Part shown: positions 1 through 64,000 of the stretch, in pieces
How the letters are laid out: each line of letters starts with the position of its first letter
How positions within the stretch are numbered: position 1 is the stretch's first letter
Assembly (NCBI GenBank): GCA_965203555.1
Contig: CBDBCY010000004.1
Span: 136,961 to 200,960, forward strand
From: Acidimicrobiia bacterium
GTDB lineage: Bacteria; Actinomycetota; Acidimicrobiia; Spongiisociales; ZC4RG35
Length of the DNA: 64,000 nt
Direction: 5' to 3'
Made by a program: the position numbers and the translations under genes
The notes under the pieces: generated by a model
Seen by the model: the letters and a program-made list of their open reading frames with translations, nothing else
Told to the model about the DNA's origin: nothing
The model's database searches: none

Positions 1-415
1 GATCAAACAGAGGAAATGACCGAACCCGCGTCCTGTCTCCATGGTTCCTGCCAGCCCGTTTTTGCCACTCTTGATCCACGCCCATCCCCAATAGGGGTTT
101 CTGGAAGCACTCTGAACACCAGACTCAACACCCCCTCGCTATCTGCCCGCCGGATCAAACGCGCATAAACAGCGCGCCACCGCCCGGACGGCAACCTCCG
201 CAACCTACCGCCATACTCCCGCCACCTGCCAAACAGCGTTCAACACCTTTACAGATTCGACAGGCCTGCCCATGCACCCTGAGACCGCAAAAGAGCAAAC
301 CGCTACCCTAATCGAACTCCCCGAAAGCAGGGCTGGTCGATCACCGGGGCGCCGATCACTCCTGGTAGGTAAACTAACTGCCTGACCATTTCCTCTCACC
401 CAGGTTGCGCACAGC

Positions 416-2218
416 TTGTCTTCTCGTTCCCTGATCAGGAACTTCTGCATAATCGCCCACATCGACCACGGTAAGTCCACCCTGGCCGATCGTCTCTTGG
501 AATCGGCAGGGGCAGTTTCCCAGCGAGACATGCGAGACCAGGTGCTCGACACCATGGACCTGGAGCGAGAACGCGGGATCACCATCAAGGCGCAGGCGGT
601 CCGGTTGGACCACCCGGCATCCGATGGCCGCACCTACATCCTCAACCTGATCGATACTCCCGGCCACGTGGACTTCTCCTATGAGGTCTCCCGATCGCTG
701 GCCGCCTGCGAGGGGGCGCTTCTGCTGGTGGACGCCAACCAGGGCGTGCAGGCGCAAACGGTGGCCAACGCCTATCTGGCCGTGGAAGCAGGACTCGAAG
801 TCATCCCGGTGGTCAACAAGATAGACCTTCCCTCGGCCGAACCGGAACAGGCTGCCGAAGAACTGTCAAGGATTCTGGGCGGCGACCCGGCCGACGCCAT
901 TTTCATCTCCGCCAAGACGGGGGAGGGGATCGATGAACTCACCCAACGCATCGTGGAGATGGTCCCGCCTCCGTCCGGTGACGAGAATCTGCCGCTTTCG
1001 GCACTGATCTTCGACTCCTATTACGACATATACAGGGGAGTTGTGTGTTACGTCCGGGTTATGGAGGGAACCCTTGCGGCAGGGGAGCGGGTGATGTTCA
1101 TGGCCAGCGGCGAGAAGCGAGACGCCGCCGAAGTCGGAGTGCTCACCCCTGCCTCCGCGCCGGTGCGGGCCTTGGGGGCCGGAGAGGTGGGGTACCTGAT
1201 AACTGGCGCCAAGGAAATCGACCGGGTGCGGGTGGGGGACACGGTCACCTCCGCGTATCGACCGACAACCCGAGCCCTGGCAGGCTATACCGATCCCCGG
1301 CCGATGGTGTTCGCAGGGATATTTCCCACCGACGGCGACGACTATCCCCGCTTGCGAGAGGCCCTGGAGAAACTTCAGCTAAACGACGCTTCCCTGCAGA
1401 TCGCCCCGGAGTTCTCCCAGGCACTGGGATTCGGGTTCAGGTGTGGCTTCCTGGGTCTTCTGCACATGGAGATCGTGCGGGAACGGCTGGAAAGGGAGTA
1501 TGACCTGGATCTGGTCACAACCGCACCCTCGGTGGCATACCGCGTAACCCTTCCCGGGAGAGAACCCGATGAAGTCAGGTCCCCGGCCGATTTCCCCGCG
1601 CCGGGGAAAGAAGTGAAGGTGGAAGAACCCTGGATAAGGGCGCTGATTCTGGTGCCGCCCGAATTCCTGGGGGCGGTGATGGAGATACTCACTTCTCGGC
1701 GCGGCGAACTTGGTCCGATCAATTATCTTGGCGCCGAACGGGTGGAGATGACTTGCCGCCTTCCCCTGGCGGAGGTGGTGTTCGACTTCTATGATCAACT
1801 CAAGTCCAAGACCAGGGGCTTTGCCTCCCTCGACTACGAACCGGACGGCTACCAACGATCGGACCTGGTGAAGGTGGACCTGTTACTCAACGGCTCGCCG
1901 GTGGATGCCTTCTCGGCAGTGGTGCATCGTCAAAAGGCCTACGGATACGGACGGGAGATGGTCACGCGGCTCAAAAAGCTCATACCCCGGCAATTGTTCG
2001 ACGTTCCCATCCAGGCGGCTGTCGGAAGCCGGGTGATCTCCCGAGAAACCATCCGGGCCAAGCGCAAGGATGTGCTGGCCAAGTGCTATGGCGGCGACGT
2101 CACTCGCAAGAAAAAACTGCTGGCACGTCAGAAGGAAGGGAAGCGGCGGATGAAAATGGTGGGATCGGTGGAAGTGCCGTCCGAGGCGTTCGTGGCGGCT
2201 CTTCAGGTAAGGGATTGA
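416..2218 (+). CDS. lepA: Elongation factor 4 (LepA), translational GTPase
   Basis: 600-aa ORF. N-terminus [22 protein letters not shown] (G1 motif), [12 protein letters not shown]. Full length and typical of LepA. TTG start at 416. Confidence 0.92.
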
Positions 2219-3426
2219 GCCTTCCCGACCAACCGTTGCTCTCTCCGGATGACCCTGACCTGGCGGAACAGGCGAGCAAATGGCGCTCGCTCTATCTGCA
2301 CATTCCGTTCTGCGAGCAGGTCTGTCCCTACTGTGACTTCGCGGTGGCTGCGGGAGAGGACCATCTCGCCTCCCGCTATTCCAAGGCGCTGATCGCCGAG
2401 ATCCGCTCCGCCCCTGAATGGGGGCCCCTGGAGGCCGTCAACTTCGGGGGAGGCACCCCGTCTCGGATGCCGGTCCGATGGTTGCGGAAGATCCTGGAAG
2501 AGGCGATCTGTCGTTTTGGTCTCGCCGCGGGAGCGGAGGTGAGTCTGGAGGCCAATCCCGAGGATTGGACACCGGGCAAGGCGTCGCAACTGGTGGCCGC
2601 CGGGTTCAACCGGGTGTCGTTGGGCGCCCAGTCCTTCGACCCGGTGGTGCTTGCCTACCTGGGGCGCCGGCACAGCCCCGAAGACATCACCCGGTCGGTG
2701 GCCGCTGCCCGAAGCGCCGGATTCCGGTCGGTGAACCTGGATCTGATAATGGGATCCCCACCCGAGGACGCCGCGTCGTGGTCGGCCACTTTACGGCGCG
2801 CCTTAGCTTGCGAGCCGGACCATCTCTCCACCTACGCCCTGACGGTGGAACCGGGAACCGTGCTGTGGAAGAAGGTCCGATCCGGCGCAAGCGCTCCGGA
2901 CGCCGATAGGCAGGCCGATTGCTGGGAGGAGGCGGACAAGGTGTGCCGGGCGGCGGGACTGGTGCGATATGAAGTCTCCAACGCCGCCCGGCCCGGGCAC
3001 CCTTGCCGCTACAACCTCTCCGTGTGGGGCCAGGGAGAGTACCTGGGGTTCGGAAACGGGGCTCACTCCTTTCAACAGGGGCGAAGGTGGGAGAACGTAC
3101 GGGACCTGCGCCGTTACCTGGATGCTGTGGAAAGCGGTGCATCACCGGGCAGAAGATACGAGAAAGTAGAAGGGTGGTCGGCGGAGACGGAGCGCCTGCT
3201 GCTGGGCATCCGGAGGCGGGCCGGCGTGAAGAAAGGCAAGGCGGGTGGAGTGCTGTGGCATTCAGGGCCGGGCCGCAGGCTCAGGGCGGCAGAGGTAATC
3301 AGTTCGCACCGGGGACGTCTTCGAGTGGAGCGTCCCCTGTTGACCGACGAGGTGAGCCGGGCCATCCTGGCCATCCGGCCACCGGGTGAGAGCCGAACCG
3401 GGTCCCTGGAGGAAAGCCTTTCATAG
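2215..3426 (+). CDS. hemW: Radical SAM heme chaperone HemW (coproporphyrinogen III oxidase-like)
   Basis: Motif [17 protein letters not shown] (CxxxCxxC radical SAM) and HemN C-terminal domain. Sits immediately downstream of lepA as in many bacteria. The track ORF starts inside lepA; a TTG at 2215, overlapping the lepA stop, is the chosen start (alternative in-frame TTG at 2236). Confidence 0.75.
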
Positions 3427-3444
3427 TTTGGTACTCTGAGGGCA

Positions 3445-4437
3445 ATGCTGGAGGATCGCCGCGCCGAGATATTGCGTTCCCTCGTGGAGTGCCACATACG
3501 GACCGGAGCCCCGGTGAGCTCCCAGATGGTCCTTGAGCACAGCGATCTGGAAGTCTCCCCCGCCACCGTCCGAAAAGAGTTGGCCCGGTTGGAAGAGGAC
3601 GGGTATGCAGACCAACCTCACACCTCGGCCGGCCGGATTCCCACGGCTGCGGCCTACCGCTTTTACGTGGACAACCATGCGGCCTTCCAGTTGCGCCGGG
3701 CGGTTCGCTCCCGCATCTCGTCTTTTTTCGCCGAGGTGGAGTTGGAATTGGACCGGTTGCTTCACTCCACTACCCGCCTCCTGTCCGACATCACCCGGTT
3801 GCCGGCGGTGGTGGTGGGTCCCCACCTGGCTGCGGAGCGCATTCGCAGCATTCACCTGGTGTCCCTGCAACTGCGTATGGCCCTGCTGGTCGTGGTCACG
3901 GAATCGGCGCGGGTACTGCAGGAGATCTGCCGCCTTCCGGCGCCTTTGACCGGAACGGAGATTTCGGAAATGGAGACGCTGCTTCGCAGTCACGCCCTGG
4001 GATCACCGCTCGGTTTGCCGGCCCCGCCCGCCGTTGCCGCGCCCGGGGTCGGGGGTCCGTCCTTTCAAAGTTGCTTCCAGGAGGTTTGGGACACCCTGGA
4101 GAGAACTGCGCGGCGAGCGTCCGATGTCTACGTGATGGGAACCGGACGATCGGCCCATCTGTGGGATGATCTGGATGCGGTCGCCCAGGTGTTGGGGGTG
4201 CTGGAGAGGGAGGCGGCAGTGCTCAACCTGTTGGCCGCCGATCCGGGCATCAACATCCGCATCGGGGAGGAGATTCCCGATCTGGAAATGGATCTGGCAG
4301 TGATCTCCACCTCGTTCATGGCCGGAAACTCCGCCGGACGGATTGGAGTCCTGGGGCCGATGCGCATGGACTACGGCCGTGCCATCTCGGTGTTGCAGAG
4401 AGTAAGCGCCGGGCTGGCCGATCGCATCGCCGTCTGA
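3445..4437 (+). CDS. hrcA: Heat-inducible transcription repressor HrcA
   Basis: 330 aa with the HrcA N-terminal winged helix (RRAEILRSLVECHIRTGAPVSS) and C-terminal domain. Followed by dnaJ as in the actinobacterial hrcA-dnaJ2 arrangement. Confidence 0.88.
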   Translation: MLEDRRAEILRSLVECHIRTGAPVSSQMVLEHSDLEVSPATVRKELARLEEDGYADQPHTSAGRIPTAAAYRFYVDNHAAFQLRRAVRSRISSFFAEVELELDRLLHSTTRLLSDITRLPAVVVGPHLAAERIRSIHLVSLQLRMALLVVVTESARVLQEICRLPAPLTGTEISEMETLLRSHALGSPLGLPAPPAVAAPGVGGPSFQSCFQEVWDTLERTARRASDVYVMGTGRSAHLWDDLDAVAQVLGVLEREAAVLNLLAADPGINIRIGEEIPDLEMDLAVISTSFMAGNSAGRIGVLGPMRMDYGRAISVLQRVSAGLADRIAV

Positions 4438-4450
4438 ACAACCGGTACCG

Positions 4451-5549
4451 ATGGCCAAGGACTATTACCAGATTCTGGGAGTGGATCGCGAAGCCGACTC
4501 CAACCAGATCAAGAGGGCCTTCAGAAAACTCGCCCGCCAGACCCATCCCGACGCCAATCCCGGAGATCCTCAGGCGGAAGCCCGATTCAGGGAAGTGGCG
4601 GAAGCATACGAGGTGCTGTCCGACCCGGATCGCCGCCGGTCCTATGACCAGGGGGAGCAGATCGACATCTCGGGTATGTTCGGTGATCTCGACGACCTGC
4701 TTCGCTCGGTATTCGGAGGGTCGGGTTTCTTTGGGGGTCAAGGCGCCTCTCAACGTTCCCGCGGGCAGGACATCCTGGTGAGAGTCGGACTGAGTTTGGA
4801 AGAGGCGGCGTTCGGCGTTGAAAAGAGAGTGGAATTCGAAGCCCAGGCGGCCTGTTCCACTTGTGGTGGGGACGGGGGCGGCCGCCGGGTCTGAGATAAC
4901 TTCGTGCCGGGGGTGTGGGGGATCAGGGATGCTGCGCTCCACGCGTTCCAGCTTCTTCGGGTCGATGGTGACTACCTCCACCTGTCTCCGATGCGGGGGG
5001 AGAGGTCGGGAAGTCACCCAGATCTGTGGAAAGTGCCAAGGCGCGGGTGTCCATCCCGAGCGTCAGGCTCTGAAGGTCGAAATACCGGCCGGGGTTTCGG
5101 AGGGAACTCGTCTCCGCCTGAGAGGCAGGGGGGCGGCCGCTCCCCTGGGAGGCATGCCGGGGGATCTGTATGTGGAGGTGCTGGTTCGTTCCGACAGCCG
5201 GTTTGAGAGAGAGGGGGACCATCTCTACCATCGGGTCACGGTCGGGATCGCAGAGGCGGCTCTGGGAGCGGAAGTGAAGATACCGCTGCTCGAGGGCGGC
5301 TTCCACACTCTTCGCGTCCCGCCCGGTACCCAGCCGGGATGGGTCAGTCGGCTGCCGGGACATGGAACGCCTCTCATGGGTGGAAGACGGAGGGGGGACA
5401 TGTTGGTGGAGGTGGAGGTTGAGATTCCCAGGACGGTTTCCCGTGAAGAGGAGGACCTGCTGAGAGAACTGGCCGACCTGCGAGGGGAGTCTCCGCTGCC
5501 TCGATCTTTTCGAAGGGCAAGACGCCGGAGATCCGGCAAAAGACGGTAG
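4451..5549 (+). CDS. dnaJ: Chaperone DnaJ (J domain, G/F region, 4x CxxCxGxG zinc finger, C-terminal domain). The reading frame is broken by a 1-nt insertion near 4870, so this may be a pseudogene or a sequencing error.
   Basis: Frame 1 (4451-4894) encodes the J domain (HPD motif) plus the first Cys repeat CSTCGG. Frame 2 (from about 4851) continues with CRGCGGSG, CLRCGGRG, CGKCQGAG and the C-terminal domain. The junction sits in a G run: ggtggggacggggg. Confidence 0.8.
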
Positions 5550-5613
5550 GAAGGAGGGCATTTTGGTAGGGTTGGCCAAAAGGTGGCACATATAACCGCA
5601 CGGACCGCTTTGC

Positions 5614-5964
5614 ATGGGAGGTTCGGTGAATAGCGATTGTCTCTTCTGCAGGATCGTGGAGGGATCAGTCCCTGCCGACATAGTGGCGGAATCCGAAGGC
5701 GCCGTTGCATTCCGCGATATAAATCCACAGGCGCCCACCCATGTCCTGATCATTCCCCGTCGGCATGTCGAATCGTTGGAGGAGGTGGACGACTCTCAAA
5801 TGATGGGGGACCTGGTGAGCCTGGCCAAGGTGGTGGCGTCCCTGGAAGGACTTGACAATGGCTGGAGGCTGGTCGCCAATGTCGGACCGGACGCAGGCCA
5901 GACAGTGTTTCACCTCCATCTACATTTGTTGGGCGGCCGCCGGATGGGGTGGCCGCCGGGATGA
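5614..5964 (+). CDS. HIT family (histidine triad) nucleotide hydrolase
   Basis: 116 aa with motif HLHLHLLGG (HxHxHxx) and N-terminal CLFCRI. Confidence 0.8.
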   Translation: MGGSVNSDCLFCRIVEGSVPADIVAESEGAVAFRDINPQAPTHVLIIPRRHVESLEEVDDSQMMGDLVSLAKVVASLEGLDNGWRLVANVGPDAGQTVFHLHLHLLGGRRMGWPPG

Positions 5965-6014
5965 ATCTGTGGATACCTCTTACTGCCGGGGCGTCGCGGG
6001 TTCGATCTGTCTAG

Positions 6015-7013
6015 ATGAGCACTGAGACTGTTCACCGAGAGGTGGTGGTTCCCAGCCAACACCTGTTGCGGGATTTGCTGGGGACCAGCGATTCCTATTT
6101 TCGGGTGCTGCAGGAGTCCTTTCCGGAGGTGCGGATGGTGGCGCGCGGTGCCAACGTTTCACTCCGGGGCCCTTCGGACGAGGTTGGTTTGGCCGAGTCG
6201 GTGATCAATGAACTTCTCCTGCTCGTACAGGAGGGCGCCTCTCTGGCCGGACAGGTCGGTTCGGTAGTGCAGATGGTCCGAGATGATCTTCCCGATCCCG
6301 CCGTCGTGTTGAGCGCTACCTTGTCGGTGGGGCGCGGCAGACTGGTAAGAGTGAAGACCCACCGCCAGTTGCTCTATGTCCAATCCATTCGGGAGAACAC
6401 CGCCACCTTCGCGGTGGGCCCGGCCGGGACGGGCAAGACCTATCTGGCCATGGCGGCGGCAGTGGAAGCTCTGACACAGGGGAGTTGTCAACGAATCGTC
6501 CTGACCCGCCCGGCGGTGGAGGCGGGGGAGCGTCTTGGCTTTCTTCCCGGCGACCTTTCCGCCAAGGTGGATCCTTACCTGCGCCCCCTCTATGATGCGT
6601 TGTGGGCGATGCTGGGACCCGATGAGACATCCCGTTTGATTGATCGGGGAACAATCGAGATCGCACCTCTCGCCTATATGAGGGGCCGAACGCTCAACGA
6701 TGCCTGCGTCATCCTGGACGAGGCGCAGAACACATCTCCCGAGCAGATGAAGATGTTTTTGACCCGGCTGGGTTTCAACTCCAAGATGATCATCACCGGA
6801 GATCTCACCCAGACCGATCTCCCCTCGGGCCGCTCTTCCGGTCTGGAAGTGGTCCGGCACATTCTTGACGGGATTGCCGGGGTGGCCTTTGTGGAACTGA
6901 CCAGCCGGGATGTGGTGCGGCATCGGGTGGTCGCCGACATTATCGATGCCTACCAGCGTTATGAGACTTCCAACTTCGCGTCGGGAGGCCGGGCGAGAAG
7001 GGCCGAGAAATGA
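6015..7013 (+). CDS. phoH: PhoH-like ATPase
   Basis: Walker A motif GPAGTGKTYLAMAAAV plus the PhoH C-terminal domain. Conserved phoH-ybeY-corC-era neighbourhood. Confidence 0.9.
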   Translation: MSTETVHREVVVPSQHLLRDLLGTSDSYFRVLQESFPEVRMVARGANVSLRGPSDEVGLAESVINELLLLVQEGASLAGQVGSVVQMVRDDLPDPAVVLSATLSVGRGRLVRVKTHRQLLYVQSIRENTATFAVGPAGTGKTYLAMAAAVEALTQGSCQRIVLTRPAVEAGERLGFLPGDLSAKVDPYLRPLYDALWAMLGPDETSRLIDRGTIEIAPLAYMRGRTLNDACVILDEAQNTSPEQMKMFLTRLGFNSKMIITGDLTQTDLPSGRSSGLEVVRHILDGIAGVAFVELTSRDVVRHRVVADIIDAYQRYETSNFASGGRARRAEK

Positions 7014-9766
7014 CTACAGGAGATAGACGACCTCCCAGGACGGGAGAAAAGTCGCTGATCCGCGGCCTGCTGCTGGTGTCCACGGTGTTGCTGGCCTGGG
7101 CCACCCTGACCATCGGCGCCGCCAGCGGAGAAGTCGATCTGAGAGTAGGAGAGTTGGCCACCCGCAATTACGTCGCTCAGCGGAGCAGCGAGGTCACCGA
7201 CCAGGAGGCCACCGAGACTCTTCGTGAAGAGGAGGCTGCCCGAGTGGAGAGTGTCACCACCCGGGACGAGAGCATAGAACAACAGGTCAACGACGACCTG
7301 TCGCAGTTGTTCGAGGCGATCAGAAGCGGAGTGCTGGCGCCCGAACCGGAGTGGGTGGGAACCCTGTCGCTTCCTCCCACCAGTACGACCACTACAACCA
7401 CCACCGCTGCGGCCCAGCCCACGACCACCACGTCGCCGCCCACCACCGAGACGGTTCCACCCCTGCAAGGGGAAGAAACTCCCGAAGGCGGCACCGATGG
7501 TGAACAAACGCCTCCTGCCGAAAGTCAGGAACAGGAATCGGATGTAATCACTACCACCACCGAGGCGGCTCAGGCTGCTGAGACTCCCGGGACGAATGCA
7601 GTGACCACTGCGGAACAACCGGCCAGGATCAACCTCAGTGGGAGAGTTTTCCTCGATTTCGACTCGGACGCAGCCATCACCGAGTCGGGCGACTACCCGG
7701 ACTTGGGAGTGGAGTTGGTGACGGTCCGGGTCGTCTCTCTCGCCGGTGAGGGATATGACACCCAGACCGATGCCAACGGGCACTTTAGCATTGAGGTGCC
7801 GGAAGGGGTATGGGAGGTGGTGGTGGACAGCCAGGATTCTGATCTCCCTGCGGGTTTCACCATTTACCTTCCCGGGCGAAGCCAAACAGTGGTGTGTTTG
7901 GGACAGGGATCGGAGTGTGCCACGCAACCGGTTCCCTTCGTTCCGCTTCTCCGTTCCGCCCAGGTGCAAAACCAGGAGTTGATCCGTTCCTACCCGCAGT
8001 TGAACACTGGCACGGTGGCCACCATGGTGGAGGTTGCCCGCAACGATGTGATCCGGCAGGTATCGGACATTGCGCCCGGCTTGGTGGAGATCGAGAGGGC
8101 GGCCCTTACCTTGATGGTCGAATCTTTTGCCAACGAGATCAAGAGTGAGGACCTGCTCTCGGCCCAGAGCAGTATCCTGTCGGATCCGCCGGTGGTGTTC
8201 ATTGACAATGTGCGCAACCCGGCGGCTGGCGAAGCGGCCGCCGACATCGCCGCGTCCTTCCTGCGCCCGAATTCCCTGCTCGACACCCAGGCCACGGAGG
8301 AGTTGCGACAAGCGGCTCGAGAAGCCTTGGAAGAGGTTACGGTCTCCTATCGTTCGGGGCAGCCCATAATCGCCGAGGGCGAGCCTCTCACCCGACTGGT
8401 CATCGATGTCATATCGGCGACCGGAGCCGCCACCGGAAGACCCGTGCAGGAGGCCGGTGTGCTGGTGGTCCTGGGGGCGGTGGTGGCGGTGTTGTCTCTC
8501 TTCCTCTACAGGTTCCGCCTCGATCTTTGGGAACAGATCCCGCTGCTCACCCTGTTCGGGCTTCTCACCGTGCTGGCGGCCGGCGCGGTGCGGGGCGCCA
8601 CCTTCATAGGTGAGGTATTCGGATACGAAGTGGGCGTATATCTGCTCCCAGCGGTGGCTTTCGGGTACTTGACGGCGGTTCTCTTGGACAACCGGGTTGG
8701 GCTCCTGATGGCTATTGTCCTGGCGGTGGTGACGGCGGTCGGCACCCGCGACCCCGGCGCGACCACCTACGCGCTGCTGGCCACCCTGGCGCCGGTGGGA
8801 TTCGTCTCGGCGGCCTCGAGTCGCCGGGCCTTCCGCAATTCGGTGGCGGTCTCCGCGGCGGCCTTGGCGGTTATCGCAGCGGCCACTGCGTGGATATTTC
8901 ACACCAGCATCGCCCAGTCTCCGGTGGGGGTGATGCTGCAGGCGGGGGTGCTGGCGTTCGCCTCCACCCTGATAGCCGCTCTCGTGGCCCTGGCGTCCAT
9001 TGCCTTTTTCGAAGGCATCTTCGACGTGACCACCACTCTCCGTTTGCTCGACTTGACCGATCGCAACCACGAGGCCCTGCAATTGCTGCAAGAGAAGGCT
9101 TTCGGTACCTTCAATCATTCCCTGATGGTGGGGACGCTGGCCAGCGCGGCGGCAAAGGCGATCGGGGCCAACAATCTCTTGGCTCGCGCGGCCGCCTATT
9201 ACCACGATCTGGGTAAGACGGAGAACCCCGGATTCTTTATAGAGAACCAGTTCGGCGCCGTCAATCCGCATGACGAGATGAGACCCGAGGAGTCCGCCGA
9301 GGTGATCCGCCGGCATGTGTCCGACGGCATAAGCCTGGCGACCCGCTATCAAATCCCCTCATCGGTGAGGGAGGGGATCCTTACTCATCACGGCACCGGG
9401 ATAATACGCTATTTCTACGACAAGGCCCTGGGCTTGTACGGGGAGGAAAACGTCGATGTGGATGACTATCGACACATTGGGGCGAAGCCCCGATCCAAGG
9501 AAATGGCCATTGTGATGCTGGCCGACGGGGTGGAGGGAGCATGCCGGGCCGCTTTCCAGGTCAATTATGGGGAAGGCGCTCCTCCAGAGCCCACCCTGCA
9601 AGCCATTGCTGCGGTGATAGACGGGATCATCCGTGAAAAGATGTCCGATTACCAGTTGAGCGAAGCCTCCCTCACCTTCAGCGAACTTCAGGCGATTCGC
9701 AATGCCTTCGCGGAAGCGATGGCGGGTCACTACCATCAGCGCATTCGATACCCCAACTTTCCCTGA
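7010..9766 (+). CDS. 7TM receptor with intracellular HD-domain (HDIG) phosphohydrolase. It has a large N-terminal extracellular domain with a Thr/Pro-rich linker.
   Basis: 918 aa. Signal/TM at the N-terminus; multiple TM helices around aa 470-660; C-terminal HD motif (HSLMVG, YYHDLGK, HHGTG). Located between phoH and ybeY, where the 7TMR-HD protein usually sits. Confidence 0.8.
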   Translation: MTTGDRRPPRTGEKSLIRGLLLVSTVLLAWATLTIGAASGEVDLRVGELATRNYVAQRSSEVTDQEATETLREEEAARVESVTTRDESIEQQVNDDLSQLFEAIRSGVLAPEPEWVGTLSLPPTSTTTTTTTAAAQPTTTTSPPTTETVPPLQGEETPEGGTDGEQTPPAESQEQESDVITTTTEAAQAAETPGTNAVTTAEQPARINLSGRVFLDFDSDAAITESGDYPDLGVELVTVRVVSLAGEGYDTQTDANGHFSIEVPEGVWEVVVDSQDSDLPAGFTIYLPGRSQTVVCLGQGSECATQPVPFVPLLRSAQVQNQELIRSYPQLNTGTVATMVEVARNDVIRQVSDIAPGLVEIERAALTLMVESFANEIKSEDLLSAQSSILSDPPVVFIDNVRNPAAGEAAADIAASFLRPNSLLDTQATEELRQAAREALEEVTVSYRSGQPIIAEGEPLTRLVIDVISATGAATGRPVQEAGVLVVLGAVVAVLSLFLYRFRLDLWEQIPLLTLFGLLTVLAAGAVRGATFIGEVFGYEVGVYLLPAVAFGYLTAVLLDNRVGLLMAIVLAVVTAVGTRDPGATTYALLATLAPVGFVSAASSRRAFRNSVAVSAAALAVIAAATAWIFHTSIAQSPVGVMLQAGVLAFASTLIAALVALASIAFFEGIFDVTTTLRLLDLTDRNHEALQLLQEKAFGTFNHSLMVGTLASAAAKAIGANNLLARAAAYYHDLGKTENPGFFIENQFGAVNPHDEMRPEESAEVIRRHVSDGISLATRYQIPSSVREGILTHHGTGIIRYFYDKALGLYGEENVDVDDYRHIGAKPRSKEMAIVMLADGVEGACRAAFQVNYGEGAPPEPTLQAIAAVIDGIIREKMSDYQLSEASLTFSELQAIRNAFAEAMAGHYHQRIRYPNFP

Positions 9767-9822
9767 ATGGAAGACCCTTCATCTAGCAGTCCGAAGGGGC
9801 CTCCCGACGCGATCGGCGAGAC

Positions 9823-10296
9823 TTGCAGATGAACGTCCAGATTGTTGACGAGCAGGATTCCTCGGTGGATTTGCACCTGCTGGGTCGCTTGGCGGAGGCT
9901 GTGCTGCAGGGTGAGGGATACGGTTCGGGATGCATGGTGGATGTGACGTTGGTGCCTGACAGGCGGATGAAGGAGATGAACCTTCAACACCGTGGCCGCG
10001 AGGGTCCCACCGATGTCTTGGCGCTTCCCCTGCAAGTTATAGATCCGACCCGCAGCGCCCGCGCTCCCCGGAGGGGCGGGCCTCCCCTCCACCTGGGCGA
10101 TGTGGTGATCGCTCCAGGCTATGTGAGTCGTCAATCGGACGTGGGGGGCTGGAACTTTGCTGAGGAAATGGGTTTGATGGTGGTGCATGGTGTCTTGCAT
10201 CTGTTGGGCTACCGGCACGATTCCGACCGGCAAGCTGTGGTAATGGAGAACCGGGAACGGCGCGTTTTGGCCGGGGAGGGCTTGAGGAGGCGATGA
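9823..10296 (+). CDS. ybeY: rRNA maturation endoribonuclease YbeY
   Basis: Motif HGVLHLLGYRHD (zinc-binding H3xH5xH). Confidence 0.88.
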   Translation: MQMNVQIVDEQDSSVDLHLLGRLAEAVLQGEGYGSGCMVDVTLVPDRRMKEMNLQHRGREGPTDVLALPLQVIDPTRSARAPRRGGPPLHLGDVVIAPGYVSRQSDVGGWNFAEEMGLMVVHGVLHLLGYRHDSDRQAVVMENRERRVLAGEGLRRR

Positions 10297-11471
10297 TGCT
10301 GATCTGGCTCGGGGCCGCACTGATGGTGATTGCCGCGCTGCTACGGATGGGACTGGGCGCTCTGGCGGGTATGGACAGAGCCGGCGAAGCCCAGGCTGCG
10401 GCGGAAGGCCACTTCAGAGCGGAGCGCCACAACCGCATTCTGAGAGGGGATCGCTGGATGGTCATGGCCGGATGGCGGATGGAAGGCGCCTTCACCATTG
10501 TGGCGGTGGTGCTGCTGACGGCGGGACTCTCTGCCGCCGGTCTCGGCGCGTGGGAAGCCGCGGCATGGGCGGTGGTGTCCATCCTGGCGGTACGAGTGGT
10601 CGCCGGCTGGACGGCTCGCCGGTGGGAGGGGGCGGAGCGAATGAGCGGACTGGTGGAGTTGTCCGCACGTTTCCACGCCCGGTTGTGGAAGCCTCCCTCG
10701 TCCCTTGACGCCGACACTCCCCAGTCCGAGGAGCAGGAAATATCAGAGGAGAAAGAAATGATCTCCTCGGTGTTGGAGTTCTCCGACACCATTGTGCGGG
10801 AAGTGATGGTGCCCCGCACCGACATGGTGACCGTCACGGTGGACGCCGAGTTGGACGAACTGGCGGAAGTCGTCAAAGAATACGGATTCTCCCGATTTCC
10901 GGTATTGGATGGAGGAATAGACCGGGTAGTGGGAATGGCCCTGGCCAAGGATCTCATTTCGATCCTGGTGGAAGGCGGAAACGGCGCCACGGTCAGGGAC
11001 ATTCAACGGACTCCGCTGTATGTGCCGGAAACCAAGGCGGTCTCCGATTTGTTGCGGGAGATGCGCCGCAACGGAGACCACATGGCGGTAGTGATCGATG
11101 AACACGGCGGGACAGCGGGGCTGGTCACCATCGAAGATTTGCTGGAGGAGTTGGTCGGGGAGATCGTGGATGAGCACGACGAGCAGGATGAATGGGTGAG
11201 GGCGAAGGAAGGGGGAGTGTTGCATGTGGACGGACGCTTCCCGGTGGATGACCTGGGTGACTTGTTGGGCGTAAAACTGCCTCAAGAGGAGTGGGACACG
11301 GTGGGTGGGTTGGTGCTTGCCTTGGCCGGCAGGGTCCCGGAAGTGGGAGAAACCCTCTCCACCCACGGCGTGGAATTCGTGGTCAGGGAAGTTCTCGGAC
11401 ATCGGGTGTCGGAGTTGCGGGTCCAGCGCAGTGGCGAGATGTTCGGGGAAGGGATGAGAGCAGTCGGTTAG
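10293..11471 (+). CDS. corC: HlyC/CorC family transporter (DUF21 + CBS pair + CorC_HlyC)
   Basis: N-terminal TM region, then CBS domains and a C-terminal transporter-associated domain. Start overlaps the ybeY stop. Confidence 0.85.
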   Translation: MMLIWLGAALMVIAALLRMGLGALAGMDRAGEAQAAAEGHFRAERHNRILRGDRWMVMAGWRMEGAFTIVAVVLLTAGLSAAGLGAWEAAAWAVVSILAVRVVAGWTARRWEGAERMSGLVELSARFHARLWKPPSSLDADTPQSEEQEISEEKEMISSVLEFSDTIVREVMVPRTDMVTVTVDAELDELAEVVKEYGFSRFPVLDGGIDRVVGMALAKDLISILVEGGNGATVRDIQRTPLYVPETKAVSDLLREMRRNGDHMAVVIDEHGGTAGLVTIEDLLEELVGEIVDEHDEQDEWVRAKEGGVLHVDGRFPVDDLGDLLGVKLPQEEWDTVGGLVLALAGRVPEVGETLSTHGVEFVVREVLGHRVSELRVQRSGEMFGEGMRAVG

Positions 11472-11500
11472 CCCTTGTTCGCCGGAAACTGTTCAGTATC

Positions 11501-12388
11501 GTGAGATCGGGCTTCGTCTCGGTGGTGGGGCGGCCCAATGTCGGCAAGTCCACCCTGGTGAATTCCTTGGCAGGGCAGAAGGTTGCTATCACCTCTCATC
11601 GCCCCCAGACCACCCGAAACGCCATCCGGGCGGTGGTGACCGATCCCCACAACCAACCTCCCGACTGGCAGATGGTGCTGGTCGACACGCCCGGATTGCA
11701 TAAGCCCCGTAATGAGCTGGGTGAGCGGCTGAACCGGCTGGTGTACGGCGCCCTGGCTGATGCGGATGTGGTGGCCTTCCTGGTGGATGCCCGCCAACCG
11801 GTCGGGCCGGGGGATCGAAGGATCGCTCAACGCTTGGCCCAGGACCGGTCGAAGGTGGTGGTGCTGGTAAACAAGACGGACCGGTTCTCCAAGGAGAAAA
11901 TCGCGGTCCGGCTCATGGAGGTGGCCCGGTGGGACTTCGCCGCTTATGTGCCGATCAGCGCCTTGCGCGGTGACAATCTCCCGGCGGTGGTGGCGGAGAT
12001 CTGCGGCCGGCTGCCCGAAGGGCCGATGTACTTTCCCCCCGGCGCCGTCACCGATCAACCCGATTCATTTTTCGCCTCCGAGGTGATCAGGGAGAAGTTC
12101 CTGGCTGGATTGCACCAGGAACTCCCTCATTCGCTCTTGGTGGCGGTGGAGGATTTCCATGTCCGTGGGGATGGGCTGGTCACCGTCAGCGCCAAGCTGG
12201 TGGTGGAGAGTCCCTCCCAGAAGGGAATAGTCATTGGAAGGGGAGGCGCTCGTCTACGTGAGCACGGCACTGAGGCGCGACGGGAACTTGAGACGTTTTT
12301 CGGCGCCAAAGTGTACCTGGACCTGCGTGTGGTTGTGGAGAAGAAGTGGCAACGGAGGTCGGTGCTTTTGGATCGATTCGGGTTCTGA
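11501..12388 (+). CDS. era: GTPase Era
   Basis: GFVSVVGRPNVGKSTLVN (G1), DTPG, NKTD, and a C-terminal KH domain. The track ORF starts inside corC; an in-frame GTG at 11501 gives the usual Era N-terminus. Confidence 0.9.
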   Translation: MRSGFVSVVGRPNVGKSTLVNSLAGQKVAITSHRPQTTRNAIRAVVTDPHNQPPDWQMVLVDTPGLHKPRNELGERLNRLVYGALADADVVAFLVDARQPVGPGDRRIAQRLAQDRSKVVVLVNKTDRFSKEKIAVRLMEVARWDFAAYVPISALRGDNLPAVVAEICGRLPEGPMYFPPGAVTDQPDSFFASEVIREKFLAGLHQELPHSLLVAVEDFHVRGDGLVTVSAKLVVESPSQKGIVIGRGGARLREHGTEARRELETFFGAKVYLDLRVVVEKKWQRRSVLLDRFGF

Positions 12389-12624
12389 ACTGCTCGTTCG
12401 GGCAGATACGAACCCCCGCTGGCGGCGAGTGTTCGTGCCGCGGAGGGTTCTGTGCCTCTGTTATCTCGGGGTGAAAGCAGGGAAGTATGTCGAGATTTGG
12501 GGAGGGGCTACCTGTGGTTTAGTGCAAGGCGTGGGCCGATGACCCCAATGGTGGGGGTCCTCCACAATTCGGGTGCGTGAGATCGGAGGCCAGGAGCGAG
12601 TATGTGCAGGGAGAGCAAGGCATC

Positions 12625-13035
12625 CGGACACCGATGGGTTCCCCCTCTTTCCGGCTATCGCTTATCGAGATACTCCAAGACCTGTCGGAAACCCCGGTCG
12701 AGTTTCTCGTCCGTGGCCTGACGATTCACGTCTATTTTGACGTTGAGCAGGTGAATGTCGTGTTTCACCTCGGCGAAATCGTGTTTCACTTCGGCGATAT
12801 CCTGTTTCACCTCCGCGATGTCGCGTTTCACCTCGGAGATGTCGTTCCCGATGCGTCTCTGCAGGCTGTTGAGGGCATCGGCGGTCATCGAAGCGACGTC
12901 CTTGGCGTCATGCTTCCCGAGTATATCCGGGATCGGCTGTCAATGCCACAGACGCGTCCGCTGCTTGCCTGTGATCTCATCCGGTCCGTCCACCGCGTTC
13001 CAGGATCATCTTCTCTTTGTTCAGCGTCCTTGCTC
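12625..13035. repeat. Copy 1 of a roughly 410-bp direct repeat (the unit carries a small ORF on the minus strand plus conserved flanks). It contains one extra 27-nt unit relative to copy 2.
   Basis: Near-identical to 13101-13490, with scattered substitutions and a 27-nt indel inside the ORF. The copies are separated by a unique spacer of about 65 bp. Confidence 0.85.
12655..12888 (-). CDS. Small coiled-coil protein of unknown function, with 9-aa tandem repeats (DIAEVKxDx)
   Basis: 77-aa ORF MTADALNSLQRRIGNDISEVKRDIAEVKQDIAEVKHDFAEVKHDIHLLNVKID.... ATG preceded by an AAGGA-like RBS. Charged heptad-like repeats. The paralog 476 bp away mostly differs by third-position changes plus a whole-repeat indel, which suggests selection on the protein. 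Confidence 0.5.
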   Translation of the reverse strand: MTADALNSLQRRIGNDISEVKRDIAEVKQDIAEVKHDFAEVKHDIHLLNVKIDVNRQATDEKLDRGFRQVLEYLDKR

Positions 13036-13100
13036 TGGTAGCGGCCCTCTGTCGGGAGATCGGGAGAGTCGTTTCAATGTAGCAGGGATAGCATGGCAGT

Positions 13101-13490
13101 CGGACACCGATGGGTTCCCCCTCTTTCCGGCTATCGCTTATCGAGATACTCCAAGACCTGTTGGAAACCCCGGTCGAGTTTCTCGTCCGTGGCCTGACGA
13201 TTCACGTCTATTTTGACGTTGACCAGGTGAATGTCGTGTTTCACTTCGGCGATGTCCTGTTTCACCTCCGCGATGTCGCGTTTCACCTCGGAGATGTCGT
13301 TCCCGATGCGTCTCTCCAGGCTGTTGAGGGCATCGGCAGTCATCGAAGCGATGTCCTTGGCGTCCATGCTTCCCGAGTATATCCGGGATCAGCTATCAAG
13401 GCCACAGACGCGTCCGCTGCTTGCCTGTGATCTCATCCGGTCCGTCCACCGCGTTCCAGGATCATCCTCTCTTTGTTCAGCGTCCTTCTT
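13101..13490. repeat. Copy 2 of the direct repeat
   Basis: Aligns to 12625-13035 with period 476 bp. Confidence 0.85.
13131..13367 (-). CDS. Paralog of the small coiled-coil repeat protein (one fewer 9-aa repeat). The alternative start at the second Met gives 13131..13343.
   Basis: 78-aa ORF MDAKDIASMTADALNSLERRIGNDISEVKRDIAEVKQDIAEVKHDIHLVNVKID.... The upstream ATG is frame-shifted out in copy 1, so the conserved start is probably MTADALN. Confidence 0.5.
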   Translation of the reverse strand: MDAKDIASMTADALNSLERRIGNDISEVKRDIAEVKQDIAEVKHDIHLVNVKIDVNRQATDEKLDRGFQQVLEYLDKR

Positions 13491-13595
13491 TTGGCAACGG
13501 CTCTCAATAACACAGAAACCAATGGCGCAGACCAAGGCCGTTCGTTTACTGAAGTAGAGCATTTTGCTGTTGTCTGATATCCTTATTGGTGCATT

Positions 13596-16500
13596 ATGAA
13601 AAAAATAATGGCAGCCAACCGGGGGGAGATAGCCGTCCGGATCATGAGGGCCGCGACGGAACTCGGTTTGCGAACTGCAACCATCTACTCGAACGAGGAT
13701 CGCTACAGTCTGCACCGTTTCAAGGCGGACGAAGCTTACGAGATCGGAAGCGACAAGGGGCCGGTGGCGGCCTACCTTGACATCGACGGGATTATCACTC
13801 TGGCCAGGGAGAGAGGGGTGGACGCCATCCATCCCGGTTACGGGTTCCTGTCCGAGAATGCCAGGTTCTCGCGAGCATGTGCGGAGGCCGGCATCACATT
13901 CATCGGCCCGCCACCCGAGTTGCTTGAAGCGCTCGGCGACAAGACCGCGGCGCGGCGACTGGCTGCGCAGGCCGGGGTACCCACCGTCCCCGGCACCGGT
14001 CTGGCGCCCGATGATCCCCGGGAGATTGTCCTCAGTGCGGAATCGGTGGGCTTTCCGCTGATAGTCAAGGCGTCGTTCGGCGGCGGCGGTCGGGGTATGC
14101 GAGTGGTCAACAGTCCCGATGAACTGCTGGGCAGGCTGGAGGAGGCGCGGGGGGAGGCTCAGCGTACTTTCGGGGACGGCTCTGTCTTCCTGGAGCGTTA
14201 CATCGCCCGGGCCCGCCACATCGAAGTGCAGATTCTGGCCGACTCGCACGGCTCGGTGGTCCACCTTTGGGAGCGTGATTGCTCGGTACAGCGGCGCCAT
14301 CAGAAAGTTGTGGAACTGGCGCCGGCGCCGAATCTGGCGGATCAACTCCGCGACGAGATTTGTGCGGCGGCCATCCGGGTTGCCCGGACAACCGGTTACG
14401 TCAATGCCGGCACCGTCGAGTTCCTGGTGGATGCTGATACGGGTGAGTGGTTCTTCATGGAGGTCAACCCGCGAATCCAGGTGGAGCACACCGTTACCGA
14501 GTTGGTGACCGGTGTCGACCTGGTCCGGTCGCAGATTCTGGTGGCGCAGGGATGCCGGCTCCACGAGGCGCCCCTTTCCATCCCTGCGCAGAGCGAAATC
14601 CCTCGTCGGGGAACCGCCATACAGTGCCGCATAACGACCGAGGATCCCAAGAACGAGTTCTCCCCTGACTACGGGCGCCTGCAAACTTACCGCAGCCCGG
14701 GAGGTTTGGGGATCCGACTCGATGGAAATGCCTATACCGGGGCGGTGCTCAGCCCGTTTTACGATTCGCTCCTGGTCAAACTCACCGCGTCGGATACCAA
14801 CCTGCCCGACGCCTGCACCCGGGCCGACCGAGCCTTGCAGGAGTTCCGGGTCCGGGGTGTCGAAACCAACATTCAGTTTCTGCGCAATGTCATCAACCAT
14901 CCCGATTTTCGCAACGGCGTGGTAACCACCCACTTCCTGGAGGAGACGCCCGAACTCTTCGAAATACGACCGCCTCGTGATCGCGCCAACCGGCTGCTGA
15001 GCTATATCGGCGACACCATCCTCAACGGGAATCCCACCGTGGTGGGCAAGGACCATCCGACGAATCTGAATGCCCCTCCCATAGTGCCGGTGGACATGAG
15101 TGCCGAGCCTCCGCCCGGTACCCGGGATCTGCTGCTGGAGATGGGACCGGACAAGTTCGCCGAGTGGGTCTGGGATCAAAAGCGCCTTCTGGTGACCGAC
15201 ACCACTTTCCGTGACGCACATCAGTCGCTTCTGGCAACTCGGGTGCGCACCTACGATTTGTTGGGTACGGCCGGGGCAGTGGCGCGGCGTCTGTCGAACC
15301 TGTTCAGTGTCGAGATGTGGGGCGGCGCGACCTTCGACGCAGCGTTGCGTTTCCTGTACGAGGACCCGTGGGAGCGTTTGCGTCTGATGCGCGAGGCGAT
15401 TCCCAACATCTGTTTCCAGATGCTGCTGCGAGCTTCCAATGCGGTGGGCTACACCAGCTATCCGGACAATGTCGTGCGTGAATTCACCATTGAGGCCGCC
15501 CGGCAGGGGATCGATGTTTTCCGGGTTTTCGACTCCCTGAACGACGTGCGCAACATGGAGGTGGCGATCGAGGCGGTGCGCAGCACTCATGCCGTTTGCG
15601 AGGCCGCCATCTGCTATACGGGCGATCTCCTCGATCCGGATCGCCCCAAATACAGTCTCAACTATTACGTGAACCTTGCCCGCCGTCTACAGGAGATGGG
15701 GGCGCACTTACTGTGCATCAAGGACATGGCGGGGCTGTGCCGTCCTTATGCCGCCGACCAGTTGGTGAGGGTCCTGCGGGAGGAGGTGGGCATTCCGATC
15801 CACTTCCATACCCACGACGCCAGTGGTATCCAGGCGGCGACTCTCATAAAGGGGGGCGAGGCCGGGATAGACATCATAGACGCGGCCGTGGCGGCGGTGT
15901 CGGGTTCCACCAGCCAACCCAACCTGAATACGATGGTCGGTTCGCTGGAAGGTACCGAACGCGACACCGAACTCGACTCGGATGCCTTGGGCGATTGCTC
16001 CCTTTTCTGGGAGACGGTGCGTACCTACTACCAACCCTTCGACAACTCTCCCAAGTCCGGCAGTGCCCGGCTGTACGACCATGAGATCCCCGGCGGGCAG
16101 TTCACCAATTTGCAACAGCAGGCGACCGCGCTGGGCCTGGGTCAACGCTGGCGAGAGGTAGAAGAGATGTACGCGGATGTCAACCAGATGCTGGGGGACA
16201 TTGTGAAGGTCACTCCGTCCAGCAAAGTGGTCGGCGATCTGGCTCTGTTCCTGCTCTCCAAGGGGATGACGTGCGATGAGGTGCGAGGGCTTCCTCCCGA
16301 CCACAACATCGGATTCCCCGAATCGGTGGTTGACATGATGCGAGGGTCGCTCGGTGAGCCTCCCGGCGGTTGGCCCGAGGACATTCGAGAGATACTGCTG
16401 TGCCGCAACCGGCCTATCGAGGGACGGGCGGGCGCCAAACTCCCCAGCGCCGACATCGGTGCGGCCGTAGAGACGGCTACGGAGTTGCTGGGACATCGAG

Positions 16501-17036
16501 CAGGGTGGGCCGACGGCCTGAGCTACCTGCTCTATCCGGTTGAGTTCCAAAAATTCGCCGAGACGCGTCGCAAGTTCGCCGATGTCGGCTTGCTTCCCAC
16601 TCCTGTCTTCTTCTACGGACTGGAAGAAGGAGAAGAGTGTGTGTTCGATATCGAGCCGGGGAAGCGCTTGATCGTAAAGTTCCACACCGTAGGTGAACCG
16701 CAGCCCGACGGAACCCGCACGATCTTCTTCGATCTCAACGGAGCCCCCCGTGAGGTCAGGATTCGGGACCGGTCACTGCAATCCGACCGGCCGGCGGCTC
16801 GCAAGGCCGACAGCGGGAACCCGCAACACATCGGGGCGCCCACCCCGGGGGTTGTTACCGGCGTATTCGTAGCCGTCGGGGATGAGGTGACTGCCAACAC
16901 CAAACTGCTGACGCTGGAAGCGATGAAGATGCAGAGCACCATCTACGCACCGGACGCCGGCCGGGTGAAGGAACTGTTGATTCAGGCTGGTAGCCAGGTC
17001 GAGGCCAAAGACCTGCTGGCGGTTCTGGAGTCTTGA
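13596..17036 (+). CDS. pyc: Pyruvate carboxylase
   Basis: 1146 aa with biotin carboxylase N-terminus (ANRGEIAVRIMRAA), carboxyltransferase/TIM-barrel middle and a biotinyl domain (EAMKM) at the C-terminus. Confidence 0.95.
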   Translation: MKKIMAANRGEIAVRIMRAATELGLRTATIYSNEDRYSLHRFKADEAYEIGSDKGPVAAYLDIDGIITLARERGVDAIHPGYGFLSENARFSRACAEAGITFIGPPPELLEALGDKTAARRLAAQAGVPTVPGTGLAPDDPREIVLSAESVGFPLIVKASFGGGGRGMRVVNSPDELLGRLEEARGEAQRTFGDGSVFLERYIARARHIEVQILADSHGSVVHLWERDCSVQRRHQKVVELAPAPNLADQLRDEICAAAIRVARTTGYVNAGTVEFLVDADTGEWFFMEVNPRIQVEHTVTELVTGVDLVRSQILVAQGCRLHEAPLSIPAQSEIPRRGTAIQCRITTEDPKNEFSPDYGRLQTYRSPGGLGIRLDGNAYTGAVLSPFYDSLLVKLTASDTNLPDACTRADRALQEFRVRGVETNIQFLRNVINHPDFRNGVVTTHFLEETPELFEIRPPRDRANRLLSYIGDTILNGNPTVVGKDHPTNLNAPPIVPVDMSAEPPPGTRDLLLEMGPDKFAEWVWDQKRLLVTDTTFRDAHQSLLATRVRTYDLLGTAGAVARRLSNLFSVEMWGGATFDAALRFLYEDPWERLRLMREAIPNICFQMLLRASNAVGYTSYPDNVVREFTIEAARQGIDVFRVFDSLNDVRNMEVAIEAVRSTHAVCEAAICYTGDLLDPDRPKYSLNYYVNLARRLQEMGAHLLCIKDMAGLCRPYAADQLVRVLREEVGIPIHFHTHDASGIQAATLIKGGEAGIDIIDAAVAAVSGSTSQPNLNTMVGSLEGTERDTELDSDALGDCSLFWETVRTYYQPFDNSPKSGSARLYDHEIPGGQFTNLQQQATALGLGQRWREVEEMYADVNQMLGDIVKVTPSSKVVGDLALFLLSKGMTCDEVRGLPPDHNIGFPESVVDMMRGSLGEPPGGWPEDIREILLCRNRPIEGRAGAKLPSADIGAAVETATELLGHRAGWADGLSYLLYPVEFQKFAETRRKFADVGLLPTPVFFYGLEEGEECVFDIEPGKRLIVKFHTVGEPQPDGTRTIFFDLNGAPREVRIRDRSLQSDRPAARKADSGNPQHIGAPTPGVVTGVFVAVGDEVTANTKLLTLEAMKMQSTIYAPDAGRVKELLIQAGSQVEAKDLLAVLES

Positions 17037-17050
17037 TTCATCTCTTCCTC

Positions 17051-17072
17051 GGATCCCTCTCCCGCGGGATCC
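17051..17072 (+). terminator. Perfect 7-bp GC hairpin (ggatccc...gggatcc) 15 nt after the pyc stop. No U-tract, so it would be an I-shaped terminator candidate.
   Basis: Inverted repeat seen directly in the sequence. Confidence 0.3.
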
Positions 17073-17161
17073 AAGGACAAAGCGATCCGGGTTGAGCGCC
17101 CGTCGACCCAACGGTGTAGTCTGCTTGATGGCCGAGATTCAAGATGAGGTTGGGTTAGAAA

Positions 17162-18364
17162 ATGCCGAAGAAAATCACGATGACCGATCAGGGACTGATC
17201 ACTCCCGATCGACCCATTATTCCGTTCATCGAGGGAGACGGGATAGGACCGGATGTGTGGAGGGCGGCGCGGCGGGTGATCGACCAAGCGGTCGAGAAGG
17301 CTTACGGCGGGGCTCGCCGCATCGAATGGGTGGAGGTGCTGGCCGGCGAGAAGGCCCACGAACAGACCGGGTCCTGGCTACCGGAGGAGACTATCGAGTC
17401 TATTCGCGAGCACATCGTGGCGATCAAGGGCCCTCTCACCACCCCGGTGGGGGGAGGGATACGCAGCATCAATGTCGCTATGCGTCAGATTCTTGACCTG
17501 TATGCCTGTGTCCGTCCCGTGCGGTGGCTGAAGGGAGTTCCCTCTCCGGCTCTGCGCCCGGAGTTGGTGAATATGGTGATCTTCCGAGAGAACACCGAAG
17601 ATGTCTATGCCGGGATGGAAGTGGAAGCCAAGAGTCCCGAAGCAGCTCGCCTGATCTCCCACATGGAAACCGAGTTCGGTTGGGAGATCCGACCGGACTC
17701 GGGCATCGGGATCAAACCGGTGTCGGAGACCGGGACCAAACGTCTGGTGAGGGCGGCCCTGAATTTCGCCATAGGCTTCGGTCGCCGATCGGTGACTCTG
17801 GTGCACAAGGGAAACATCATGAAGTACACCGAAGGCGCCTTCCGCGAATGGGGATACGAGCTGGTGCGGGAGGAATTCTCGGATCGGGCAGTCGGTTGGG
17901 AGGACAGCGGGGGTGACCCGGGCGACCGGCTGCTGGTTCAGGACGTGATCGCCGATGCCTTCTTGCAGAAGATTCTCACCCGACCCGCCGAATTCGATGT
18001 GATCGCCACCCTGAACCTCAATGGCGACTACATTTCCGACGCTCTGGCAGCCCAGGTGGGAGGGATCGGCATGGCGCCGGGGGGAAACGTGAATTTCGAA
18101 GACGGGTACGCTCTCTTCGAGGCCACCCACGGGACCGCTCCCAAGTATGCCGGGCTCGACAAGGTCAACCCGGGGTCACTGATGCTGTCGGGTGAACTGA
18201 TGCTCTTCTACATGGGTTGGAGGGAGGCGGCCAGAATGATCTCGAGGGGGATGGAAAGATCCATCATGGAAAAGATCGTCACCTACGACCTGGCCCGACT
18301 CACCGAAGGGGCCAACGAGGTGTCTACATCCGGATTCGCCACTGCCGTCATCGAAAGGATGTAG
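17162..18364 (+). CDS. icd: NADP-dependent isocitrate dehydrogenase (homodimeric type)
   Basis: 400 aa. N-terminus [21 protein letters not shown] and the IDH/IMDH fold motifs. Confidence 0.93.
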
Positions 18365-18467
18365 TCCGTCCGCCAGGCCTGTGCTTTGCGAGGCGAGTTG
18401 CTGTGTGAGTGCAGAGCCGACTCTCGGTCTATTTCGCCGACTTGTGGAACAGCGTCTGGCACAACTG

Positions 18468-18487
18468 TACGTTTAATATACGTTTAG
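18468..18487 (+). promoter_or_regulatory. Direct repeat TACGTTTA-(ATA)-TACGTTTA in the AT-rich region just upstream of the antitoxin ORF, proposed as an operator/promoter of the TA operon.
   Basis: ACGTTTA occurs twice, 4 nt apart, 10 nt upstream of the antitoxin ORF. Confidence 0.3.
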
Positions 18488-18495
18488 TGAGATAA

Positions 18496-18696
18496 CTGAC
18501 GATTACGATCGCCGACGACGTCTACGAAGGTCTCTACCAGCGGATCGGTCCCAGAAAATTAAGCCGGTTTCTGGAGGGCCTTGCCCGACCTCATGTGGTG
18601 GGCGGCGACCTGGTGGTCGCATACCGGGAGATGGCAATTGACGAGACCCGGGAGCGTGAAGCCTTGGAATGGTCGGAGGGACTGATCGGCGAGTAG
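18496..18696 (+). CDS. Putative MazE/RHH-like antitoxin with a non-canonical start (no ATG/GTG/TTG near the 5' end of the ORF)
   Basis: The frame is open from the TAA at 18493 to the TAG at 18694-18696 and encodes LTITIADDVYEGLYQRIGPRKLSRFLEGL...REALEWSEGLIGE. It ends 3 nt before the MazF ATG (typical TA spacing). The N-terminus resembles RHH/MazE-type antitoxins (I..DD.Y..L). The start codon is unresolved (CTG at 18496 or ATT at 18502). Confidence 0.45.
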   Translation: MTITIADDVYEGLYQRIGPRKLSRFLEGLARPHVVGGDLVVAYREMAIDETREREALEWSEGLIGE

Positions 18697-18699
18697 CCG

Positions 18700-19020
18700 A
18701 TGCTCCGCGGTGATGTCTGGTGGCTAGCCTTCGACTCTGCCGTCGGGGGTGCGATCCGCAAGACGAGCCCGGCCGTCGTGGTCAGCAATGACGCCGCCAA
18801 TCGGGTACTAAACCGGGTTCAGGTCGTGGCCCTGACGTCGAATGTAGGGAGACTCTATCCCAGGGAGGCATATGTCGAGGTCTCGGGCAAGCAACACAAG
18901 GTCATGGCAGATCAGATCGCGACCGCGGCGAAAGGTCGACTGCGTCGCAGGATCGGCCGGATCTCGGATGCCGACCTGTCCGGGATGGAACGAGCTATCC
19001 GGATACAACTCGGCCTGTAA
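18700..19020 (+). CDS. mazF: MazF/PemK family endoribonuclease toxin
   Basis: 106 aa. [10 protein letters not shown]...[26 protein letters not shown] matches the MazF/PemK signature. Confidence 0.82.
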
Positions 19021-19182
19021 AACTCGAGGGTGGCCGCCGTGCACCGTCACATTTCCAAGGAGAGGTAGTCATCTGCGTTGCCCGCGGTCATGCGCTATCG
19101 ATGACATCCGCCGGGTCGGTGCGGCCGGATTTCGCAAGCCGAGACCGAGTATTCTTGCACTACAAATCCAGAACTATTCGAC

Positions 19183-20153
19183 ATGACCGTATCGACCCTT
19201 GAAATCACTCGTAAGCCTTCGGTTTTTCCTCCCGAAGAGCGGGCGGCCCTGCAGCCTCTGATCCAAGAGATCGAGCATTTGAAGAGAGACCGGAATGCTC
19301 TCATCACCGCTCACAACTACATGACGCCCGACATCTACTACGGCGTGGCCGACCTGGTGGGCGATTCCCTGGCGCTGGCGCAAATGGCGGCCCGAAGCGA
19401 CGCCGAGGTGATCCTGATGGCCGGTGTCCATTTCATGGCGGAGACATCCAAGATCATCAATCCCGACGCCACCGTGCTGATTCCCGATCTGCGCGCCGGG
19501 TGTTCTCTGGCCGAAGGGATATCCGCTGAGGATGTGCGCCGTCTCAAGCGACTTCACCCGGGGGCGCCGGTGGTCAGTTATGTGAACACCACCGCCGAAG
19601 TGAAGGCCGAATCCGACATCTGCTGCACTTCGGGGAACGCGGCGGCGGTGGTGGAGTCACTGGGAGCGGAACGGGTGATCTTTTTGCCCGACGGCTTTCT
19701 GGGCCGCTACGTGGCCGCCCACACCGACGTGGAGATCATCATGTGGGAAGGAAGATGCATCGTCCACGAGAGATTCGACGGGGAGGAATTGGAGGAACTT
19801 CGCGACATGCTCCCCGAGATCCCGGTGATTGCCCATCCCGAGTGTTCTCCTGACGTACTGGAGCAGGCTGACTATGTGGGATCGACCCACGGGATAGTCA
19901 ACTGGGTGCGCGAGTTGCGACCCCCGCAGGTGATGATGCTCACCGAGTGTTCGATGGCCGACAACGTCGCCTACGAGTTGGACGATGTGGAGATAATGCG
20001 TCCCTGTAACCTGTGTCCCCACATGAAGAAGATCACCTTGGAGAACATCAGGAACTCGCTTCGAACCATGACCCATGAGGTGGTCTTGGAACCTGACATA
20101 GCGGCCCGGCCCGGTTGGCGGTGGAGCGGATGCTCCAGGTGGGCCGCAGCTGA
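19183..20153 (+). CDS. nadA: Quinolinate synthase NadA, with an apparent 1-nt deletion near 20109 (frameshift; pseudogene or sequencing error)
   Basis: NadA throughout (ITAHNYM, three-fold repeat). The track ORF runs to 20442 in a nonsense frame. Switching to the +2 frame at gcccggcccgg restores the conserved C-terminus ARLAVERMLQVGRS* ending at 20153. Confidence 0.8.
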
Positions 20154-20992
20154 TCCGTTCGGGAGACCTTCATCACCTCCTGGAACAGGCCTTTTACGAA
20201 GATCTGGGAACCGGGGGCGATCTCACCTCCGTTGCTCTTATCGATGCGGGATGGGAGGCGCTGGGGTGGGTGGTGTTCAAATCCGAGGGGAGGGTCGCCG
20301 GGCTGGGGGCGGCGGAGGCGGCTTTCCGGTTTGTGGATGGCCGGGTGGTGTTCGAAGCGAAGACTCACGACGGGGCGGACCTGTCGCCGGGATCGGTGGC
20401 GGCCGAGGTGAGGGGCCCGGCCAGGGGCATCCTGGCAACTGAAAGAGTGGCCCTCAACTTGCTGGGTCATCTGTCGGGTGTCGCCACCGCCACTAGAGAA
20501 CTGGTGGCATCCGTATCCGGGACCGGGGTTGAGATCACCGACACCCGCAAGACCACCCCCGGTTTGCGAATGTTGGAGAAGGAGGCGGTCCGGATCGGGG
20601 GAGGGGTGAACCATCGGATGGGTTTGTGGGATGCGGTGCTGATCAAGGACAACCATCTCTGCATGGTGGAGAGCGCTGCCGGGGCAGTGCGAACCGCCCG
20701 CCGCAAGACCGGGGGAAAGGTGAAGGTAATCGTCGAGGTAGCGGACCCCGACAATCTCGAGGAGGTGGTGGCGGCCCGCCCCGATGTGATCCTGTTGGAC
20801 AATATGACCACCGTTCAGATGACGGAGGCGGTTCGCCTGGTTGGAGGCCGGGTGATCCTGGAGGCCAGCGGGGGCGTATCGCTCTCCAATGTCAGGAGCG
20901 TGGCGGAGACGGGGGTGGACATCATTTCCACCGGTTGGATCACCCATTCAGCGCCGGTGGTGGACGTTAGCCTGCGGTTGGCGCGTGTTTGA
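20150..20992 (+). CDS. nadC: Nicotinate-nucleotide pyrophosphorylase (carboxylating) NadC, start codon uncertain
   Basis: C-terminal 240 aa (RKTTPGLRMLEKEAVRIGGGVNHRMGLWDAVLIKDNH). The conserved N-terminal region LIRSGDLHHLLEQAFYEDLGTGGDLTS is in-frame upstream of the first canonical start (GTG 20270). This frame opens at 20102 and holds no ATG/GTG/TTG before 20264; CTG at 20150 is a candidate. Confidence 0.7.
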   Translation: MIRSGDLHHLLEQAFYEDLGTGGDLTSVALIDAGWEALGWVVFKSEGRVAGLGAAEAAFRFVDGRVVFEAKTHDGADLSPGSVAAEVRGPARGILATERVALNLLGHLSGVATATRELVASVSGTGVEITDTRKTTPGLRMLEKEAVRIGGGVNHRMGLWDAVLIKDNHLCMVESAAGAVRTARRKTGGKVKVIVEVADPDNLEEVVAARPDVILLDNMTTVQMTEAVRLVGGRVILEASGGVSLSNVRSVAETGVDIISTGWITHSAPVVDVSLRLARV

Positions 20993-22079
20993 ATCCGGCC
21001 CCTCTGCTCCGGGGGGCGCCGTCGAAAGGCCTCTGCGGGTGGTTGTTCCCGCTCACGATGAACAGAACGTGATCGCTGACCTGGTCTCCGATCTGCGAAG
21101 CCAGAATTATCCTCCAGCTTCCTATCAGGTGTGGGTGTTGGCCGACCGTTGCGCAGACGATACGGCCAAGGTGGCTGCCGATGCCGGAGCTTCGGTAACG
21201 GAGCGCCACTCGGGACCCGACGGCAAGGGGGAACTTCTGAAGTGGTACCTGTCGGATAGTCCGTTGGCGGACGATGAGGTGTTGGTGGTGCTGGACGCCG
21301 ACAACCGGGTGGAGCCGGACTTTCTGTCGTTGCTGTCCGGCGCCGTCACAGATGGCGATCAAGTGGTGCAGGCCTCAGTGCTTCCCTCCAACCTCGATGC
21401 CTCTCCTATCGCCGCGGCCGCCGGGCTGGGTGATTGGATGGCGAGGGAGATGATTTATAAGAGAGCGGCTGCCCGGGGGTGGCCGGTGGAACTGGGTGGA
21501 ACGGGGTTCTGCATCAGTGCTGCGGCATTGTCCGCCGCCGGGGGCTGGAGCGGGTCGTTCACCGAGGATCTCGATCTGACGGTAAGACTCCTCCTGGCGG
21601 GGTATGCGGTCAGATACTTGCCCCAAGCCCAGGTGTGGGACGAGAAACCGACCGGTTTGAGAGCGGCGGTGGGACAGCGGGGAAGATGGGCGCAAGGTAG
21701 GACCGGCGTCCGTAAGAGCCGGGGAGGAAAGTTGTGGAAAACCGCCCTGGCCCGACGGTCTCTTCCAATGTGGCTAATGGCTTGGAGGCTGGCTGCGCCC
21801 GGACGGTCGTTCCGGCTGCTGGTCACGACGGCGGTGTTGGCCCTGTCAGTGATATGGGAATGGGGATCTCCGTTCTCGTGGCCGGTGTGGGCGGCAATCG
21901 CCCTATGGCAGGGAGGCCGACCGCTACTGGCTCTATGGAGAGTGAAAGAGATCCGGCCGCATTTGAGGTGGTACCCCCTCACCCTGATCTGGGGGTTTGT
22001 GTGGCTGTGGGTGCGGCTGGGTCGCCGGCGGCGAGGATGGTATCACACTCCTCACCGCGGCAAGGTTGCTCGGAGATAA
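20985..22079 (+). CDS. Glycosyltransferase family 2 protein (membrane-anchored, C-terminal TM helices)
   Basis: RVVVPAHDEQNVIADLVSDL (GT-A fold start), DADN and D.D motifs, and a C-terminal hydrophobic region. GTG at 20985 overlaps the nadC stop. Confidence 0.7.
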   Translation: MFESGPSAPGGAVERPLRVVVPAHDEQNVIADLVSDLRSQNYPPASYQVWVLADRCADDTAKVAADAGASVTERHSGPDGKGELLKWYLSDSPLADDEVLVVLDADNRVEPDFLSLLSGAVTDGDQVVQASVLPSNLDASPIAAAAGLGDWMAREMIYKRAAARGWPVELGGTGFCISAAALSAAGGWSGSFTEDLDLTVRLLLAGYAVRYLPQAQVWDEKPTGLRAAVGQRGRWAQGRTGVRKSRGGKLWKTALARRSLPMWLMAWRLAAPGRSFRLLVTTAVLALSVIWEWGSPFSWPVWAAIALWQGGRPLLALWRVKEIRPHLRWYPLTLIWGFVWLWVRLGRRRRGWYHTPHRGKVARR

Positions 22080-22081
22080 CA

Positions 22082-22096
22082 AAAAAGGGCCTTTTT
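22082..22096 (+). terminator. Weak A/T hairpin (aaaaag-ggc-cttttt) 3 nt after the GT2 stop
   Basis: Inverted repeat seen in sequence; low stability. Confidence 0.25.
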
Positions 22097-22319
22097 CCAG
22101 GGAAACTGCGCGATACATTTGCCCCTATATGGTTTTGTCCGCTGGGGATAGGGTGTATATACTTGCCCTTCGTGGTCTTAGTGCCTCAAACCGACTCTTA
22201 GGACTCTCCGCCTGACCCAGTGCCGGAGTGTCCTCCGGGTGCGGTCAAAAGCAAGATAAGGGCAAAGCGGTTTTTCCTGCGCGTGCGGGAGAGAAGTGTC
22301 GCCTTGGCGAAGGAAAAGT

Positions 22320-22691
22320 ATGCCGACCATCCAGCAGTTGGTGCGCCGCGGGCGCAAGCCGAAAAAGAAGAAGGTCAAGACCGCCGGTCTGGCCGGAGCG
22401 CCCCAGAGGAGGGGGGTGTGCACGCGCGTTTACACCGTCACCCCCAAGAAGCCCAATTCGGCGCTGCGCAAGGTCTGCCGGGTGAGATTGTCGTCAGGGA
22501 TCGAGGTGACCGCCTACATTCCCGGGGAAGGACACAACCTGCAGGAGCATTCCATAGTGCTGGTCAGAGGAGGTCGGGTTCGTGACCTTCCGGGAGTGAG
22601 GTACAAGGTGATCAGGGGAACTCTGGATGCGGCGGGCGTCTCCGAACGCCGCCAGGCCCGTTCCCGCTATGGAGCGAGGAGAGGGCGATGA
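22320..22691 (+). CDS. rpsL: 30S ribosomal protein S12
   Basis: [12 protein letters not shown]...[14 protein letters not shown] at 22320 with an upstream AGGAAAAG RBS. Confidence 0.95.
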
Positions 22692-23155
22692 GAAGAGCTG
22701 CCGCCACCAAGCGGAAGATCGATCCCGATCCGGTATTCCGAAATGTGTTGGTGAGCCGGGTGATCAATAAAGTGTTGTGGAAGGGGAAAAAGGACCTTGC
22801 TCGCAGGATCGTCTACTCCGCCCTAGAGCGGGTGGAACAACGAACCCGACAGGATCCGGTGAGCGTGCTGAGGAGGGCAATCGACAACCTCAAGCCTCAG
22901 ATGGAAGTGAGGTCCCGACGGGTGGGAGGCTCCTCCTACCAGGTTCCCATGGACGTCCGTGCGGACCGGGCTCGCTGCCTGGCTATCCGCTGGTTGGTAG
23001 GTTACGCTCGCCGGCGCCGGGAACCCACCATGGCATTGCGGTTGGCCGGAGAGATCCTTGATGCCGCCAACAACACCGGGTCCGCCATCAAGAGGCGCGA
23101 AGACATGCACAAGATGGCGGAGTCCAACAAGGCTTTCGCCCACTACCGCTGGTAA
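22688..23155 (+). CDS. rpsG: 30S ribosomal protein S7
   Basis: 155 aa, S7 family, in str-operon position. Confidence 0.95.
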
Positions 23156-23199
23156 GAGGCATTGCTGTGGCTGCTGACCGAGGGCATCGTCTCCTGCGC

Positions 23200-25284
23200 A
23201 TGCGTCAGGTGCCCCTGAGTCGCACCCGCAATATCGGAATCATGGCCCACATCGATGCAGGAAAGACCACTCTGACCGAGCGGATTCTTTACTACACCGG
23301 TCGCAACTACAAAATCGGGGAGGTCCACGAGGGCGCCGCCACCATGGATTGGATGGCACAGGAGCAGGAGCGGGGAATCACCATCACCTCTGCCGCCACC
23401 ACCTGTATCTGGCACGATCACAGCATCAACATCATCGACACTCCGGGTCATGTCGATTTCACCGTCGAGGTGGAACGTAGTCTTCGAGTCCTGGATGGGG
23501 CGGTGGCGGTATTCGACGGGGTGGCGGGAGTGGAACCACAGTCGGAGACGGTGTGGCGGCAGGCCGACCGCTACGAAGTTCCCCGCATCTGCTTCATCAA
23601 CAAACTCGACCGACTGGGGGCGGACTTCTTCGCCGATGTGGAATCGATCCGCACCCGACTCAACGCAACACCTCTGGTGGTCCAACTGCCCGTGGGTGAG
23701 GAGAGTGATTTCCGAGGTGTTCTGGACCTGGTGGAAATGCAGATTCACGAGTGGCGGGGGGACGACGGCAGGCACTGGGACACCGGCGACATCCCCGAAT
23801 CGATGCAGGACCTGGCTTATGAATACCGGGCGCGGATGTTGGAGCAGGTAGCCGAGGTTGACGAGAAACTCCTGATCAAGTTCCTCGAAGATCTGTACAT
23901 AACCCCCGACGAGATCCGAACCGCTATCCGTACGGGGGTGCTTCAGCACATGTTCGTGCCGGTGCTTTGTGGTGCGGCCTTCAAGAACAAGGGAGTGCAG
24001 CCGCTGCTTGACGCCATTGTCCACTATCTGCCCAGCCCCTTGGACCTTCCTCCGGTGAAGGGTTTCGCCCCCAAGAATCCGGAACAGGTTCTGGAACGGA
24101 AGGCCAATGACGACGAGCCATTTTCGGCTCTCGCCTTCAAGATCATGAGCGATCCCCACGTCGGCAAGCTCACCTATTTCCGGGTCTATTCGGGCTCGGT
24201 CTCCAAGGGCGGCGCGGTGTTCAATACCACCAACGGCAAGAAGGAGCGCCTGGGACGGCTGCTTCGCATGCATGCCAACCATCGTGAGGATGTCAACATT
24301 GTTTACACCGGTGACATCGTGGCGGCGGTGGGATTGCGACACACCACCACCGGCGACACCCTTTCCGGTGTCGGTCACCCCATCAGCCTGGAATCGATGG
24401 CCTTTCCCGCGCCGGTTATCTGGGTAGCCATCGAGCCTCGCACCAGGGTTGACCAGGACAAGTTGTCCGAGTCCCTGCAAAAGCTGTCGGAGGAGGACCC
24501 GACCTTTCTGGTGAGAAGTGACGAAGAGACCGGGCAAACCATCATCTCGGGAATGGGCGAGCTCCACCTGGAGGTATTGGTGGACCGGCTGATCCGGGAA
24601 TTCAAGGTCGCGGCCAACATCGGTAAGCCGCAGGTCGCCTATCGAGAATCAATCCTGTCGGCCGTAGAGAAAGTGGAAGGCCGTTACGTCCGCCAGAGTG
24701 GCGGCCGGGGTCAGTACGGTCATGTCGTCATCGACATCGAACCCACCGGTCCCGGAGGAGGTTACGAATTCGTCAACAAGATCAGGGGCGGTCGCGTCCC
24801 CCGTGAATACATTCCGGCGGTGGCCGCCGGCATCGGAGAGGCTCTCGATGGGGGTATCCTGGCGGGCTACCCGGTGGTGGATGTGCGGGTCACCCTGGTT
24901 GACGGTTCACATCATGAAGTAGATTCTTCCGAACTGGCCTTTCGGATAGCCGGTTCCATGGCTGTTCGCGCCGCCACCAACAAGGCGGGGCTGAAACTGC
25001 TGGAGCCGGTGATGGAAGTCGAGGTGGTCACTCCCGACGAGTACATGGGAGACGTGATCGCCGACATTTCCGCTCGCCGGGGCCGTATTGGAGAAACCGA
25101 TCAGCGGGGATCGGCCCGGCTAATCACCGCCGCCGTACCGCTGGCCGCAATGTTCGGCTTTGCTACTGATATCCGGTCCAGGACTCAGGGGCGAGCAACG
25201 TATTCGATGCAATTCAAGGCTTACCAAGATGTTCCTGACTCTATTTGTCAGGACATCCTTCATTTGAGAACTGGTAAGTATTAG
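23200..25284 (+). CDS. fusA: Elongation factor G
   Basis: [31 protein letters not shown] domains II-V. ATG at 23200 (alternative GTG at 23167). The last roughly 45 codons are noticeably lower-GC. Confidence 0.95.
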
Positions 25285-26508
25285 AAATGGGGGTGTTTGG
25301 TTGTGGGTAAGGTGAGGTTTGAGCGGGTGAAGCCGCATTTGAATGTGGGTACTATGGGTCATATTGATCATGGGAAGACTACGTTGACTGCTGCGATTAC
25401 TAGGGTGTTGTCTGAGCGGGTTGGTGGGGTGAATGTGGTGACTGGGTTTGATGATATTGATCGTGCTCCTGAGGAGCGTGAGCGGGGTATTACGATTCAG
25501 ATTGCGCATGTTGAGTATGAGACTGTTTTGCGTCATTATGCGCATGTGGATATGCCGGGGCATGCGGATTATATTAAGAATATGATTACGGGGGCGGCTC
25601 AGGTGGATGGGGCGGTGTTGGTGGTGTCGGCGGTTGATGGTCCGATGCCGCAGACTCGTGAGCATGTGTTGTTGGCGCGGCAGGTGGGTGTGCCGCGGAT
25701 TGTGGTGTTTTTGAATAAGTGTGATTTGGTGGATGATGGTGAGTTGTTGGATTTGGTGGAGTTGGAGGTTCGGGATTTGTTGACGGAGTATGAGTTTCCG
25801 GGTGATGATGTTCCGGTGGTGAGGGGTTCGGCGTTGTTGGCGTTGGAGGGTGATGTGGTGGCTGGTGATGGGGTTATGGAGTTGATGGATGCGGTTGATG
25901 GGTATGTTGATGTGCCGGTTCGGGATGTGGATCGTCCGTTTTTGATGCCGATTGAGGATGTGTTTTCGATTACTGGTCGGGGTACGGTGGTGACTGGTCG
26001 GGTTGAGCAGGGTGTGTTGCGGGTTGGTGAGGCGGTTGAGGTGGTTGGTTTGCGTGATACGCGTGGGTCGGTGGCTACTGGTGTGGAGATGTTTAGGAAG
26101 TTGTTGGATGAGGGTCGGGCTGGTGATAATGTGGGGGTGTTGTTGCGGGGGGTGGGGAAGTCGGAGGTGGAGCGTGGTCAGGTGTTGGCTGCTCCTGGGT
26201 CGATTTTGCCGCATGTGGGTTTTGAGGCGCAGGTGTATGTGTTGACGAAGGAGGAGGGGGGGAGGCATAATCCGTTTTTTTCGGGTTATCGTCCGCAGTT
26301 TTATTTTCGGACTACGGATGTGACGGGTTCGGTGTTGTTGCCTGTTGGGGTGCAGATGGTGATGCCGGGTGATAATGTGGAGTTGTCGGTGGAGTTGATT
26401 GCTCCGATTGCGATGTCGGTGGGGTTGGATTTCGCGATTCGTGAGGGTGGTCGGACTGTGGGGGCGGGTCGGGTCACCAAGATCACCAAATAACCCCAAA
26501 CCCAAGAA
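25283..26508 (+). repeat. 1.2-kb direct repeat (copy 1) containing tuf. Essentially identical to 61421-62648.
   Basis: Identical from agaaatggggg... through ...aaataacccc, with only a C-run length difference after the stop. Confidence 0.9.
25303..26493 (+). CDS. tuf: Elongation factor Tu (copy 1, in the str operon) with extremely atypical composition: A/C-depleted codons that nearly all end in G or T
   Basis: [43 protein letters not shown], a complete EF-Tu. GTG at 25303 (TTG at 25297 is in-frame upstream). Confidence 0.9.
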
Positions 26509-26583
26509 GGCAAAGGATTGTGGACAACAACCGGCAAGGGCAAGTAGAGAATAAGCCGAGCAAGCGAGGACAGTAGAAGAGAC

Positions 26584-26895
26584 ATGAACGGTTCCCATAA
26601 GATCCGCATAAAGCTCAAGGCTTATGACCATCAGAGTGTGGATGAGTCAGCGCGCAAGATCGCTGCTACGGTTACTCGTACCCAGGCCAAAATAAGAGGT
26701 CCTGTTCCGTTGCCTACCGAGATCCACAGATACTGCGTTATACGCGGACCCCATGTCGATAAAGACTCCCGGGAACACTTCGAGATGCGCATTCATAAGC
26801 GGTTGATCGATATCTTGGATCCAACCGCTAAAACGGTTGATTCATTGATGCGCCTTGATCTTCCTTCCGGAGTGGAAGTAGAGATAAAGCTGTGA
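26584..26895 (+). CDS. rpsJ: 30S ribosomal protein S10 (low-GC codon usage; uses ATA/AGA/AAA codons)
   Basis: [21 protein letters not shown]...[17 protein letters not shown]. Confidence 0.95.
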
Positions 26896-27530
26896 ACACG
26901 ATTCTGGGCACAAAACTGGGTATGAGCCAGATTTTCAATGATGCGGCTCAGGCGCTCCCGGTTACGGTTATCAAGGCCGGACCGTGCAAGGTTGTACAGG
27001 TCAAGACATCCGAGAAGGACGGGTATGAGGCCGTGCAACTCACCTTGGAGATCGCGAAGCCGGCCAAGGTGAATAAAGCGGTAGCCGGCCATTTCGCCAA
27101 GGCGGGGGTGACTCCGTCCCCCCATCTGGTGGAGGCGCTCGTGGATAATTCCGCTCGATTCGAACCGGGTTCGACCATCAAGGTGGATGAAGTCTTCGAG
27201 CCTGGTATTCGAGCCGATGTGACGGGGATATCCAAGGGCAAGGGCTTTGCCGGAGTGATGAAGCGTCACAACTTCGCCGGACAGTGCGCCAGTCACGGCA
27301 ATCACAAGAAGCACCGCGCCGGCGGGGCGATCGGCGCCTGCGCCACGCCGTCGAGGGTGTTCAAAGGCAAGGCTATGCCGGGTCGGATGGGGGCTCAACG
27401 TACCACCGTCCTCAATCTGGAGGTGGTGAGGGTGCTGGCCGAAGAAGGCCTGCTTTTGCTTCGTGGCGCAGTTCCCGGCCCCAAGGGAGGATTGGTGATG
27501 ATCAGGAAGGCAGTCAAGTCCGATGGCTGA
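26892..27530 (+). CDS. rplC: 50S ribosomal protein L3
   Basis: S10-operon order; [14 protein letters not shown]. Confidence 0.95.
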
Positions 27531-28182
27531 GCTGACCGCCCCGCGGTATGACGGCGACGGGTCCCTCCAGGGGGAGACCGCCCTGGATCCGGCCGTGTTC
27601 GGGGTGACTCCCAATCTTGCGGTGCTTCACCAGGTGGTTACCGCCCAGTTGGCCGGGAAGCGTTCCGGAACAGCTTCCACCAAGACAAGGGCCGAGGTAA
27701 GGGGAGGAGGTCGCAAGCCCTGGCGCCAGAAGGGGATCGGAAGGGCAAGGCACGGTTCGATCCGCTCGCCCATGTGGCGAGGCGGAGGTGTCGCCCATGG
27801 TCCCAAGCCCCGCAGCTACCACCAGCGGACTCCTGCCAAGATGCGCCGTCTGGCGCTGCGCAGCGCCCTCTCCGCCCGGGCCTCGGAAGGCGCCGTCTAC
27901 ACCACCGCGCCTCTTGGTTGGGAGGTCCCCCGCACCAAGTCGGCGGTGGCGCTGCTTCAGGCTATGGGATTGGAGGGAAAGGCTTTGATCGTTGTGGAGC
28001 GGATGGGTGGAGTTGAACACCGGTCCTTCCGGAACATCCCGTCGATGCGGATCGTCGAGGCCAGGTACATAACCCCGTACGATGTCCTCTGGGCTCGGGA
28101 TATGGTGTTCTTCGCCGGCTCGCTGGAGATCGTGGAGGGCGCCGGTCGGGAGAAGGAGTCGGTGGAGGCCAGGGCGTCATGA
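27523..28182 (+). CDS. rplD: 50S ribosomal protein L4
   Basis: Order and sequence. Confidence 0.93.
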
Positions 28183-28466
28183 AGTATCCGCACGACGTGA
28201 TCCTGGGACCGGTGGTCTCCGAGAAGTCTTTCGACCTGATTGAGGACTTCAACACCTATTCCTTTCTGGTCGATCCCCGAGCCAACAAGACCGAGATTCG
28301 CCAGTCGGTGGAAGCCGTTTTCGATGTTCGGGTGGTCTCGGTCAATACGTACAACCGACGGGGCAAGATGAAGCGCACCCGTCGGACCCTGGGCAAACGC
28401 AAGGACACCAAGCGAGCCTTGGTGACCCTGGCCGAGGGTGAGTCCATCGATCTGTTCGGGTTGTAG
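28179..28466 (+). CDS. rplW: 50S ribosomal protein L23
   Basis: Order and sequence. Confidence 0.93.
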
Positions 28467-28468
28467 AT

Positions 28469-29302
28469 ATGGCAGTTCAAAAACGCAAGCCCACCTCTCC
28501 GGGAAGACGGTTTCAGACCGTTTCCGACTTCTCGGACATCACCAGAAGCCGCCCGGAAAAGTCGCTACTGGCGCCCCGGACCTCCAAGGCTGGCAGGAAC
28601 AGTTACGGTCGCATCACTTCCCGTCACCGGGGTGGCGGGCACAAGCGGCGGTACCGGGTAATAGACTTCCGGAGGAACAAGGACGGCGTGCCCGCCAAGG
28701 TGGCGGCCATCGAGTACGATCCCAACCGCAACGCCCGCATCGCCCTGCTCCACTACGTGGACGGCGAGAAGCGATATATCCTGGCGCCGGTCGGGGTGGG
28801 AGTCGGAGACCGGATCAGTTCGGGACCCGAGGCGGAGATTCGGCCCGGAAACGCTCTCCCCATGCGCAACATCCCGGCGGGCAGCACCGTGCATGCGGTG
28901 GAGATGAGACCGGGAGGCGGCGCCAAGATCGCCCGGTCGGCGGGAGCTTCGGTGCAGTTGATGTCGAAAGATGCAGGGATGGCCCTTCTGCGGTTGCCCT
29001 CCGGTGAGATGCGCATGGTGCCGCTCGACTGCCGGGCCACCATCGGCCAGGTGGGCAACACCGAAGCCGAGTTGATCAAGCTGGGCAAGGCGGGACGCAA
29101 CCGATGGAAGGGAGTACGTCCCCAAACCAGGGGAGTGGCCATGAACCCCGTCGATCATCCTCTGGGAGGCGGAGAGGGCAAGTCCTCGGGAGGCCGCACC
29201 CCGGTCAGCCCGTGGGGGAAGCCGGAGGGACGGACCCGTCGCAAGAACAAGCAGAGCAACAAGTACATCGTTCGGCGTCGCTACGCCAAAGGCCGGAGGT
29301 AG
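28469..29302 (+). CDS. rplB: 50S ribosomal protein L2
   Basis: 277 aa, L2 signature (GRNSYGRIT...HKRRYR). Confidence 0.95.
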
Positions 29303-29304
29303 CC

Positions 29305-29592
29305 GTGGGTAGAAGTTTGAAGAAAGGTCCGTTCGTCGACGACCATCTGCTGGAAAAGATCGAAGAATTGAACGCCGCTCGCCAAAAGCGCGTGATACGG
29401 ACCTGGAGCCGGCGCTCCACCGTGATACCCGCCATGATCGGGCACACCATTGCCGTACATGACGGACGGCGCCACGTGCCCATCTATCTCACCGAGTCGA
29501 TGGTGGGGCACAAATTGGGCGAGTTCGCTCCCACCCGCACGTTCCGCAAGCACCCGGGCGGCAAGAGGGACAAGGCGGTGAGAAAGCGATGA
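29305..29592 (+). CDS. rpsS: 30S ribosomal protein S19
   Basis: [18 protein letters not shown] at 29305 just after the rplB stop (the track ORF starts upstream). Confidence 0.93.
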
Positions 29593-29942
29593 GAACCCAG
29601 GCTCGGGCCCGGTATCTGCGCCACTCCCCCTACAAGATGAGGCGGGTGGCCGATTTGGTCAAGGGTAAGTCGGTGGAGGACGCCCAGGCGCTTTTGGCTC
29701 ATCTCAACCGGGGGGCCGCCCCCGCAGTCCGCAAGGTGCTGGATTCGGCGGTGGCCAATGCCGAGAACAACCTTGAGTTGGACTACGACCAACTCAAGGT
29801 CGAGGCGGTCTATGTGGATGAGGGACCCACCTTGCGATCCTTCCGCGCCCGGGCCAGAGGGCGGGTCACCCGGATCCGCAAACGCACCAGTCATTTGACC
29901 ATCGTGGTCGCTGACTCCCACAACGACGAGGAGACTTACTGA
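29589..29942 (+). CDS. rplV: 50S ribosomal protein L22
   Basis: Order and sequence. Confidence 0.93.
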
Positions 29943-30874
29943 TGGGACAGAAAACGCACCCCTATTCCTTCCGGCTGGGCGTGGTTACCGACTGGAAATC
30001 CAAGTGGTACTCCGACAAGGACTACGTGAACCTGGTGAACGAGGATTGGCAAATTAGGGACTACCTGCGTGGATGCCTGGTGCGGGGAGCGGTTTCCCGC
30101 ATCGAGGTCGAGAGGACCCGGGATCGGGTGGTGGTGGAGATCCACACCGCGCGGCCGGGGGTGGTGATAGGTCGCAGGGGCGCCGAAGCCGAGCGGCTGC
30201 GCAAAGGTTTGGAGAAGCTGACCTCCAAGTCGATAAAGCTCAACATCATCGAGGTCAAGGACCCGGAATTGGACGCCCAACTGCTGGCGCAGGGAATCGC
30301 CGACCAACTGGAAAACCGGGTTTCGTTTCGCCGAGCCATGAAGCGGGCGCTGGGAACGGCTCGCAAGGCCGGCGCGCAAGGGGTGCGGGTGGAGTGCAAG
30401 GGCAGATTGGGCGGCGCTGACATGGGCCGCCGGGAGTGGTACCTGGAAGGCCGGGTGCCGCTGCACACCATCCGGGCCGACATCGATTACGGAGTGGCCA
30501 CCGCTCACACCATGGTGGGCTCCATCGGGGTGAAGGTCTGGGTATACAAGGGAGATGTCTTCAAGACTCGGTCCTCGGGTGAGAAGATGGCCGCTGAAGT
30601 CGCCCTGGCTGCGGGAGGCCCCACCCGTCGGCGTCGGCGCACACCCGCCAAGGCGCGGGCCGAGGCGGCGGCCGGAGGGAGGAAGCGGCCCAGGTTGATC
30701 GAAGCCGGCGGTGGCAAGCGACCTGTGCAGGCCACCACCCCCAAGCGGGACGGCCGCAAGCGCCTGATCGAAGCCGGAGGCGGAAGGAAGCGATCCGAGC
30801 AGGCATCCCAGCAGGACTGGGAGAGAGACGACGCGACGCAGGCGGATTCATCGTCGGATACCGGGACTTCGTAG
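29942..30874 (+). CDS. rpsC: 30S ribosomal protein S3 with a long basic, repeat-containing C-terminal extension
   Basis: KH and S3-C domains. The tail carries the tandem repeat [13 protein letters not shown] / [13 protein letters not shown]. Confidence 0.93.
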
Positions 30875-30887
30875 GAGCGTTGTTGAG

Positions 30888-31301
30888 ATGTTGATGCCCA
30901 AGAGAACTCGTCACCGCAAGGTGCACCGCGGTCGCAGGAAGGGAATCGCCAAGGGCGGCACCAAGGTCCATTTCGGCGAGTACGGGCTACAGGCCCTGTC
31001 GGCGGGATGGATAACTGCTCGCCAGATCGAATCGGCCCGGGTCGCCATCACCCGTTCGGTGCGGCGAGGAGGAAGGGTATGGATAACCATCTTCCCCGAT
31101 AAGCCGGTCACCGCCAAACCGGCCGAGACCCGAATGGGGTCCGGTAAGGGCAACCCCGAGTTTTGGGTGGCGGTTGTAAAGCCGGGCCGTGTCATGTTCG
31201 AATTGGCCGGCGTCTCCGAGCCGCAGGCTCGCGAGGCAATGCGCAAGGCGGGACACAAGTTGCCGATCAAGACCAGGTTTGTCAAGAGGGAGGACTCATG
31301 A
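30888..31301 (+). CDS. rplP: 50S ribosomal protein L16
   Basis: [19 protein letters not shown]. Confidence 0.95.
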
Positions 31302-31525
31302 AACCGGCCGAGCTGCGGGAACTCAACTACCGGGAACTGCGGGAGAAGCTTGCCGAGTCCAAGGAGGAGTTGTTCAATCTGCGCTTCCAACTGGCCACCA
31401 ACCAACTGGACAACACCGCCCGCCTCAAGGCGGTCAAAAAAACCGTGGCCAGGATCCTCACCATCCTTCGTGACCGGGAGATCCGGCTTTGGTACGCCCA
31501 GCAGGAGGACTCGACCAATGAGTGA
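31298..31525 (+). CDS. rpmC: 50S ribosomal protein L29
   Basis: [35 protein letters not shown] overlap with the rplP stop. Confidence 0.92.
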
Positions 31526-31775
31526 GCGCCGCAAACGCAAGACCAGGGTCGGAGTGGTGGTGTCAGATCGTCGCGACCGCACCATTTCCGTGCAGGTCGC
31601 CACCTCCTACAAGCACCCTCGATATCACAAGGTGGTCCGCAAGAGCACTCTGTACCACGCCCACGATCAGGAGAACGACGCCCGGATGGGAGACACCGTC
31701 CGTATCGTGGAAACTCGGCCGATCTCCAAGCAGAAGCGCTGGCGCATGACCGACATCCTGGAGAGGGCCAAGTGA
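31518..31775 (+). CDS. rpsQ: 30S ribosomal protein S17
   Basis: [30 protein letters not shown] at 31518 overlaps the rpmC end. Confidence 0.92.
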
Positions 31776-32140
31776 TCCAGAAGGAGAGCAGGTTGCGGGT
31801 GGCTGATAACACCGGAGCCCGGTCGGTGCTGTGCATCGGTTTGCTGGGCGGCACCCGTCGCCGCTATGCCCGGGTGGGCGACGAGATCGTGGTCACCGTC
31901 AAAGAGGCGGTACCCGGAGGTGTGATCAAGAAGGGAGAAGTGGTGCGAGCCGTGGTGGTGCGCACCCGTAAGGAGCGCCGCCGGCCCGACGGGACCTACA
32001 TCCGTTTCGACGACAATGCCTGTGTGATTATCGATCCGGGGCGTCAACCCCGCGGCACCCGTATCTTCGGTCCTGTGGCGCGGGAACTTCGCGATCGCAG
32101 ATTCATGCGGATCGTTTCCCTGGCGCCGGAGGTGCTATGA
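31772..32140 (+). CDS. rplN: 50S ribosomal protein L14
   Basis: [16 protein letters not shown]. Confidence 0.95.
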
Positions 32141-32439
32141 GACTTCGTGTTGGAGACCGGGTGAAGGTGATCACCGGTAAGGACGTGGGACAGGTGTCCA
32201 GAATCTCGCGGGTGATTCCCAGGAGCAATAAGGTGATCGTGGAGGGAGTCAACACCGCCAGGCGGCACCAGCGTCCGCAGAGCGGGACCATGCAGGGTGG
32301 AATAATCGACAAGGACATGCCTGTCGACGCTTCCAACGTGATGATTGTTTGCGAGGAGTGTGGACCCACCAGGATCGGGAAAAGGTTTGACGACCGGGGC
32401 AAGCGCCGTGTGTGCCGCAGGTGTGGAGGCGACCTATGA
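32137..32439 (+). CDS. rplX: 50S ribosomal protein L24
   Basis: KOW motif; order. Confidence 0.93.
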
Positions 32440-33008
32440 CCGAAAACGGCTCGACGCCTCGGCTCAAGGAGCGTTTCCGCGACGAGATCGCCGCCGCTTT
32501 GCAGAAGGAGCTGGGCCTCGGCAATCCGATGCAGGTTCCCCGGCTGGAGAAGATCGTGGTGAACATGGGCATAGGTGGAGCGGTCCGCGACCGCAAACAG
32601 GTCACTTCCGCCATGGAGGAACTGGCTCTGATTACCGGCCAGAAGCCCCGGCTGAACCGGGCTCGCAAGTCAGTGGCCGGTTTCCGGATCAGAAAGGGAA
32701 TGCCGGTGGGCGTTTCGGTGACACTGCGGGGAGACAGGATGTGGGAGTTCTTCGACCGGGTGATGTCGATCGCCATTCCCAGGGTGCGAGACTTCCGGGG
32801 AATGAAACCCACTTCTTTCGACGGCAGGGGCAACTACTCTTTCGGTTTCGATGAACAGTTGGTCTTTCCAGAAATACACTACGACCAGGTGACGGATACC
32901 AGGGGGATGGACATCACCATCTGCACCACCGCCACGGGTGATGACCATGCCCGCGCCTTCATGTCGGCCTTCGGGTTTCCTTTCCGGGTTACCGAATCTT
33001 TGTACTAA
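32436..33008 (+). CDS. rplE: 50S ribosomal protein L5
   Basis: ATG at 32436 (ATGA overlap with the rplX stop); L5 family. Confidence 0.93.
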
Positions 33009-33017
33009 GGAGTACTT

Positions 33018-33203
33018 GTGGCGCGCAAAGCACTAATAGCAAAAGCAAAACGCCCCCCGAAATTCAAGGTGCGGGCTTACAATCGCTGTCGCCGCTGTGG
33101 GCGTTCCCGCGCCTTTTTGCGGGACTTCGGAATGTGCCGTATCTGTGTGCGGGAACTGGCTTCCCGCGGGGAGTTGCCCGGAGTTAGAAAGGCGTCGTGG
33201 TAG
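33018..33203 (+). CDS. rpsN: 30S ribosomal protein S14 type Z (zinc-binding)
   Basis: 61 aa, CRRCGRS...CRIC. Confidence 0.93.
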
Positions 33204-33206
33204 CAA

Positions 33207-33611
33207 ATGATGACCGATCCTGTCGCCGACATGTTGACCCGCATCCGCAACGGGATTTCCGCCCGTCACATGCGGGTAGAGATGCCCTCCTCTCGATTGA
33301 AGGAGCGCATCGCCCGTATCCTGTCCGCGGAAGGATTCGTGGACGGCTTCTCTGTCTCTCCGTTGGGAGGCGGCAAGCCGCATCGGACCTTGAAGATCGA
33401 ACTGCGCTATTCGGATGAGAAGACTCCTGCCATTACCGGGCTGCGCCGGATCTCCAAACCCGGCCACCGCCGTTACAGCGGCGCCGCCGACATCAGTCGC
33501 GTGCAGGGAGGATTGGGCGTTGCGATAGTCTCCACCTCCCAGGGTCTGCTCACCGACCGAGAGGCCCGTCGGCGGCGGTTGGGCGGCGAGATCCTCTGCG
33601 AGGTGTGGTAG
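33207..33611 (+). CDS. rpsH: 30S ribosomal protein S8
   Basis: Order and sequence. Confidence 0.95.
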   Translation: MMTDPVADMLTRIRNGISARHMRVEMPSSRLKERIARILSAEGFVDGFSVSPLGGGKPHRTLKIELRYSDEKTPAITGLRRISKPGHRRYSGAADISRVQGGLGVAIVSTSQGLLTDREARRRRLGGEILCEVW

Positions 33612-34150
33612 TGAGCAGAGTGGGAATAGCTCCCATCCCCATTCCCCCGGAGGTCAAGCTGACGGTGAACGGTTCAGATGTGGTCGTGAACGGTCCTAGG
33701 GGGGAGCTTTCCCGCACCTTCCACGACAGGGTGAGGATCGAGGTCGACAACGGCCGGGCGCTGGTGACCCGGCGTGACGAATCGCGGATGTCACGGTCTC
33801 TCCACGGGCTGTCCCGGACCTTGCTGGCCAACATGGTTACGGGGGTGGTGAAGGGTTATGTCAAGGAACTCACCGTGGTGGGAGTCGGATACCGGGCTCT
33901 GCTGCGCGGGCCCAAGCTGGTCCTGCAGGTGGGATTCAGCCATCCGGTGGAGATAGATCCGCCAGAGGGCATCACTTTCGAGTCCCCCCAGGCAACCCGC
34001 ATCATCGTGAAGGGAATCGACAAACAGCAGGTGGGTCAGGTGGCAGCGGAAATCCGGCGCATCCGCCCGCCCGAGCCCTACAAAGGCAAGGGCATCCGCT
34101 ATGTGGATGAGAAGGTGCGCCGCAAAGCAGGGAAGGCGGGAAGAGTATGA
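33611..34150 (+). CDS. rplF: 50S ribosomal protein L6
   Basis: GTG at 33611 overlapping the rpsH stop; [15 protein letters not shown]. Confidence 0.93.
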
Positions 34151-34500
34151 AGGGCGCCCGTAGTCATGCCAGGATCAGGAGGCACCGGAGGGTACGTAAA
34201 AAGGTCCGGGGCAGTGCCGAGCGTCCCCGGTTGGCGGTGTTCCGTTCCAACCGGTACATTTACGCACAGGTCATCGATGATGATCGGGGGCATACGGTGG
34301 CGGCGGCTTCGTCGGTCGAACCGGCGCTGCGCACCCGGTCTCTTACTGTGGAGACGGCGGAGATGGTGGGTAGACTCTTGGCGGAGCGGTGCCGACGGGC
34401 CGGGGTGGAAACGGTAGTGTTTGACCGAGGGGGATACCAGTTTGCAGGAAGAGTCAAGGCCTTGGCGGACGCCGCTCGGGCTGACGGGTTGAGTTTCTAG
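34147..34500 (+). CDS. rplR: 50S ribosomal protein L18
   Basis: Order and sequence. Confidence 0.93.
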
Positions 34501-34509
34501 AGGTAGCCC

Positions 34510-35061
34510 ATGGCCGAGATACAACAATACGAAGAGCGGGTCATAAAGATCAACCGGGTAGCCAAGGTCGTGAAGGGCGGACGCAGGTTTTCCTTCACCG
34601 CCCTGGTGGCGGTGGGAGACGGTGCGGGCCGGGTGGGGATAGCTCACGGGAGGGCCAAAGAGGTGCCGGTGGCCATCCAGAAGGCGATGGAGATGGCCCG
34701 TCGCTCCATGATTACCGTCCCCATGACCGGGGCCACCGTGATACACCAAACCATAGGCAAGCATGACGCGTCGCGGGTGCTGATCAAGCCGGCCTCTCCG
34801 GGTACGGGCGTGATCGCCGGGGGAGCGGTGCGCCAGATTCTCGAAGCGGCCGGAATCAGGGACGCCCTCGCCAAGTCGCTCGGTTCCCCTTCTCATCTCA
34901 ATGTGGCCAGGGCCACTATGAACGCTTTGGCCGGGCAGCGCCGTCCTGACGATGTGGCTCGTCTGCGGGGCAAGCGGCCCGAGGAGTTCGTTCCTCCCGC
35001 CCTGTTGGACGCCTATCGCTCTACCGAGGCGGTTCGCGCCGCTCCCAAGCCGGTCCGATGA
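34510..35061 (+). CDS. rpsE: 30S ribosomal protein S5
   Basis: KVVKGGRRFSFTALVAVGDG. Confidence 0.95.
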   Translation: MAEIQQYEERVIKINRVAKVVKGGRRFSFTALVAVGDGAGRVGIAHGRAKEVPVAIQKAMEMARRSMITVPMTGATVIHQTIGKHDASRVLIKPASPGTGVIAGGAVRQILEAAGIRDALAKSLGSPSHLNVARATMNALAGQRRPDDVARLRGKRPEEFVPPALLDAYRSTEAVRAAPKPVR

Positions 35062-35252
35062 GCGGGCCCAAAACCCTCCGGGTCACGTTGAGACGCAGCG
35101 TCATAGGCCAAAAACCCAAGACCCGCCGAACGGTACGCGGCCTGGGGCTGTGCCGCATCGACCACACCGTGGAACATGCCGACCGGCCCGAAATAAGAGG
35201 GATGATCCACCGGGTCCGGCACCTGGTGGAAGTGGAGGAATCCAATGTCTGA
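35058..35252 (+). CDS. rpmD: 50S ribosomal protein L30
   Basis: 64 aa, LRVTLRRSVIGQKPKTRRTVRGLGL. Confidence 0.9.
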   Translation: MSGPKTLRVTLRRSVIGQKPKTRRTVRGLGLCRIDHTVEHADRPEIRGMIHRVRHLVEVEESNV

Positions 35253-35694
35253 CCGCCTGATGCTTCATGATCTCAAGCCGGCGCCGGGATCCCGCAAGGC
35301 CAAGATTCGGGTCGGTAGGGGCAGGGCCGCCCGCCGGGGCCGGAAAGCCGGCCGGGGAACCAAGGGCATCAACGCCCGCAACAAACTGCGTCCCGGATTC
35401 GAGGGCGGCCAGACTCCGCTGTCGCGGCGCCTTCCCAAGTTGAAGGGTTTCAAAAACCCTCACCGCCAGGAATACACGGTGGTCAACCTGGGAGCGCTGG
35501 ACGGATTCGGAGAGGGTGCGGTCCTCGGTCCCGAAACCCTCCGAGAAAAGGGTTTGGCGAAACGCCGGGGCAGGGTCAAGATCCTCGGCGATGGGGAGCT
35601 TACTTCGGGGATGACCGTCAAGGCCCATGCGTTCAGTGCTTCGGCTCGCCGTAAGATCGAAGCAGCGGGAGGAAAATGGGAAATAGTCTCCTGA
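35245..35694 (+). CDS. rplO: 50S ribosomal protein L15
   Basis: Order and sequence. Confidence 0.93.
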   Translation: MSDRLMLHDLKPAPGSRKAKIRVGRGRAARRGRKAGRGTKGINARNKLRPGFEGGQTPLSRRLPKLKGFKNPHRQEYTVVNLGALDGFGEGAVLGPETLREKGLAKRRGRVKILGDGELTSGMTVKAHAFSASARRKIEAAGGKWEIVS

Positions 35695-35728
35695 TGGGTA
35701 CGGTTTCCCCGCTCCGGGAGGATGTGCG

Positions 35729-37039
35729 ATGTTGAACATCTACCGGAACATGTTCAAAGTCCCGGATCTGCGGGGAAAGATTCTTTTTACGCTGGCGATT
35801 TTCGGGGTTTACCGATTGGGCGCCACCATACCGGTTCCCGGTATCGATCTGGAGGCGGTTCAGGCCTTCCAGGAACAGCAGCAGGCGGGAGGAATCTATG
35901 GTCTTCTGAACCTGTTCTCGGGTGGCGCCCTGGAGCAGTTCTCGGTGTTCTCGCTGGGGATCATTCCCTATATCACCGCTTCCATCATGATGCAGCTCCT
36001 CACCGTGGTGATCCCCAAACTGCAGGCTTTGCAGGACGAGGGAGAAGCGGGGCGGAAGGTTATCACCCAGTGGACCAGGTACACCACGGTGGTGCTGGCG
36101 CTGATCCAGTCGACCGGTTTCACATACCTGTTCCATGTCGGCCGTTTCACCAACGGCATCGATCTGGTCCCCAACTACACACCGGGCCGGGTGGCCCTGA
36201 TCGTTCTGACCATGACGGCCGGAACCGCCTTCGTGATGTGGCTGGGTGAGCAGATCAGCCAGCGGGGGATCGGCAACGGAATGTCGCTTCTCATCTTCGT
36301 CTCCATCCTCAGCCAGTTCCCCTTCGTGTTCGGCCAGATCTGGGGACAGACCGCCGCCGTGGGGCTTTTCCTGCGCTTTGTGGTCATCATCCTGGTGTTC
36401 ATGGTGGTGATAGTCACCATCATCTATGTCGATCAGGGTCAGCGGCGGATCCCGGTTTCCTTCGCCAAGAGGGTGCGGGGACGCCGGGTGATGGGCGGCC
36501 AGAACACATACATTCCGCTCAAGGTCAACACCGCCGGGGTGATCCCGGTGATCTTCGCCACCTCGATGCTTTTGTTCCCCTCGTTGATCGTCACTGCCAT
36601 CCCCTCCGACGCGGCCTGGGTCCAGGCTCTGTACCGATGGGTCGATCAAAACCTGGGCGGCGGCGGGCAGATCAGTTGGTGGTACGTCGCTTTGTTGTTC
36701 TCTTTGATCATCTTCTTCACCTACTTCTACAACGCCATCCAGTTCGATCCTGCCCGCCAGGCAGAGATGTTGCAGAGGCAGGGTGGGTTCATACCGGGTG
36801 TGCGCCCGGGTGGGCAGACCGCATCGTTTCTGGGCAGAATCCTCAACCGCATCACCCTTCCCGGGTCGGTCTTCTTGGCGGTGATCGCCGTTTTGCCGGC
36901 CCTGGCGGGTCTTCTGTGGAACATACCCATCAGTTTTTCCGGGGTATCCATACTGATTGTGGTGGGTGTGGCTCTTGAGACGATGAAACAGATCGAAAGC
37001 CAACTCACCATGCGCAACTACGAAGGTTTCCTTACCTGA
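35729..37039 (+). CDS. secY: Preprotein translocase subunit SecY
   Basis: 436 aa, 10 TM segments, SecY signatures. Confidence 0.95.
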   Translation: MLNIYRNMFKVPDLRGKILFTLAIFGVYRLGATIPVPGIDLEAVQAFQEQQQAGGIYGLLNLFSGGALEQFSVFSLGIIPYITASIMMQLLTVVIPKLQALQDEGEAGRKVITQWTRYTTVVLALIQSTGFTYLFHVGRFTNGIDLVPNYTPGRVALIVLTMTAGTAFVMWLGEQISQRGIGNGMSLLIFVSILSQFPFVFGQIWGQTAAVGLFLRFVVIILVFMVVIVTIIYVDQGQRRIPVSFAKRVRGRRVMGGQNTYIPLKVNTAGVIPVIFATSMLLFPSLIVTAIPSDAAWVQALYRWVDQNLGGGGQISWWYVALLFSLIIFFTYFYNAIQFDPARQAEMLQRQGGFIPGVRPGGQTASFLGRILNRITLPGSVFLAVIAVLPALAGLLWNIPISFSGVSILIVVGVALETMKQIESQLTMRNYEGFLT

Positions 37040-37056
37040 GCGATGGGACAAGGTAG

Positions 37057-37626
37057 ATGAGGCTTCTGATCGTGGGTCCGCCGGGGTCGGGGAAGGGTAC
37101 CCAGGCTGTGCGGATGGCGCAGCAACTGGGAATCCCCCACATTTCCACCGGAGAGATGTTCCGTGGTCATGTCTCCCGCGGCACTGCGCTGGGAAAGCAG
37201 GTGAGGGTGTTGATGGAGGCGGGGGAATATGTTCCCGACCGGATCACCGGAGAGATGCTGGCTGAACGGTTGACTCATTCCGACACTTCCGGGGGGTTCA
37301 TTCTCGACGGTTTTCCTCGCACCCTTCCCCAGGCGCGTCTGCTGGATGAACTCTTGACGGAAACGCCGCTGGATGCAGTGGTCTCGCTGGAAGTGGAGAA
37401 TGAAGAACTGATGGGCAGGATGCTCTCCCGAGGTCGGGCGGATGACACCCCTGACACCATTCGTCGCCGCTTGGAGGTCTATCAGGTCCAGACGGCGCCG
37501 CTATTGGACTTCTACGCCTCTGCGGGGTTGATCCAGGCGGTGGATGGTTCCGGTGACATAAACCAGATAACCGAGCGCATCATGGTGACGCTTTCGACGA
37601 CATTTCCGCGGCGGCGTCTTCTTTGA
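37057..37626 (+). CDS. adk: Adenylate kinase
   Basis: MRLLIVGPPGSGKGTQA. Confidence 0.95.
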   Translation: MRLLIVGPPGSGKGTQAVRMAQQLGIPHISTGEMFRGHVSRGTALGKQVRVLMEAGEYVPDRITGEMLAERLTHSDTSGGFILDGFPRTLPQARLLDELLTETPLDAVVSLEVENEELMGRMLSRGRADDTPDTIRRRLEVYQVQTAPLLDFYASAGLIQAVDGSGDINQITERIMVTLSTTFPRRRLL

Positions 37627-38405
37627 TCACCTTTAAGACACCCGCCCAGTTCAAGAAGATGGAGGTGGCGGGGCGGTGCGTGGCAAAGGTCCACGAAGCT
37701 GTCCGGGAGGCGGTCCGCCCGGGAGTCACCACCATGGAGTTGGACCAAGTGGCTGAGAGAGTGATCCGTGCGCATGGGTGCATTCCCTCTTTTCTGGGGT
37801 ACCGCGGTTTTCCGGCCTCCATATGCTCATCCCCCAACGATGTGATCGTTCACGGCATCCCTGACTTTCGACGGTTGCGCTCCGGGGACCTGCTTTCCAT
37901 TGATGTCGGGGCCATCTACGAGGGTTTTCACGCCGATGCCGCTTTCACGGTTGCGGTGGGCGACGTGTCGGACGAGGCGGCTGCCCTGTCGGACACCACC
38001 TACAAGGCCCTGTGGGCGGGCCTGCGGATGGCCCGTCCCCGGATGAGAATCGGAGATATAGGGGCTGCGGTGGAGGCGTTGGCTCGTCCTGCAGGCTACG
38101 GGGTGGTGGAAGGCTATGTCGGGCACGGCATTGGCCGGCAGATGCACGAAAAGCCCGACGTTCCCAATGTGGGACGACCCGGCAAGGGAGTGAAACTGAG
38201 AGTGGGGATGGCTCTGTGCGTAGAGCCCATGTTCAATCTGGGCGCCGCCGACACCCGGGTGGACCCCGACGGTTGGACGGTGCGTACCGCTGATGGTACG
38301 CTGTCGGCGCATTGGGAACACACCGTTTGTCTCACCCCTGACGGGCCTCTGGTCACCACCACTGCGTCGGCAATCAATTTGCTTGAAGCGGCGTGTAGTT
38401 GGTAA
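37623..38405 (+). CDS. map: Type I methionine aminopeptidase
   Basis: MAP metal-binding residues; TTG at 37623 overlapping the adk stop. Confidence 0.92.
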   Translation: MITFKTPAQFKKMEVAGRCVAKVHEAVREAVRPGVTTMELDQVAERVIRAHGCIPSFLGYRGFPASICSSPNDVIVHGIPDFRRLRSGDLLSIDVGAIYEGFHADAAFTVAVGDVSDEAAALSDTTYKALWAGLRMARPRMRIGDIGAAVEALARPAGYGVVEGYVGHGIGRQMHEKPDVPNVGRPGKGVKLRVGMALCVEPMFNLGAADTRVDPDGWTVRTADGTLSAHWEHTVCLTPDGPLVTTTASAINLLEAACSW

Positions 38406-38435
38406 TATGCATGAAGTTGGCGCGAAAAACTCCGA

Positions 38436-38657
38436 ATGACTGAAGACGCTTCCGTTGTTCGGGTCCAGGGCACCGTTCTTCAAAACCTTCCGAATGCCAC
38501 ATTCAAGGTGGAGGTTGACGGTGGCCTGGTGGTGTTGGCTCATGTTTCGGGGAAAATGCGTATGAGATACATCCGGATTCTTCCTGGTGACCGAGTGGAC
38601 CTGGAGTTGTCTGCCTACGACCCCACCAGGGGCAGAATCGTCTGGAGATACAGGTGA
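38436..38657 (+). CDS. infA: Translation initiation factor IF-1
   Basis: S1-like OB fold; [15 protein letters not shown]. Confidence 0.93.
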
Positions 38658-38767
38658 AAGTAAAACCATCGACCCGCAAGATGTGCGAGAAGTGCCGGAT
38701 AATCCGGCGCCACCGTCGCGTGTGGGTTATTTGCGAAAACCCCCGGCACAAGCAAAGGCAGGGATGA
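38654..38767 (+). CDS. rpmJ: 50S ribosomal protein L36
   Basis: GTG at 38654; [37 protein letters not shown] (CxxC...C...H zinc ribbon). Confidence 0.9.
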
Positions 38768-38770
38768 GCA

Positions 38771-39151
38771 GTGGCCAGAATTGCCGGCGTAGATCTGCCT
38801 CGCGACAAGCGGTTGGAAATCTCACTGACCTACATCTTTGGAGTAGGCCGCTCCCGGGCGCTGGAGATCTGTGAGTTCATGAGAATCGATCCGGGCACCA
38901 AGGTGCGGGATCTGACCGAAGAGGAAGCGGCCTCCATCAGGCGCTTCATCGACGTCAACTATCAGGTGGAAGGTGATCTGCGCCGCCAGATCGGCCAGAA
39001 CATCCGCCGCAAGACCGAGATCAGTTGCTACCAGGGCATCCGGCATCGTCGCGGCTTGCCGGTTCGCGGTCAGCGGACCCATACCAACGGGCGGACTCGC
39101 AAGGGCAGACGGATAGCGATTGCCGGCAAGAAAAAGCCTGCCAAACACTGA
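38771..39151 (+). CDS. rpsM: 30S ribosomal protein S13
   Basis: [26 protein letters not shown]. Confidence 0.95.
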
Positions 39152-39168
39152 GAACGCTAAGGGGCGAT

Positions 39169-39564
39169 ATGGCTGCCAGAGGACCACAAAAACGGGTGCG
39201 CCGCCGTGAGCGCAAGAACATCGCTTACGCCAAAGCACACATCAAGGCAAGTTTCAATAACACCATCATCAACATCACCGACCAGCAGGGAAACACCATC
39301 GTGTGGACCTCGGGAGGTTCGGTGGGATTCAAGGGTTCTCGCAAGTCGACCCCTTACGCGGCCCAGCTTGCAGCCGAGGAGGCCGCCCGGCAGGCCGGAG
39401 AGCATGGTGTGCGCAAGATAGAGGTGATCATCAGCGGCACCGGTCCGGGCAAGGATGCGTGGCGGACCCTGCAGCACATGGGACTGGAGGTTGCCGGTTC
39501 TCCTCGCGACGCCACTCCCACCGTTCACAACGGATGCCGCCCCAAGAAGCGGAGAAGAGGCTGA
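39169..39564 (+). CDS. rpsK: 30S ribosomal protein S11
   Basis: ATG at 39169; [17 protein letters not shown]. Confidence 0.95.
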
Positions 39565-40169
39565 TGGCCCGCTACACCGGCCCCCGACACAAGGCTTGCC
39601 GCCGGGCGCGCGAGACGCTCTGTCAATCCCGCAAATGTCCGGTGGACCGCCGTCCCTATCCCCCCGGGGAGCACGGGCGACGCAGGATCAGGGAGAGCGA
39701 CTATCTTATCCGTCTGCGGGAGAAGCAGAAGCTGCGGGCCATGTATGGTGTCCTGGAGCGTCAGTTCCGCGGCTACTACCATCGCGCCGCCCGGGGTGAG
39801 GGCATCACCGGAGAGAGTCTGCTGCGGCTCTTGGAGTTGCGCCTCGACAATGTGGTTTGGAGATCCGGCATGGCGGCCACTCGGGCCCAGGCCCGTCAAT
39901 TGGTCAACCACGGCCACTTCCAGGTCAACGGCAAGAAGGTTGATATCCCGTCCTACCAGGTGCGCCAGGGTGACGTGGTGACTCTTCGGGAAAAGAGCAC
40001 GGACCTGATCATCGTGCAACACGCCATAGATACGCTCACCCGCAACGTTCCTGAATGGCTGACCGTTGATCATGAAGCGCGCCGGATCGAGGTATTCAGC
40101 CTGCCCAGCAAAGAGCAGATTGACACACGCATCGACGTGCAGTTGGTCGTTGAGCTCTATTCGAAGTAA
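39564..40169 (+). CDS. rpsD: 30S ribosomal protein S4 (zinc-ribbon type)
   Basis: ATG at 39564; [26 protein letters not shown]. Confidence 0.95.
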   Translation: MARYTGPRHKACRRARETLCQSRKCPVDRRPYPPGEHGRRRIRESDYLIRLREKQKLRAMYGVLERQFRGYYHRAARGEGITGESLLRLLELRLDNVVWRSGMAATRAQARQLVNHGHFQVNGKKVDIPSYQVRQGDVVTLREKSTDLIIVQHAIDTLTRNVPEWLTVDHEARRIEVFSLPSKEQIDTRIDVQLVVELYSK

Positions 40170-40196
40170 TCCGAAGGGTAGAAGGGGGTTTTTGCC

Positions 40197-41156
40197 ATGT
40201 TGATAGTTCAACGTCCTGAGATATTCGAGAAAGAGAAGAGCGAAGTCCGTTCGGAGTTTGTGATGGAGCCGTTGGAGCCCGGTTTGGGACACACCCTCGG
40301 CAACACTGTCAGGCGCTCGCTTCTGTCCCGGGTACCGGGGGCGGCCATAACCGCCATTCAGATCGAGGGGACCGACCACGAGTTCGCCACCATCGAGGGT
40401 GTGGTGGAGGACGTGGTGGACATCATCCTCAATCTCAAGGCGGTGGTGATCCGCCTGGAGGGAAGCGGTCCCGAGCGAGTGTATCTCAAGGCAACGGGCG
40501 CCGGGCCTGTCTCCGCGGGAGCTTTCGAGACGCCGGCCGAGGTGAAGGTGATCAATCCCACGACTCACATCGCCACCCTTTCGACGAGGGGCCGGTTGGA
40601 GATCGAGGCCTGGGTCCATGCCGGCGTGGGCTACCGGTCCGCTGAGGACAACAAGGAGAAGACCAGCGGAGCGGTGGGGGTGATCCCCATCGATTCCATT
40701 TTCTCGCCGGTGCGCCGGGTGTCCTACAGGGTGGAGAACACCCAGGTCGGTCAGATGACCAACTACGAGCGGCTCATCCTCGACGTTGAGACCAATGGGT
40801 CGGTACGTCCGGCGCAGGCGGTGTCCTCGGTGGGCAAGACGCTGGGAGAATTGGTCGGCCTTATCGCCGGAGTGGGCGAGGGTATGGGACTGGAACTGGG
40901 CGACTTCCCGGTTCCCGAAACCGGAAGCGATGACCTTCATCTTCCCATCGAAGCCCTGGAGTTGTCCGAGCGGCCCCGCAACTGTTTGCGGCGGTCGGGA
41001 ATCGCCACGGTGGGAGATCTGGTGAAGTGCACCTCAGGACAACTGCTCGACATCACCAACTTCGGGCAGAGGAGCCTGGAGGAGGTCCAGGAGCGTCTCG
41101 ATGAAATGGGTTTGAGCCTCAGCGACCAGGAAGCGTCCAATGCCGCGTCCTCCTAA
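40197..41156 (+). CDS. rpoA: DNA-directed RNA polymerase subunit alpha
   Basis: 319 aa, N-terminal dimerisation domain plus alpha-CTD. Confidence 0.95.
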
Positions 41157-41490
41157 AGGCGCCCGCCTGGGGGGTTCCCCCGCCCATCACCACAGAATGA
41201 TGGCCAACCTGGCTGCTTCATTGATTATCGAGGAGAAGATCACCACCACTCATGGCCGGGCCCGCTCGGTGCGTCCCGTAGTGGAGAAACTGATAACCCG
41301 GGCACGGCGCGGCGACCTGCATTCCAGGCGGATCGTTCTCAGGACCATTCAGGACACCGACGTGGTGACCAAGCTCTTCGACGAGGTGGCGCCTCGCTAC
41401 AACCACCGTCCCGGCGGCTATACCCGCATCGTCAAGTTGGGTCCCCGGCGCGGGGACGGGGCGGAGATGGCCGTCATCGAGTTGGTTTGA
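41140..41490 (+). CDS. rplQ: 50S ribosomal protein L17
   Basis: Order and sequence. Confidence 0.95.
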
Positions 41491-41527
41491 CGGCCGACTC
41501 CCTGGTGCGGCGCCGCGGTATCAGGCG

Positions 41528-42028
41528 ATGATCATCATCAGGAGGGCGGCGGCCGCAGCCTTCTTTCGAAAGAACGCGGTGTTCGAGATCTACCTGGATC
41601 ACCGCGCCACCGCAGACGCGGCCCTACTCATCCTCGGATTGGCCGGAATCGGCTACCTGTGGAGGGTGGTCCTTGAAGGTTATAGATTCTCGGTGTGGAA
41701 TCTGCTGCTCTTGCTGCTCAACGCATTGATGCTCTGGATCGTTCGGGCGGGTGTCTGCCTGCTGGTCGGCAAGGTCTTTTTCCGCAAAGACTCGTCGATG
41801 GCGACCATCATGCGTCTCCAGGGATTCTGCTACCTGCCGCTGGTATTGACTTTTCTCTCTGCCTCGATCGGCGTGTTCGGCATCATCTGGTTCTTGGCTT
41901 TGCTGGTGTTTGCCACCGCCGAAGCGATGGAGTTGCTGATCTGGCAGGCCGCGGTGACGATTGCTGCCAGCGTGGTCGGGCTGTTCCTCATCAGCCCTCT
42001 GCTCTGGGGTGGCTACCGGCTGTTCTAG
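41528..42028 (+). CDS. Small integral membrane protein (4 predicted TM segments, Yip1-like), function unknown
   Basis: 166 aa and hydrophobic; no recognisable catalytic motif. Confidence 0.55.
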   Translation: MIIIRRAAAAAFFRKNAVFEIYLDHRATADAALLILGLAGIGYLWRVVLEGYRFSVWNLLLLLLNALMLWIVRAGVCLLVGKVFFRKDSSMATIMRLQGFCYLPLVLTFLSASIGVFGIIWFLALLVFATAEAMELLIWQAAVTIAASVVGLFLISPLLWGGYRLF

Positions 42029-42823
42029 ATGACGCGTTCACAAGCGGTCGGGCTGTTCTCCTATCGTCTCGACCTGGCCTATGAGGGAACCGGGTTTCAC
42101 GGCTTCGCTCGACAGCCGTCGGTGCGGACCGTGCAGGTAGAGTTGGAGAAGGCGCTGCGGGTAGTGCTCCGGGAAGAGGTGACCAGCACCTGTGCCGGCC
42201 GCACGGACGCCGGAGTCCATGCCCGCCGCCAAGTGGTCAGCATGACCCTGGGGCGCCCGGTGGAAGACCCGATGGCGGTGGTTCGCTCTCTCAATCGGCT
42301 TCTGCCTGCGGACATGGCTGTCATTCGACTGTCTGCGGTAGCCGAGGGGTGGAGCGCCCGCTTCACGGCGAAGTGGCGGGCTTACCGTTACCATTTACGG
42401 ACCGATCCGGCGCCCGACCCGTTGCAACGTCGCCTGGTTTGGCATGTGGGGTTTCCATTGGACGTCGAGGCCATGAATCGGGCGGCAGGCCATCTGGTGG
42501 GAATCCATGACTTCGCGTCTTTCTGCCGCGCCGCGGAAGGTCGCTCCACCGTTCGAGAGGTCGAGTATGCGCGCTGGAGTGTGCACGGAGTTGGCCGCCT
42601 GGTGTTTGAAGTCCGGGCGTCGGCGTTCTGTCACCAGATGGTTAGATCGCTGGTGGGGTGGTGTGTGGCCGTCGGCCGGGGACGCCGCCGCGCCGCTGAG
42701 ACTCCCGCCGTGCTCGCAGCCCGCTCTCGGCAGGCGGCTGGTCCGGTGGCGCCTCCCCATGGGCTGATCCTTTGGGAAGTAGGTTATGGAGAGACCGGAG
42801 ACGAAGAGACCGGAGACGGTTAG
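42029..42823 (+). CDS. truA: tRNA pseudouridine(38-40) synthase TruA
   Basis: RTDAGVHA catalytic motif; follows rplQ as in many bacteria. Confidence 0.9.
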   Translation: MTRSQAVGLFSYRLDLAYEGTGFHGFARQPSVRTVQVELEKALRVVLREEVTSTCAGRTDAGVHARRQVVSMTLGRPVEDPMAVVRSLNRLLPADMAVIRLSAVAEGWSARFTAKWRAYRYHLRTDPAPDPLQRRLVWHVGFPLDVEAMNRAAGHLVGIHDFASFCRAAEGRSTVREVEYARWSVHGVGRLVFEVRASAFCHQMVRSLVGWCVAVGRGRRRAAETPAVLAARSRQAAGPVAPPHGLILWEVGYGETGDEETGDG

Positions 42824-42832
42824 GAGAAGGTT

Positions 42833-43486
42833 GTGAGAGTTAAGGCTGTGCTGTTCGACGCCGGTGGGACATTGGTTTTGCAACACCCCGAGTTGATGGG
42901 CGAAGTATTGGGCGTCGATCTCGACCAGGACTCCTGCTTCGAGGCCCATTATCTGGCCATGGACGCCTACTCGCGGCGCTATCGCAACGGTGTGCGAACC
43001 CATGGCTGGGAGTGGTGGTTGGAGCACTATTTCACCACCTTGCAGGTTCCGTCCCCATCGGAAGCCGGGCCCAGAATCCGGTTCGGTCACGGTATGTGGA
43101 ATCTGCCCATTCGGGGAGTGGAGGCAGGGGTGTCCCGCCTGCTGGACCAGGGCATGCGCTGCGCGGTCATCTCGAACTCGGACGGATCGATTCGGGCCTC
43201 TTTGGCGGAAGCCGACCTCTCCCATCTGTTTGAGTTCGTGATCGACTCTTCCGAGGTGGGTTGCCGCAAGCCCCAACCGAAGATCTTCGAGATGGGCATC
43301 GAGAAACTGGGCGGGGTCACTGCCGGTGAGGTGGCTTACGTGGGTGATTCCATGTTCCACGACGTGGACGGGGCGCTGCAGGCCGGCTACGGTCAGGCCT
43401 GGTTGGTGGATCCCTTGGGCCTCTATCCCGATCAGATCTTGCGGGTGTCGTCGGTGGCAGCAATGCCCGAAGCCCTGGGGCTTTGA
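42833..43486 (+). CDS. HAD-superfamily hydrolase (haloacid dehalogenase-like)
   Basis: N-terminal DxG motif (VLFDAGGTLV) and the C-terminal GD...HDV.GA motif. Confidence 0.75.
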   Translation: MRVKAVLFDAGGTLVLQHPELMGEVLGVDLDQDSCFEAHYLAMDAYSRRYRNGVRTHGWEWWLEHYFTTLQVPSPSEAGPRIRFGHGMWNLPIRGVEAGVSRLLDQGMRCAVISNSDGSIRASLAEADLSHLFEFVIDSSEVGCRKPQPKIFEMGIEKLGGVTAGEVAYVGDSMFHDVDGALQAGYGQAWLVDPLGLYPDQILRVSSVAAMPEALGL

Positions 43487-43714
43487 GGTGGTCACGGCCT
43501 GCACCGCCGCACTGGGATCGGACGGAGGCGCAGCCGGCCCGCTGGACGGAAGATCTGACCTATCTCCTGCTTTTCCATGCGCTCCGCAGAAAATCCCGTT
43601 TTTGATCTGGAGCGGGGCGGCTTTATCATTGGGGGGCCGAGTCGGCTATTCGGCTCAGTTTGGCGCCCTTTTCATCTAAATGGAGTTTGTGGCTTGACTG
43701 CGCGAACTAAACCT

Positions 43715-44173
43715 GTGATCTCCAAGACCTTCTCGCCCTCCGCTGACCGGGTTGATCCCGATTGGTGGGTGGTGGACGCTTCCGGCCTTCCGCTGGGGAG
43801 GCTGGCGTCGGAGATAGCCAAAGTGATCCGCGGTAAGCACAAGCCGACTTTCGCTCCCCACGTCGACGGAGGCGACTACGTGGTGGTTGTAAACGCCGAC
43901 CGAGTGGGCCTGACCGCGTCCAAGAGGGAGCAAAAGGTGTACTACCGGCACTCAGGCTATCCGGGCGGTATCAAAGCTGAGTCATTTCAGTCTCTCATCA
44001 GGCGGCGACCGCAAGAAGTGATCGAACGGGCCGTGCGGGGGATGCTTCCCAAGAACCGGCTGGGGAGAAAGATGTTCCGCAAACTCAAGGTTTATGCAGG
44101 GGCCTCCCATCCGCACGCTTCCCAAAAGCCGGTGGCCTTGGAGCTGAAGATCCGTAAGGTGGACGATAGATGA
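43715..44173 (+). CDS. rplM: 50S ribosomal protein L13
   Basis: Start chosen at in-frame GTG 43715 (alternative TTG 43694); [30 protein letters not shown]. Confidence 0.9.
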
Positions 44174-44562
44174 GCGCTCCGTTGGTTCAAGCGACCGGAC
44201 GCCGCAAGGCCTCGGTGGCGCGGGTAAGGCTTTACGAGGGGAGCGGACAGATCACCCTGAACAAGCGCCCTATCGAAGATTACTTCCCGACCATTGCTCG
44301 CCGGATCAGAGTGTTGGAACCGTTGGAGGTCACCAGCACCAGGGGCCGGTATGATGTCAACGCCACTCTTCACGGAGGAGGCGTCACGGGACAGGCCGAT
44401 GCCCTGCGACTGGGAATCGCCCGCGCATTGGCGGAGGTGGAACCCGGATTGCGTCTCACTCTGAAGAGGCAGGGTCTGCTGCGCCGGGACGCGCGGGTGG
44501 TGGAGCGCAAGAAGTACGGCCTGAAGAAAGCCCGCCGCGCTCCCCAGTACACCAAGCGCTGA
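44170..44562 (+). CDS. rpsI: 30S ribosomal protein S9
   Basis: C-terminal [14 protein letters not shown]. Confidence 0.95.
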
Positions 44563-44595
44563 TCCTCGGTTGACGGCAGGCGCGCCAAGGCCGAG

Positions 44596-45930
44596 ATGGA
44601 CGAGGTCGGAGGCGCAAGCCTGTTTGGCACCGACGGCATTAGGGGAATTGCCGGTCGGGATCTCACGGCCGGTTTGGCCTACGGGGTGGGTAGGGCTGCC
44701 GGGGAGGTGGCTGGGGACGGCAGGGTGCTGGTGGGGATGGACACTCGTCCCTCGGGTCCCGAGTTGTCCCGCGCATTGTGTGCGGGCCTGGAAAGCGCAG
44801 GCCTGCAAGCCGTGGATCTGGGAGTGATGCCGGCGGGGGGAATAAGTCATCTGACCGCTGTGACCCGGGCAGTGATGGGAGTGGTCATTTCGGCCTCGCA
44901 CAATCCCGCTGCATACAACGGGATCAAGCTGCTGGGCCCGGACGGCGCCAAACTCTCCGACCAGAGAGAAGCTGAGATCTCTGCGCGGGTCAGACCGGTG
45001 GAGAAGGGGGGATCAGGGACCGCCTTGATCGGATCGGAGTGGCCCGCAGCTTTGGACGCTTATATAGAGTGGTTGGCCGGGACGGTCACCGTCGACCTGT
45101 CGGGGCTCTCGGTGATGGTGGACTGCGCCAACGGGGCGGCCTACCGGGCCGCTCCCAGGGTACTTCGTTTGTTGGGGGTGGACACGGAAACGACCGCTGC
45201 CGGCGGGGACGGTTCGGCTATCAACCAGGGATGCGGCGCCACCCATCCGCAGTGGGTCGCCTCCCGGGCCGGGGGACGAATCGGATTGGCCCTGGACGGA
45301 GACGCTGATCGCCTGATCGCCGTGGACGAGACCGGGTGCGTGGTTGACGGGGATTTTCTGATGGCGATCCTGGCTCGGTATCTGCACCTTCGACGGCAAT
45401 TGGATCCACCTGTGGTGGTGGCCACCGTGATGTCCAATCTGGGCTTTCGGACGGCCATGTCCTCACAGGGAATAGAGATCGTCCGGACCAGGGTGGGAGA
45501 TCGATATGTGCGGGAGGAGATGATCAGGCGGGGCGCCATGCTGGGGGGTGAACAGTCCGGACACATCATCTTCGGCAATCTGGCGGTCACCGGCGACGGT
45601 CTCCTCACCGCCTTGCAACTCTTGCAGGTAGTGGCCTCCACCGGCCGGACGTTGGATGACCTTCGCACTGAAGCGATGCAGCGCTACCCGCAGGTCCTGA
45701 TCAACGTGGAGGTGGAAGATCCGGCCCGGGTAAGAGAGTTCACCGGGATTTGGGAGAAGGTTTCCAGGGTTGAACGGGAGTTGGGATCCGAAGGGCGGGT
45801 GCTGGTCCGACCGTCGGGCACAGAGCCCCTGGTGCGGGTAATGGTGGAATGCCTTGAGTCTGAGCCGGCTGAGAGGTATGCTGAGGAATTGGCCGAGGTG
45901 ATTGCCTTGGTTATGAACAGGTCGACCTGA
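44596..45930 (+). CDS. glmM: Phosphoglucosamine mutase
   Basis: LFGTDGIRG and the phosphoserine-loop motif SASHNP. Confidence 0.92.
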   Translation: MDEVGGASLFGTDGIRGIAGRDLTAGLAYGVGRAAGEVAGDGRVLVGMDTRPSGPELSRALCAGLESAGLQAVDLGVMPAGGISHLTAVTRAVMGVVISASHNPAAYNGIKLLGPDGAKLSDQREAEISARVRPVEKGGSGTALIGSEWPAALDAYIEWLAGTVTVDLSGLSVMVDCANGAAYRAAPRVLRLLGVDTETTAAGGDGSAINQGCGATHPQWVASRAGGRIGLALDGDADRLIAVDETGCVVDGDFLMAILARYLHLRRQLDPPVVVATVMSNLGFRTAMSSQGIEIVRTRVGDRYVREEMIRRGAMLGGEQSGHIIFGNLAVTGDGLLTALQLLQVVASTGRTLDDLRTEAMQRYPQVLINVEVEDPARVREFTGIWEKVSRVERELGSEGRVLVRPSGTEPLVRVMVECLESEPAERYAEELAEVIALVMNRST

Positions 45931-45984
45931 GAAAGGAGGAATTTCCCACCCCACAACTCGGCGTGCAGCGGAGTTATCTCACAA

Positions 45985-46150
45985 CAAACAAGCGCCAGGC
46001 CTCTTGAACCGCCGGTCGGCGGATTCCGGAGGTGACGAGGAGGAAGGCGATCGAATCTTTCGGCGGATGCCTTTCCGGCCACCACAGTCGTGACGATCGG
46101 AGCAAATCCCGCCGGTAACGGCGGGGACAAAAGACGGTCGAAGTGGAGCG
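45985..46150 (+). ncRNA. glmS_ribozyme: glmS ribozyme (GlcN6P-responsive self-cleaving riboswitch) in the 5' leader of glmS
   Basis: Contains AGCGCCAGG... (P1/cleavage-site region) and the core block GACGAGGAGGAAGGCGATCGAATCTTTCGGCGGATGCCTTTCCGGCC. The latter is nearly identical to the conserved P2/P2.1 core of Bacillus-type glmS ribozymes (GACGAGGAUGGAGGUUAUCGAAUUUUCGGCGGAUGCCUCCCGGCUG). Sits about 50 nt upstream of the glmS ATG. Confidence 0.8.
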
Positions 46151-46196
46151 TTCCGCAATGCGCGCGCAGAGGGGGTTTGTGGAAATTGGCGCGATC

Positions 46197-48032
46197 ATGT
46201 GCGGAATAGTTGGTTATGTTGGCTCCCGCCCTGCTCGAGATTTGTTGCTGGGTGGTTTGGCCCGGTTGGAGTACCGGGGCTACGACTCGGCGGGAATGGC
46301 TATCGGTCAGAACGGCGCATTGACAAGTGTCCGACAGGTTGGAAAGATCTCCGATCTGGCCGCGGTGGTCCAGGAAGGTTCGGAGTCTTTCCCCGGGGGG
46401 TATGGAGTCGGGCATACCCGATGGGCGACTCACGGGGCGCCCACCACTCCCAATGCTCACCCTCACTTCGATTGCTCGGGGGAGGTGGCGATCGTCCACA
46501 ACGGGATTATTGAGAATTGGACGGAGTTGAAGGCTTGGTTGGAAGGCCGGGGGCACGGATTTGCCTCCGACACCGACACGGAGGTGGCCGCCCATCTCAT
46601 CGAGGAACTGTCTTCGCTCCCCCTGTCAGAGGCAGTGGCGCAGGTCCTGCGACGCTGTGAGGGCGCCCTGGCCCTGGCGGTGATTCGCCGCTCCGATCCA
46701 GGGCTGGTTGTGGGAGGTCGGAAGGGAAGCCCGCTGGTGATCGGCCGGGGATCGGGGGAGAATTTCCTGGCTTCCGACATCCCTGCGTTCATGGCCCATA
46801 CCCGTCGCATGATGGTGGTTCCCGAAGATCGGGTGGTGGAGATCCGCTCGGACTCGGTGCGCATCACCGACCTACGCGGACAGGAGCAGGAACCAGAGGA
46901 ACGGGAGGTGGAATGGGACGTGGAGGCCGCCGAGAAGGGCGGCTATCCCACTTTCATGCTCAAGGAGATATACGAGCAGCCCAAAGCCGTGGCGGAGACC
47001 CTGTTGGGACGCATCAGTTCCACCGGTCTGCCCATGCTGGAGGAAACGGGAGTGACCGCCGAGATTGCCAAGGACGTGGACAAGGTGTTCGTGGTGGCCT
47101 GCGGTACCTCCTATCACGCCGGGATGATGGCCAAATACGCATTGGAGCGATGGGCGAAGCTTCCGGTGGAGGTAGATCTGTCCTCGGAGTTCCGGTATCG
47201 AGATCCGGTTCTCAACTCCCGCTCGCTGGTGATCGGCATCAGCCAGTCGGGAGAGACTGCGGACACTTTGGGCGCGATCCGATATGCGCTCGGACAGGGC
47301 GCCCGGGTGGCGGCGGTGACCAACGTGGTCGGATCGTCGCTGGCCCGAGAGGCGCACATGGTGCTGCAAACCAGGGCGGGCCCCGAAATCGGAGTGGCGG
47401 CTTCCAAGACCTTCATCACCCAGATGGCCCTGCTTCAACTATTGGGTCTGCATATGGCCATCGAGCGAGGCGTGATGAGTCCCGCAGAAGCGGCAGGGCC
47501 GGTGAATGCGCTGCGCAGCCTGCCTGATCGGCTCGATGAAGTGTTGGGCCTTTCCGATCAGATGCTGGAGTTGGCGCAGGAGTGGCGGGACGTGCGAGAT
47601 TTCTTCTTCCTGGGCAGGTCTGTCGACTATCCGGCGGCTCTGGAAGGCGCCTTGAAGCTGAAGGAATTGTCCTATGTGCGAGCCGAGGGTTATGCGGCCG
47701 GTGAGATGAAGCACGGTCCCATCGCCCTGATCGAGCCGGGAGTGGTGGTGATCGGAGTGGCCACCGACCGCCGGCTGCGTCCCAAGATGTTCTCCAATCT
47801 CTCGGAGATGAAGGCGCGGGGCGGTACGGTGGTGACCCTGGTCGGAGAGGAGGACCGGGCCGAGGCGGCAATCACCTCCGATCTGGTGATAACCCTTCCC
47901 GAAGACGCTGATCTGATCGGAGCGGTGCTGGCAGTGGTTCCGCTGCAACTCTTCTCCTACCACCTTGCCACCCTCAAGGGACTGGACGTCGACCAACCCC
48001 GCAACCTTGCCAAGACGGTGACCGTGGAGTAG
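46197..48032 (+). CDS. glmS: Glutamine--fructose-6-phosphate aminotransferase
   Basis: MCGIVGY (Cys2 nucleophile) and two SIS domains. ATG at 46197 (the track ORF extends upstream across the ribozyme). Confidence 0.95.
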   Translation: MCGIVGYVGSRPARDLLLGGLARLEYRGYDSAGMAIGQNGALTSVRQVGKISDLAAVVQEGSESFPGGYGVGHTRWATHGAPTTPNAHPHFDCSGEVAIVHNGIIENWTELKAWLEGRGHGFASDTDTEVAAHLIEELSSLPLSEAVAQVLRRCEGALALAVIRRSDPGLVVGGRKGSPLVIGRGSGENFLASDIPAFMAHTRRMMVVPEDRVVEIRSDSVRITDLRGQEQEPEEREVEWDVEAAEKGGYPTFMLKEIYEQPKAVAETLLGRISSTGLPMLEETGVTAEIAKDVDKVFVVACGTSYHAGMMAKYALERWAKLPVEVDLSSEFRYRDPVLNSRSLVIGISQSGETADTLGAIRYALGQGARVAAVTNVVGSSLAREAHMVLQTRAGPEIGVAASKTFITQMALLQLLGLHMAIERGVMSPAEAAGPVNALRSLPDRLDEVLGLSDQMLELAQEWRDVRDFFFLGRSVDYPAALEGALKLKELSYVRAEGYAAGEMKHGPIALIEPGVVVIGVATDRRLRPKMFSNLSEMKARGGTVVTLVGEEDRAEAAITSDLVITLPEDADLIGAVLAVVPLQLFSYHLATLKGLDVDQPRNLAKTVTVE

Positions 48033-48123
48033 CCTAAGCTATTGAAACTCAGACGATTTGGATTTTGTTTTCAGAAATACTCTATGATGAGGCATATCCG
48101 ACCAATCGTGAAGGAGCACGCAG

Positions 48124-48354
48124 ATGAGTGGATTGGTTGCCGTTCCCTATCGACCCAAGTCGTCATTCCTGGGGGGAGTCGCACTAATCGTGGATTTTGG
48201 ACACGCCCTGATCTGCTACGAATCCTTTGAGTCAGAAGCAGAAGCGGACATGTATGCGCTTCAGAGGGACTTTGACAGGGTCTGCCAGGACATCCGCGAG
48301 GTTGGTGGTGTCGCTCTTGCTGAGGTAAACGCCGTGTTGAACACACCAAAGTAG
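48124..48354 (+). CDS. Hypothetical small protein (76 aa) in a low-GC island
   Basis: ORF with no recognisable motif; it is followed with an overlapping stop/start by the next gene. GC is well below the flanks. Confidence 0.4.
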   Translation: MSGLVAVPYRPKSSFLGGVALIVDFGHALICYESFESEAEADMYALQRDFDRVCQDIREVGGVALAEVNAVLNTPK

Positions 48355-48827
48355 TGAGTGATGACGGAACCCCTCTCCAGAGCCATCCAGAGGGTGAGAA
48401 CGAACTTCGGGAAACTGAGCTAACGGCTGTCCCGGGCGACCAGTCCGAGGGCGGATCAGTGCCTGGGAGCACGACTGCTGTTCGGTTTGAATGGAGTGCC
48501 CCACTACCACCCCCACCCGTGATGCGTGAGTATGGGGAAATACTCCATGACGCACCGAATAGGATTTTTGAGATGGCCGAGCGGCAGGTTGGAATGGCTG
48601 AGCGTCAGATTGACGGCCGGTTGGCGTTGGAGAAGGCACAGTCTCGCAATGTGTCATTGGGGCTGTGGGGTGGTATTTTGATATCTCTGGTAGGTTTAGT
48701 CGGAGGGATCTATCTTGTTAACAGCGGTTATCAGTGGCCAGGATTGATAGTTATCGGTGTGGATTTTGGGTGGTCGTTTAGCTCGTTTTTCTTTACGTAC
48801 CGGACTAACTCCAGACAGAGCAAGTAG
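48354..48827 (+). CDS. Small membrane protein resembling the DUF2335 family (N-terminal soluble helical region, C-terminal 2 TM)
   Basis: PLPPPPVMREYGEILHDAPNRIFEMAERQ... followed by LGLWGGILISLVGLVGGIYLV and GLIVIGVDFGWSFSSFFF. Low-GC codon usage. The family assignment is from memory of the DUF2335 N-terminal motif and needs an HMM check. Confidence 0.5.
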   Translation: MSDDGTPLQSHPEGENELRETELTAVPGDQSEGGSVPGSTTAVRFEWSAPLPPPPVMREYGEILHDAPNRIFEMAERQVGMAERQIDGRLALEKAQSRNVSLGLWGGILISLVGLVGGIYLVNSGYQWPGLIVIGVDFGWSFSSFFFTYRTNSRQSK

Positions 48828-48913
48828 CGCGTCCCGCTTGGCTTTTTCCCTTACCCGCCAAAATGCTCCAAGCATTCGGCACAAAGCAGTGGCGGACAGG
48901 TAGCATCGTTGGA

Positions 48914-49288
48914 GTGAGGATCATTGGCTTGGGGGTGGACCTAACGGCTGTCGAGCGGGTGAGGTCGATTCTGGAGCGCTACCCGCGGTTCCGCGAGCGC
49001 TGCTTCACCACCCATGAACGAGAGTACGCCGACCGTTATCAAAAGCCCGAGCGAAGGTTTGCCGCCCGGTTTGCCGGCAAGGAGGCGGTTATGAAATCGC
49101 TCGGGACCGGCTGGCGCCGTCTGCGCTGGACCGATATCGAGATCACCGGGGGCGGGAAACCACGCGTGAACCTGTCGGGGACGGCTCAACGCCATGCGGA
49201 ACGCTTGGGAGTAACGGAGGTGCAGGTGACTATCACCCATACCGACGACACTGCTCTGGTAATGGCTTTGGCCCTCGGAGAGCATTAG
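48914..49288 (+). CDS. acpS: Holo-[acyl-carrier-protein] synthase
   Basis: RIIGLGVDLTAVERV...FAGKEAVMKSLG; GTG at 48914. Confidence 0.88.
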   Translation: MRIIGLGVDLTAVERVRSILERYPRFRERCFTTHEREYADRYQKPERRFAARFAGKEAVMKSLGTGWRRLRWTDIEITGGGKPRVNLSGTAQRHAERLGVTEVQVTITHTDDTALVMALALGEH

Positions 49289-49330
49289 ACATCCTGTTAT
49301 GGGAGTGGTTTTTCACCCGGGAACAGGCAA

Positions 49331-50761
49331 GTGAAGCCGGTTATCACCCCCGAAGAAGCCGCTCGGTTGGACCGGGTGAGCGCCGAGCCGGTCGAAATCC
49401 TCATGGAGCGAGCCGGCTGGGCAGTGGAGATCGCTGCGGCCCGGATGGGAGCGGGTTACGGGAGCCGGGTGGCGGTACTGGTCGGGCCGGGCAACAACGG
49501 AGGGGATGGCTACGTGGCTGCCGGACTGCTGCGCCGGCGGGGAGCGGCGGTTGTCATACACCAGTTGAGGGAGCCGAAGACCCAAGCCGCCCTCTGGGCA
49601 CTGCAGCGGGCGGTAGCCGCCGGAGTGCAGATTCAGGAGATGGCCGGGCCGCCTCCCTCAGGGGTAGATCTGGTGGTGGACGCCGTGTTCGGAGGAGGGT
49701 ATCGCGGCCGGTGCCCGCCGACGCTGGCAGCGTGGATGGACCTTCCGGCGCCCGTTCTGGCGGTGGACTTTCCCTCCGGGGTGGATCCGGCCACCGGTGA
49801 GGTCGGAGACCGAGCATTCTCGGCTGACCTCACCGTCACCTTCCAAGCTCTCAAAACCGGCCATCTCCTGGGAGAGGGACCCGACCGGTGCGGAAGGATC
49901 GAAGTTGCCGACATCGGCCTGACCGGGTTGAGACCCTCGATGTTGGTGGCCGAGGAGAGCGACTGTCCTCGCCCGAACCGGCGCCGGACCGCCCACAAGT
50001 GGACGGCCGGATCGGTGATTGTGGTCGGGGGATCCCGGGGAATGACCGGGGCGGCGCTGTTAGCCGCTCGGTCCGCGCTCCGTGCCGGAGCGGGAGCGGT
50101 GGAATTGATGGTCCCTGGGGGATGTCAATCGTTGGTGGCGGGCGCCGCCCCTGAACTGTTGACGTCCGGTCTTGGAAAAGGACAGCATTTCGAACCGGCT
50201 CGAGTGGAGGCTTGCGTGGAGAGAGCGGCCCGTTTCGACGTGATGGTCATCGGGCCGGGCATCGGGAGGGCCGAAGAGACCCGGCAATGGGCGCGGCGAG
50301 TCATCGCCCGGCGGGCCGGTGCTCTGGTGGTGGATGCAGATGCCCTGCGAGCCGCGGACGTGGCGCTTCTGTCGGGGCGGCGAGAGCCCACGGTGATCAC
50401 TCCGCATCGGGGTGAACTGGCGTCGCTGACCGGCCCCGATCCCGGCCTGGCCGAGATGCAGGGCTTGGGTATGTTGGGGATGGTGGTGTTGGGCAAGGGC
50501 GCCCCGACCTTGGTGTGTGATGAATCAACGACCTGGGCCGTGACTGAGGGTGGTCCTGAACTGGCCACCATCGGCTCGGGGGATGTCCTGGCCGGGTGGT
50601 TGGCTGCTCTGTGGGCGCGGGGCCTGTCACCGTCGGTGGCTGCTCGTTCGGCGGCCTTCTGGCATGGGCGGGCGGGCGCCTTCCTGGCAGCGCGTCGAAC
50701 GGTGACCGCCGATGGCCTGGCCGATGAGGTGGGCCGCTGGGCCTGGGAGAGGAGCAGGTGA
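49331..50761 (+). CDS. nnr: Bifunctional NAD(P)H-hydrate repair enzyme Nnr (YjeF-N epimerase + ADP-dependent dehydratase)
   Basis: N-terminal GPGNNGGDGYVAA; C-terminal GSGDVLAG. Confidence 0.88.
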   Translation: MKPVITPEEAARLDRVSAEPVEILMERAGWAVEIAAARMGAGYGSRVAVLVGPGNNGGDGYVAAGLLRRRGAAVVIHQLREPKTQAALWALQRAVAAGVQIQEMAGPPPSGVDLVVDAVFGGGYRGRCPPTLAAWMDLPAPVLAVDFPSGVDPATGEVGDRAFSADLTVTFQALKTGHLLGEGPDRCGRIEVADIGLTGLRPSMLVAEESDCPRPNRRRTAHKWTAGSVIVVGGSRGMTGAALLAARSALRAGAGAVELMVPGGCQSLVAGAAPELLTSGLGKGQHFEPARVEACVERAARFDVMVIGPGIGRAEETRQWARRVIARRAGALVVDADALRAADVALLSGRREPTVITPHRGELASLTGPDPGLAEMQGLGMLGMVVLGKGAPTLVCDESTTWAVTEGGPELATIGSGDVLAGWLAALWARGLSPSVAARSAAFWHGRAGAFLAARRTVTADGLADEVGRWAWERSR

Positions 50762-51876
50762 GCAGACCGTCCTGGGCGGAGGTCGATCTGAGGGCGGTGG
50801 CCCACAACGTCGGGGAATTGGTTCGCTGTGCATCAGGCGCCCGGGTGTGCGCGGTGGTGAAGGCGAACGGGTACGGCCACGGGGCGCCCCAGGTGGCCGG
50901 GGCCGCGTTGGCGGGTGGGGCCGAATGGTTGGCGGTGGCGACGGTGGAGGAGGGAGTCCAATTGCGGGAGGAAGGAATAAAAGCGCCCGTGCTACTGCTT
51001 TCTGAACCGCCAGGAGGCGATCTGGAGGAGGTGATAAGACAGGGAATCACCCCCACCGTTTACCGCGGGAAAACCATCGCTGCCCTGGCCCGGGCAACCA
51101 TGGATCTTGGAAAGCAGGCATTCGACATACACCTCAAAGTCGACACCGGGATGCATCGGGTCGGCGCCCCACCCCAGGCGCTGGGCCGGCTGGTAGGGGA
51201 GGTGTCGAGAGCCGGTGTTCTGACGTTGGGCGGAATCTGGAGTCACTTTGCAGTGGCGGACACCGATCCCGAATTCACCGGCGCCCAGATCAAGGCCTAT
51301 GCGGAGGCTTTCCGGCAAGCCCGCCGGTCGCCGGCTGTGCGCCGGTCACCACCTCTGCGGCATCTTGCCAACACCCCGGGTACGCTCTTTCACCTGGAGT
51401 CTCATCTGGACATGGTGCGTCCCGGACTGGGGATCTACGGCCTCTATCCGCATCCGGCGGTTCGAAAGTTGATCGACCTTCGCCCGGCTATGAGAATCGT
51501 TTCCCATGTATCCCATTTGTCGCGACACCCGCCGGGGACCCGCCCCTCCTACGGTCGCATCCGCGGCTTGATGACAGAGTCAGCGGTCGCCACCCTGCCC
51601 CTGGGTTACGCTGACGGGGTGCCCCGCCTCATCTCCGAAGGAGGGGAGGTGTTGATCGGGGGACGGCGATTCCCATTGGCGGGTCGAGTGACGATGGACC
51701 AATTGGTGGTGGAGGTGGGCGATCACCCGGTTTCGGTGGGCGATGAGGCGGTGTTGATCGGTAGCCAGGGATCCGAATCGATTAGTTTCGATGACTGGGC
51801 AGCGCTGTCCGATACAATCAACTATGAAGTCGTTAGTCGGATTGGTCCCCGCTTGCCCAGACGCTATATCTCATGA
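50758..51876 (+). CDS. alr: Alanine racemase
   Basis: AVVKANGYGHG (PLP-lysine motif). Confidence 0.92.
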   Translation: MSRPSWAEVDLRAVAHNVGELVRCASGARVCAVVKANGYGHGAPQVAGAALAGGAEWLAVATVEEGVQLREEGIKAPVLLLSEPPGGDLEEVIRQGITPTVYRGKTIAALARATMDLGKQAFDIHLKVDTGMHRVGAPPQALGRLVGEVSRAGVLTLGGIWSHFAVADTDPEFTGAQIKAYAEAFRQARRSPAVRRSPPLRHLANTPGTLFHLESHLDMVRPGLGIYGLYPHPAVRKLIDLRPAMRIVSHVSHLSRHPPGTRPSYGRIRGLMTESAVATLPLGYADGVPRLISEGGEVLIGGRRFPLAGRVTMDQLVVEVGDHPVSVGDEAVLIGSQGSESISFDDWAALSDTINYEVVSRIGPRLPRRYIS

Positions 51877-52937
51877 AGCCTGCTGATTTTCCTCTCGCTC
51901 TCGCTTACGACGACGTGTTGCTGGTGCCCCGCCGCTCGTCGGTGGGCTCCCGGCAGGAGGTAAGCCTGGCCACCCGACTGAGCCGCCGCCTCGACCTGGG
52001 GATACCGGTTATCGCCGCCAACATGGACACGGTGTGCGAGGCCGAAATGGCGGTGGCCATGGCACAGATGGGAGGCGTGGGGATCATTCATCGGTTCTTG
52101 CCGGTGGAGGATCACGCCCGGGAAGTGGAGAAGGTTAAAGAGGTCGGAGAGGACCTGCTGGTGGGCGCAGCTTTGGGAGTGGGAGAGGGCATGACCCGCC
52201 GCGCCAAGAATTGTGTGGCCGCCGGGGTGGATATTCTTGTTCTGGACATCGCCCACGGGCACGCCGAGCATGCTCTCCGGGCGGTGCGGGTTTTGAAGAA
52301 TGAGTTTGCGGAGGTGGACCTGATCGCCGGAAACATCGCCACGGGACAGGGGGCGATCGACTTGGTGAAAGCGGGAGCGGACGCCGTGAAGGTAGGAGTG
52401 GGTCCGGGAGGGGTGTGTACCACCCGGGTGGTGACCGGGGTGGGGGTTCCGCAGGTCAGCGCCCTTTACGATGTGGTGAAATCGGGGGTGGAAGCGCCTA
52501 TCATCGCCGACGGAGGGATCCGGGCCGGCGGTGACATAGCCAAGGCGCTGGCGTTGGGGGCCGACTCGGTGATGATAGGCAGCCTGCTTGCCGGCACCCG
52601 GGAAAGCCCTGGCGAAGTTGAAGAGACTTCGACCGGTCCGATCAAGCGGGTCCGGGGAATGGCGTCGTTGGAGGCGGCGGTGCTGCGGGCCGCTCGTCGG
52701 GGCGCTGAGCTCGATGACGAGTATTTCGAACACCGTTCCCCGGAAGGAATCGAACGCACAGTGGCATACCGGGGAACTGCGGCGGAGGTGATACGGTCGC
52801 TGATGGGTGGGGTGCGAAGCGCCATGAGCTATTTGGGGGCCACCGATCTGGATACCTTCCAACGCAACGCCCGTTTCGTGAGAACCACGCCCGCCGGAGT
52901 GGCGGAGAGTCATCCTCACGCTTCCTCTGGTAGCTAG
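51873..52937 (+). CDS. IMP dehydrogenase/GMP reductase family protein lacking the CBS subdomain (GuaB3-like)
   Basis: 354 aa IMPDH barrel ([17 protein letters not shown]-like region [11 protein letters not shown]) with no CBS insert. Confidence 0.7.
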
Positions 52938-52943
52938 GGGTTT

Positions 52944-53549
52944 ATGCGGGAACTGGAGGAGTTGGGCGCCCGGGCGAGGGTGTGCACCGACTGCCGGCTG
53001 TCCCGAAGCCGCACCAAGGTGGTGTTCGGAGTGGGCCGACCTGATGCACAGGTCATGATGGTGGGAGAGGCGCCGGGAAAGAATGAGGACCTCCAGGGCG
53101 AACCCTTTGTGGGAGCGGCCGGAAACCTTCTGAACGGGCTGCTGGCGGAGGTGGGAATGCGCCGGCAGGATGTCTACATCGCCAACGTGCTGAAGTGCCG
53201 TCCCCCCAACAATCGCGACCCGCGGCCCGACGAGATATCGGCCTGCAAGGGGTACTTGCGCCGGCAACTTGATCTGGTGGATCCCGAGGTGGTGATGACC
53301 CTGGGGAATTTCGCCACCCAACTTCTGTTACGCACCACCACCGGCATCAGCCGGATGCGGGGACGCAGCTACAAATGGTGGAGGGACAAGATCGTGATAC
53401 CGACTTTCCATCCGGCAGCCGCGCTGCGAGGCGGCGAGCGGGTGACCAACCAGATCCGTGAAGACTTGGCATTGATGAGATCGGTTCTGGACTCCCTGGA
53501 CACCGGGGAGGGAATTGAATCCGAACCGGAGCAGTTGGGCCTGTTCTGA
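52944..53549 (+). CDS. Uracil-DNA glycosylase, family 4
   Basis: MMVGEAPGKNEDLQGEPFVGAAG...NVLKCRPP. Confidence 0.85.
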   Translation: MRELEELGARARVCTDCRLSRSRTKVVFGVGRPDAQVMMVGEAPGKNEDLQGEPFVGAAGNLLNGLLAEVGMRRQDVYIANVLKCRPPNNRDPRPDEISACKGYLRRQLDLVDPEVVMTLGNFATQLLLRTTTGISRMRGRSYKWWRDKIVIPTFHPAAALRGGERVTNQIREDLALMRSVLDSLDTGEGIESEPEQLGLF

Positions 53550-54004
53550 TGACTATCCGGGTGGCTTGTCCCACCGCTGAACACACCTATGCGGTGGCGA
53601 CGCGTCTGGCGCCCCTGCTTCGGGCAGGAGATGTGATCGCTCTTTCCGGCCCGCTGGGATGTGGAAAGACGCTGTTCACCGGTGGGTTGGCTGCCGCTTT
53701 GGGAGTGGATGGCCCGGTTCCCAGTCCTACTTTCGTGTTGGCCCGCCACTACGACGACGGGTTCCTCCCGCTGGTGCACGTGGATGTCTACCGGCTGGGC
53801 TCTTACAACGAATTCTTGGACCTGGGCGTGCTGGACGCAGCCTCCGAAGGGGTGTTGGTTGTGGAGTGGGGAGAAGCGGTGGAGTCGCTGCTTCCGGAGC
53901 ATCTCTTGATCCGCTTCGTCGTGACCGAAGATGGAGAGCGAGTGCTGTTCTTGCAGGCGCCCCCTTCCTGGAAGTCCCGGCCGCTTCGGGAGGTGGCCAT
54001 ATGA
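53549..54004 (+). CDS. tsaE: tRNA t6A37 biosynthesis protein TsaE
   Basis: LSGPLGCGKT P-loop, about 150 aa, precedes tsaB. Confidence 0.85.
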   Translation: MTIRVACPTAEHTYAVATRLAPLLRAGDVIALSGPLGCGKTLFTGGLAAALGVDGPVPSPTFVLARHYDDGFLPLVHVDVYRLGSYNEFLDLGVLDAASEGVLVVEWGEAVESLLPEHLLIRFVVTEDGERVLFLQAPPSWKSRPLREVAI

Positions 54005-54714
54005 AGATAGCGGCAATCACCACCTCCACCCCGGCCTCCTCGGTGGCGCTGGTCGAAGGTCGTCGGGTGGTTTCTTCGGCGGAAAACGTCAATTCCCGGG
54101 GGCATGCCGGCTTTGTGGTGGCCGCCCTGGACTTCTGCGCCCGATCCGCCGGCTGGGCGCCGGAAGAGATAGAGTCGGTGGTGGTGGACGTGGGCCCGGG
54201 TCTCTACACCGGCATCAGGGTGGGAATCTCGGTGGCCCAGGGAATAGGCGCTTCGGTGGGCGCCCAGGTGGCGCCGGCCAGTTCCCTGGATGCGTTGGCC
54301 CTTAGGGCCGCTACCGGGCACAGACGGATTTTCGCAGTGGTGGACGTCCGTCGCCGGGAGGTGGCGGTGGCCGGCTACCGTCCGGTTCCGGGCGGAGTGA
54401 TGCGCGATCATCCGGTGGAGTTGACCACTGCGGAGCGGTTCCTGGCGATGCTCAGCACCGTTAGAGAGCAGATCCTGCTGGTAGGCGACACCGCGGCGTT
54501 GGGACAGGGGGCTATGGCCGGCTTGCAGGGGGTCCGGGTGGGCAGGCCTCGCTATCCAACCGCCGAGGCGATTGCCGAGGCCGGTCTGGGAATTCTGGAA
54601 CGAGGAGAGGCGCCCCATCCCGACGCGGTCCGACCCAAATACCTACGAGAGGCCGACGTCAACATCAATTGGGACCGTCTGCGCTCCCCGTTCAAATGGA
54701 AGGAGCGAGAATGA
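54001..54714 (+). CDS. tsaB: tRNA t6A37 biosynthesis protein TsaB
   Basis: ATG at 54001 (ATGA overlap); MKIAAITTST; inactive Kae1 paralog fold. Confidence 0.85.
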   Translation: MKIAAITTSTPASSVALVEGRRVVSSAENVNSRGHAGFVVAALDFCARSAGWAPEEIESVVVDVGPGLYTGIRVGISVAQGIGASVGAQVAPASSLDALALRAATGHRRIFAVVDVRRREVAVAGYRPVPGGVMRDHPVELTTAERFLAMLSTVREQILLVGDTAALGQGAMAGLQGVRVGRPRYPTAEAIAEAGLGILERGEAPHPDAVRPKYLREADVNINWDRLRSPFKWKERE

Positions 54715-55196
54715 TCGAGATCGTTCCCCTGACCGCCGATCGGCTGGACGAGGTGGTGGAGATCGAACGGAGGGTCTATCCGACGCCATGGAGCGAGGAG
54801 ACGTTCCTGGAAGAACTGGCCGCTCCCCGTCGCATCTACCTGGTGGCTCTACTGGAAGGAGAGGTGGTCGGATACGCCGGGATGATGTTGGTTGCGGACG
54901 AGGCGCATGTCACTACCGTGGTCACCGAGCCACAGCGGCGCAGGGAACGTGTGGCTACTCGACTGATGTTGCGCCTTGCCCACCGGGCGGTGCAGTCGAG
55001 AGCGCGCAGTCTCACATTGGAGGTGCGTTCTTCCAACAAAGGCGCCCAAGCCCTGTATCGGCGCTTCGGGATGGCGCCGGTGGGAGTGCGAAAGAAGTAC
55101 TACGTCTCCGAGGACGCGCTGATCATGTGGGTTCACGATATTGACGGTCCCGACTTTCAGGCACGGCTGGACGAAATCGCGGCGGGTCTGCGATGA
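54711..55196 (+). CDS. rimI: Ribosomal-protein-alanine N-acetyltransferase (GNAT)
   Basis: ATG at 54711; GNAT motifs. Sits between tsaB and tsaD as in Actinobacteria. Confidence 0.82.
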   Translation: MIEIVPLTADRLDEVVEIERRVYPTPWSEETFLEELAAPRRIYLVALLEGEVVGYAGMMLVADEAHVTTVVTEPQRRRERVATRLMLRLAHRAVQSRARSLTLEVRSSNKGAQALYRRFGMAPVGVRKKYYVSEDALIMWVHDIDGPDFQARLDEIAAGLR

Positions 55197-56203
55197 GCGG
55201 GCTGATCCTGGCGTTCGAGACCAGTTGCGACGAGACCGGGGTGGCCGTGGTCGAGGGTAACCGGGCCCTTTCCAACGTGCTCTCCTCCCAGGTGGAGTTG
55301 CATGCCCGGTTCGGCGGGGTGGTTCCCGAAGTGGCGGCCCGTTCCCATGTGGAGGCGATCCGCGGTCTGGCCCATCGAGCCCTGCTCGAAGCCGGGGTGC
55401 ATCTGAACGAACTGGAGGCGGTGGCGGCCACCCAGGGACCGGGTCTGGTGGGCGCGCTCCTGGTGGGTCATTCCTTCGCCAAAGCGTTGGCCTGGTCCCG
55501 TCGATTGCCCTTTCTTGGAATCGACCACATGGAGGGGCATCTCTTCTCGCCCCGTCTGGAGTTCCCCGACTACCGGCCGCCGGCGGTGGTGCTGCTGGCG
55601 TCCGGAGGGCACACCCAGTTGGTCCATATGCGAGGCTGGGGCGACTATCAGGTGTTGGGGGAAACGATCGACGACGCCGCCGGAGAGGCATTCGACAAAC
55701 TGGCCCGGGTGATGGGAATGGGATTTCCGGGGGGTCCGGCCATTGATCGGGCTTCCGAACATGGGGATCCCAAAGCGATACGCTTTCCTCGCGCCATGCC
55801 GCACCGTCGTCACCACTTTTCCTTCTCGGGTTTGAAGACGTCTGTGATCACCTACCTGGAAAAGGCGGCTCGCCAAGGTGCACTCCCTGATCGGGCAGAT
55901 GTCGCCGCCTCCATCCAGGAGGCCATTGTGGATGTGCTGGTCCGAAAGACGCTCAATGCGGTGGAGGACACCGGGGCAAGGGTGATCGGCGCCGGGGGCG
56001 GAGTGCTGGCCAACCGGCGCCTTCGGCATAAACTCACCGAAGCTGCTCACCAGAGAGGATTGGAGTTGTACCTGCCCTCTCCGAAACTGTGCGTCGACAA
56101 TGGCGCGATGATTGGCGCGGCCGCAGTTTTTCGCATGGAGCGAGGGGAGATAACCTCTTGGGGAGCGGGCGTCGATCCCGGCCTGCGACTGGGGCCCGGG
56201 TAG
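55193..56203 (+). CDS. tsaD: tRNA N6-adenosine threonylcarbamoyltransferase TsaD
   Basis: LAFETSCDETGVAVV plus the Kae1/Gcp HxxH metal site. Confidence 0.92.
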   Translation: MSGLILAFETSCDETGVAVVEGNRALSNVLSSQVELHARFGGVVPEVAARSHVEAIRGLAHRALLEAGVHLNELEAVAATQGPGLVGALLVGHSFAKALAWSRRLPFLGIDHMEGHLFSPRLEFPDYRPPAVVLLASGGHTQLVHMRGWGDYQVLGETIDDAAGEAFDKLARVMGMGFPGGPAIDRASEHGDPKAIRFPRAMPHRRHHFSFSGLKTSVITYLEKAARQGALPDRADVAASIQEAIVDVLVRKTLNAVEDTGARVIGAGGGVLANRRLRHKLTEAAHQRGLELYLPSPKLCVDNGAMIGAAAVFRMERGEITSWGAGVDPGLRLGPG

Positions 56204-56229
56204 GCGGCTCAGCCTCGTTCCCATCCTGA

Positions 56230-56256
56230 TTAGCACTCTCCATCCGAGAGTGCTAA
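56230..56256 (+). promoter_or_regulatory. CIRCE operator (HrcA binding site) upstream of groES
   Basis: TTAGCACTC-N9-GAGTGCTAA is a perfect match to the CIRCE consensus, 74 nt upstream of the groES ATG. Confidence 0.9.
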
Positions 56257-56329
56257 CATAGACGGGTATCTGGGAAGGTCTCTCCTAGCAGATGGCTTTC
56301 CCGTTCAGTCCAGAAAGGAAGGAGCCACT

Positions 56330-56620
56330 ATGAGGCTGGTGCCTCTTGGTGATCGGGTGGTCGTGGAACCCGACGAGGATCAGGATATGAGAACCCCGTC
56401 AGGTCTGGTTATTCCCGATACAGCCAAGGAAAAGCCCCAAATGGGGAAAGTAGTAGCGGTAGGTCCCGGTCGGCGGAATGACGACGGAGAGCGGACGCCG
56501 GTGGATGTGAGCGAGGGCGACAAAGTCCTCTATTCCAAGTACGGCGGTACCGAGGTGAAGATCGATGGGATCGAATACCTGGTGCTCTCTGCCAACGATC
56601 TGCTGGCCGTGGTCAAGTAG
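56330..56620 (+). CDS. groES: Co-chaperonin GroES
   Basis: 96 aa, GroES mobile loop, AGGAAGGAG RBS. Confidence 0.95.
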
Positions 56621-56636
56621 TTCAGGGAGGCAGTGA

Positions 56637-58277
<1,641 letters not shown>

Positions 58278-58306
58278 TCCAACCGACTGAAACCTCTACA
58301 ACCGGA

Positions 58307-58345
58307 GAAGGGACCCTTGCCGCAGCGAGGGTCCCTTTCCTGTAC
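58307..58345 (+). terminator. Rho-independent terminator after groEL
   Basis: GGGACCC-(12 nt loop)-GGGTCCC stem followed by TTTCCTGTACTTCT. Confidence 0.6.
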
Positions 58346-58443
58346 TTCTGGGAGTTGGAGGGGAAACTCCACCGGTGGCCGATCAACTTACCGCAGCATT
58401 AAGATATGCAGACCAAGACTATTTCTGGTTGGAGGATACGTCT

Positions 58444-59085
58444 ATGAGTCACCGTTTAGTGGTGACCCTGTTGGCATTGGGCCTTTGGGGATGTCAGAAT
58501 CCAGATACCGATGCAATGTCGGCATCATACAATTATCAGCCAGCTGTGAGAATCCAAGATACCGAGATTCTTATAGAGGACCAAGATACTGGCCCGGTTA
58601 TAGAGAGGTTACATGCAGATGGGTTTGACGGGAGCACTAGTGACGGAATAACGCTTAGACCAAATAACAATAGGTATTACTTCATGACCTTTGTCTGCCG
58701 AAGAACAAAGGAAGGTACGCCGGAGTTTGGTTTAAGCTTTGAAGTGGGCCGGTCTTTTGAGTCTGATGAAGTGCAGGTAACAATCAGAATTGGTAATAAT
58801 CAGCCTGTTACTGAAACATGGCAAATCAGAGGTGAGTCTAACTGGTGGGCGAGTCCACCAAGAGATGCTGACGTTGTCAGGTGGGTAGGAAGAATTATCA
58901 AGGCAAATAATCGGAAGATCGAAGTGTGGATCAAGGAAGCCGGTGACACCGCCGATCTGAAAACGTATACATTTCGCTTCGAGAATCGTGGTCCGGAGTT
59001 CGAGGAAGTAGGCCGATTCATCAAATCGGAACATGGCTGCGGCCATCCGATACTGGTTCGGCAGATCAATGAAAGTCCTGAATAG
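58444..59085 (+). CDS. Predicted lipoprotein of unknown function (low-GC island)
   Basis: ATG at 58444 gives MSHRLVVTLLALGLWGC with a lipobox (LWGC). The mature part has no recognisable motif. GC is far below neighbours. The track ORF extends to GTG 58375. Confidence 0.6.
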   Translation: MSHRLVVTLLALGLWGCQNPDTDAMSASYNYQPAVRIQDTEILIEDQDTGPVIERLHADGFDGSTSDGITLRPNNNRYYFMTFVCRRTKEGTPEFGLSFEVGRSFESDEVQVTIRIGNNQPVTETWQIRGESNWWASPPRDADVVRWVGRIIKANNRKIEVWIKEAGDTADLKTYTFRFENRGPEFEEVGRFIKSEHGCGHPILVRQINESPE

Positions 59086-59090
59086 GTGGT

Positions 59091-60137
59091 GTGCCGTTGA
59101 TGGAGCGAATCCGGGAGAGAACCCCGGTCACCTTTGAAGTCTTTATGGACATGGCTCTTTACGGAACAGAGGGAGGTTACTTTCGAGCGGGGATGTTGCG
59201 ATCGGTAAAATCAGGTGACTTTCTTACCAGTCCCGAGGTGAGTTCGCTGTTTGGACAGACTCTGGCGGAGTTTGTTGGCCGGGAAGCACGGCGGGGTTGT
59301 CTTTCCCGGCCTTTAGTGGTGGATGTGGGAGCAGGGTCGGGGTCCCTCCTGCGTCCCTTGGAGGAGGTCATGCGACCGAACGTGGATCCCTGGGCGGTGG
59401 AGGTTTCACCTCCAGCCCGCCAAGCTCTTGCGGAAGTAATCGGTGAGCGGCGGGTAGTGACGGATCTGGAGGAGTTGCCAGAGAGGATCCATGGAGTGAT
59501 CTTTGCCAACGAACTTCTGGACAATCTGCCCATGGCGCTGGCCCGTAAGACCTCAAGAGGCTGGCGGGAGCTTTGGGTGGGAGACCAAGGAGGAAGACTG
59601 GAGTGGTTTGAAGAACCCCTCCGCCCGGAAGTGGAGAAGTGGTTGAAGAGATTCGCCGGGCCTGTGCCGGAAGGAGGCATGGTCGAAGTGCAACTCAAGG
59701 CTTGCCAGTGGATCAGGGACGCCTTGGCTCGATTGGAATCCGGAGCATTGGTGGTGATCGACTATGGCGACACGGCAGAGGGGTTGGAGAATCGGCGAGC
59801 CGAGGGGACGCTGCGAACATATCGGGACCATCATCTCGGCCCGCATCCGCTGGCGGAGCCGGGCCAAACGGACATCACGGCCGATGTGAACTTCACCGCG
59901 GTGATGGAAGCGGCCCGGGAAGCGGGGGCCTCGGTGACCCTGCTTCGGCAGGATGAATTCTTGGAGGATCTGGGTCTGGGGGAGCGGATCGAGGAACTCC
60001 GCCGCCAGGAAGTCGAGCTTGCCCGATCAGGCGATGAACTGCGTCGTTTGCAGGTCCGGTCGCTTCGTACCGGCGCCCAGACACTTATGCACCCCCGCGG
60101 GCTGGGAGATTTCCGGGTACTGATAGCGCGCCGATAG
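59091..60137 (+). CDS. Class I SAM-dependent methyltransferase (DUF185/MidA-like)
   Basis: VVDVGAGSGSL (motif I) and an overall MidA/NDUFAF7-like layout. Confidence 0.7.
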   Translation: MPLMERIRERTPVTFEVFMDMALYGTEGGYFRAGMLRSVKSGDFLTSPEVSSLFGQTLAEFVGREARRGCLSRPLVVDVGAGSGSLLRPLEEVMRPNVDPWAVEVSPPARQALAEVIGERRVVTDLEELPERIHGVIFANELLDNLPMALARKTSRGWRELWVGDQGGRLEWFEEPLRPEVEKWLKRFAGPVPEGGMVEVQLKACQWIRDALARLESGALVVIDYGDTAEGLENRRAEGTLRTYRDHHLGPHPLAEPGQTDITADVNFTAVMEAAREAGASVTLLRQDEFLEDLGLGERIEELRRQEVELARSGDELRRLQVRSLRTGAQTLMHPRGLGDFRVLIARR

Positions 60138-60158
60138 CGTATAAACTCCGGATCACTC

Positions 60159-61016
60159 ATGAACAACGTAAAGACCGTGGTGTTGCTGACGCTGCTCACG
60201 CTGCTCTTCTGGTGGCTGGGTGTCACCCTCTTTCCCAACGGAGGGTTCTGGATAGGACTGGCCTTGGCGGCGCTCATCAACCTGGGCGCCTATTTCTTCT
60301 CCTCCAAACTCGCCCTGATGGCGAGCCGCGCCCGCCCGGTGTCCGAGGAGGAACTTCCCCAGGTCTACGGCACGGTGCGCATGCTGACCGACTATTCCAA
60401 CATGCCGATGCCCCGCATCTACCTGATCGACTCTCCCCAGCCCAACGCCTTCGCCACCGGGCGCAGTCCCAAGCACGGGGTGGTGGCGGTCACCACCGGG
60501 CTGCTGCGGATCATGGATCGGCGTGAATTGGAAGGGGTGCTGGCGCATGAGCTTTCCCATATCCGCAACCGGGACATCCTGATCTCCTCGGTGGCGGCGA
60601 TGCTGGCGTCCGCCCTGGTCATGATGTCCCGGATGGCCTTCTGGTTCGGCGGAGGGCGCGACCGGAACAACCAGGTGGGAGCGATCATCGCCTTGGTGGC
60701 GATGATCCTGGCGCCCATTGCGGCCATCCTGATCAGAATGGCCATCTCCCGCTCCCGGGAGTACCAGGCGGACCGGACCGGCGCCGAGATCACCGGGCAG
60801 CCGCTGGCGCTGGCGTCGGCCCTGAGCAAGATCGGAATCGCCGCGGAGCGCATCCCCATGCGGGTCAACGACGCGTTCAGCCAGCTCTACATCGAAAATC
60901 CCCTCAAAAGCAACTTCCGTCGGGGAGGAGGGGGTGTCATGAAGCTCATCTCCACCCATCCGCCTATCGAGGACCGGATCCGGCGCCTCGAAAAGATGGC
61001 CGACCCCTTCTCCTGA
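60159..61016 (+). CDS. htpX: Zinc metalloprotease HtpX
   Basis: HELSHIRNRD (HExxH), 4 TM segments, about 285 aa. Confidence 0.9.
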   Translation: MNNVKTVVLLTLLTLLFWWLGVTLFPNGGFWIGLALAALINLGAYFFSSKLALMASRARPVSEEELPQVYGTVRMLTDYSNMPMPRIYLIDSPQPNAFATGRSPKHGVVAVTTGLLRIMDRRELEGVLAHELSHIRNRDILISSVAAMLASALVMMSRMAFWFGGGRDRNNQVGAIIALVAMILAPIAAILIRMAISRSREYQADRTGAEITGQPLALASALSKIGIAAERIPMRVNDAFSQLYIENPLKSNFRRGGGGVMKLISTHPPIEDRIRRLEKMADPFS

Positions 61017-61103
61017 GACCGGTGATCACCCCCTGGGGAGAATAGGAATGCGGATTCGGAGCGGGACGCGCTAAGATATCCCATTCGGGAAAGCCTTAAC
61101 CAG

Positions 61104-61187
61104 GCCGGGATACCCAAGCGGCCAAAGGGAGCAGACTGTAAATCTGCCGGCGATGCCTTCGGAGGTTCAAATCCTTCTCCCGGCACC
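61104..61187 (+). tRNA. tRNA-Tyr (anticodon GTA), long variable arm
   Basis: Acceptor gccggga/tcccggc; anticodon loop CTGTAAA; T-loop GGTTCAAATCC. Confidence 0.85.
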
Positions 61188-61209
61188 GGCTTTCCCGCAA
61201 AGACCAAGC

Positions 61210-61283
61210 GCCCCCTTAGCTCAGACGGCCAGAGCGCCTCCATGGTAAGGAGGAGGTCTCCGGTTCGAATCCGGAAGGGGGCT
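61210..61283 (+). tRNA. tRNA-Thr (anticodon GGT)
   Basis: Acceptor gccccct/agggggc; D-arm GCTCAGACGGCCAGAGC; anticodon loop ATGGTAA; T-loop GGTTCGAATCC. Confidence 0.85.
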
Positions 61284-61315
61284 CCCCCGTGCGGCCCGCG
61301 CCGACTACGGGTAAA

Positions 61316-61389
61316 GGCGGCGTAGCTCAGTTGGTAAGAGCGCTCGACTCATAATCGAGAGGTCGGCAGTTCAAGTCTGCCCGCCGCTA
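61316..61389 (+). tRNA. tRNA-Met, elongator type (anticodon CAT)
   Basis: Acceptor ggcggcg/cgccgct; D-arm GCTCAGTTGGTAAGAGC; anticodon loop CTCATAA; T-loop AGTTCAAGTCT. No initiator features. Confidence 0.85.
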
Positions 61390-61420
61390 CATGGAACCAA
61401 AGACAGCTATCGATAAATAC

Positions 61421-62648
61421 AGAAATGGGGGTGTTTGGTTGTGGGTAAGGTGAGGTTTGAGCGGGTGAAGCCGCATTTGAATGTGGGTACTATGGGTCAT
61501 ATTGATCATGGGAAGACTACGTTGACTGCTGCGATTACTAGGGTGTTGTCTGAGCGGGTTGGTGGGGTGAATGTGGTGACTGGGTTTGATGATATTGATC
61601 GTGCTCCTGAGGAGCGTGAGCGGGGTATTACGATTCAGATTGCGCATGTTGAGTATGAGACTGTTTTGCGTCATTATGCGCATGTGGATATGCCGGGGCA
61701 TGCGGATTATATTAAGAATATGATTACGGGGGCGGCTCAGGTGGATGGGGCGGTGTTGGTGGTGTCGGCGGTTGATGGTCCGATGCCGCAGACTCGTGAG
61801 CATGTGTTGTTGGCGCGGCAGGTGGGTGTGCCGCGGATTGTGGTGTTTTTGAATAAGTGTGATTTGGTGGATGATGGTGAGTTGTTGGATTTGGTGGAGT
61901 TGGAGGTTCGGGATTTGTTGACGGAGTATGAGTTTCCGGGTGATGATGTTCCGGTGGTGAGGGGTTCGGCGTTGTTGGCGTTGGAGGGTGATGTGGTGGC
62001 TGGTGATGGGGTTATGGAGTTGATGGATGCGGTTGATGGGTATGTTGATGTGCCGGTTCGGGATGTGGATCGTCCGTTTTTGATGCCGATTGAGGATGTG
62101 TTTTCGATTACTGGTCGGGGTACGGTGGTGACTGGTCGGGTTGAGCAGGGTGTGTTGCGGGTTGGTGAGGCGGTTGAGGTGGTTGGTTTGCGTGATACGC
62201 GTGGGTCGGTGGCTACTGGTGTGGAGATGTTTAGGAAGTTGTTGGATGAGGGTCGGGCTGGTGATAATGTGGGGGTGTTGTTGCGGGGGGTGGGGAAGTC
62301 GGAGGTGGAGCGTGGTCAGGTGTTGGCTGCTCCTGGGTCGATTTTGCCGCATGTGGGTTTTGAGGCGCAGGTGTATGTGTTGACGAAGGAGGAGGGGGGG
62401 AGGCATAATCCGTTTTTTTCGGGTTATCGTCCGCAGTTTTATTTTCGGACTACGGATGTGACGGGTTCGGTGTTGTTGCCTGTTGGGGTGCAGATGGTGA
62501 TGCCGGGTGATAATGTGGAGTTGTCGGTGGAGTTGATTGCTCCGATTGCGATGTCGGTGGGGTTGGATTTCGCGATTCGTGAGGGTGGTCGGACTGTGGG
62601 GGCGGGTCGGGTCACCAAGATCACCAAATAACCCCCCAAACCCAAAGA
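61421..62648 (+). repeat. 1.2-kb direct repeat (copy 2) containing the second tuf
   Basis: Identical to 25283-26508 except for the C-run length just past the stop. Confidence 0.9.
61441..62631 (+). CDS. tuf: Elongation factor Tu (copy 2, tufB-like position after the tRNA cluster). Protein identical to copy 1, with the same A/C-depleted G/T-ending codons.
   Basis: Nucleotide-identical to 25303-26493. Confidence 0.9.
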
Positions 62649-62696
62649 CTGACGCCAATAGCGCAAGAAGCCAGGACGTAAGAAAGAAAGCAACCG

Positions 62697-62888
62697 ATGC
62701 CAAGTGACAAGAGACCCCCGGTGAAACTTGCCTGCACCGAGTGCAAGCGGCGCAACTACGTGACCACCCGCGGCAGGGCGAACCAGCACGACAAGGCGCA
62801 GCGCCGCAACCTCGTGCGAGGCCGGTTGGTGCTTCGCAAGTACTGTCGGTGGTGCCGCATTCACACTTCCCACCGGGAAACGCGATAG
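62697..62888 (+). CDS. rpmG: 50S ribosomal protein L33
   Basis: [54 protein letters not shown] (C4 zinc ribbon). Confidence 0.92.
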
Positions 62889-62929
62889 GCCAGGCCAAGG
62901 CGTCTGCTTCCAAGGGGGTGGCCGGCCAG

Positions 62930-63784
62930 ATGACTCTCGCCGATCTGGAGGGCATGGTTTTCGGGCCCGAGCCCCTGCGGGTTTCCAGGGACCGCGTCGC
63001 CGCCTACGTGGAGGTAACCGGCGACCAACCCGATCGATGGGGCGATGTCGCTCCGCCCGGCATGGCCGGCGCCGCGTTGTTTGCGGTAGCTCCCACGTTG
63101 CTTTCTCATCCGGCGGTTATGGCCGAGGGCGGTGCGGCGATTCACGGGGAGCAGGTCTTCATATGGAAGGCCCCACTTCAGGCGGAGGCAACCTGGTCGG
63201 TGGTAGGTGAGGTCAAGCGGGTGCGACATCGTCGGGGCGTCTGGTTTGTGGACTTTTCCGCAGCCGTCGCCGACTCCCATGGCGGGACAATGGTGGAGGG
63301 CAGGTCTTCTTTCCTGATCGCCGGAGGTAGCCCGCCGGCTCGGAGCGGGACGGTGGATACCGAACCGCCTCCCCATCACCGTGCCGACAACCGACCGGCG
63401 TCCGGCGCCGACCTTCCCGAGGTGGGCTGTGAGACTCCCACGCTCTCCAAATCGGCGAGTCGTGCGGATCTGATTCGCTACGCCGCGGTCACCAGGGATT
63501 GGAATCCGATCCACTGGGATCATCAGTCGGCGGTGGGAGCGGGGCTTCCGGGCGTGGTGGTGCACGGATTGGCCTGCGCAGCCTGGATGTGCCAGGGCGT
63601 CACCCGGTTGCTGGACGGAGAGGCGCCCATTGGTAGAGCCAAGTTCCGGTTTCGGCGGCCGCTACGCCCCGCGGTGTCCGCGCAGGTGGAGGGCAGGCGG
63701 ACCGGTGAAGACCGGTTCGCAATGCGTTTGGTCTCGGAAGGACACGTTCTCATCACAGCCACGATGGAGACGGCGCTCCATTAG
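62930..63784 (+). CDS. Fused double-hotdog MaoC-like (R)-specific dehydratase (HadA-like N-half + HadB-like C-half)
   Basis: ATG at 62930. The C-terminal half has the hydratase-2 motif RDWNPIHWD...GLPGVVVHG. The N-terminal half is a non-catalytic hotdog. Located right after rpmG, where mycobacteria carry hadA-hadB-hadC. Confidence 0.75.
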   Translation: MTLADLEGMVFGPEPLRVSRDRVAAYVEVTGDQPDRWGDVAPPGMAGAALFAVAPTLLSHPAVMAEGGAAIHGEQVFIWKAPLQAEATWSVVGEVKRVRHRRGVWFVDFSAAVADSHGGTMVEGRSSFLIAGGSPPARSGTVDTEPPPHHRADNRPASGADLPEVGCETPTLSKSASRADLIRYAAVTRDWNPIHWDHQSAVGAGLPGVVVHGLACAAWMCQGVTRLLDGEAPIGRAKFRFRRPLRPAVSAQVEGRRTGEDRFAMRLVSEGHVLITATMETALH

Positions 63785-63829
63785 TCGGGCGTCTTTGCCC
63801 AGAATCAAGCCCCGGTAGTCTGTAACCCC

Positions 63830-64000
63830 ATGAGCGCGCGTCCGGTCAAAAGGGATGACGAACACGAGTTGCTGGCCCGAGCCAGAGAGGGTGACAGGGA
63901 AGCCTTCTCGGTTCTGGCCCGGCGGCACCAGCACCAGGTGTTCACTTTGGCGATGCGTTTGGCGGGAGACCACGACTTGGCAGCAGACATATCCCAGGAA
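63830..64000 (+). CDS. RNA polymerase sigma-70 family (ECF-type) sigma factor, 5' partial (runs off the window end)
   Basis: ELLARAREGDREAFSVLARRHQHQVFTLAMRLAGDHDLAADISQE is a typical sigma region 2.1/2.2. Confidence 0.6.
   Translation, partial: MSARPVKRDDEHELLARAREGDREAFSVLARRHQHQVFTLAMRLAGDHDLAADISQE

Follow-up and report, generated by a model that had tools for sequence, protein, structure and literature searches.

A tandem pair of small genes between era and pyc of an Acidimicrobiia genome, with a predicted coiled-coil product that varies in length by whole heptads

The era-pyc spacer of an Acidimicrobiia genome contains a tandem pair of small genes, and the question that this locus raises is what the two copies are: genes with a protein product, parts of a phage or mobile element, or repeats that encode nothing. 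We examined them within a window of 64,000 nucleotides, that is, the whole stretch of DNA that was analysed (Table 1). The first-pass annotation of the window had named era and pyc as the neighbours, and Pfam matches of both flanking genes bear this out; the era product is called as a 295-aa protein in a sister strain, and the pyc product matches Biotin_carb_N, CPSase_L_D2, HMGL-like, PYC_OADA and Biotin_lipoyl.

Table 1. Positions in the 64,000-nt window of the tandem units, their open reading frames and signals, the inserted segment and the flanking genes.
Feature	Position	Strand	Basis and remarks
era	11501-12388	+	Pfam MMR_HSR1 and KH_2; convergent with copy 1
Segment of ~1.1 kb absent from the sister-species era-pyc spacer	12470-13583		Alignment to the empty L086 site; boundaries approximate
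Tandem unit 1, era side, 476 nt	12574-13049	-	Direct-repeat families D1-D3 and global alignment against unit 2
Copy 1 ORF, 77 aa (MTADAL...)	12655-12888	-	Starts at an internal Met of the family; identical to database protein P0001
Copy 1 heptads, four 21-nt units (DISEVKR DIAEVKQ DIAEVKH DFAEVKH)	12760-12843	-	TRF and unit parsing
Copy 1 long-start remnant, 8-codon mini-ORF (MTPRTSLR and stop)	12885-12911	-	Sequence, compared with copy 2, L078 and L084
-10-like TATACT, copy 1	12920-12925	-	Promoter scan and position; 8 nt upstream of the disrupted long ATG
Tandem unit 2, pyc side, 456 nt	13050-13505	-	Direct repeats and global alignment
Copy 2 ORF, 78 aa, intact long start (MDAKDIAS-MTADAL...)	13131-13367	-	ORF list and sequence comparison
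Copy 2 heptads, three 21-nt units (DISEVKR DIAEVKQ DIAEVKH)	13236-13298	-	TRF and unit parsing
-10-like TATACT, copy 2	13376-13381	-	Positional analysis; 8 nt upstream of the long ATG
pyc, single-chain pyruvate carboxylase	13596-17036	+	Pfam match; divergent from copy 2

Positions 12606-13049 and 13082-13505 align as direct copies at offsets of 476, 455 and 456 nt, with an overall identity between the units of 92-98% (97.7% in the coding sequence and 92-93% in the flanks by global alignment), and a 30-mer taken from the repeat is present twice (0 expected from shuffles), so that the two direct copies described earlier are confirmed. Unit 1 comprises a promoter region, an ORF and a 3' flank; relative to it, unit 2 lacks 21 nt (one heptad) and has 1 additional nt (the G of ATGGAC). 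The period of 476 bp that had been given for the repeat holds up to the indel, beyond which it is 455-456 nt, and the unique spacer of 65 bp that had been placed between the copies does not exist: the units abut head-to-tail, with only ~32 nt poorly aligned at the junction (13050-13081 vs. 12574-12605). At the level of sequence, these alignments show that a small cassette, consisting of a promoter and a gene, has been duplicated head-to-tail in this segment.

In a sister species (L086, Era 88% identical), pyc begins 96 nt after era and the spacer is empty; local alignment of the window to this empty site stops at 12469 and restarts at 13584. Because the site is empty in the sister species, the comparison shows the locus to be a recent insertion of ~1.1 kb in one Acidimicrobiia species. 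The ends of the insertion have an imperfect TAT(C/T)TCGG / TATTGG in common, and its GC content is 0.52-0.58 vs. 0.60-0.68 in the adjoining genes.

Each copy had been assigned a small ORF on the minus strand; such ORFs are present, with 77 and 78 aa, and the protein sequence quoted proved correct. The AAGGA sequence that had been taken for a ribosome-binding site, by contrast, corresponds to codons K4-D5 of a longer, family-conserved ORF. This ORF is intact in copy 2, whereas in copy 1 it is broken by a 1-nt deletion (ATG-AC), which leaves a mini-ORF with a TGA stop that overlaps the ATG of the 77-aa ORF (ATGA). Conservation of the N-terminal extension, MD[AV]x[DE][VIY]A, reaches distant paralogs at the protein level, and a TANNNT hexamer is found 6-8 nt upstream of the homologous long ATG or GTG (MDAKD...) in six independent lineages, vs. 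a background of 0.64% of the ATGs in the window with TANNNT at such positions. The -10 element is thus placed for transcription to begin at the start codon or beside it, and no Shine-Dalgarno site precedes that codon, as is expected of a leaderless gene. Leaderless mRNAs are common in Actinomycetota. The position of TANNNT before the conserved long start in six lineages, together with the protein-level conservation of the extension and the affiliation of the host with Acidimicrobiia, makes a leaderless mRNA plausible, and these sequence features suggest that the long start is likely read from such an mRNA. In the copy with the damaged long start, translation could still initiate at Met9, in which case the purine-rich K/R-D codons (AAGGA) might act as a Shine-Dalgarno site or, alternatively, ribosomes might reinitiate at the overlapping ATGA.

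Two genomes of the same species (L078 and L084) both carry the gene pair, with differing heptad counts and start lesions. The long-start lesion affects one of the two copies in 3 of 3 strains, and the identical 1-nt deletion is found in the proximal copy of the window strain and in the distal copy of L084, where it is combined with 3 heptads. This counts against the explanation preferred below: the gene may be able to do without its long start, or else one of the copies is in decay. In L078, there are 3 heptads in the proximal copy and 4 in the distal one, that is, the counts are swapped relative to the window, and the order of the units is different as well. Both copies within a strain share the unit order, and the promoter-region alleles form a mosaic among the strains. 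Gene conversion would account for this pattern by homogenising the two copies: the shared unit order within strains, the mosaic promoter alleles and the 1-nt deletion that switches position all point to its activity.

The internal repeat had been described as a 27-nt unit that encodes 9 residues. The period found by TRF is instead 21 nt, which encodes 7 residues (D-I-A-E-V-K-x); positions 12758-12845 contain 4.2 copies of it and positions 13231-13300 contain 3.3, and the two genes differ by exactly 21 nt. Copy 1 is one unit longer than copy 2 (4 vs. 3), as previously noted, and the unit number at the era-pyc site also differs between strains of the same species, where a check for such variation had been proposed; the description of the locus as a coding variable-number repeat is therefore upheld, with the unit count changing in frame both between copies and between strains. 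Paralogs elsewhere have 0-5 heptad units, and indels in the heptads and in the C-terminal module are always in frame. Such units may be gained and lost through slippage or unequal recombination. The further suggestion of a phase-variable function fails, since a 21-nt unit keeps every change in frame: the repeats lie within the ORF and outside the promoter, so that neither the reading frame nor the promoter spacing is affected, and a change of unit number alters the length of the protein and does not switch it on or off.

At its N-terminus, the product (~8.9 kDa) has a conserved cap, MDA[KR]D[VI]A.MTADALNS[LM]E.R. The 0-5 variable heptads follow, D[IVL]A[EG][VL]Kx, in which positions a and d are I/V and V/L, and positions e and g are K and D, respectively; the C-terminal segment, KHD[IV].LL.VK[IV]DV ... 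[LM]DxGF[RQ]Q...R, is again conserved. Cys, Trp and Pro are absent. AlphaFold2 models the protein as a single amphipathic helix spanning residues 3-77 (pLDDT 96), hydrophobic periodicity peaks at 3.6 residues with a core spacing of 3-4-3-4 interrupted by two 4-4 steps, and the Kyte-Doolittle mean over 19 residues does not exceed -0.06 and 0.04 in the two window proteins, with no TM segment in either. A continuous helix with a hydrophobic repeat of ~3.5-3.6 residues is what generally identifies a coiled coil, and these results agree with the earlier description of the product as a coiled coil that is charged and has no TM segment. A Foldseek search of the AlphaFold2 model against PDB gave no matches, as expected for a lone helix, and a profile search of PDB retrieved coiled coils only, including the designed CC-Tri and CC-pIL and a hypothetical protein, 7o97 (E=1.5e-4).

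The product is expected to be soluble and is modelled as a single long alpha-helix, and such helices would probably assemble into a parallel homo-oligomeric coiled-coil rod ~11 nm long. By analogy with known design rules, a trimer is the favoured oligomeric state, because both core positions are beta-branched (I at a, V at d); homologs with Leu at d could be dimers. The heptad array would then set an adjustable distance between the two conserved ends, which presumably bind partners. As a best guess, the product would be a homo-oligomeric rod in the cytoplasm with a length that can be adjusted, and a cytoplasmic scaffold or adaptor is its most likely, if putative, cellular role. The complete explanation, namely a recently inserted and duplicated cassette that encodes a coiled-coil rod with a heptad spacer, is read from a leaderless start and serves as a scaffold or adaptor, is one that we regard as reasonably probable.

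A different account would make the protein a stalk-only descendant of the membrane-anchored heptad stalks found in DUF1640/CCDC90-like, ssr2422 and DUF3782/Tcar0761 proteins, with head and anchor lost, in which case it might be a free stalk that co-assembles or competes with such proteins. The resemblance is real in the heptads. Family profiles retrieve many D[IV]AE[VL]KxD heptad proteins, most of which have PF07798, a group with prokaryotic members as well as the mitochondrial MCUR1/CCDC90B. Stalk heptads in DUF1640 proteins follow an almost identical motif (LATKQDIAEVKRDI in P0070 and P0017, for example), vary in repeat number, and are likewise predicted to form a coiled coil with a hydrophobic a/d core. 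The resemblance nevertheless concerns the stalk only, through D/E-[IV]-A-x-[LV]-K-x heptads. Neither PF07798 (gathering score 33.5 bits) nor PF12644 is matched by the window proteins at E<=10, whereas a true PF07798 member, an ORF of L016, reaches 37 bits in a comparable search. The DUF1640 head domain (FDT..FVK.L..AG...) is missing, and only 15-23 residues, reading MDAKDIASMTADALNSLERRIGN, precede the heptads in proteins of the window type. They also have no A-T-K beta-layer motif ([aliphatic]-A-T-K) and no counterpart of the C-terminal TM anchor of DUF1640 proteins (Kyte-Doolittle maximum 1.9-2.4), and the window proteins, at 77-78 aa, are shorter than DUF1640 proteins (~130-170 aa).

Free-standing prokaryotic proteins that are single coiled coils of near-perfect tandem repeats, of the DUF3782 / Tcar0761 type, have been described and are related to stalks that are fused elsewhere to other domains (Hartmann et al. 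2016, eLife, PMC4786415), which gives the idea of a freed stalk a precedent. The window protein shares with them its stand-alone nature and its composition of essentially one tandem-repeat coiled coil, and relatives with the same heptads are fused to nucleases in L019, L028, L049, L053, L069, L076 and L077. However, Tcar0761 is built from 9-residue nonads (MATKDDIAN) that form beta-layers, defined by the motif [aliphatic]-A-T-K-[polar]-[DE] (PMC4786415), whereas the window protein has plain heptads without ATK, is far shorter and has N- and C-terminal modules of its own; the Pfam DUF3782 model does not match either window protein.

Among curated models, NF053525 (ssr2422 thylakoid membrane protein) scores best, with 22.3 and 23.0 bits on the two window proteins and matches at E<=0.01 in 9 of 20 family members (best E 3.9e-5), and it is of similar size (77 model positions). 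These scores are below the 38-bit cutoff, and the alignments cover only model positions 1-54 or 15-54; ssr2422 is, moreover, a membrane protein, whereas the window proteins have no hydrophobic segment for anchoring. The closest solved structure by profile, the hypothetical protein UY81_C0065G0003 of Candidatus Giovannonibacteria (PDB 7o97 / 7o92), aligns its KKDIAGMKHDIAQLDKRIDG with KQDIAEVKHDIHLLNVKIDV of the window protein over only ~43 residues, and the N- and C-terminal modules are unmatched. A literature search found no paper on the ssr2422 family or on PDB 7O97/7O92. The cyanobacterial L055 and some Streptosporangiaceae have a loosely similar '...D.GF / KLDR...' tail after their heptads. 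The matches are otherwise limited to the heptads, which occur in many unrelated architectures, and convergence or repeat amplification accounts for them equally well. Similarity to other heptad proteins could be convergence of a low-complexity repeat, and we consider descent from such stalks unlikely. The designed CC-Tri, ZapB and Lpp are comparable by analogy only, as small, single-helix oligomerising proteins: the CC-Tri heptad (EIAAIKQ) is chemically almost that of DIAEVKQ (E 0.06-0.16) with no significant sequence relationship, the Pfam models ZapB and LPP match far below cutoff, and neither the secreted lipoprotein nature of Lpp nor the known division partner of ZapB has an equivalent in the window protein.

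The family to which the window proteins belong is real but rare, unnamed and lineage-restricted. We identified ~20-25 clusters among 1.84 billion representatives, all in Acidimicrobiia-like MAGs; single-sequence search retrieved 12 homologs and profiles ~25 short full-length ones. A genome often contains several paralogs at scattered positions, and a scan of JGI metagenomes added a single L001-type locus. No match above threshold was obtained for the two window proteins in Pfam, where a search for the small protein had been proposed, or in NCBIfam, PHROGs or PADLOC, and curated libraries yielded only sub-threshold generic coiled-coil matches for 20 family members. Database members of 100-213 aa were considered as domain fusions and rejected, as their extra length appears to come from N-terminal extensions called in error or from frameshifts at the C-terminus. 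A 45-nt palindromic element is found close to some of the paralogs; it is absent from the window, and a REP-like reading of the locus was dropped.

The genomic contexts of the family (IS elements, toxin-antitoxin genes and metabolic genes) are all different, with no conserved neighbour gene or fused domain found, and they bear on a further explanation, in which the unit is an accessory mini-cassette of the mobile or variable fraction of the genome (IS, toxin-antitoxin islands), with a role in mobile-element conflict or maintenance. Scattered paralogs share only ~70-125 nt upstream and 15-105 nt downstream; their neighbours include IS110, DDE transposases, an IS5-like fragment and a DUF2442/DUF4160/HepT island; an IS end directly adjoins the distal copy in L078; and the era-pyc insertion itself is recent and lower in GC, with the imperfect short duplication at its ends. 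A defined mobile element (MITE- or integron-like) can nevertheless be set aside, as there are no terminal inverted repeats, no termini conserved and no flank homology between genomes. The unit encodes no recombinase, relatives are absent from 2.9 million viral contigs, PADLOC and PHROG give no notable match, and these genomes may just be IS-rich, with the gaps between genes being where small genes persist. Altogether, this explanation appears improbable to us. More speculative still, and a long shot in our estimation, is a lineage-specific, self-contained mini-cassette (a -10 element with a leaderless single-helix gene) that spreads between intergenic sites of Acidimicrobiia genomes and uses its heptads as a fast-evolving molecular ruler to tune how far apart its two conserved binding ends lie. 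Conflict with mobile elements or phages would be a fitting role for it, with two isoforms (long and short N-terminus) deliberately kept; this last element is drawn from the finding that exactly one copy is without the leaderless start in 3 of 3 strains.

The least that could be made of the locus is that the copies are non-coding repeats or decaying pseudogenes without protein function. One long start is damaged in each strain, no canonical terminator was found at the locus, and neither the 3' flanks nor the upstream regions are predicted to fold into a structured RNA element (z -0.9 to +1.6). Furthermore, only 4 codons outside the repeats differ between units 1 and 2, of which 1 is synonymous and 3 are non-synonymous, too few for an estimate of dN/dS. 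The earlier statement that such differences are mostly synonymous or conservative holds for the conservative nature of all 3 replacements, whereas synonymous changes make up only 1 of the 4. Across the family, however, informative pairs have a dN/dS of 0.13-0.3 on the non-repeat modules, which indicates purifying selection; it is ~0.8 between near-identical strains, on only 8 differences, too few to be informative. More than 25 members keep an uninterrupted ORF down to the same stop, the two copies are more alike in the coding sequence than in the flanks, indels are exclusively in frame, and blastn similarity between genomes is confined to the coding sequence and ends at the ORF boundaries. 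Antisense ORFs have no family match, and an Rfam scan of the region gave a single chance-level match (E 0.82). These comparisons confirm the copies as genuine genes and not dead repeats, as the first-pass annotation had proposed, and make the absence of a protein function very improbable.

Finally, the reading as an XhlA-like, holin-associated phage protein, which we find scarcely credible and which is in effect already refuted, has in its favour a superficial resemblance in small size and coiled coil (N-terminal in XhlA, PF10779) and PHROG 'hemolysin' families that score E~0.05, but PF10779 (gathering score 34.7 bits) is unmatched at E<=10 by both window proteins and at E<=0.01 by any member of family alignment A7, the C-terminal TM segment and the prophage lysis module of XhlA have no counterpart in the window proteins, phage genes are absent near the locus with its neighbours era and pyc, and viral contigs contain no relative; the product is not a phage or holin component.

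The finding is a modest curiosity and does not open a long-standing question, and its relevance would lie with coiled-coil design rules, with repeat dynamics and with the annotation of small proteins in high-GC MAGs, where small genes of this kind are routinely missed or mis-started. If the preferred reading of the locus as a duplicated gene for a coiled-coil rod is true, an unnamed family of very small single-helix proteins, probably expressed from leaderless mRNAs, would join the catalogue of bacterial coiled coils, and the era-pyc pair would illustrate cleanly how, in nature, a coiled coil can gain or lose whole heptads over the course of strain divergence, alongside gene conversion between the tandem copies.

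We identified two head-to-tail units between era and pyc that abut each other in a global alignment, each carrying one ORF on the minus strand (see the table). The offsets of the three pairs of direct repeats imply that copy 1 (the era-proximal unit) and copy 2 (the pyc-proximal unit) are distinguished by two indels, of 21 nt and 1 nt. Two direct copies had been described in the first-pass annotation, and both are found by the repeat finder, by the global alignment and by a 30-mer from the repeat (2 occurrences in the 64-kb window vs. 0 expected), but the 65-bp unique spacer said to separate them is absent, because poor alignment at the junction is confined to ~32 nt. The copies are 97.7% identical in the CDS and 92-93% identical in the flanks. 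Precisely where the two 476-nt units join, the 8-nt sequence TCGGGAGA is present as a tandem pair.

Features of the window
Feature	Position	Strand	Detail or source
era	11501-12388	+	Pfam
pyc	13596-17036	+	Pfam
Copy 1 ORF, 77 aa	12655-12888	-	ORF call
Copy 2 ORF, 78 aa	13131-13367	-	ORF call
Abutting units	~12574-13049 and 13050-13505	-	global alignment
Direct repeat	12606-12823 / 13082-13299		92% identity, offset 476 nt; repeat finder
Direct repeat	12779-12909 / 13234-13364		97% identity, offset 455 nt; repeat finder
Direct repeat	12909-13049 / 13365-13505		93% identity, offset 456 nt; repeat finder
Internal array, copy 1	12758-12845		4.2 copies; TRF
Internal array, copy 2	13231-13300		3.3 copies; TRF
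Mini-ORF	12885-12911	-	8 codons
Inverted repeat at -10 box	12916-12931 and 13372-13387	-	6-bp hairpin
8-nt tandem unit	13052-13067		two units
Extra DNA relative to empty site	~12470-13583		local alignment
tRNA-Tyr(GTA), tRNA-Thr(GGT), tRNA-Met(CAT) cluster	61104-61390	+	

The internal repeat of each ORF is likewise real but had been mis-measured as 27 nt (9 residues); its TRF period is 21 nt, that is, a heptad of 7 residues. Parsed unit by unit, the array reads DISEVKR-DIAEVKQ-DIAEVKH-DFAEVKH in copy 1 and DISEVKR-DIAEVKQ-DIAEVKH in copy 2. Length differences within the family are whole codons without exception, and since changes of a 21-nt unit stay in frame, the proposed phase variation is not supported.

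The coding interpretation is supported by database relatives, dN/dS in the family, CDS-confined similarity and whole-codon indels, and we conclude with high confidence that the minus-strand ORFs represent a real gene. The 77-aa sequence is itself a database protein (P0001) with 11 relatives at E<=1e-3, and a profile search combined with an exhaustive HMM scan across 1.84 billion cluster representatives yielded ~20-25 full-length members, the remaining matches covering heptads only. With the repeats excluded, dN/dS over the N- and C-terminal modules is 0.13-0.15 in comparison with the database locus L001 and 0.16-0.3 for the other informative pairs. Comparison of 12389-13600 with all fetched loci by blastn shows similarity solely inside the CDS. 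Copies 1 and 2 differ in 4 codons (1 synonymous, 3 non-synonymous), too few to inform on selection. The antisense ORFs had no family match, and an Rfam search of the region found nothing.

Alignment with relatives shows that a conserved longer ORF begins 24 nt upstream (ATGGA(C/T), MD[AV][KRG][DE][VIY]A..), ahead of MTADAL, and that this N-terminal extension is kept at the protein level even in paralogs only ~45% identical. Because the longer ORF is conserved, the AAGGA previously taken for a ribosome-binding site corresponds to its codons K4-D5. This long start is intact in copy 2 (hence 78 aa) and is disrupted in copy 1 by the loss of one G (ATG-AC). The deletion also creates the mini-ORF MTPRTSLR, whose TGA overlaps the ATG of Met9, the internal Met that opens MTADAL (ATGA); such an overlapping stop/start is typical of termination-reinitiation coupling. 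In copies with a damaged long start, initiation could instead take place at Met9, either by reinitiation or because the purine-rich K/R-D codons serve as a Shine-Dalgarno sequence.

In six independent lineages, a TANNNT hexamer precedes the long start by 6-8 nt: TATACT in the window, TATGGT in the database loci L001 and L003/L007, TAAGCT in L002, TAGGTT or TAGGCT in L079 and L081, and TAGACT in L082, which has a GTG start. The background frequency of TANNNT at such a distance is 0.64% of the ATGs in the window. Given this placement, an Acidimicrobiia host (the closest named relatives of Era are from Acidimicrobiia MAGs) and the fact that leaderless mRNAs are common in Actinomycetota, the family genes are probably transcribed as leaderless mRNAs. 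The -10 box sits in a short inverted repeat, CCCGGATATACTCGGG, in both copies, which could be an operator site or incidental.

One sister species (Era 88%) has an empty site, with pyc beginning 96 nt past era, and in another (Era 86%), an isocitrate or isopropylmalate dehydrogenase-family gene follows era. The extra DNA relative to the empty site is lower in GC than the neighbouring genes and its ends carry imperfect TAT(C/T)TCGG / TATTGG. The empty site, the extra DNA and its lower GC indicate that the pair results from a recent insertion that was then duplicated, or from insertion of an already duplicated segment. The ends of the ~1.1-kb segment (12469/12470 and 13583/13584) align to one 8-nt stretch of the empty site, TATTTCGG, the left end reading TATCTCGG and the right end TATTGG; this shared sequence may be a decayed target-site duplication.

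The pair is present in both same-species metagenome contigs compared (Era 100% identical). In the window strain, the proximal copy has 4 heptads and has lost the long start by the 1-nt deletion, and the distal copy has 3 heptads and an intact start. In L078/L085, the proximal copy has 3 heptads (R-H-Q) and an intact start (MDARDVAS), and the distal copy has 4 (R-H-Q-H) and an ATG to ACG change. In L084, the proximal array is interrupted by an assembly gap (Ns) and the long start of that copy is intact; the distal copy has 3 heptads and shares its 1-nt deletion with window copy 1. Repeat number, flagged in the first-pass annotation as a possible strain difference, thus does vary (4/3 in the window vs. 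3/4 in L078), and heptad number shifts on a timescale of ~2% sequence divergence. The short-read scaffold of L084 breaks within the proximal array (L084:4800-4900); heptad arrays are probably often collapsed or mis-assembled in MAGs, so that short-read heptad counts need care.

Unit order is common to both copies within a strain and promoter-region alleles are mosaic, which indicates gene conversion between the copies. Each of the 3 strains retains the long start in exactly one of its two copies, and which copy is damaged varies by strain; this pattern could be fortuitous, or it could result from relaxed selection where one copy is redundant or from two isoforms being maintained. A constant pairing of the start lesion with four heptads is refuted by the distal copy of L084.

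The family alignments A6 and A7 show an N-terminal cap (MD[AV].D[VY]A..MT[AE]DA[LM]NS[LM]E.R[LIV]), a middle part of 0-5 heptads and a C-terminal part consisting of a near-invariant K-H-D, then [IV].[LR]L.VK[VI]DV, then [LM]D.GF[RQ]Q[IV]..[HY][LI]..R. The C-terminal module [LM]D.GF[RQ]Q.... is tandemly duplicated in seven database proteins (P0008, P0019, P0028, P0029, P0122, P0130 and P0132) and at L081:5001-5252, a second in-frame repeat type alongside the heptads. Complete Acidimicrobiia MAG chromosomes contain multiple scattered paralogs, with at least 5 on each of two 4-Mb contigs. Same-genome paralogs have a common flank of only ~70-125 nt upstream and 15-105 nt downstream, and their neighbours are distinct at every locus examined (a DUF2442/DUF4160/HepT island in L079 and L080, an IS110 transposase in L081, PFK and NYN genes in L082, and DDE transposases or fragments in L001, L002 and L080), with no conserved partner gene among the compared loci.

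Beyond the distal copy of L078, an IS end, AGTCTCCGG[G/A]AAACCCGGGGTGATTCA, replaces the pyc upstream region (junction at ~13516 of the window). This IS end (L078:1-63), inside which the contig terminates, is identical to L081:4830-4862, which abuts an IS110-family transposase gene beside a paralog; IS insertions directly upstream of family genes occur in two different genomes. One genome has a REP-like palindromic element of ~45 nt, GGGGTCTTCGCGACCACCCC.GACCAGGGG.AATGGTAGGGGTCCC, upstream of each of two paralogs (L003:5862-5906 and L007:5861-5905), and another genome has it in inverted orientation downstream of a paralog (L081:5420-5463); the window lacks it.

Neither the two window proteins nor the 20 family members searched score above the threshold of any curated model. 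The suggested likeness to XhlA is not supported, with no HMM match, TM segment, phage context or viral relatives. DUF1640/CCDC90-like proteins (PF07798) share the heptad motif, but their defining head domain, ATK beta-layer and membrane anchor are missing from the window proteins. The ssr2422 model (NF053525) aligns over two-thirds of its length and gives 22-23 bits, below its 38-bit cutoff. Closest in concept are the DUF3782/Tcar0761-type free coiled coils, which, unlike the window heptads, are built of nonads with beta-layers (PMC4786415). The D[VI]A[EG][LV]KxD heptad is found in many unrelated architectures, so likeness to other heptad proteins may stem from the ease with which such a repeat is amplified and not from common ancestry. 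D[VI]A[EG][LV]KQD arrays form the N-terminal stalks of 250-300-aa proteins (L019, L028, L049, L053, L069, L076 and L077, near 6001 in each), whose C-terminal domains, judged by eye, resemble PD-(D/E)XK nucleases; Pfam scans of the L019 and L077 proteins gave generic coiled-coil matches only. Such arrays, of 2 to >25 units, are likewise present in DUF1640 membrane proteins and in long coiled coils from Firmicutes and Streptosporangiaceae.

The protein (8.9 kDa, pI 5.1-5.9) lacks Cys, Trp, Pro and any hydrophobic segment, and AlphaFold2 with the family alignment predicts one unbroken helix over residues 3-77 (pLDDT 96, pTM 0.57). Its hydrophobic periodicity is 3.6 residues, and heptad positions a, d, e and g are occupied by I, V, K and D, respectively, as in a parallel coiled coil with g-e' salt bridges; by published design rules, a core that is beta-branched at both positions favours trimer formation. 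In a PDB profile search, the best solved relative is 7o97, a Giovannonibacteria hypothetical protein (E=1.5e-4), and the matches also include, at a non-significant level, the designed peptide CC-Tri (EIAAIKQ). Based on the predicted helix, the core pattern, the trimer rules and the PDB matches, the protein would form a homo-oligomeric rod of ~11 nm, whose conserved ends would be separated by a heptad spacer that can be adjusted in length. The window holds a recently inserted tandem pair of genes for very small coiled-coil proteins, and the family, unnamed and lineage-restricted, is polymorphic in heptad copy number.

Follow-up and report, generated by a model that had tools for sequence, protein, structure and literature searches.

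Tuf genes almost confined to G- and T-ending codons in part of the class Acidimicrobiia: composition, distribution and possible causes

Results

The two tuf loci

The window analyzed here is a stretch of 64,000 nucleotides from an Acidimicrobiia bacterium. It carries the tuf gene, encoding EF-Tu, twice. The fraction of third codon positions occupied by G or T is referred to as GT3. The following features were identified:

18700-19020, in the window: gene of a PemK/MazF-family toxin
23167-25284, plus strand: fusA (EF-G; TIGR00484, 1063 bits), adjoining tuf in the gene cluster and serving as internal control
25120-26631, minus strand: antisense ORF of 503 aa, a non-genic by-product lying in the codon-aligned antisense frame
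25283-25302, plus strand: tuf leader in the duplicated block, devoid of C and consisting of AGAAAT, a Shine-Dalgarno-like GGGGG run (25289-25293) and a G/T-only spacer, TGTTTGGTT
25303-26493, plus strand: tuf copy A (EF-Tu of 396 aa, TIGR00485 match), last gene of the rpsL-rpsG-fusA-tuf cluster, with a GTG start at 25303 and a TAA stop at 26491-26493
25303-26472, plus strand: 390-codon G/T-ending stretch interrupted once, by TTC at 26431, with G or T closing the other 389 codons
26473-26497, plus strand: exempt 3' end, GTC ACC AAG ATC ACC AAA TAA followed by CCCC, within the identical block
26494-26583, plus strand: tuf-rpsJ spacer with A 0.41 and T 0.07, a composition opposite to that of the tuf coding sequence
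61104-61390, plus strand: tRNA-Tyr, tRNA-Thr and tRNA-Met, clustered just upstream of tuf copy B (ARAGORN, Rfam)
61387-62955, minus strand: antisense ORF of 522 aa over copy B in the codon-aligned antisense frame, a by-product
61421-62635, plus strand: exact 1215-nt duplicate of 25283-26497, containing tuf copy B (coding sequence 61441-62631, GT3 0.98)
62632-62740, plus strand: 3' flank of copy B, rich in A and C and poor in T (A 0.37, C 0.32, T 0.08)

The tuf product matched the NCBIfam model TIGR00485 with 687.8 bits (cutoff 522.4), covering residues 1-395. The GTPase motifs, GSAL among them, were intact as read in the translation, and the HVDMPGH form of the EF-Tu motif is that of the majority of relatives (33 of 45 sequences).

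There were zero mismatches between the two 1215-nt blocks, and identity was lost beyond both edges. Copy A is found in the context fusA-tuf-rpsJ and copy B in the context tRNA-Tyr/Thr/Met-tuf; the tRNA-Met-tuf junction recurs at three loci (L001, L002, and L003). The tufA and tufB genes of enterobacteria undergo concerted evolution through gene conversion, and the arrangement there is like the one found here, with one copy after fusA, one after a tRNA cluster, identical coding sequences and unrelated flanks. In a sister genome the two tuf copies differed at 6 sites, and tuf paralogues within a genome were more alike than orthologues between genomes. Gene conversion probably keeps both copies identical. 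The enterobacterial precedent accounts for this identity but not for the strand-asymmetric composition described below.

Codon and base composition

The third codon position of tuf was occupied by G 229 times, T 161 times, C 5 times and A twice. Thus 390 of 397 codons (98.2%) end in G or T, which has a binomial probability of 4e-96 given the window background of 0.53. About 75 other ORFs of the window, called by a simple ORF heuristic, had GT3 values of 0.34-0.65, compared to 0.98 for both tuf copies. An earlier note on this DNA had described the third positions of tuf as nearly all G or T, and the per-gene tabulation, which places tuf outside the range of the other ORFs, agrees with this. The same C- and A-ending codons were also recovered, i.e., TTC at 26431 and, within 26473-26493, GTC, ACC, ATC, ACC, and AAA together with the stop codon TAA. 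As previously described, Leu was encoded by TTG alone (34 of 34) and Arg by CGG (15), CGT (10), and AGG (5) alone. For Ser, the expected TCG (10) and TCT (1) were found, whereas AGT, listed along with them, was never used. Several of these codons (TTG, AGG and those ending in T) are rare elsewhere in the genome. The choice between G and T varied by codon family (chi-square p = 1e-4), and preferences were left among the allowed codons for GGT over GGG, CCG over CCT and GTG over GTT. This family-specific choice shows that selection is still effective at the allowed tuf codons.

Over the G/T-ending stretch the G+T content was 0.75-0.77 in 600-nt windows (mean of the whole 64,000 nt 0.535, sd 0.047). 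On the coding strand of tuf G+T amounted to 0.75-0.78, and the GC skew reached +0.65. Each tuf gene contains 144 C residues compared to approximately 410 in normal homologues, 62 YC dinucleotides compared to approximately 200, and 13 RNCNU motifs compared to 41-46; the last reduction is a direct consequence of the lower C content. C-minus-G calculated per 78 nt fell within the lowest 0.1-5% of the window across most of tuf. The sense strand had been considered prone to G-quadruplex formation, but no canonical motif (four runs of at least three G, loops of 1-7) was found in tuf despite 43 GGG runs.

The neighboring genes did not share the composition of tuf. The third positions of fusA were C in 273 cases (0.39), G in 231 (0.33), T in 125 (0.18), and A in 77 (0.11), in accordance with the C/G-leaning codons noticed earlier. 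At locus L084 all 18 other genes, including 14 ribosomal-protein genes and fusA, had GT3 values of 0.44-0.59. The GT3 of groEL was 0.42. The genes flanking tuf were ordinary in every lineage checked; genes other than tuf were called throughout by a simple ORF heuristic.

The first and second codon positions had been regarded as normal, and this did not hold. A was depleted at position 1 (0.18 compared to approximately 0.26 in relatives) and at position 2 (0.26 compared to 0.32), while T was raised at position 1 (0.17 compared to 0.08). EF-Tu itself had gained Val (65 compared to approximately 41), Gly (47 compared to approximately 37), and Arg (30 compared to 21), and had lost Lys (10 compared to 17-24, approximately 18), Thr (23 compared to 35), and Ile (16 compared to 25). 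The derived amino acid changes included A>T 11 times and A>G 10 times.

The codon-aligned antisense frame is free of stop codons because A is missing from the sense third positions. Opposite the G/T-ending stretch the antisense ORF is essentially restricted to 11 amino acids (H, R, L, I, T, P, Q, N, S, K, and M) plus one E, and both termini differ between the copies. An overlapping antisense gene was therefore rejected, and the antisense ORF had rightly been taken for a side effect of the composition of tuf.

Leader, 3' end and flanking regions

The absence of C from the 20-nt leader was confirmed. The leader was kept in all six of the sister-clade tuf genes retrieved (6/6). Distant lineages with the tuf pattern have an ordinary A/C-rich leader with AAGGAG, and in most other lineages the leader stays rich in A and C as far as the start codon.

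The depletion was even along the tuf coding sequence and came to an end 5-35 codons (18-100 nt) ahead of the stop codon in all lineage groups. The last five or so codons had a normal frequency of C-ending codons (0.50-0.63) in all groups, the extreme one included, and the approximately 33 codons before them were partially exempt in intermediate lineages. The other intergenic regions, when pooled, had A 0.23 and T 0.21, compared to which the tuf-rpsJ spacer is A-rich and T-poor. An intrinsic terminator was looked for after tuf copy A and copy B, and none was found. The spacers adjoining tuf change fast in evolution, and the 3' flanks of tuf do not stand out as rut-like Rho-loading sites.

Distribution among lineages

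Six tuf genes with GT3 values of 97.5-99% and a protein identity of 88-98% were found in sister Acidimicrobiia, in five independent public assemblies. In one sister genome both tuf paralogues carry the pattern, and the neighborhoods fusA-tuf-rpsJ and tRNA-Met-tuf-MaoC-sigma-secE-nusG are conserved in the sister genomes. Beyond the sister clade, Acidimicrobiia-like lineages had a patchy tuf GT3 of 0.38-0.94, with tuf alone being affected, and across lineages the values were graded (0.38, 0.64, 0.73, 0.82, 0.90, 0.94, and 0.98). Lineages with high and with normal GT3 adjoin one another in a rough neighbor-joining tree, which was built on EF-Tu itself. In normal relatives A-ending codons make up 0-5% and T-ending codons 3-6% of tuf. 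A search of the literature found no published account of the C/A-avoidance pattern of tuf.

The window by itself could suggest an artefact, a synthetic insert or a horizontally acquired foreign allele, since the codons resemble the NNK design of synthetic libraries and the exact repeat has sharp edges. However, the pattern was seen in contigs of long-read style (ptg..., ctg...), SPAdes NODE contigs, a GenBank chromosome-level MAG and JGI contigs originating from different samples. The copies in other assemblies are truly diverged, gene order is conserved in the sister genomes, and intermediate states exist. Synthetic NNK recoding was rejected on account of the diverged natural counterparts in many independent assemblies, and synthetic or in-silico recoding, the first of three causes proposed in the earlier note, is excluded by the sister genes and the graded forms in many other metagenomic lineages. 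A foreign allele, also proposed there, is excluded since both copies lie in conserved neighborhoods and EF-Tu groups with other Acidimicrobiia-like EF-Tu sequences. Taken together, explanations of this kind can be given next to no weight, and the G/T pattern of tuf is a natural inherited trait in part of the class Acidimicrobiia.

Order and direction of the nucleotide changes

Compared to two sister genomes, neighboring genes differed at 42-47% of the synonymous third positions, which is close to saturation, with all types of change represented. In tuf, 364-373 third positions could be compared; 43-46 of them differed (approximately 12%), and 39-44 of these 43-46 differences were exchanges between G and T, in keeping with a continuous maintenance of the pattern. 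G<->T exchange in tuf thus occurs at about the neutral transversion rate.

The earlier note had expected a natural relative of the tuf block to differ from it only at synonymous C<->T and A<->G sites. Where normal relatives have C, the window had G at 30 sites and T at 26, G thus being no less frequent than T. In early-stage lineages Ala, Pro, Thr, Val, and Arg shift from C-ending to G-ending codons, and the Pro codon CCC is lost first. CC, CCC, and CCA were the first k-mers to vanish from tuf across lineages, and NCC codons were more depleted than NGC or NTC codons. For Phe, Tyr, His, Asn, Asp, and Ile the codon usage goes from almost 100% NNC to almost 100% NNU across lineages, with Phe, Asn, and Ile holding out the longest. 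The number of ACA trinucleotides per tuf gene dropped from approximately 21 to 0.2 in the extreme clade, AAC and CCC dropped to 0, and other A/C-only trimers to no more than about 2. A sequence in which each third base is G or T cannot contain an A/C-only trinucleotide. Among the polarized changes within the clade at positions 1 and 2, G<->T exchanges accounted for 12 of 35 and C>T plus A>G for 6 of 35.

Discussion

A mutational origin

The pattern could be ascribed to a strand-specific mutation pressure, where C and A are lost by deamination or depurination from the exposed non-template single-stranded DNA of the highly transcribed tuf gene, perhaps in R-loops favored by its G-richness, with the function of the protein preserved by purifying selection. 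In highly expressed bacterial genes, deamination of cytosine on the non-transcribed strand gives rise to a small strand asymmetry. Francino and Ochman, and Beletskii and Bhagwat, reportedly described a transcription-associated asymmetry with an excess of G+T on the coding strand, which is the direction observed here in a highly expressed gene. The end state in tuf further fits C and A being unstable and G and T being absorbing, G and T exchange at a roughly neutral rate, and the composition drifts into the amino acids of EF-Tu in the same way as in genome-wide cases elsewhere.

The known shifts are, however, small and affect entire transcription units and numerous genes, whereas the effect in tuf is near-absolute, limited to one coding sequence, ends inside it, begins with C to G and has flanks of the opposite composition. 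Early-stage lineages replace C by G and not by T, the derived replacements involve A>T no less often than A>G, and C>T plus A>G make up a minor part of the changes at positions 1 and 2. These same observations disfavor C>T/A>G hypermutation, the remaining cause put forward in the earlier note, while its general idea of a strand-specific and gene-limited force that leaves the protein functional holds. A mutation pressure would also have to end 5-35 codons before the stop codon, next to fast-evolving spacers without a detected intrinsic terminator, and in other lineages it would have to spare leaders that are A/C-rich up to the start codon. The ribosomal-protein genes, fusA and groEL are at background, i.e., there is no scaling with presumed expression, and the tuf pattern showed no correlation with the GC skew of the flanks. 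Finally, the family-specific choice between G and T reveals effective selection at the very sites concerned. We therefore find a mutational origin unlikely, and the changes in tuf are apparently a matter of C avoidance rather than of C>T conversion.

A changed translational optimum

Translational codon bias, for which tuf is a textbook example, likewise leads to near-exclusive use of a synonymous subset with residual family preferences. The G/T-ending codons could be those decoded best, for instance owing to changes in the tRNA pool or in wobble modification, with the strongest effect in tuf as the most expressed gene. Near-absolute codon choice is usual for tuf, as seen from the few A- and T-ending codons of normal relatives. 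The persisting family preferences and the late conversion of Phe, Asn, and Ile agree with this as well. On the other hand, ribosomal-protein genes, fusA and groEL retain C-ending codons in the same genomes, so that the preferred set is not common to them. Moreover, a single tRNA normally serves both NNC and NNU codons, and because of this tRNA supply cannot explain the switch between them from 0% to 100%. Unlike codon bias, the pattern thus splits codons that normally share a tRNA. It also reaches beyond codon choice, as the non-coding spacer between Shine-Dalgarno sequence and start codon is G/T-only in the clade and the amino acid composition itself shifts to G/T-rich codons, while the last codons are exempt. 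A changed translational optimum is accordingly a very improbable explanation.

Escape from a toxin

EF-Tu could be made under an active toxin if its message escaped one sequence-specific nuclease, either MazF/PemK or a ribosome-dependent RelE/HigB, that needs A or C. Escherichia coli MazF spares messages without ACA, so that synonymous choices can make a message immune to a nuclease. The PemK/MazF-family gene in the window, the near-complete loss of ACA, AAC, and CCC from tuf, and a patchy distribution among lineages resembling that of mobile toxin systems are all in favor of such an escape. However, a single short motif can be dodged by few changes and does not require the loss of every C and A; one motif is removed in the MazF case, compared to a base class over 390 codons, and amino acids, here. 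Cleavage in the ribosomal A-site does not fit the exempt last codons or the G/T-only non-coding spacer. We consider escape from one toxin improbable.

Selection on the tuf gene or its message

The explanation we favor, giving it slightly less than an even chance, is that a persistent selection acts against cytidine, C runs above all, and against adenine, either in the sense strand of tuf or in its mRNA. Judged from the order in which codons change among lineages, this force would strip cytidine first, especially where it occurs in runs, and then adenine, while sparing the neighboring genes. The next-best codon without C is chosen in each family, i.e., a G-ending codon in four-fold families, GGT for Gly and TTG for Leu, and the two-fold families (Phe, Asn, Ile, and Tyr) are the last to surrender their C-ending codon. 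At four-fold sites G and T are still freely interchangeable. In the clade of the window the synonymous sites are by now exhausted, and the pressure has apparently entered the protein, with Lys, Thr, Ile, and Glu giving way to Val, Gly, Leu, and Arg. A message poor in C may escape readers of C-rich single-stranded RNA, and the tuf mRNA could thereby be completed and outlast the messages of its neighbors.

Termination factor Rho is one candidate for such a reader. Rho-dependent termination acts at C-rich and G-poor untranslated RNA, and Rho loads on such RNA and acts some distance downstream. As expected from avoidance of Rho, which predicts loss of C runs and gain of G over the gene body together with relaxation over the last ~100 nt, the RNA along tuf is C-poor and G-rich and the constraint is relaxed near the 3' end. 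If Rho is responsible, the last 5-35 codons would be exempt because Rho acts downstream of its loading site. Nevertheless, Rho-dependent termination is a general mechanism, and neither a response in tuf only, nor enrichment of T, nor loss of A is predicted by it.

A second candidate is the actinobacterial RNase E, which may cut immediately 5' of cytidine as in mycobacteria. Over 90% of the cleavages mapped for the mycobacterial enzyme lie 5' of C, and its RN|CNU sites are concentrated in UTRs and intergenic regions (PMC10641625, PMC6448022). Neither of these two papers mentions tuf (0 occurrences) or reports a link between C content and tuf. The enzyme is from the same phylum and is a C-specific reader of single-stranded mRNA, and for such a reader a C-poor tuf between A/C-rich spacers would be a stable, excisable unit. 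It differs from the present case in that the 3' exemption and the loss of A are not accounted for, and the specificity of the Acidimicrobiia enzyme may differ. There is no obvious reason for RNase E cleavage to spare the last codons, and the C residues remaining in tuf showed no tuning of their context against RN|CNU (preceding wobble base, Fisher p = 0.14-0.70). A sequence-specific toxin nuclease, or another nuclease reading C, could also be the effector.

Some observations argue against selection on the message. The restriction to tuf is unaccounted for, as ribosomal-protein genes, fusA and groEL are spared, and neither Rho nor RNase E predicts that A should be lost from positions 1 and 2. 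In addition, the A/C-rich leaders beside tuf would themselves be good targets for factors reading C.

More tentatively, and as something less likely than not, we suggest that tuf is written in a private "keto" code that hides its message from Rho, C-specific RNase E, toxin nucleases or other readers of C/A-rich single-stranded RNA, whether these belong to the cell or to competitors; an even less conventional alternative would be a strand-specific mutation or repair process targeted to the locus. If selection on the message is indeed the cause, EF-Tu would be made, or its message kept, while other messages are terminated or cut. Selection would then also have been strong enough to replace roughly one residue in ten of one of the most conserved proteins.

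Third Codon Positions of tuf in the Window

Two copies of tuf, encoding EF-Tu, are found in the window:

25303-26493, + strand: tuf copy A, start codon GTG at 25303, stop codon TAA at 26491-26493
61441-62631, + strand: tuf copy B

Both are contained in an exact repeat; 25283-26497 is identical to 61421-62635 with zero mismatches, and identity is lost at both block edges. Copy A is preceded by fusA and copy B by tRNA-Tyr, tRNA-Thr, and tRNA-Met. The product is a full-length EF-Tu (TIGR00485 match of 687.8 bits vs. a cutoff of 522.4). The third codon positions of copy A were found to be G in 229, T in 161, C in 5, and A in 2 codons. The seven A- or C-ending exceptions were exactly those listed in the earlier note, i.e., the TTC codon at 26431, the stop codon, and five of the last six sense codons, of which four end in C and the final one is AAA. 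Leu was encoded by TTG at 34 of 34 positions and Arg by CGG, CGT, and AGG only. Ser had been described as encoded by TCG, TCT, and AGT; the first two are used, but AGT was absent from the codon count. The fusA gene, located 18 nt upstream of tuf in the same frame, had ordinary third positions (C 273, G 231, T 125, and A 77). Tabulation of each gene, as proposed in the earlier note, gave a fraction of G or T at third positions (GT3) of 0.34-0.65 in about 75 ORFs of the window, called by a simple ORF heuristic for genes other than tuf, vs. 0.98 in both tuf copies. The excess in tuf relative to a background of 0.53 has a binomial probability of 4e-96.

The only other place in the window where one phase was at least 85% G/T across 40 or more codons was 7360-7626 (- strand). 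It is antisense to a 7TM-HD receptor gene (7010-9766, + strand) and is probably an effect of the composition of that gene. The last 28 codons of fusA (25201-25284, + strand), just before tuf copy A, were T-ending in 13 of 28 cases vs. 18% over the whole of fusA. This enrichment was much weaker in the equivalent stretch of L004, a tuf locus retrieved from another genome, and may be due to chance. The + strand of the window, which carries nearly all ORFs, has a strong overall excess of G over C (21748 vs. 17627, skew +0.105). The skew of tuf flanks was +0.04 to +0.09 in sister genomes and about 0 in lineages with a tuf GT3 of 0.8-0.94.

Two features apart from tuf were also observed:

12606-13505: unit of roughly 455-476 nt in two tandem copies of 92-97% identity, each holding a 21-nt internal tandem repeat (12758-12845; 13231-13300); the ORFs at this unit (12234-12542 and 12577-13041) had no Pfam match
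45980-46150, + strand: glmS ribozyme/riboswitch (Rfam RF00234, 86.7 bits) immediately preceding the ORF 46143-48032

The Pattern Is Natural and Native to the Lineage

The exact EF-Tu protein of the window was absent from the public collection when looked up with either start codon. The closest public proteins had 94-98% identity, followed by a step to 88% and then to about 85%. DNA was retrieved for four close relatives, with two long contigs from separate samples (names ptg... and ctg...) and one SPAdes contig among them, and one of the two long contigs yielded both tuf paralogues. The tuf genes of these relatives had a GT3 of 0.975-0.99, while their neighboring genes had 0.44-0.60. A scan of one genome per species also located OZ242375.1, a chromosome-level MAG labeled Acidimicrobiia, where tuf (96% protein identity, GT3 0.98) was found in the same fusA-tuf arrangement. 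The sister sequences differed mutually at many third positions and are therefore independent natural alleles rather than copies of one record. The presence of such divergent alleles in independent sister assemblies excludes a synthetic origin, as raised in the earlier note, as well as assembly artefact and contamination.

Sister genomes had the same gene order at each of the two loci (rpsL-rpsG-fusA-tuf-rpsJ and tRNA-Met-tuf-MaoC-sigma-secE-nusG), and the EF-Tu of the window grouped with other Acidimicrobiia-like sequences. Consequently, tuf cannot be a foreign allele, which had been another proposal. A MaoC-like dehydratase gene is located 3' of tuf copy B (window 62741-63784 and downstream). 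In two sister loci (L001 6298-8297; L002 2021-3848) this gene is followed by a sigma-70-family gene and a small ORF, and then by secE-nusG-rplK-rplA. Loci of other lineages (L003, L102, and L149) carry rpmG directly 3' of tuf in place of the MaoC-like gene.

A Graded Trait Confined to tuf

Outside this extreme clade, tuf GT3 ranged from 0.38-0.45 up to 0.94 across genome and metagenome loci. Taxon labels are those deposited with the MAG records, and JGI loci were called Acidimicrobiia-like by similarity only. Normal lineages (0.38-0.45), Candidatus Poriferisocius among them, used C-ending codons as in Streptomyces. Two Microthrixaceae MAGs had values of 0.64 and 0.73, two Ilumatobacteraceae MAGs 0.78 and 0.82, and several further unnamed lineages 0.82-0.94. 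The genes adjoining tuf had a GT3 of 0.38-0.60 in every lineage checked. The extreme composition is thus the end point of a graded trait that is confined to tuf.

In a rough neighbor-joining tree, built on the affected EF-Tu protein itself and with lineages that are statistically non-independent, high and normal GT3 lineages were interleaved (e.g., 0.86 beside 0.42 and 0.94 beside 0.42). This tree suggests that the trait is evolutionarily labile and has probably been gained or lost repeatedly within one bacterial class. A weaker shift limited to tuf, in which G-ending codons were clearly more frequent and C-ending codons less frequent than in the neighbors, was found in MAGs labeled Acidobacteriota, Rokubacteria, and Alpha-/Gammaproteobacteria (loci L009, L015, L019, L013, and L031, with tuf at about 4001-5190 in each). 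In L009, G-ending codons made up 0.59 and C-ending codons 0.18 of tuf vs. about 0.33 and 0.34 in the neighbors. The same avoidance of C specific to tuf may be widespread in a weak form.

Exclusion of C and A Is Maintained

When the window was compared to two sister genomes, 42-47% of the synonymous third positions of fusA, rpsJ, rplC, and rplD differed, with all types of change present and transitions dominant. For tuf only 12% differed, and 39-44 of the 43-46 differences were G<->T exchanges, which accumulated roughly as fast as expected of this transversion. Changes within the clade were polarized with L003 as outgroup. At third positions this gave 47 G>T, 34 T>G, and 4 changes of other types; at the first and second positions 12 of 35 changes were G<->T and 6 of 35 were C>T or A>G. 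These comparisons indicate that the C and A states were excluded from tuf throughout the divergence of the clade, i.e., that the constraint is maintained continuously.

Order of Codon Loss and Changes in EF-Tu

Lineages were ranked by tuf GT3 to obtain the order of events. In the four-fold families (Ala, Pro, Thr, Val, and Arg) the C-ending codons were lost first and replaced by G-ending ones, with Pro CCC being the earliest codon lost. Gly shifted to GGT, and Leu shifted early from CTG/CTC to TTG. His and Asp switched to T-ending codons in the middle of the series, and the C-ending codons of Phe, Asn, Ile, and Tyr were kept longest. The earliest k-mers lost were CC, CCC, and CCA, and NCC codons were more depleted than NGC or NTC. 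At four-fold sites with a consensus C in normal relatives, the window has G at 30 and T at 26. The choice between G and T among the allowed codons varied by codon family (p = 1e-4); selection is therefore still active at these positions.

The amino acid composition of EF-Tu was normal up to a GT3 of 0.94 and shifted only in the clade of the window. Here, Val (60-66 vs. about 41), Gly (46-50 vs. about 37), and Arg (29-32 vs. about 22) were increased, while Lys (9-11 vs. about 18), Thr (23-29 vs. about 33), and Ile (15-17 vs. about 25) were reduced. The frequency of A was 0.18 vs. 0.25 at codon position 1 and 0.26 vs. 0.31 at position 2. This depletion and the shifted composition contradict the earlier description of these two positions as normal. 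Once synonymous sites were exhausted, the pressure passed into the protein sequence.

Boundaries of the Pattern

The depletion of C was uniform along the coding sequence. Among approximately the last 5 codons, the share ending in C was normal (0.50-0.63) in every group, the extreme clade included, and the approximately 33 codons preceding them were partly exempt in intermediate lineages. In L005 (GT3 0.82), 17 of 19 codons within the last 20 of tuf (5131-5191) end in A or C. Seven of the codons at this 3' end are A-ending, a class otherwise nearly absent from that gene, and the end gives the impression of active enrichment in A/C, not of a mere lack of conversion. In the clade of the window the pattern begins at the GGGGG ribosome-binding run, and the non-coding spacer is G/T only; other lineages have an ordinary, mostly A/C-rich leader with the pattern beginning at the start codon. 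Among the intergenic regions of the window, the 3' spacers of the two copies are the poorest in T (T 0.07-0.08 and A 0.37-0.41 vs. 0.21 and 0.23 in pooled intergenic sequence). Their composition is kept between sister genomes even though their sequences have diverged. No intrinsic terminator was found 3' of either tuf copy, no antisense promoter of consequence was found at tuf, and Rfam identified only tRNAs as known RNA elements near the gene.

By-Products and Rejected Explanations

The long antisense ORFs (503 and 522 codons) are by-products, as had been suggested, since the lack of A at sense third positions leaves the codon-aligned antisense frame free of stops. Over the G/T-ending stretch they consist of essentially 11 amino acids, a composition that rules them out as genes, and the ORF of copy A ends differently from that of copy B on both sides. 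The sense strand had been considered prone to form G-quadruplexes; no canonical motif was found in tuf.

The mean predicted MFE of 120-nt segments was -31 kcal/mol in the tuf of the window, compared to -43 kcal/mol in normal tuf and -35 kcal/mol in fusA. Minimization of mRNA structure was nevertheless rejected as the cause, since the difference is modest and a sequence rich in purines or in A/C would lower structure further. Off-frame sense stop codons were increased (57 vs. 9-13 normally). They were rejected as the cause because T was not favored before GA/AA/AG codons (p = 0.07-0.86) and the change of C to G would create no stops. Duplexes predicted between the 5' leader and the C/A-rich 3' tail had energies of -17 to -26 kcal/mol, no better than with shuffled tails (fraction at least as good 0.15-0.94), and no lineage-specific matching of leader and tail was seen. 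Anti-Shine-Dalgarno stickiness was dismissed by reasoning alone, since the pyrimidine-rich 16S tail would favor A/G and not G/T in the message. The 3' flanks were rejected as Rho-dependent terminators because their C-minus-G values reached no more than the 74th-93rd percentile of the window. The GC skew of the genome was likewise rejected as a correlate (Spearman rho 0.24, p = 0.16).

Possible Causes

Hypermutation by deamination, as proposed in the earlier note, predicted that T would rise first, that transitions would dominate, that the whole transcription unit would be covered, and that other highly expressed genes would be hit. None of this was seen: C was first replaced by G in the series, C>T and A>G contributed few of the polarized changes, the flanks had the opposite composition, and the ribosomal-protein genes were ordinary. 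Codons ending in C and U normally share one tRNA. Ordinary translational selection is inadequate as an explanation because the effect is absent from ribosomal-protein genes, splits codons normally read by one tRNA, and reaches non-coding spacer sequence and amino acids.

Judged from sequence, the pattern fits a selective penalty that would act on cytidine in the tuf sense strand or transcript. It would be heaviest on runs of C, extend later to adenine, and be traded off against translational preferences. Rho binds C-rich, G-poor RNA and terminates transcription downstream of its loading site. A role of Rho as reader of the transcript would fit the disappearance of C runs at an early stage, the rise in G, and the relaxation toward the 3' end; C-minus-G per 78 nt placed most of tuf within the lowest 0.1-5% of the window. 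RNase E is another candidate, which would fit the phylum and the position of a C-poor coding sequence between A/C-rich spacers. The mycobacterial enzyme cut 5' of C at >90% of mapped sites, and UTRs and the spacers of operons held more of these sites than expected (PMC10641625, PMC6448022). RNCNU motifs numbered 13 in tuf vs. 41-46 in homologues. A toxin nuclease could also be considered, given a toxin gene in the window:

18700-19020, + strand: type II toxin gene of the PemK/MazF family (Pfam PF02452, E = 8e-21), flanked by an isocitrate/isopropylmalate dehydrogenase gene and nadA; rpsL follows about 3.3 kb downstream

This gene may or may not be related to the tuf pattern. No fine-tuning was found in the context of the remaining C residues of tuf. 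Neither Rho, RNase E, nor a toxin nuclease accounts for the response being limited to tuf or for the loss of A at positions 1 and 2, and the identity of the effector is offered as a hypothesis and not as a finding.

Significance

No description of this tuf pattern was found in a search of the full-text literature. The components, i.e., codon bias, strand asymmetry, avoidance of nuclease sites, and tuf gene conversion, are already known. We believe that what is new is the combination of a near-complete exclusion of C- and A-ending codons, in one gene, graded across a class, and with an altered EF-Tu protein. We classify it as a gene-specific synonymous constraint, and the underlying mechanism has a real chance of being new as well.

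Synonymous sites are usually regarded as weakly selected. Here, approximately 390 such sites of one gene were kept in a two-letter alphabet while those of its neighbors neared saturation. The pressure on tuf overrides normal translational preferences and reshapes EF-Tu in the extreme clade. Analyses of codon usage, horizontal transfer, or phylogeny with tuf as marker will be misled in these lineages because of composition-driven convergence of amino acids. Should tuf have been shaped by escape from termination or cleavage that depends on C, these bacteria would provide a natural experiment on how composition sets the fate of one mRNA within an operon.

What the first reader, a model, noticed from the sequence alone, without database searches (positions are those of the whole stretch)
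61421..62648. Second, nucleotide-identical tuf copy in a tufB-like locus (tRNA-Tyr, tRNA-Thr, tRNA-Met, tuf, rpmG)
A 1.2-kb block (leader + tuf + about 15 nt of 3' flank) is repeated exactly, 36 kb apart and in direct orientation. Copy 1 is in the canonical str operon after fusA. Copy 2 follows a tRNA-Tyr/Thr/Met cluster and precedes rpmG and the hadAB-like gene. That is the ancestral tufB position seen in proteobacteria (thrU-tyrU-glyT-thrT-tufB-secE-nusG), whereas actinobacterial genomes with this rpmG-hadAB arrangement normally carry a single tuf. The repeat boundaries are sharp: identity starts 2 nt inside the fusA stop codon at copy 1 and immediately after an AT-rich spacer downstream of tRNA-Met at copy 2. 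The only difference is the length of a C-run after the stop. Perfect identity of such an odd sequence implies very recent duplication or ongoing gene conversion between the two loci. Two 1.2-kb identical direct repeats also create a substrate for a 36-kb deletion, duplication or inversion-free recombination of the ribosomal-protein region. The elongator tRNA-Met and the tRNA cluster suggest copy 2 landed next to a classic integration hotspot.
Basis: partly seen in the sequence, partly recalled or inferred. Interest (0 to 1): 0.72.

Follow-up and report, generated by a model that had tools for sequence, protein, structure and literature searches.

The report
Converted tuf twins with G/T-only codons
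Two copies of the gene for translation factor EF-Tu are kept identical by copying between them, which is ordinary, but in this lineage the copied block has lost nearly every C and A at the third codon position (98-99% G or T), a distortion confined to this one gene for which I found no published description.

Summary
The repeat is real: window 25283-26497 equals 61421-62635 (1215 nt, 100%, direct). Copy 1 follows fusA. Copy 2 follows tRNA-Tyr/Thr/Met and precedes rpmG. This is not a recent insertion or an assembly artefact. Five other long contigs carry the same two loci, with paralogs 99.4-100% identical in four and partly homogenised in the fifth. Orthologous tuf genes are about 94% identical and their flanks about 83%. 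That is classical tufA/tufB concerted evolution, already reported for Actinobacteria.

Of 397 codons in tuf, 390 end in G or T, and all 34 Leu are TTG. Every other ORF in the window has 36-65% G/T at that position. Across Acidimicrobiia there is a graded series (0.4 to 0.99), strongest 5' and weakest at the 3' end.

Four-fold sites lose C first, mostly to G. Close relatives differ almost only by G<->T. The window clade also shows 27 A/C-to-G/T changes against 2 reverse at codon positions 1 and 2. This indicates a fixation bias, not C>T mutation pressure.

My favoured, unproven mechanism (about 0.4) is strand-asymmetric biased gene conversion filtered by the actinobacterial mismatch nuclease NucS. 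The main rival is selection on the mRNA.

The parts
23167..25284 (+). fusA (EF-G), last gene before tuf copy 1. Ordinary codon composition (K3 0.51), except that its last ~20 codons are T-rich at position 3.
   Evidence: TIGR00484, 1063 bits
25283..26497 (+). Homology block, copy 1 (18-nt G/T-rich leader with GGGGG Shine-Dalgarno, tuf, 4 nt of trailer)
   Evidence: 1215 nt, 100% identical to 61421-62635
25303..26493 (+). tuf copy 1 CDS in the str operon. GTG start as in the called homologues; an in-frame TTG lies at 25297.
26584..26895 (+). rpsJ (S10), first gene after copy 1, ordinary composition
60159..61016 (+). htpX-like M48 zinc protease, conserved upstream neighbour of the tRNA-tuf locus in relatives
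61104..61390 (+). tRNA-Tyr(GTA), tRNA-Thr(GGT), tRNA-Met(CAT) cluster upstream of copy 2
61421..62635 (+). Homology block, copy 2
61441..62631 (+). tuf copy 2 CDS (396 aa). Of 397 codons including the stop, 390 end in G or T. Leu 34/34 TTG. Base counts over the 61435-62631 ORF: G 504, T 372, A 177, C 144.
62611..62696 (+). A/C-rich 3' tail. It holds the last 7 codons (GTC ACC AAG ATC ACC AAA TAA), which carry six of the seven non-G/T third positions, plus the C/A-rich, G-poor spacer to rpmG.
62697..62888 (+). rpmG (L33), ordinary composition
62930..63784 (+). MaoC-type dehydratase, HadA/HadB-like only weakly (63 bits, cut-off 350). The ATG start at 62930 is inferred.
61387..62955 (-). 522-aa stop-free antisense ORF. 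It is a mechanical by-product of G/T-only third positions (no TTA, CTA or TCA codons on the sense strand), not a gene.
   Evidence: frame arithmetic

Best explanation
K = G or T; M = A or C; K3 = fraction of codons ending in G or T.

Layer 1 (shown, about 0.95). These are the two ancestral tuf loci: a tufA type in the str operon and a tufB type after a tRNA cluster and before rpmG-secE-nusG. They are kept identical by recurrent gene conversion over a block running from about 18 nt upstream of the start codon to a few nt past the stop.

Layer 2 (partly shown). Inside that block, and nowhere else in about 1 Mb of related DNA examined, the sense strand has been driven towards G and T. The pattern shows a fixation bias against C and A, not a C>T mutation pressure.

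Layer 3 (inferred, about 0.4 for a conversion-linked drive, about 0.3 for the NucS version). The bias arises during conversion. The heteroduplex is preferentially 'resident sense strand + incoming donor antisense strand'. The sense strand is the lagging-strand template of a gene co-oriented with replication, and also the strand displaced in R-loops. The actinobacterial mismatch nuclease NucS recognises only G-T, G-G and T-T mismatches. Such a mismatch forms only when the resident sense base is G/T and the donor allele is A/C. So K-to-M conversions are rejected, while M-to-K, G<->T and A<->C conversions pass. New M-to-K mutations therefore spread to both copies and new K-to-M mutations are erased. 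This is a molecular drive that overrides codon preference and, in the window clade, weak protein constraint.

The confidence figure of 0.4 refers to layer 3.
For: Concerted evolution. The window pair is 100% identical. L164/L165 are 99.9%, L001/L002 99.4%, L170/L171 differ at 4 sites and L174/L175 at 7 sites. All occupy the same two contexts, 37-119 kb apart. Orthologous tuf genes are about 94% identical and flanks about 83%. Paralogs are sisters in the tree.

Restriction to tuf. K3 is 0.99 for tuf against 0.36-0.65 for every other ORF in the window. A keto-skew scan of 0.97 Mb of loci flags essentially only tuf.

Graded series. K3 runs from 0.38-0.49, through 0.64-0.94, to 0.98-0.99 in several Acidimicrobiia branches.

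Fixation bias rather than deamination.
- Four-fold sites lose C first, mostly to G. In L022, four-fold C is 0.15 and G 0.69, while two-fold pyrimidine-ending (C/T) sites are still 75% C.
- At conserved C sites, the window has G at 19 and T at 22.
- 50 of 52 third-position differences between the window and L004 are G<->T.

Across all positions. On the branch to the window clade, codon positions 1 and 2 show 27 M>K changes (A>G 17, C>T 4, A>T 4, C>G 2) against 2 K>M.

Link to conversion.
- The skew begins at the 5' edge of the homology block, while the sequences just outside it on both sides are A/C-rich.
- K3 falls towards the 3' end: sextile means are 0.87, 0.87, 0.85, 0.81, 0.80, 0.67, and the last 15 codons average 0.40.
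- All 13 paralog-difference sites in K-skewed genomes lie at nt 558 or beyond, of 1191 (p about 3e-4).

NucS premises from the literature.
- NucS prefers G-T, G-G and T-T, with weak or no activity on A-C (PMC8228993).
- NucS suppresses homeologous recombination (PMC5290159).
- NucS is present in Ilumatobacter coccineus but absent from Acidimicrobium ferrooxidans (PMC5290159 supplement). Ilumatobacteraceae MAGs have K3 of 0.77-0.82.
Against: (1) L172/L173, another Actinomycetota lineage, has both loci. Nt 110-836 are identical between the copies, so conversion is active there, yet K3 is a normal 0.50. Conversion alone is therefore not sufficient. The model survives only if that lineage lacks NucS or the strand asymmetry, which I could not test.

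(2) nucS was not found in any sequence held. Its presence in the window organism is untested.

(3) The 3' trailers that lie inside the homology block in L164/L165 and L001/L002 are A/C-rich, not G/T-rich. I have to invoke an edge effect or a functional constraint.

(4) The 5' edge shows no edge effect, and the polarity (strong 5', weak 3') is not derived from the model.

(5) The association of skew with a two-copy state rests on contig breaks and chimeric joins at tuf (L003, L084, L085, L091, L101, L110, L138, L147, L168/169, L176), not on closed genomes. For the 2.64-Mb contig carrying L166 (K3 0.77), no second copy at 93% protein identity or above was seen.

(6) The last ~20 fusA codons, outside the block, are also T-rich at position 3 in the window clade.

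(7) The acceleration of EF-Tu protein change is modest: the EF-Tu/EF-G divergence ratio is 0.61 against 0.55.
Confidence: 0.4

Rival explanations
1. Selection on the tuf mRNA. Cytosine, and to a lesser degree adenine, is selected against in the sense strand because it exposes the transcript to a C-dependent factor. One candidate is Rho, whose loading sites are C-rich and G-poor. Another is actinobacterial RNase E, which in mycobacteria cleaves 5' of C in an RN|CNU context (both facts from my own knowledge). A related possibility is that a G/U-rich message folds less stably. EF-Tu would be special because its own shortage slows ribosomes and uncovers mRNA. A Rho- and RNase-proof tuf message would then prevent a vicious circle.
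For: The bias is a fixation bias and acts first where C can be replaced at no cost by G. It is confined to the coding region in the intermediates, whose leaders are C/A-rich. The exemption of the last 15-60 codons fits Rho logic, since a loading site near the 3' end cannot terminate within the gene. YC dinucleotides are 5.2 per 100 nt in tuf against 12.5-19 in other genes. RNCNU motifs are 1.1 against 1.9-3.5. The trailer after tuf is C-rich and G-poor (C 0.32, G 0.18), like a Rho loading site. Predicted folding energy of 120-nt windows weakens from about -44 to about -31 kcal/mol along the series.
Against: It gives no reason why only tuf is affected. fusA in the same operon, groEL and some twenty ribosomal-protein genes are normal. 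It does not predict the loss of about 50 A at codon positions 1 and 2, or the 27:2 directional amino-acid-changing substitutions. The weaker folding is about what the lower G+C alone would give, and A-ending codons, which would reduce structure further, are never used. G/T-only wobble runs against the genome's own preference in highly expressed genes (groEL C3 0.50). It also creates many internal GTG/TTG codons and Shine-Dalgarno-like motifs (3.1 against 1.3-1.8 per 100 nt). It does not explain the parallel between the skew and the homogenisation gradient.
Confidence: 0.3
2. Transcription-associated mutation. The non-template strand of an extremely transcribed gene is exposed as single-stranded DNA, possibly in R-loops stabilised by the G-rich RNA. 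It accumulates deamination changes (C>T, A>G), giving G+T excess on the sense strand, as in the known transcription-coupled strand asymmetries. Conversion then spreads the result to both copies.
For: The end state (only G and T) is exactly the product of C and A deamination. A>G and C>T dominate the changes at positions 1 and 2 (21 of 27). There is a 5'-high gradient. Feedback through R-loop stability could in principle explain saturation.
Against: Four-fold sites lose C much faster than two-fold pyrimidine-ending sites, and mainly to G. Equal C>T pressure cannot produce that pattern. Co-transcribed neighbours are unaffected: fusA lies 18 nt upstream, rpsJ and rpmG 65-90 nt downstream, and no terminator-like site lies between. 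The transcribed spacers on both sides are A/C-rich. Other very highly expressed genes show nothing.
Confidence: 0.07
3. One reading: the second copy is an assembly duplication, or a very recent duplication or insertion next to a tRNA integration hotspot.
For: The two copies are perfectly identical, and copy 2 lies next to a tRNA cluster. The exact window protein is not on record in the public collection, so this assembly itself could not be cross-checked.
Against: The same two loci, with the same block boundaries, occur in five other long contigs from independent assemblies. These include a 3.18-Mb contig whose record name carries a '_c' suffix (possibly marking it circular; not checked) and contigs of 1.35, 1.11, 0.58 and 0.26 Mb. 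The tRNA-tuf-rpmG arrangement is widespread in the phylum. The arrangement is the known ancient tufB locus (PMC6053082). No integrase, direct-repeat scar or foreign composition flanks the block.
Confidence: 0.03

Closest known systems
tufA/tufB concerted evolution by gene conversion (Salmonella/E. coli model; Lathe and Bork 2001; Paulsson et al. 2017, PMC5485169; Wang and Chen 2018, PMC6053082)
   Same: There are two tuf genes in distinct conserved contexts: the str operon, and a tRNA cluster upstream of secE-nusG. The homology block is limited to the gene. Paralogs are more alike than orthologues. The state is ancient, with differential loss, and has been reported for Actinobacteria.
   Different: In Salmonella, conversion initiates uniformly and runs in both directions within the gene (PMC5485169). 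Here homogenisation is clearly strongest 5' and weakest 3'. No compositional consequence has been described for any tuf pair. Here the block is 73% G+T with 98-99% G/T-ending codons.
GC-biased gene conversion (mammals, yeast; proposed for bacteria, Lassalle et al. 2015, as cited in PMC13061034)
   Same: It is a fixation bias tied to recombination heteroduplex repair. It mimics selection, overrides codon preference and can fix slightly deleterious amino-acid changes.
   Different: gBGC is strand-symmetric and raises G+C. Here G+C falls (0.66 to 0.54), and the bias is between keto bases (G, T) and amino bases (A, C) on one strand. That needs both a strand-asymmetric heteroduplex and a repair enzyme that distinguishes G/T-containing mismatches from A/C-containing ones.
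NucS/EndoMS non-canonical mismatch repair of Actinobacteria (PMC5290159, PMC8228993, PMC11551744)
   Same: Its substrate range (G-T, G-G, T-T; not A-C, C-C, A-A) is exactly the partition needed to pass M-to-K and block K-to-M conversions. It acts on strands annealed to the lagging-strand template, in short patches. It also limits homeologous recombination.
   Different: No role in shaping the composition of paralogs has been shown. One preprint on M. tuberculosis only speculates that recombination-associated repair asymmetries could reshape paralogous regions, and it reports T>C enrichment (PMC13061034). NucS presence in this organism is untested.
Transcription- and replication-associated strand asymmetry (G+T excess on the non-transcribed or leading strand; own knowledge: Francino and Ochman 1996-97, Green et al. 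2003)
   Same: The direction of the skew is the same: G>C and T>A on the sense, leading strand.
   Different: Known skews are a few per cent to about 20% and affect whole transcription units or replichores. Here the keto skew is 0.55-0.6, the edges are sharp, neighbours in the same operon are untouched, and the substitution pattern (C to G first) is not a deamination pattern.

Membership tests
Elongation factor Tu (TIGR00485 equivalog) | Full-length match above the curated cut-off, with GTP_EFTU, D2 and D3 domains and G1-G5 motifs | tested here: met
   687.8 bits against a cut-off of 522.4, residues 1-395. [18 protein letters not shown] and SAL are visible in the translation. Close homologues carry PF00009, PF03144 and PF03143.
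tufA/tufB concerted-evolution pair | Two loci in different, conserved genomic contexts (str operon; tRNA cluster upstream of rpmG/secE/nusG) | tested here: met
tufA/tufB concerted-evolution pair | Paralogs within a genome are more similar than orthologues between genomes | tested here: met
   Within genomes 99.4-100%. Between genomes about 94% for tuf and about 83% for flanks. Paralogs are sisters in the NJ tree.
tufA/tufB concerted-evolution pair | Homology ends at or close to the gene borders | tested here: met
   The block runs from -14 to -20 nt upstream to between 0 and +38 nt downstream in four K-skewed genomes (window, L164/L165, L001/L002, L170/L171). In L174/L175 the identical runs are 15 nt upstream and 2 nt downstream, but the copies also differ within the stop codon.
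Translational (tRNA-adapted) codon bias of highly expressed genes | Same preferred codons as other highly expressed genes of the genome | tested here: not met
   groEL has C3 0.50 and T3 0.08. Ribosomal-protein genes have C3 0.35-0.41. tuf has C3 0.01 and T3 0.41. NNC and NNU share one tRNA, so tRNA supply cannot favour U (own knowledge).
Transcription-associated mutational strand asymmetry | Skew covers the transcription unit and scales with expression | tested here: not met
   fusA, rpsJ and rpmG in the same operons, and groEL, are unskewed. The transcribed spacers are A/C-rich.
Transcription-associated mutational strand asymmetry | Substitutions dominated by C>T and A>G at equal rates in all synonymous site classes | tested here: not met
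   Four-fold sites lose C to G well before two-fold sites change C to T.
GC-biased gene conversion | Recombination-linked increase of G+C, the same on both strands | tested here: not met
   tuf G+C falls from 0.66 to 0.54 along the series, and the bias is strand-specific.
NucS-filtered strand-asymmetric gene conversion (proposed here) | All four M>K classes favoured, G<->T and A<->C neutral, K>M suppressed | tested here: met
   M>K 27 (A>G, C>T, A>T, C>G all present) against K>M 2. C is replaced by both G and T. 50 of 52 third-position differences are G<->T.
NucS-filtered strand-asymmetric gene conversion (proposed here) | Skew confined to, and graded with, the converted segment | tested here: inconclusive
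   For: the sharp 5' edge at the block border, and the parallel 3' decline of K3 and of homogenisation. Against: A/C-rich trailers inside the block, and T-rich third positions in the last fusA codons outside it.
NucS-filtered strand-asymmetric gene conversion (proposed here) | Occurs wherever two copies convert in a NucS-bearing genome, and is absent otherwise | tested here: inconclusive
   L172/L173 convert but are unskewed, and their NucS status is unknown. Copy number in most skewed MAGs is inferred only from contig breaks and chimeras.
NucS-filtered strand-asymmetric gene conversion (proposed here) | nucS present and mutS/mutL absent in the genome | not testable with these tools
   No nucS in the window or in 177 loci. 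The collection scans and protein searches were exhausted. The literature shows a patchy distribution in Acidimicrobiia.

The most novel reading that the evidence does not exclude
A strand-asymmetric form of biased gene conversion exists in bacteria. Between two co-oriented paralogs, the actinobacterial mismatch nuclease NucS rejects only those conversion heteroduplexes that carry G/T-G/T mismatches. This creates a one-way ratchet from A/C to G/T on the sense strand. The ratchet has rewritten the most highly expressed, most conserved protein-coding gene of a whole clade to 98-99% G/T-ending codons, against translational selection. It has also pushed some 25-30 directional nucleotide changes into the amino-acid-determining positions of EF-Tu.
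Probability: 0.3. Interest if true: 0.85.

Novelty: new variant of a known kind. Interest (0 to 1): 0.7.

Why it matters
As a duplicated tuf pair, this is textbook and matters little. The composition of the pair is another matter. An essential gene under the strongest codon selection in the cell has been driven to an almost C- and A-free wobble position, repeatedly within one bacterial class, with a graded series of intermediates preserved in public metagenomes.

If the cause is a conversion-linked drive, it would be a clear natural demonstration of several things:
- Mismatch-repair specificity can dictate gene composition in bacteria.
- Non-adaptive drives can override codon optimisation and alter a core protein.
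- NucS acts on recombination intermediates in vivo.

If the cause is selection, it points to an unrecognised vulnerability of tuf mRNA (Rho, RNase E or similar) specific to these organisms.

There are also practical consequences. The 1.2-kb repeat breaks or mis-joins short-read assemblies, producing fusA-tuf-rpmG and htpX-tuf-rpsJ chimeras. The skew generates a spurious 522-codon antisense ORF. It also biases tuf-based phylogenies through convergent V/G/R enrichment.

Tried and rejected
1. Specific pairing of the A/C-rich 3' tail with the G/U-rich leader. I saw 13-14 possible base pairs by eye. RNAduplex shows the tail pairs about equally well with many places in the G/U-rich body, and the best site differs between copies and genomes. 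Dropped.

2. Selection for an unstructured mRNA. Folding weakens only from about -44 to about -31 kcal/mol per 120 nt, which is about what the lower G+C gives. Kept only as a minor part of the selection rival.

3. G-quadruplexes. There is no (G3+N1-7)x4 motif in tuf.

4. Promoter at the block border or terminator after tuf. There are no consensus hits flanking either copy. The hits inside tuf are by-products of its composition.

5. Known RNA elements. Rfam finds only three tRNAs and a glmS ribozyme in the window.

6. tRNA-based codon adaptation. Rejected because NNC and NNU share a tRNA, and other highly expressed genes prefer C.

7. A real antisense gene. Rejected because the ORF is codon-aligned with tuf and follows mechanically from G/T-only third positions.

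8. Looking for nucS in the window and loci using a NucS sequence recalled from memory. No hit. This says nothing about the rest of the genome.

9. Exact-sequence look-up of the window's own EF-Tu. Not on record.

10. Literature searches for a prior description (tuf + Acidimicrobiia + codon usage; EF-Tu + non-transcribed strand + deamination; biased gene conversion + NucS; G+T strand asymmetry). Nothing describing this was found.

11. The tandem duplication at 12.6-13.5 kb as a second test case for conversion-linked skew. It is not skewed (keto skew 0.08), but it lies on the other strand and differs by 3-8%. Uninformative.
Full report
Abbreviations: K = G or T; M = A or C; K3 = fraction of codons ending in G or T.

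OBSERVATION

The repeat is exactly as described. Window 25283-26497 and 61421-62635 are identical over 1215 nt, in direct orientation, 36,138 nt apart.

Copy 1 begins inside the fusA stop codon. Copy 2 begins 30 nt after tRNA-Met. Both end 4 nt after the tuf stop, followed by CCCC versus CCCCCC and a shared AAACCCAA.

ARAGORN and Rfam confirm tRNA-Tyr, tRNA-Thr and tRNA-Met at 61104-61390. NCBIfam confirms EF-G, EF-Tu (TIGR00485, 688 bits against a 522 cut-off), S10, L33, HtpX and a weakly HadAB-like MaoC dehydratase.

IS THE SECOND LOCUS UNUSUAL?

No. Five other long contigs carry both loci on one molecule, in the same two contexts.

| Contig | Loci | Separation | Paralog identity |
|---|---|---|---|
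| ERZ24894576 ctg49648l | L002/L001 | 119 kb | 6 mismatches |
| ERZ28763718 ctg79362 | L165/L164 | 37 kb | 99.9% over 1248 nt |
| ERZ25039549 contig_108592 | L170/L171 | 71 kb | 4 differences |
| ERZ28493000 ctg4075635_50x_c (3.18 Mb) | L175/L174 | 109 kb | 7 differences |
| JGI Ga0679480_0000002 | L173/L172 | 27 kb | see below |

The tRNA-(Tyr)-Thr-Met-tuf-rpmG arrangement is also seen on many single contigs of Acidimicrobiia and other Actinomycetota.

Between genomes tuf is about 94% identical and the flanks about 83%. Paralogs are sisters in a tree. This is concerted evolution by gene conversion, known for tuf since Lathe and Bork (2001). It has been reported for Actinobacteria among six phyla (PMC6053082) and dissected experimentally in Salmonella (PMC5485169).

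'Ongoing gene conversion' is supported. An assembly artefact is very unlikely, although reads for this sample could not be examined.

WHAT IS REALLY ODD

In the 61435-62631 ORF, G, T, A and C number 504, 372, 177 and 144.
- Third codon positions are G 230, T 162, C 5, A 2.
- All 34 Leu codons are TTG, and every two-fold pyrimidine-ending codon but two ends in T.
- Six of the seven exceptions are in the last seven codons.
- Every other ORF in the window has K3 between 0.36 and 0.65. That includes fusA, 18 nt upstream, as well as groEL and the ribosomal-protein operons.
- A 300-nt keto-skew scan of 0.97 Mb of fetched loci flags essentially only tuf genes.
- The 522-codon antisense ORF over tuf is a mechanical by-product.

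IT IS A LINEAGE-WIDE, GRADED PHENOMENON

Independent assemblies of relatives show the same thing: L001, L002, L004, L164 and L165 have K3 of 0.98-0.99. Genome and metagenome scans give a continuum:
- Ordinary high-G+C tuf, with C3 of 0.55-0.63 and K3 of 0.38-0.49. Examples are L029, L031, L044, L092 and L107, plus Streptomyces and Nocardia.
- K3 of 0.64-0.82, in Microthrixaceae, Ilumatobacteraceae, L166 and L174.
- K3 of 0.82-0.94, in L003, L005, L084-L086, L101, L147, L168 and L170.

In a rough NJ tree, skewed genes fall in one main clade plus several other branches. Literature searches found no description of this.

ANATOMY OF THE BIAS

1. Two stages.
- First, C3 collapses from about 230 to 20-50 codons, and Leu shifts from CTN to TTG. 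Positions 1 and 2 stay otherwise unchanged.
- Second, in the window clade only, positions 1 and 2 lose about 50 A and 15 C and gain G and T.
- Polarised against the sister group and outgroups, this is 27 M>K changes (A>G 17, C>T 4, A>T 4, C>G 2) against 2 K>M.
- The protein becomes richer in V, G and R. It is only modestly accelerated: the EF-Tu/EF-G divergence ratio is 0.61 against 0.55.

2. Four-fold sites lose C first, and mostly to G, while two-fold pyrimidine-ending sites lag.
- In L022, four-fold C is 0.15 and G 0.69, while two-fold sites are only 25% T.
- In L110 the corresponding figures are 0.09, 0.73 and 41%.
- At conserved C sites the window has G at 19 and T at 22.

3. Between the window and L004, 50 of 52 third-position differences are G<->T transversions.

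4. There is polarity.
- In the intermediates, K3 by sextile is 0.87, 0.87, 0.85, 0.81, 0.80, 0.67.
- The last 15 codons average 0.40.

5. The edges are sharp.
- The skew starts within a few nt of the 5' border of the homology block.
- The spacers just outside it, in both contexts, are A/C-rich, as are the trailers.

WHAT THIS EXCLUDES

Codon adaptation is excluded. Other highly expressed genes prefer C, and NNC and NNU share a tRNA.

Pure C>T/A>G mutation pressure, whether transcription-associated or otherwise, is very unlikely.
- It cannot make four-fold sites lose C faster than two-fold sites, or replace C by G.
- It should also affect co-transcribed neighbours and spacers. No terminator-like site separates tuf from rpsJ or rpmG.

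The data call for a fixation bias against C and A on the sense strand. At two-fold sites it is opposed by the genome's preference for C-ending, G+C-rich codons.

FAVOURED MECHANISM (INFERRED)

The only property that singles out tuf among the highly expressed genes here is that it is a converting duplicate, and the skew is co-extensive with the converted block.

Homogenisation itself is polar.
- All 13 paralog-difference sites in the three skewed genomes with non-identical copies lie at nt 558 or beyond, of 1191 (p about 3e-4).
- In L172/L173, nt 110-836 are identical while the last 350 nt differ by 12%.
- So K3 is highest where conversion is most effective.

A filter with the right specificity is known. 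NucS, the mismatch nuclease of Actinobacteria, acts on G-T, G-G and T-T, and hardly at all on A-C (PMC8228993). In M. smegmatis, oligonucleotides annealing to the lagging-strand template are incorporated when they create C-C, A-A, G-A or C-A mismatches, but are rejected for G-T or G-G, with a repair patch of about 5-6 bp (PMC11551744). NucS also suppresses homeologous recombination (PMC5290159).

Suppose conversion heteroduplexes are mostly resident sense strand plus donor antisense strand. The sense strand is the lagging-strand template of these co-oriented genes, and also the strand displaced in R-loops. Then a NucS-visible mismatch forms only when the resident allele is K and the donor allele is M. 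K-to-M conversions are blocked and all others pass.

This predicts, without further parameters:
- the direction of the skew;
- the loss of both C and A;
- replacement of C by both G and T;
- the neutrality of G<->T;
- action at non-synonymous sites;
- confinement to the block.

NucS is patchily distributed in Acidimicrobiia. It is present in Ilumatobacter coccineus and absent in Acidimicrobium ferrooxidans (PMC5290159 supplement). That could explain why only some branches are skewed. Ilumatobacteraceae MAGs have K3 of 0.77-0.82.

WEAKNESSES

- L172/L173 convert but are unskewed (K3 0.50), and their NucS status is unknown.
- Trailers inside the block are A/C-rich.
- The 5'-high polarity is not derived from the model.
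- The link between skew and two copies rests largely on contig breaks and chimeric joins at tuf in short-read assemblies (L003, L084, L085, L091, L101, L110, L138, L147, L168/L169, L176).
- For L166 (K3 0.77, on a 2.64-Mb contig) no second copy was seen at 93% protein identity or above.

I put a conversion-linked drive at about 0.4, and the NucS version at about 0.3.

MAIN RIVAL (ABOUT 0.3)

The rival is selection on the mRNA against C, through Rho loading or RNase E cleavage 5' of C.

In its favour:
- The bias is confined to the coding region in the intermediates.
- The 3' end is exempt.
- YC dinucleotides are three times fewer, at 5.2 against 12.5-19 per 100 nt.
- RNCNU motifs are roughly two to three times fewer, at 1.1 against 1.9-3.5 per 100 nt.
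- The trailer is C-rich and G-poor.

Against it:
- It does not explain why only tuf is affected.
- It does not explain why A is lost at amino-acid-determining positions.
- It does not explain why the skew tracks homogenisation.
- Weaker mRNA structure is only a side effect of the lower G+C.
- A specific leader-tail pairing was tested and rejected.

VERDICT

The finding as written is a correct observation of an ordinary, already known kind of feature: an anciently duplicated tuf pair under gene conversion.

Inside it sits an extreme, gene-specific, strand-specific compositional drive for which I found no published description. It has a preserved evolutionary series and a concrete, cheaply testable mechanistic hypothesis. 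That is what deserves follow-up.

Noticed in passing
window 45980-46150 (+), upstream of glmS at 46143-48032: A full-length glmS ribozyme/riboswitch (Rfam RF00234, 86.7 bits against a gathering score of 37) precedes glmS in this actinobacterial window.
   Followed up: no
window 12606-13049 and 13082-13505; internal 21-nt repeats at 12758-12845 and 13231-13300: A tandem duplication of a ~450-nt unit (92-97% identical) lies upstream of the pyruvate carboxylase-like ORF. Each unit contains 3-4 copies of a 21-nt (7-codon) repeat. It probably encodes two small repeat proteins on the minus strand. It has no G/T skew (0.08).
   Followed up: partly
window 61387-62955 (-), and the equivalent over copy 1: A 522-codon stop-free antisense ORF runs over tuf, caused purely by G/T-only third positions. 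Gene callers could mis-annotate it.
   Followed up: yes
L101, L138, L168 (fusA-tuf-rpmG); L176 (htpX-tuf-rpsJ); contigs ending at tuf borders: L003, L084, L085, L091, L110, L147, L169: Public short-read metagenome assemblies are broken or mis-joined at the 1.2-kb tuf repeat. This produces chimeric gene orders that would imply loss of the whole S10-spc-alpha region if taken at face value.
   Followed up: partly
window (str copy at 25 kb, tRNA-tuf copy at 61 kb); L002/L001, L165/L164, L170/L171, L175/L174 against L173/L172: In the skewed Acidimicrobiia, the str-operon copy lies upstream of the tRNA-tuf-rpmG copy, 36-119 kb apart. In the unskewed L172/L173 genome the order is the classical tufB ... 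str, 27 kb apart. I did not examine whether this order matters for the skew.
   Followed up: no
window 25220-25284 (last ~20 codons of fusA); likewise L004 and L002: The 3' end of fusA, just outside the homology block, is unusually T-rich at third positions in the window clade, but not in intermediates such as L003 and L005. It may serve to keep the tuf ribosome-binding site unstructured, or it may hold an internal promoter.
   Followed up: partly
window 58375-59085 (+): A 236-aa ORF lies between groEL and the Methyltransf_28-family gene (Pfam PF02636 in the L001/L164 relatives). It has atypical composition (third positions A 0.25, T 0.29, against about 0.1-0.15 elsewhere) and no NCBIfam match. 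It may be a lineage-specific or acquired gene.
   Followed up: no
window 1-400: This stretch has a strongly negative keto skew (-0.26 to -0.31; C 153, G 80) upstream of lepA. It is the only other compositional outlier in the window, opposite in sign to tuf.
   Followed up: no
codons 63, 79-80, 90-91 and 93 of tuf in L003, L005, L166-L170, L174: The same few C-ending codons persist in all intermediate-skew genes within an otherwise G/T-saturated 5' half, and are lost only in the window clade. They could mark locally constrained sites or simply shared ancestry.
   Followed up: no
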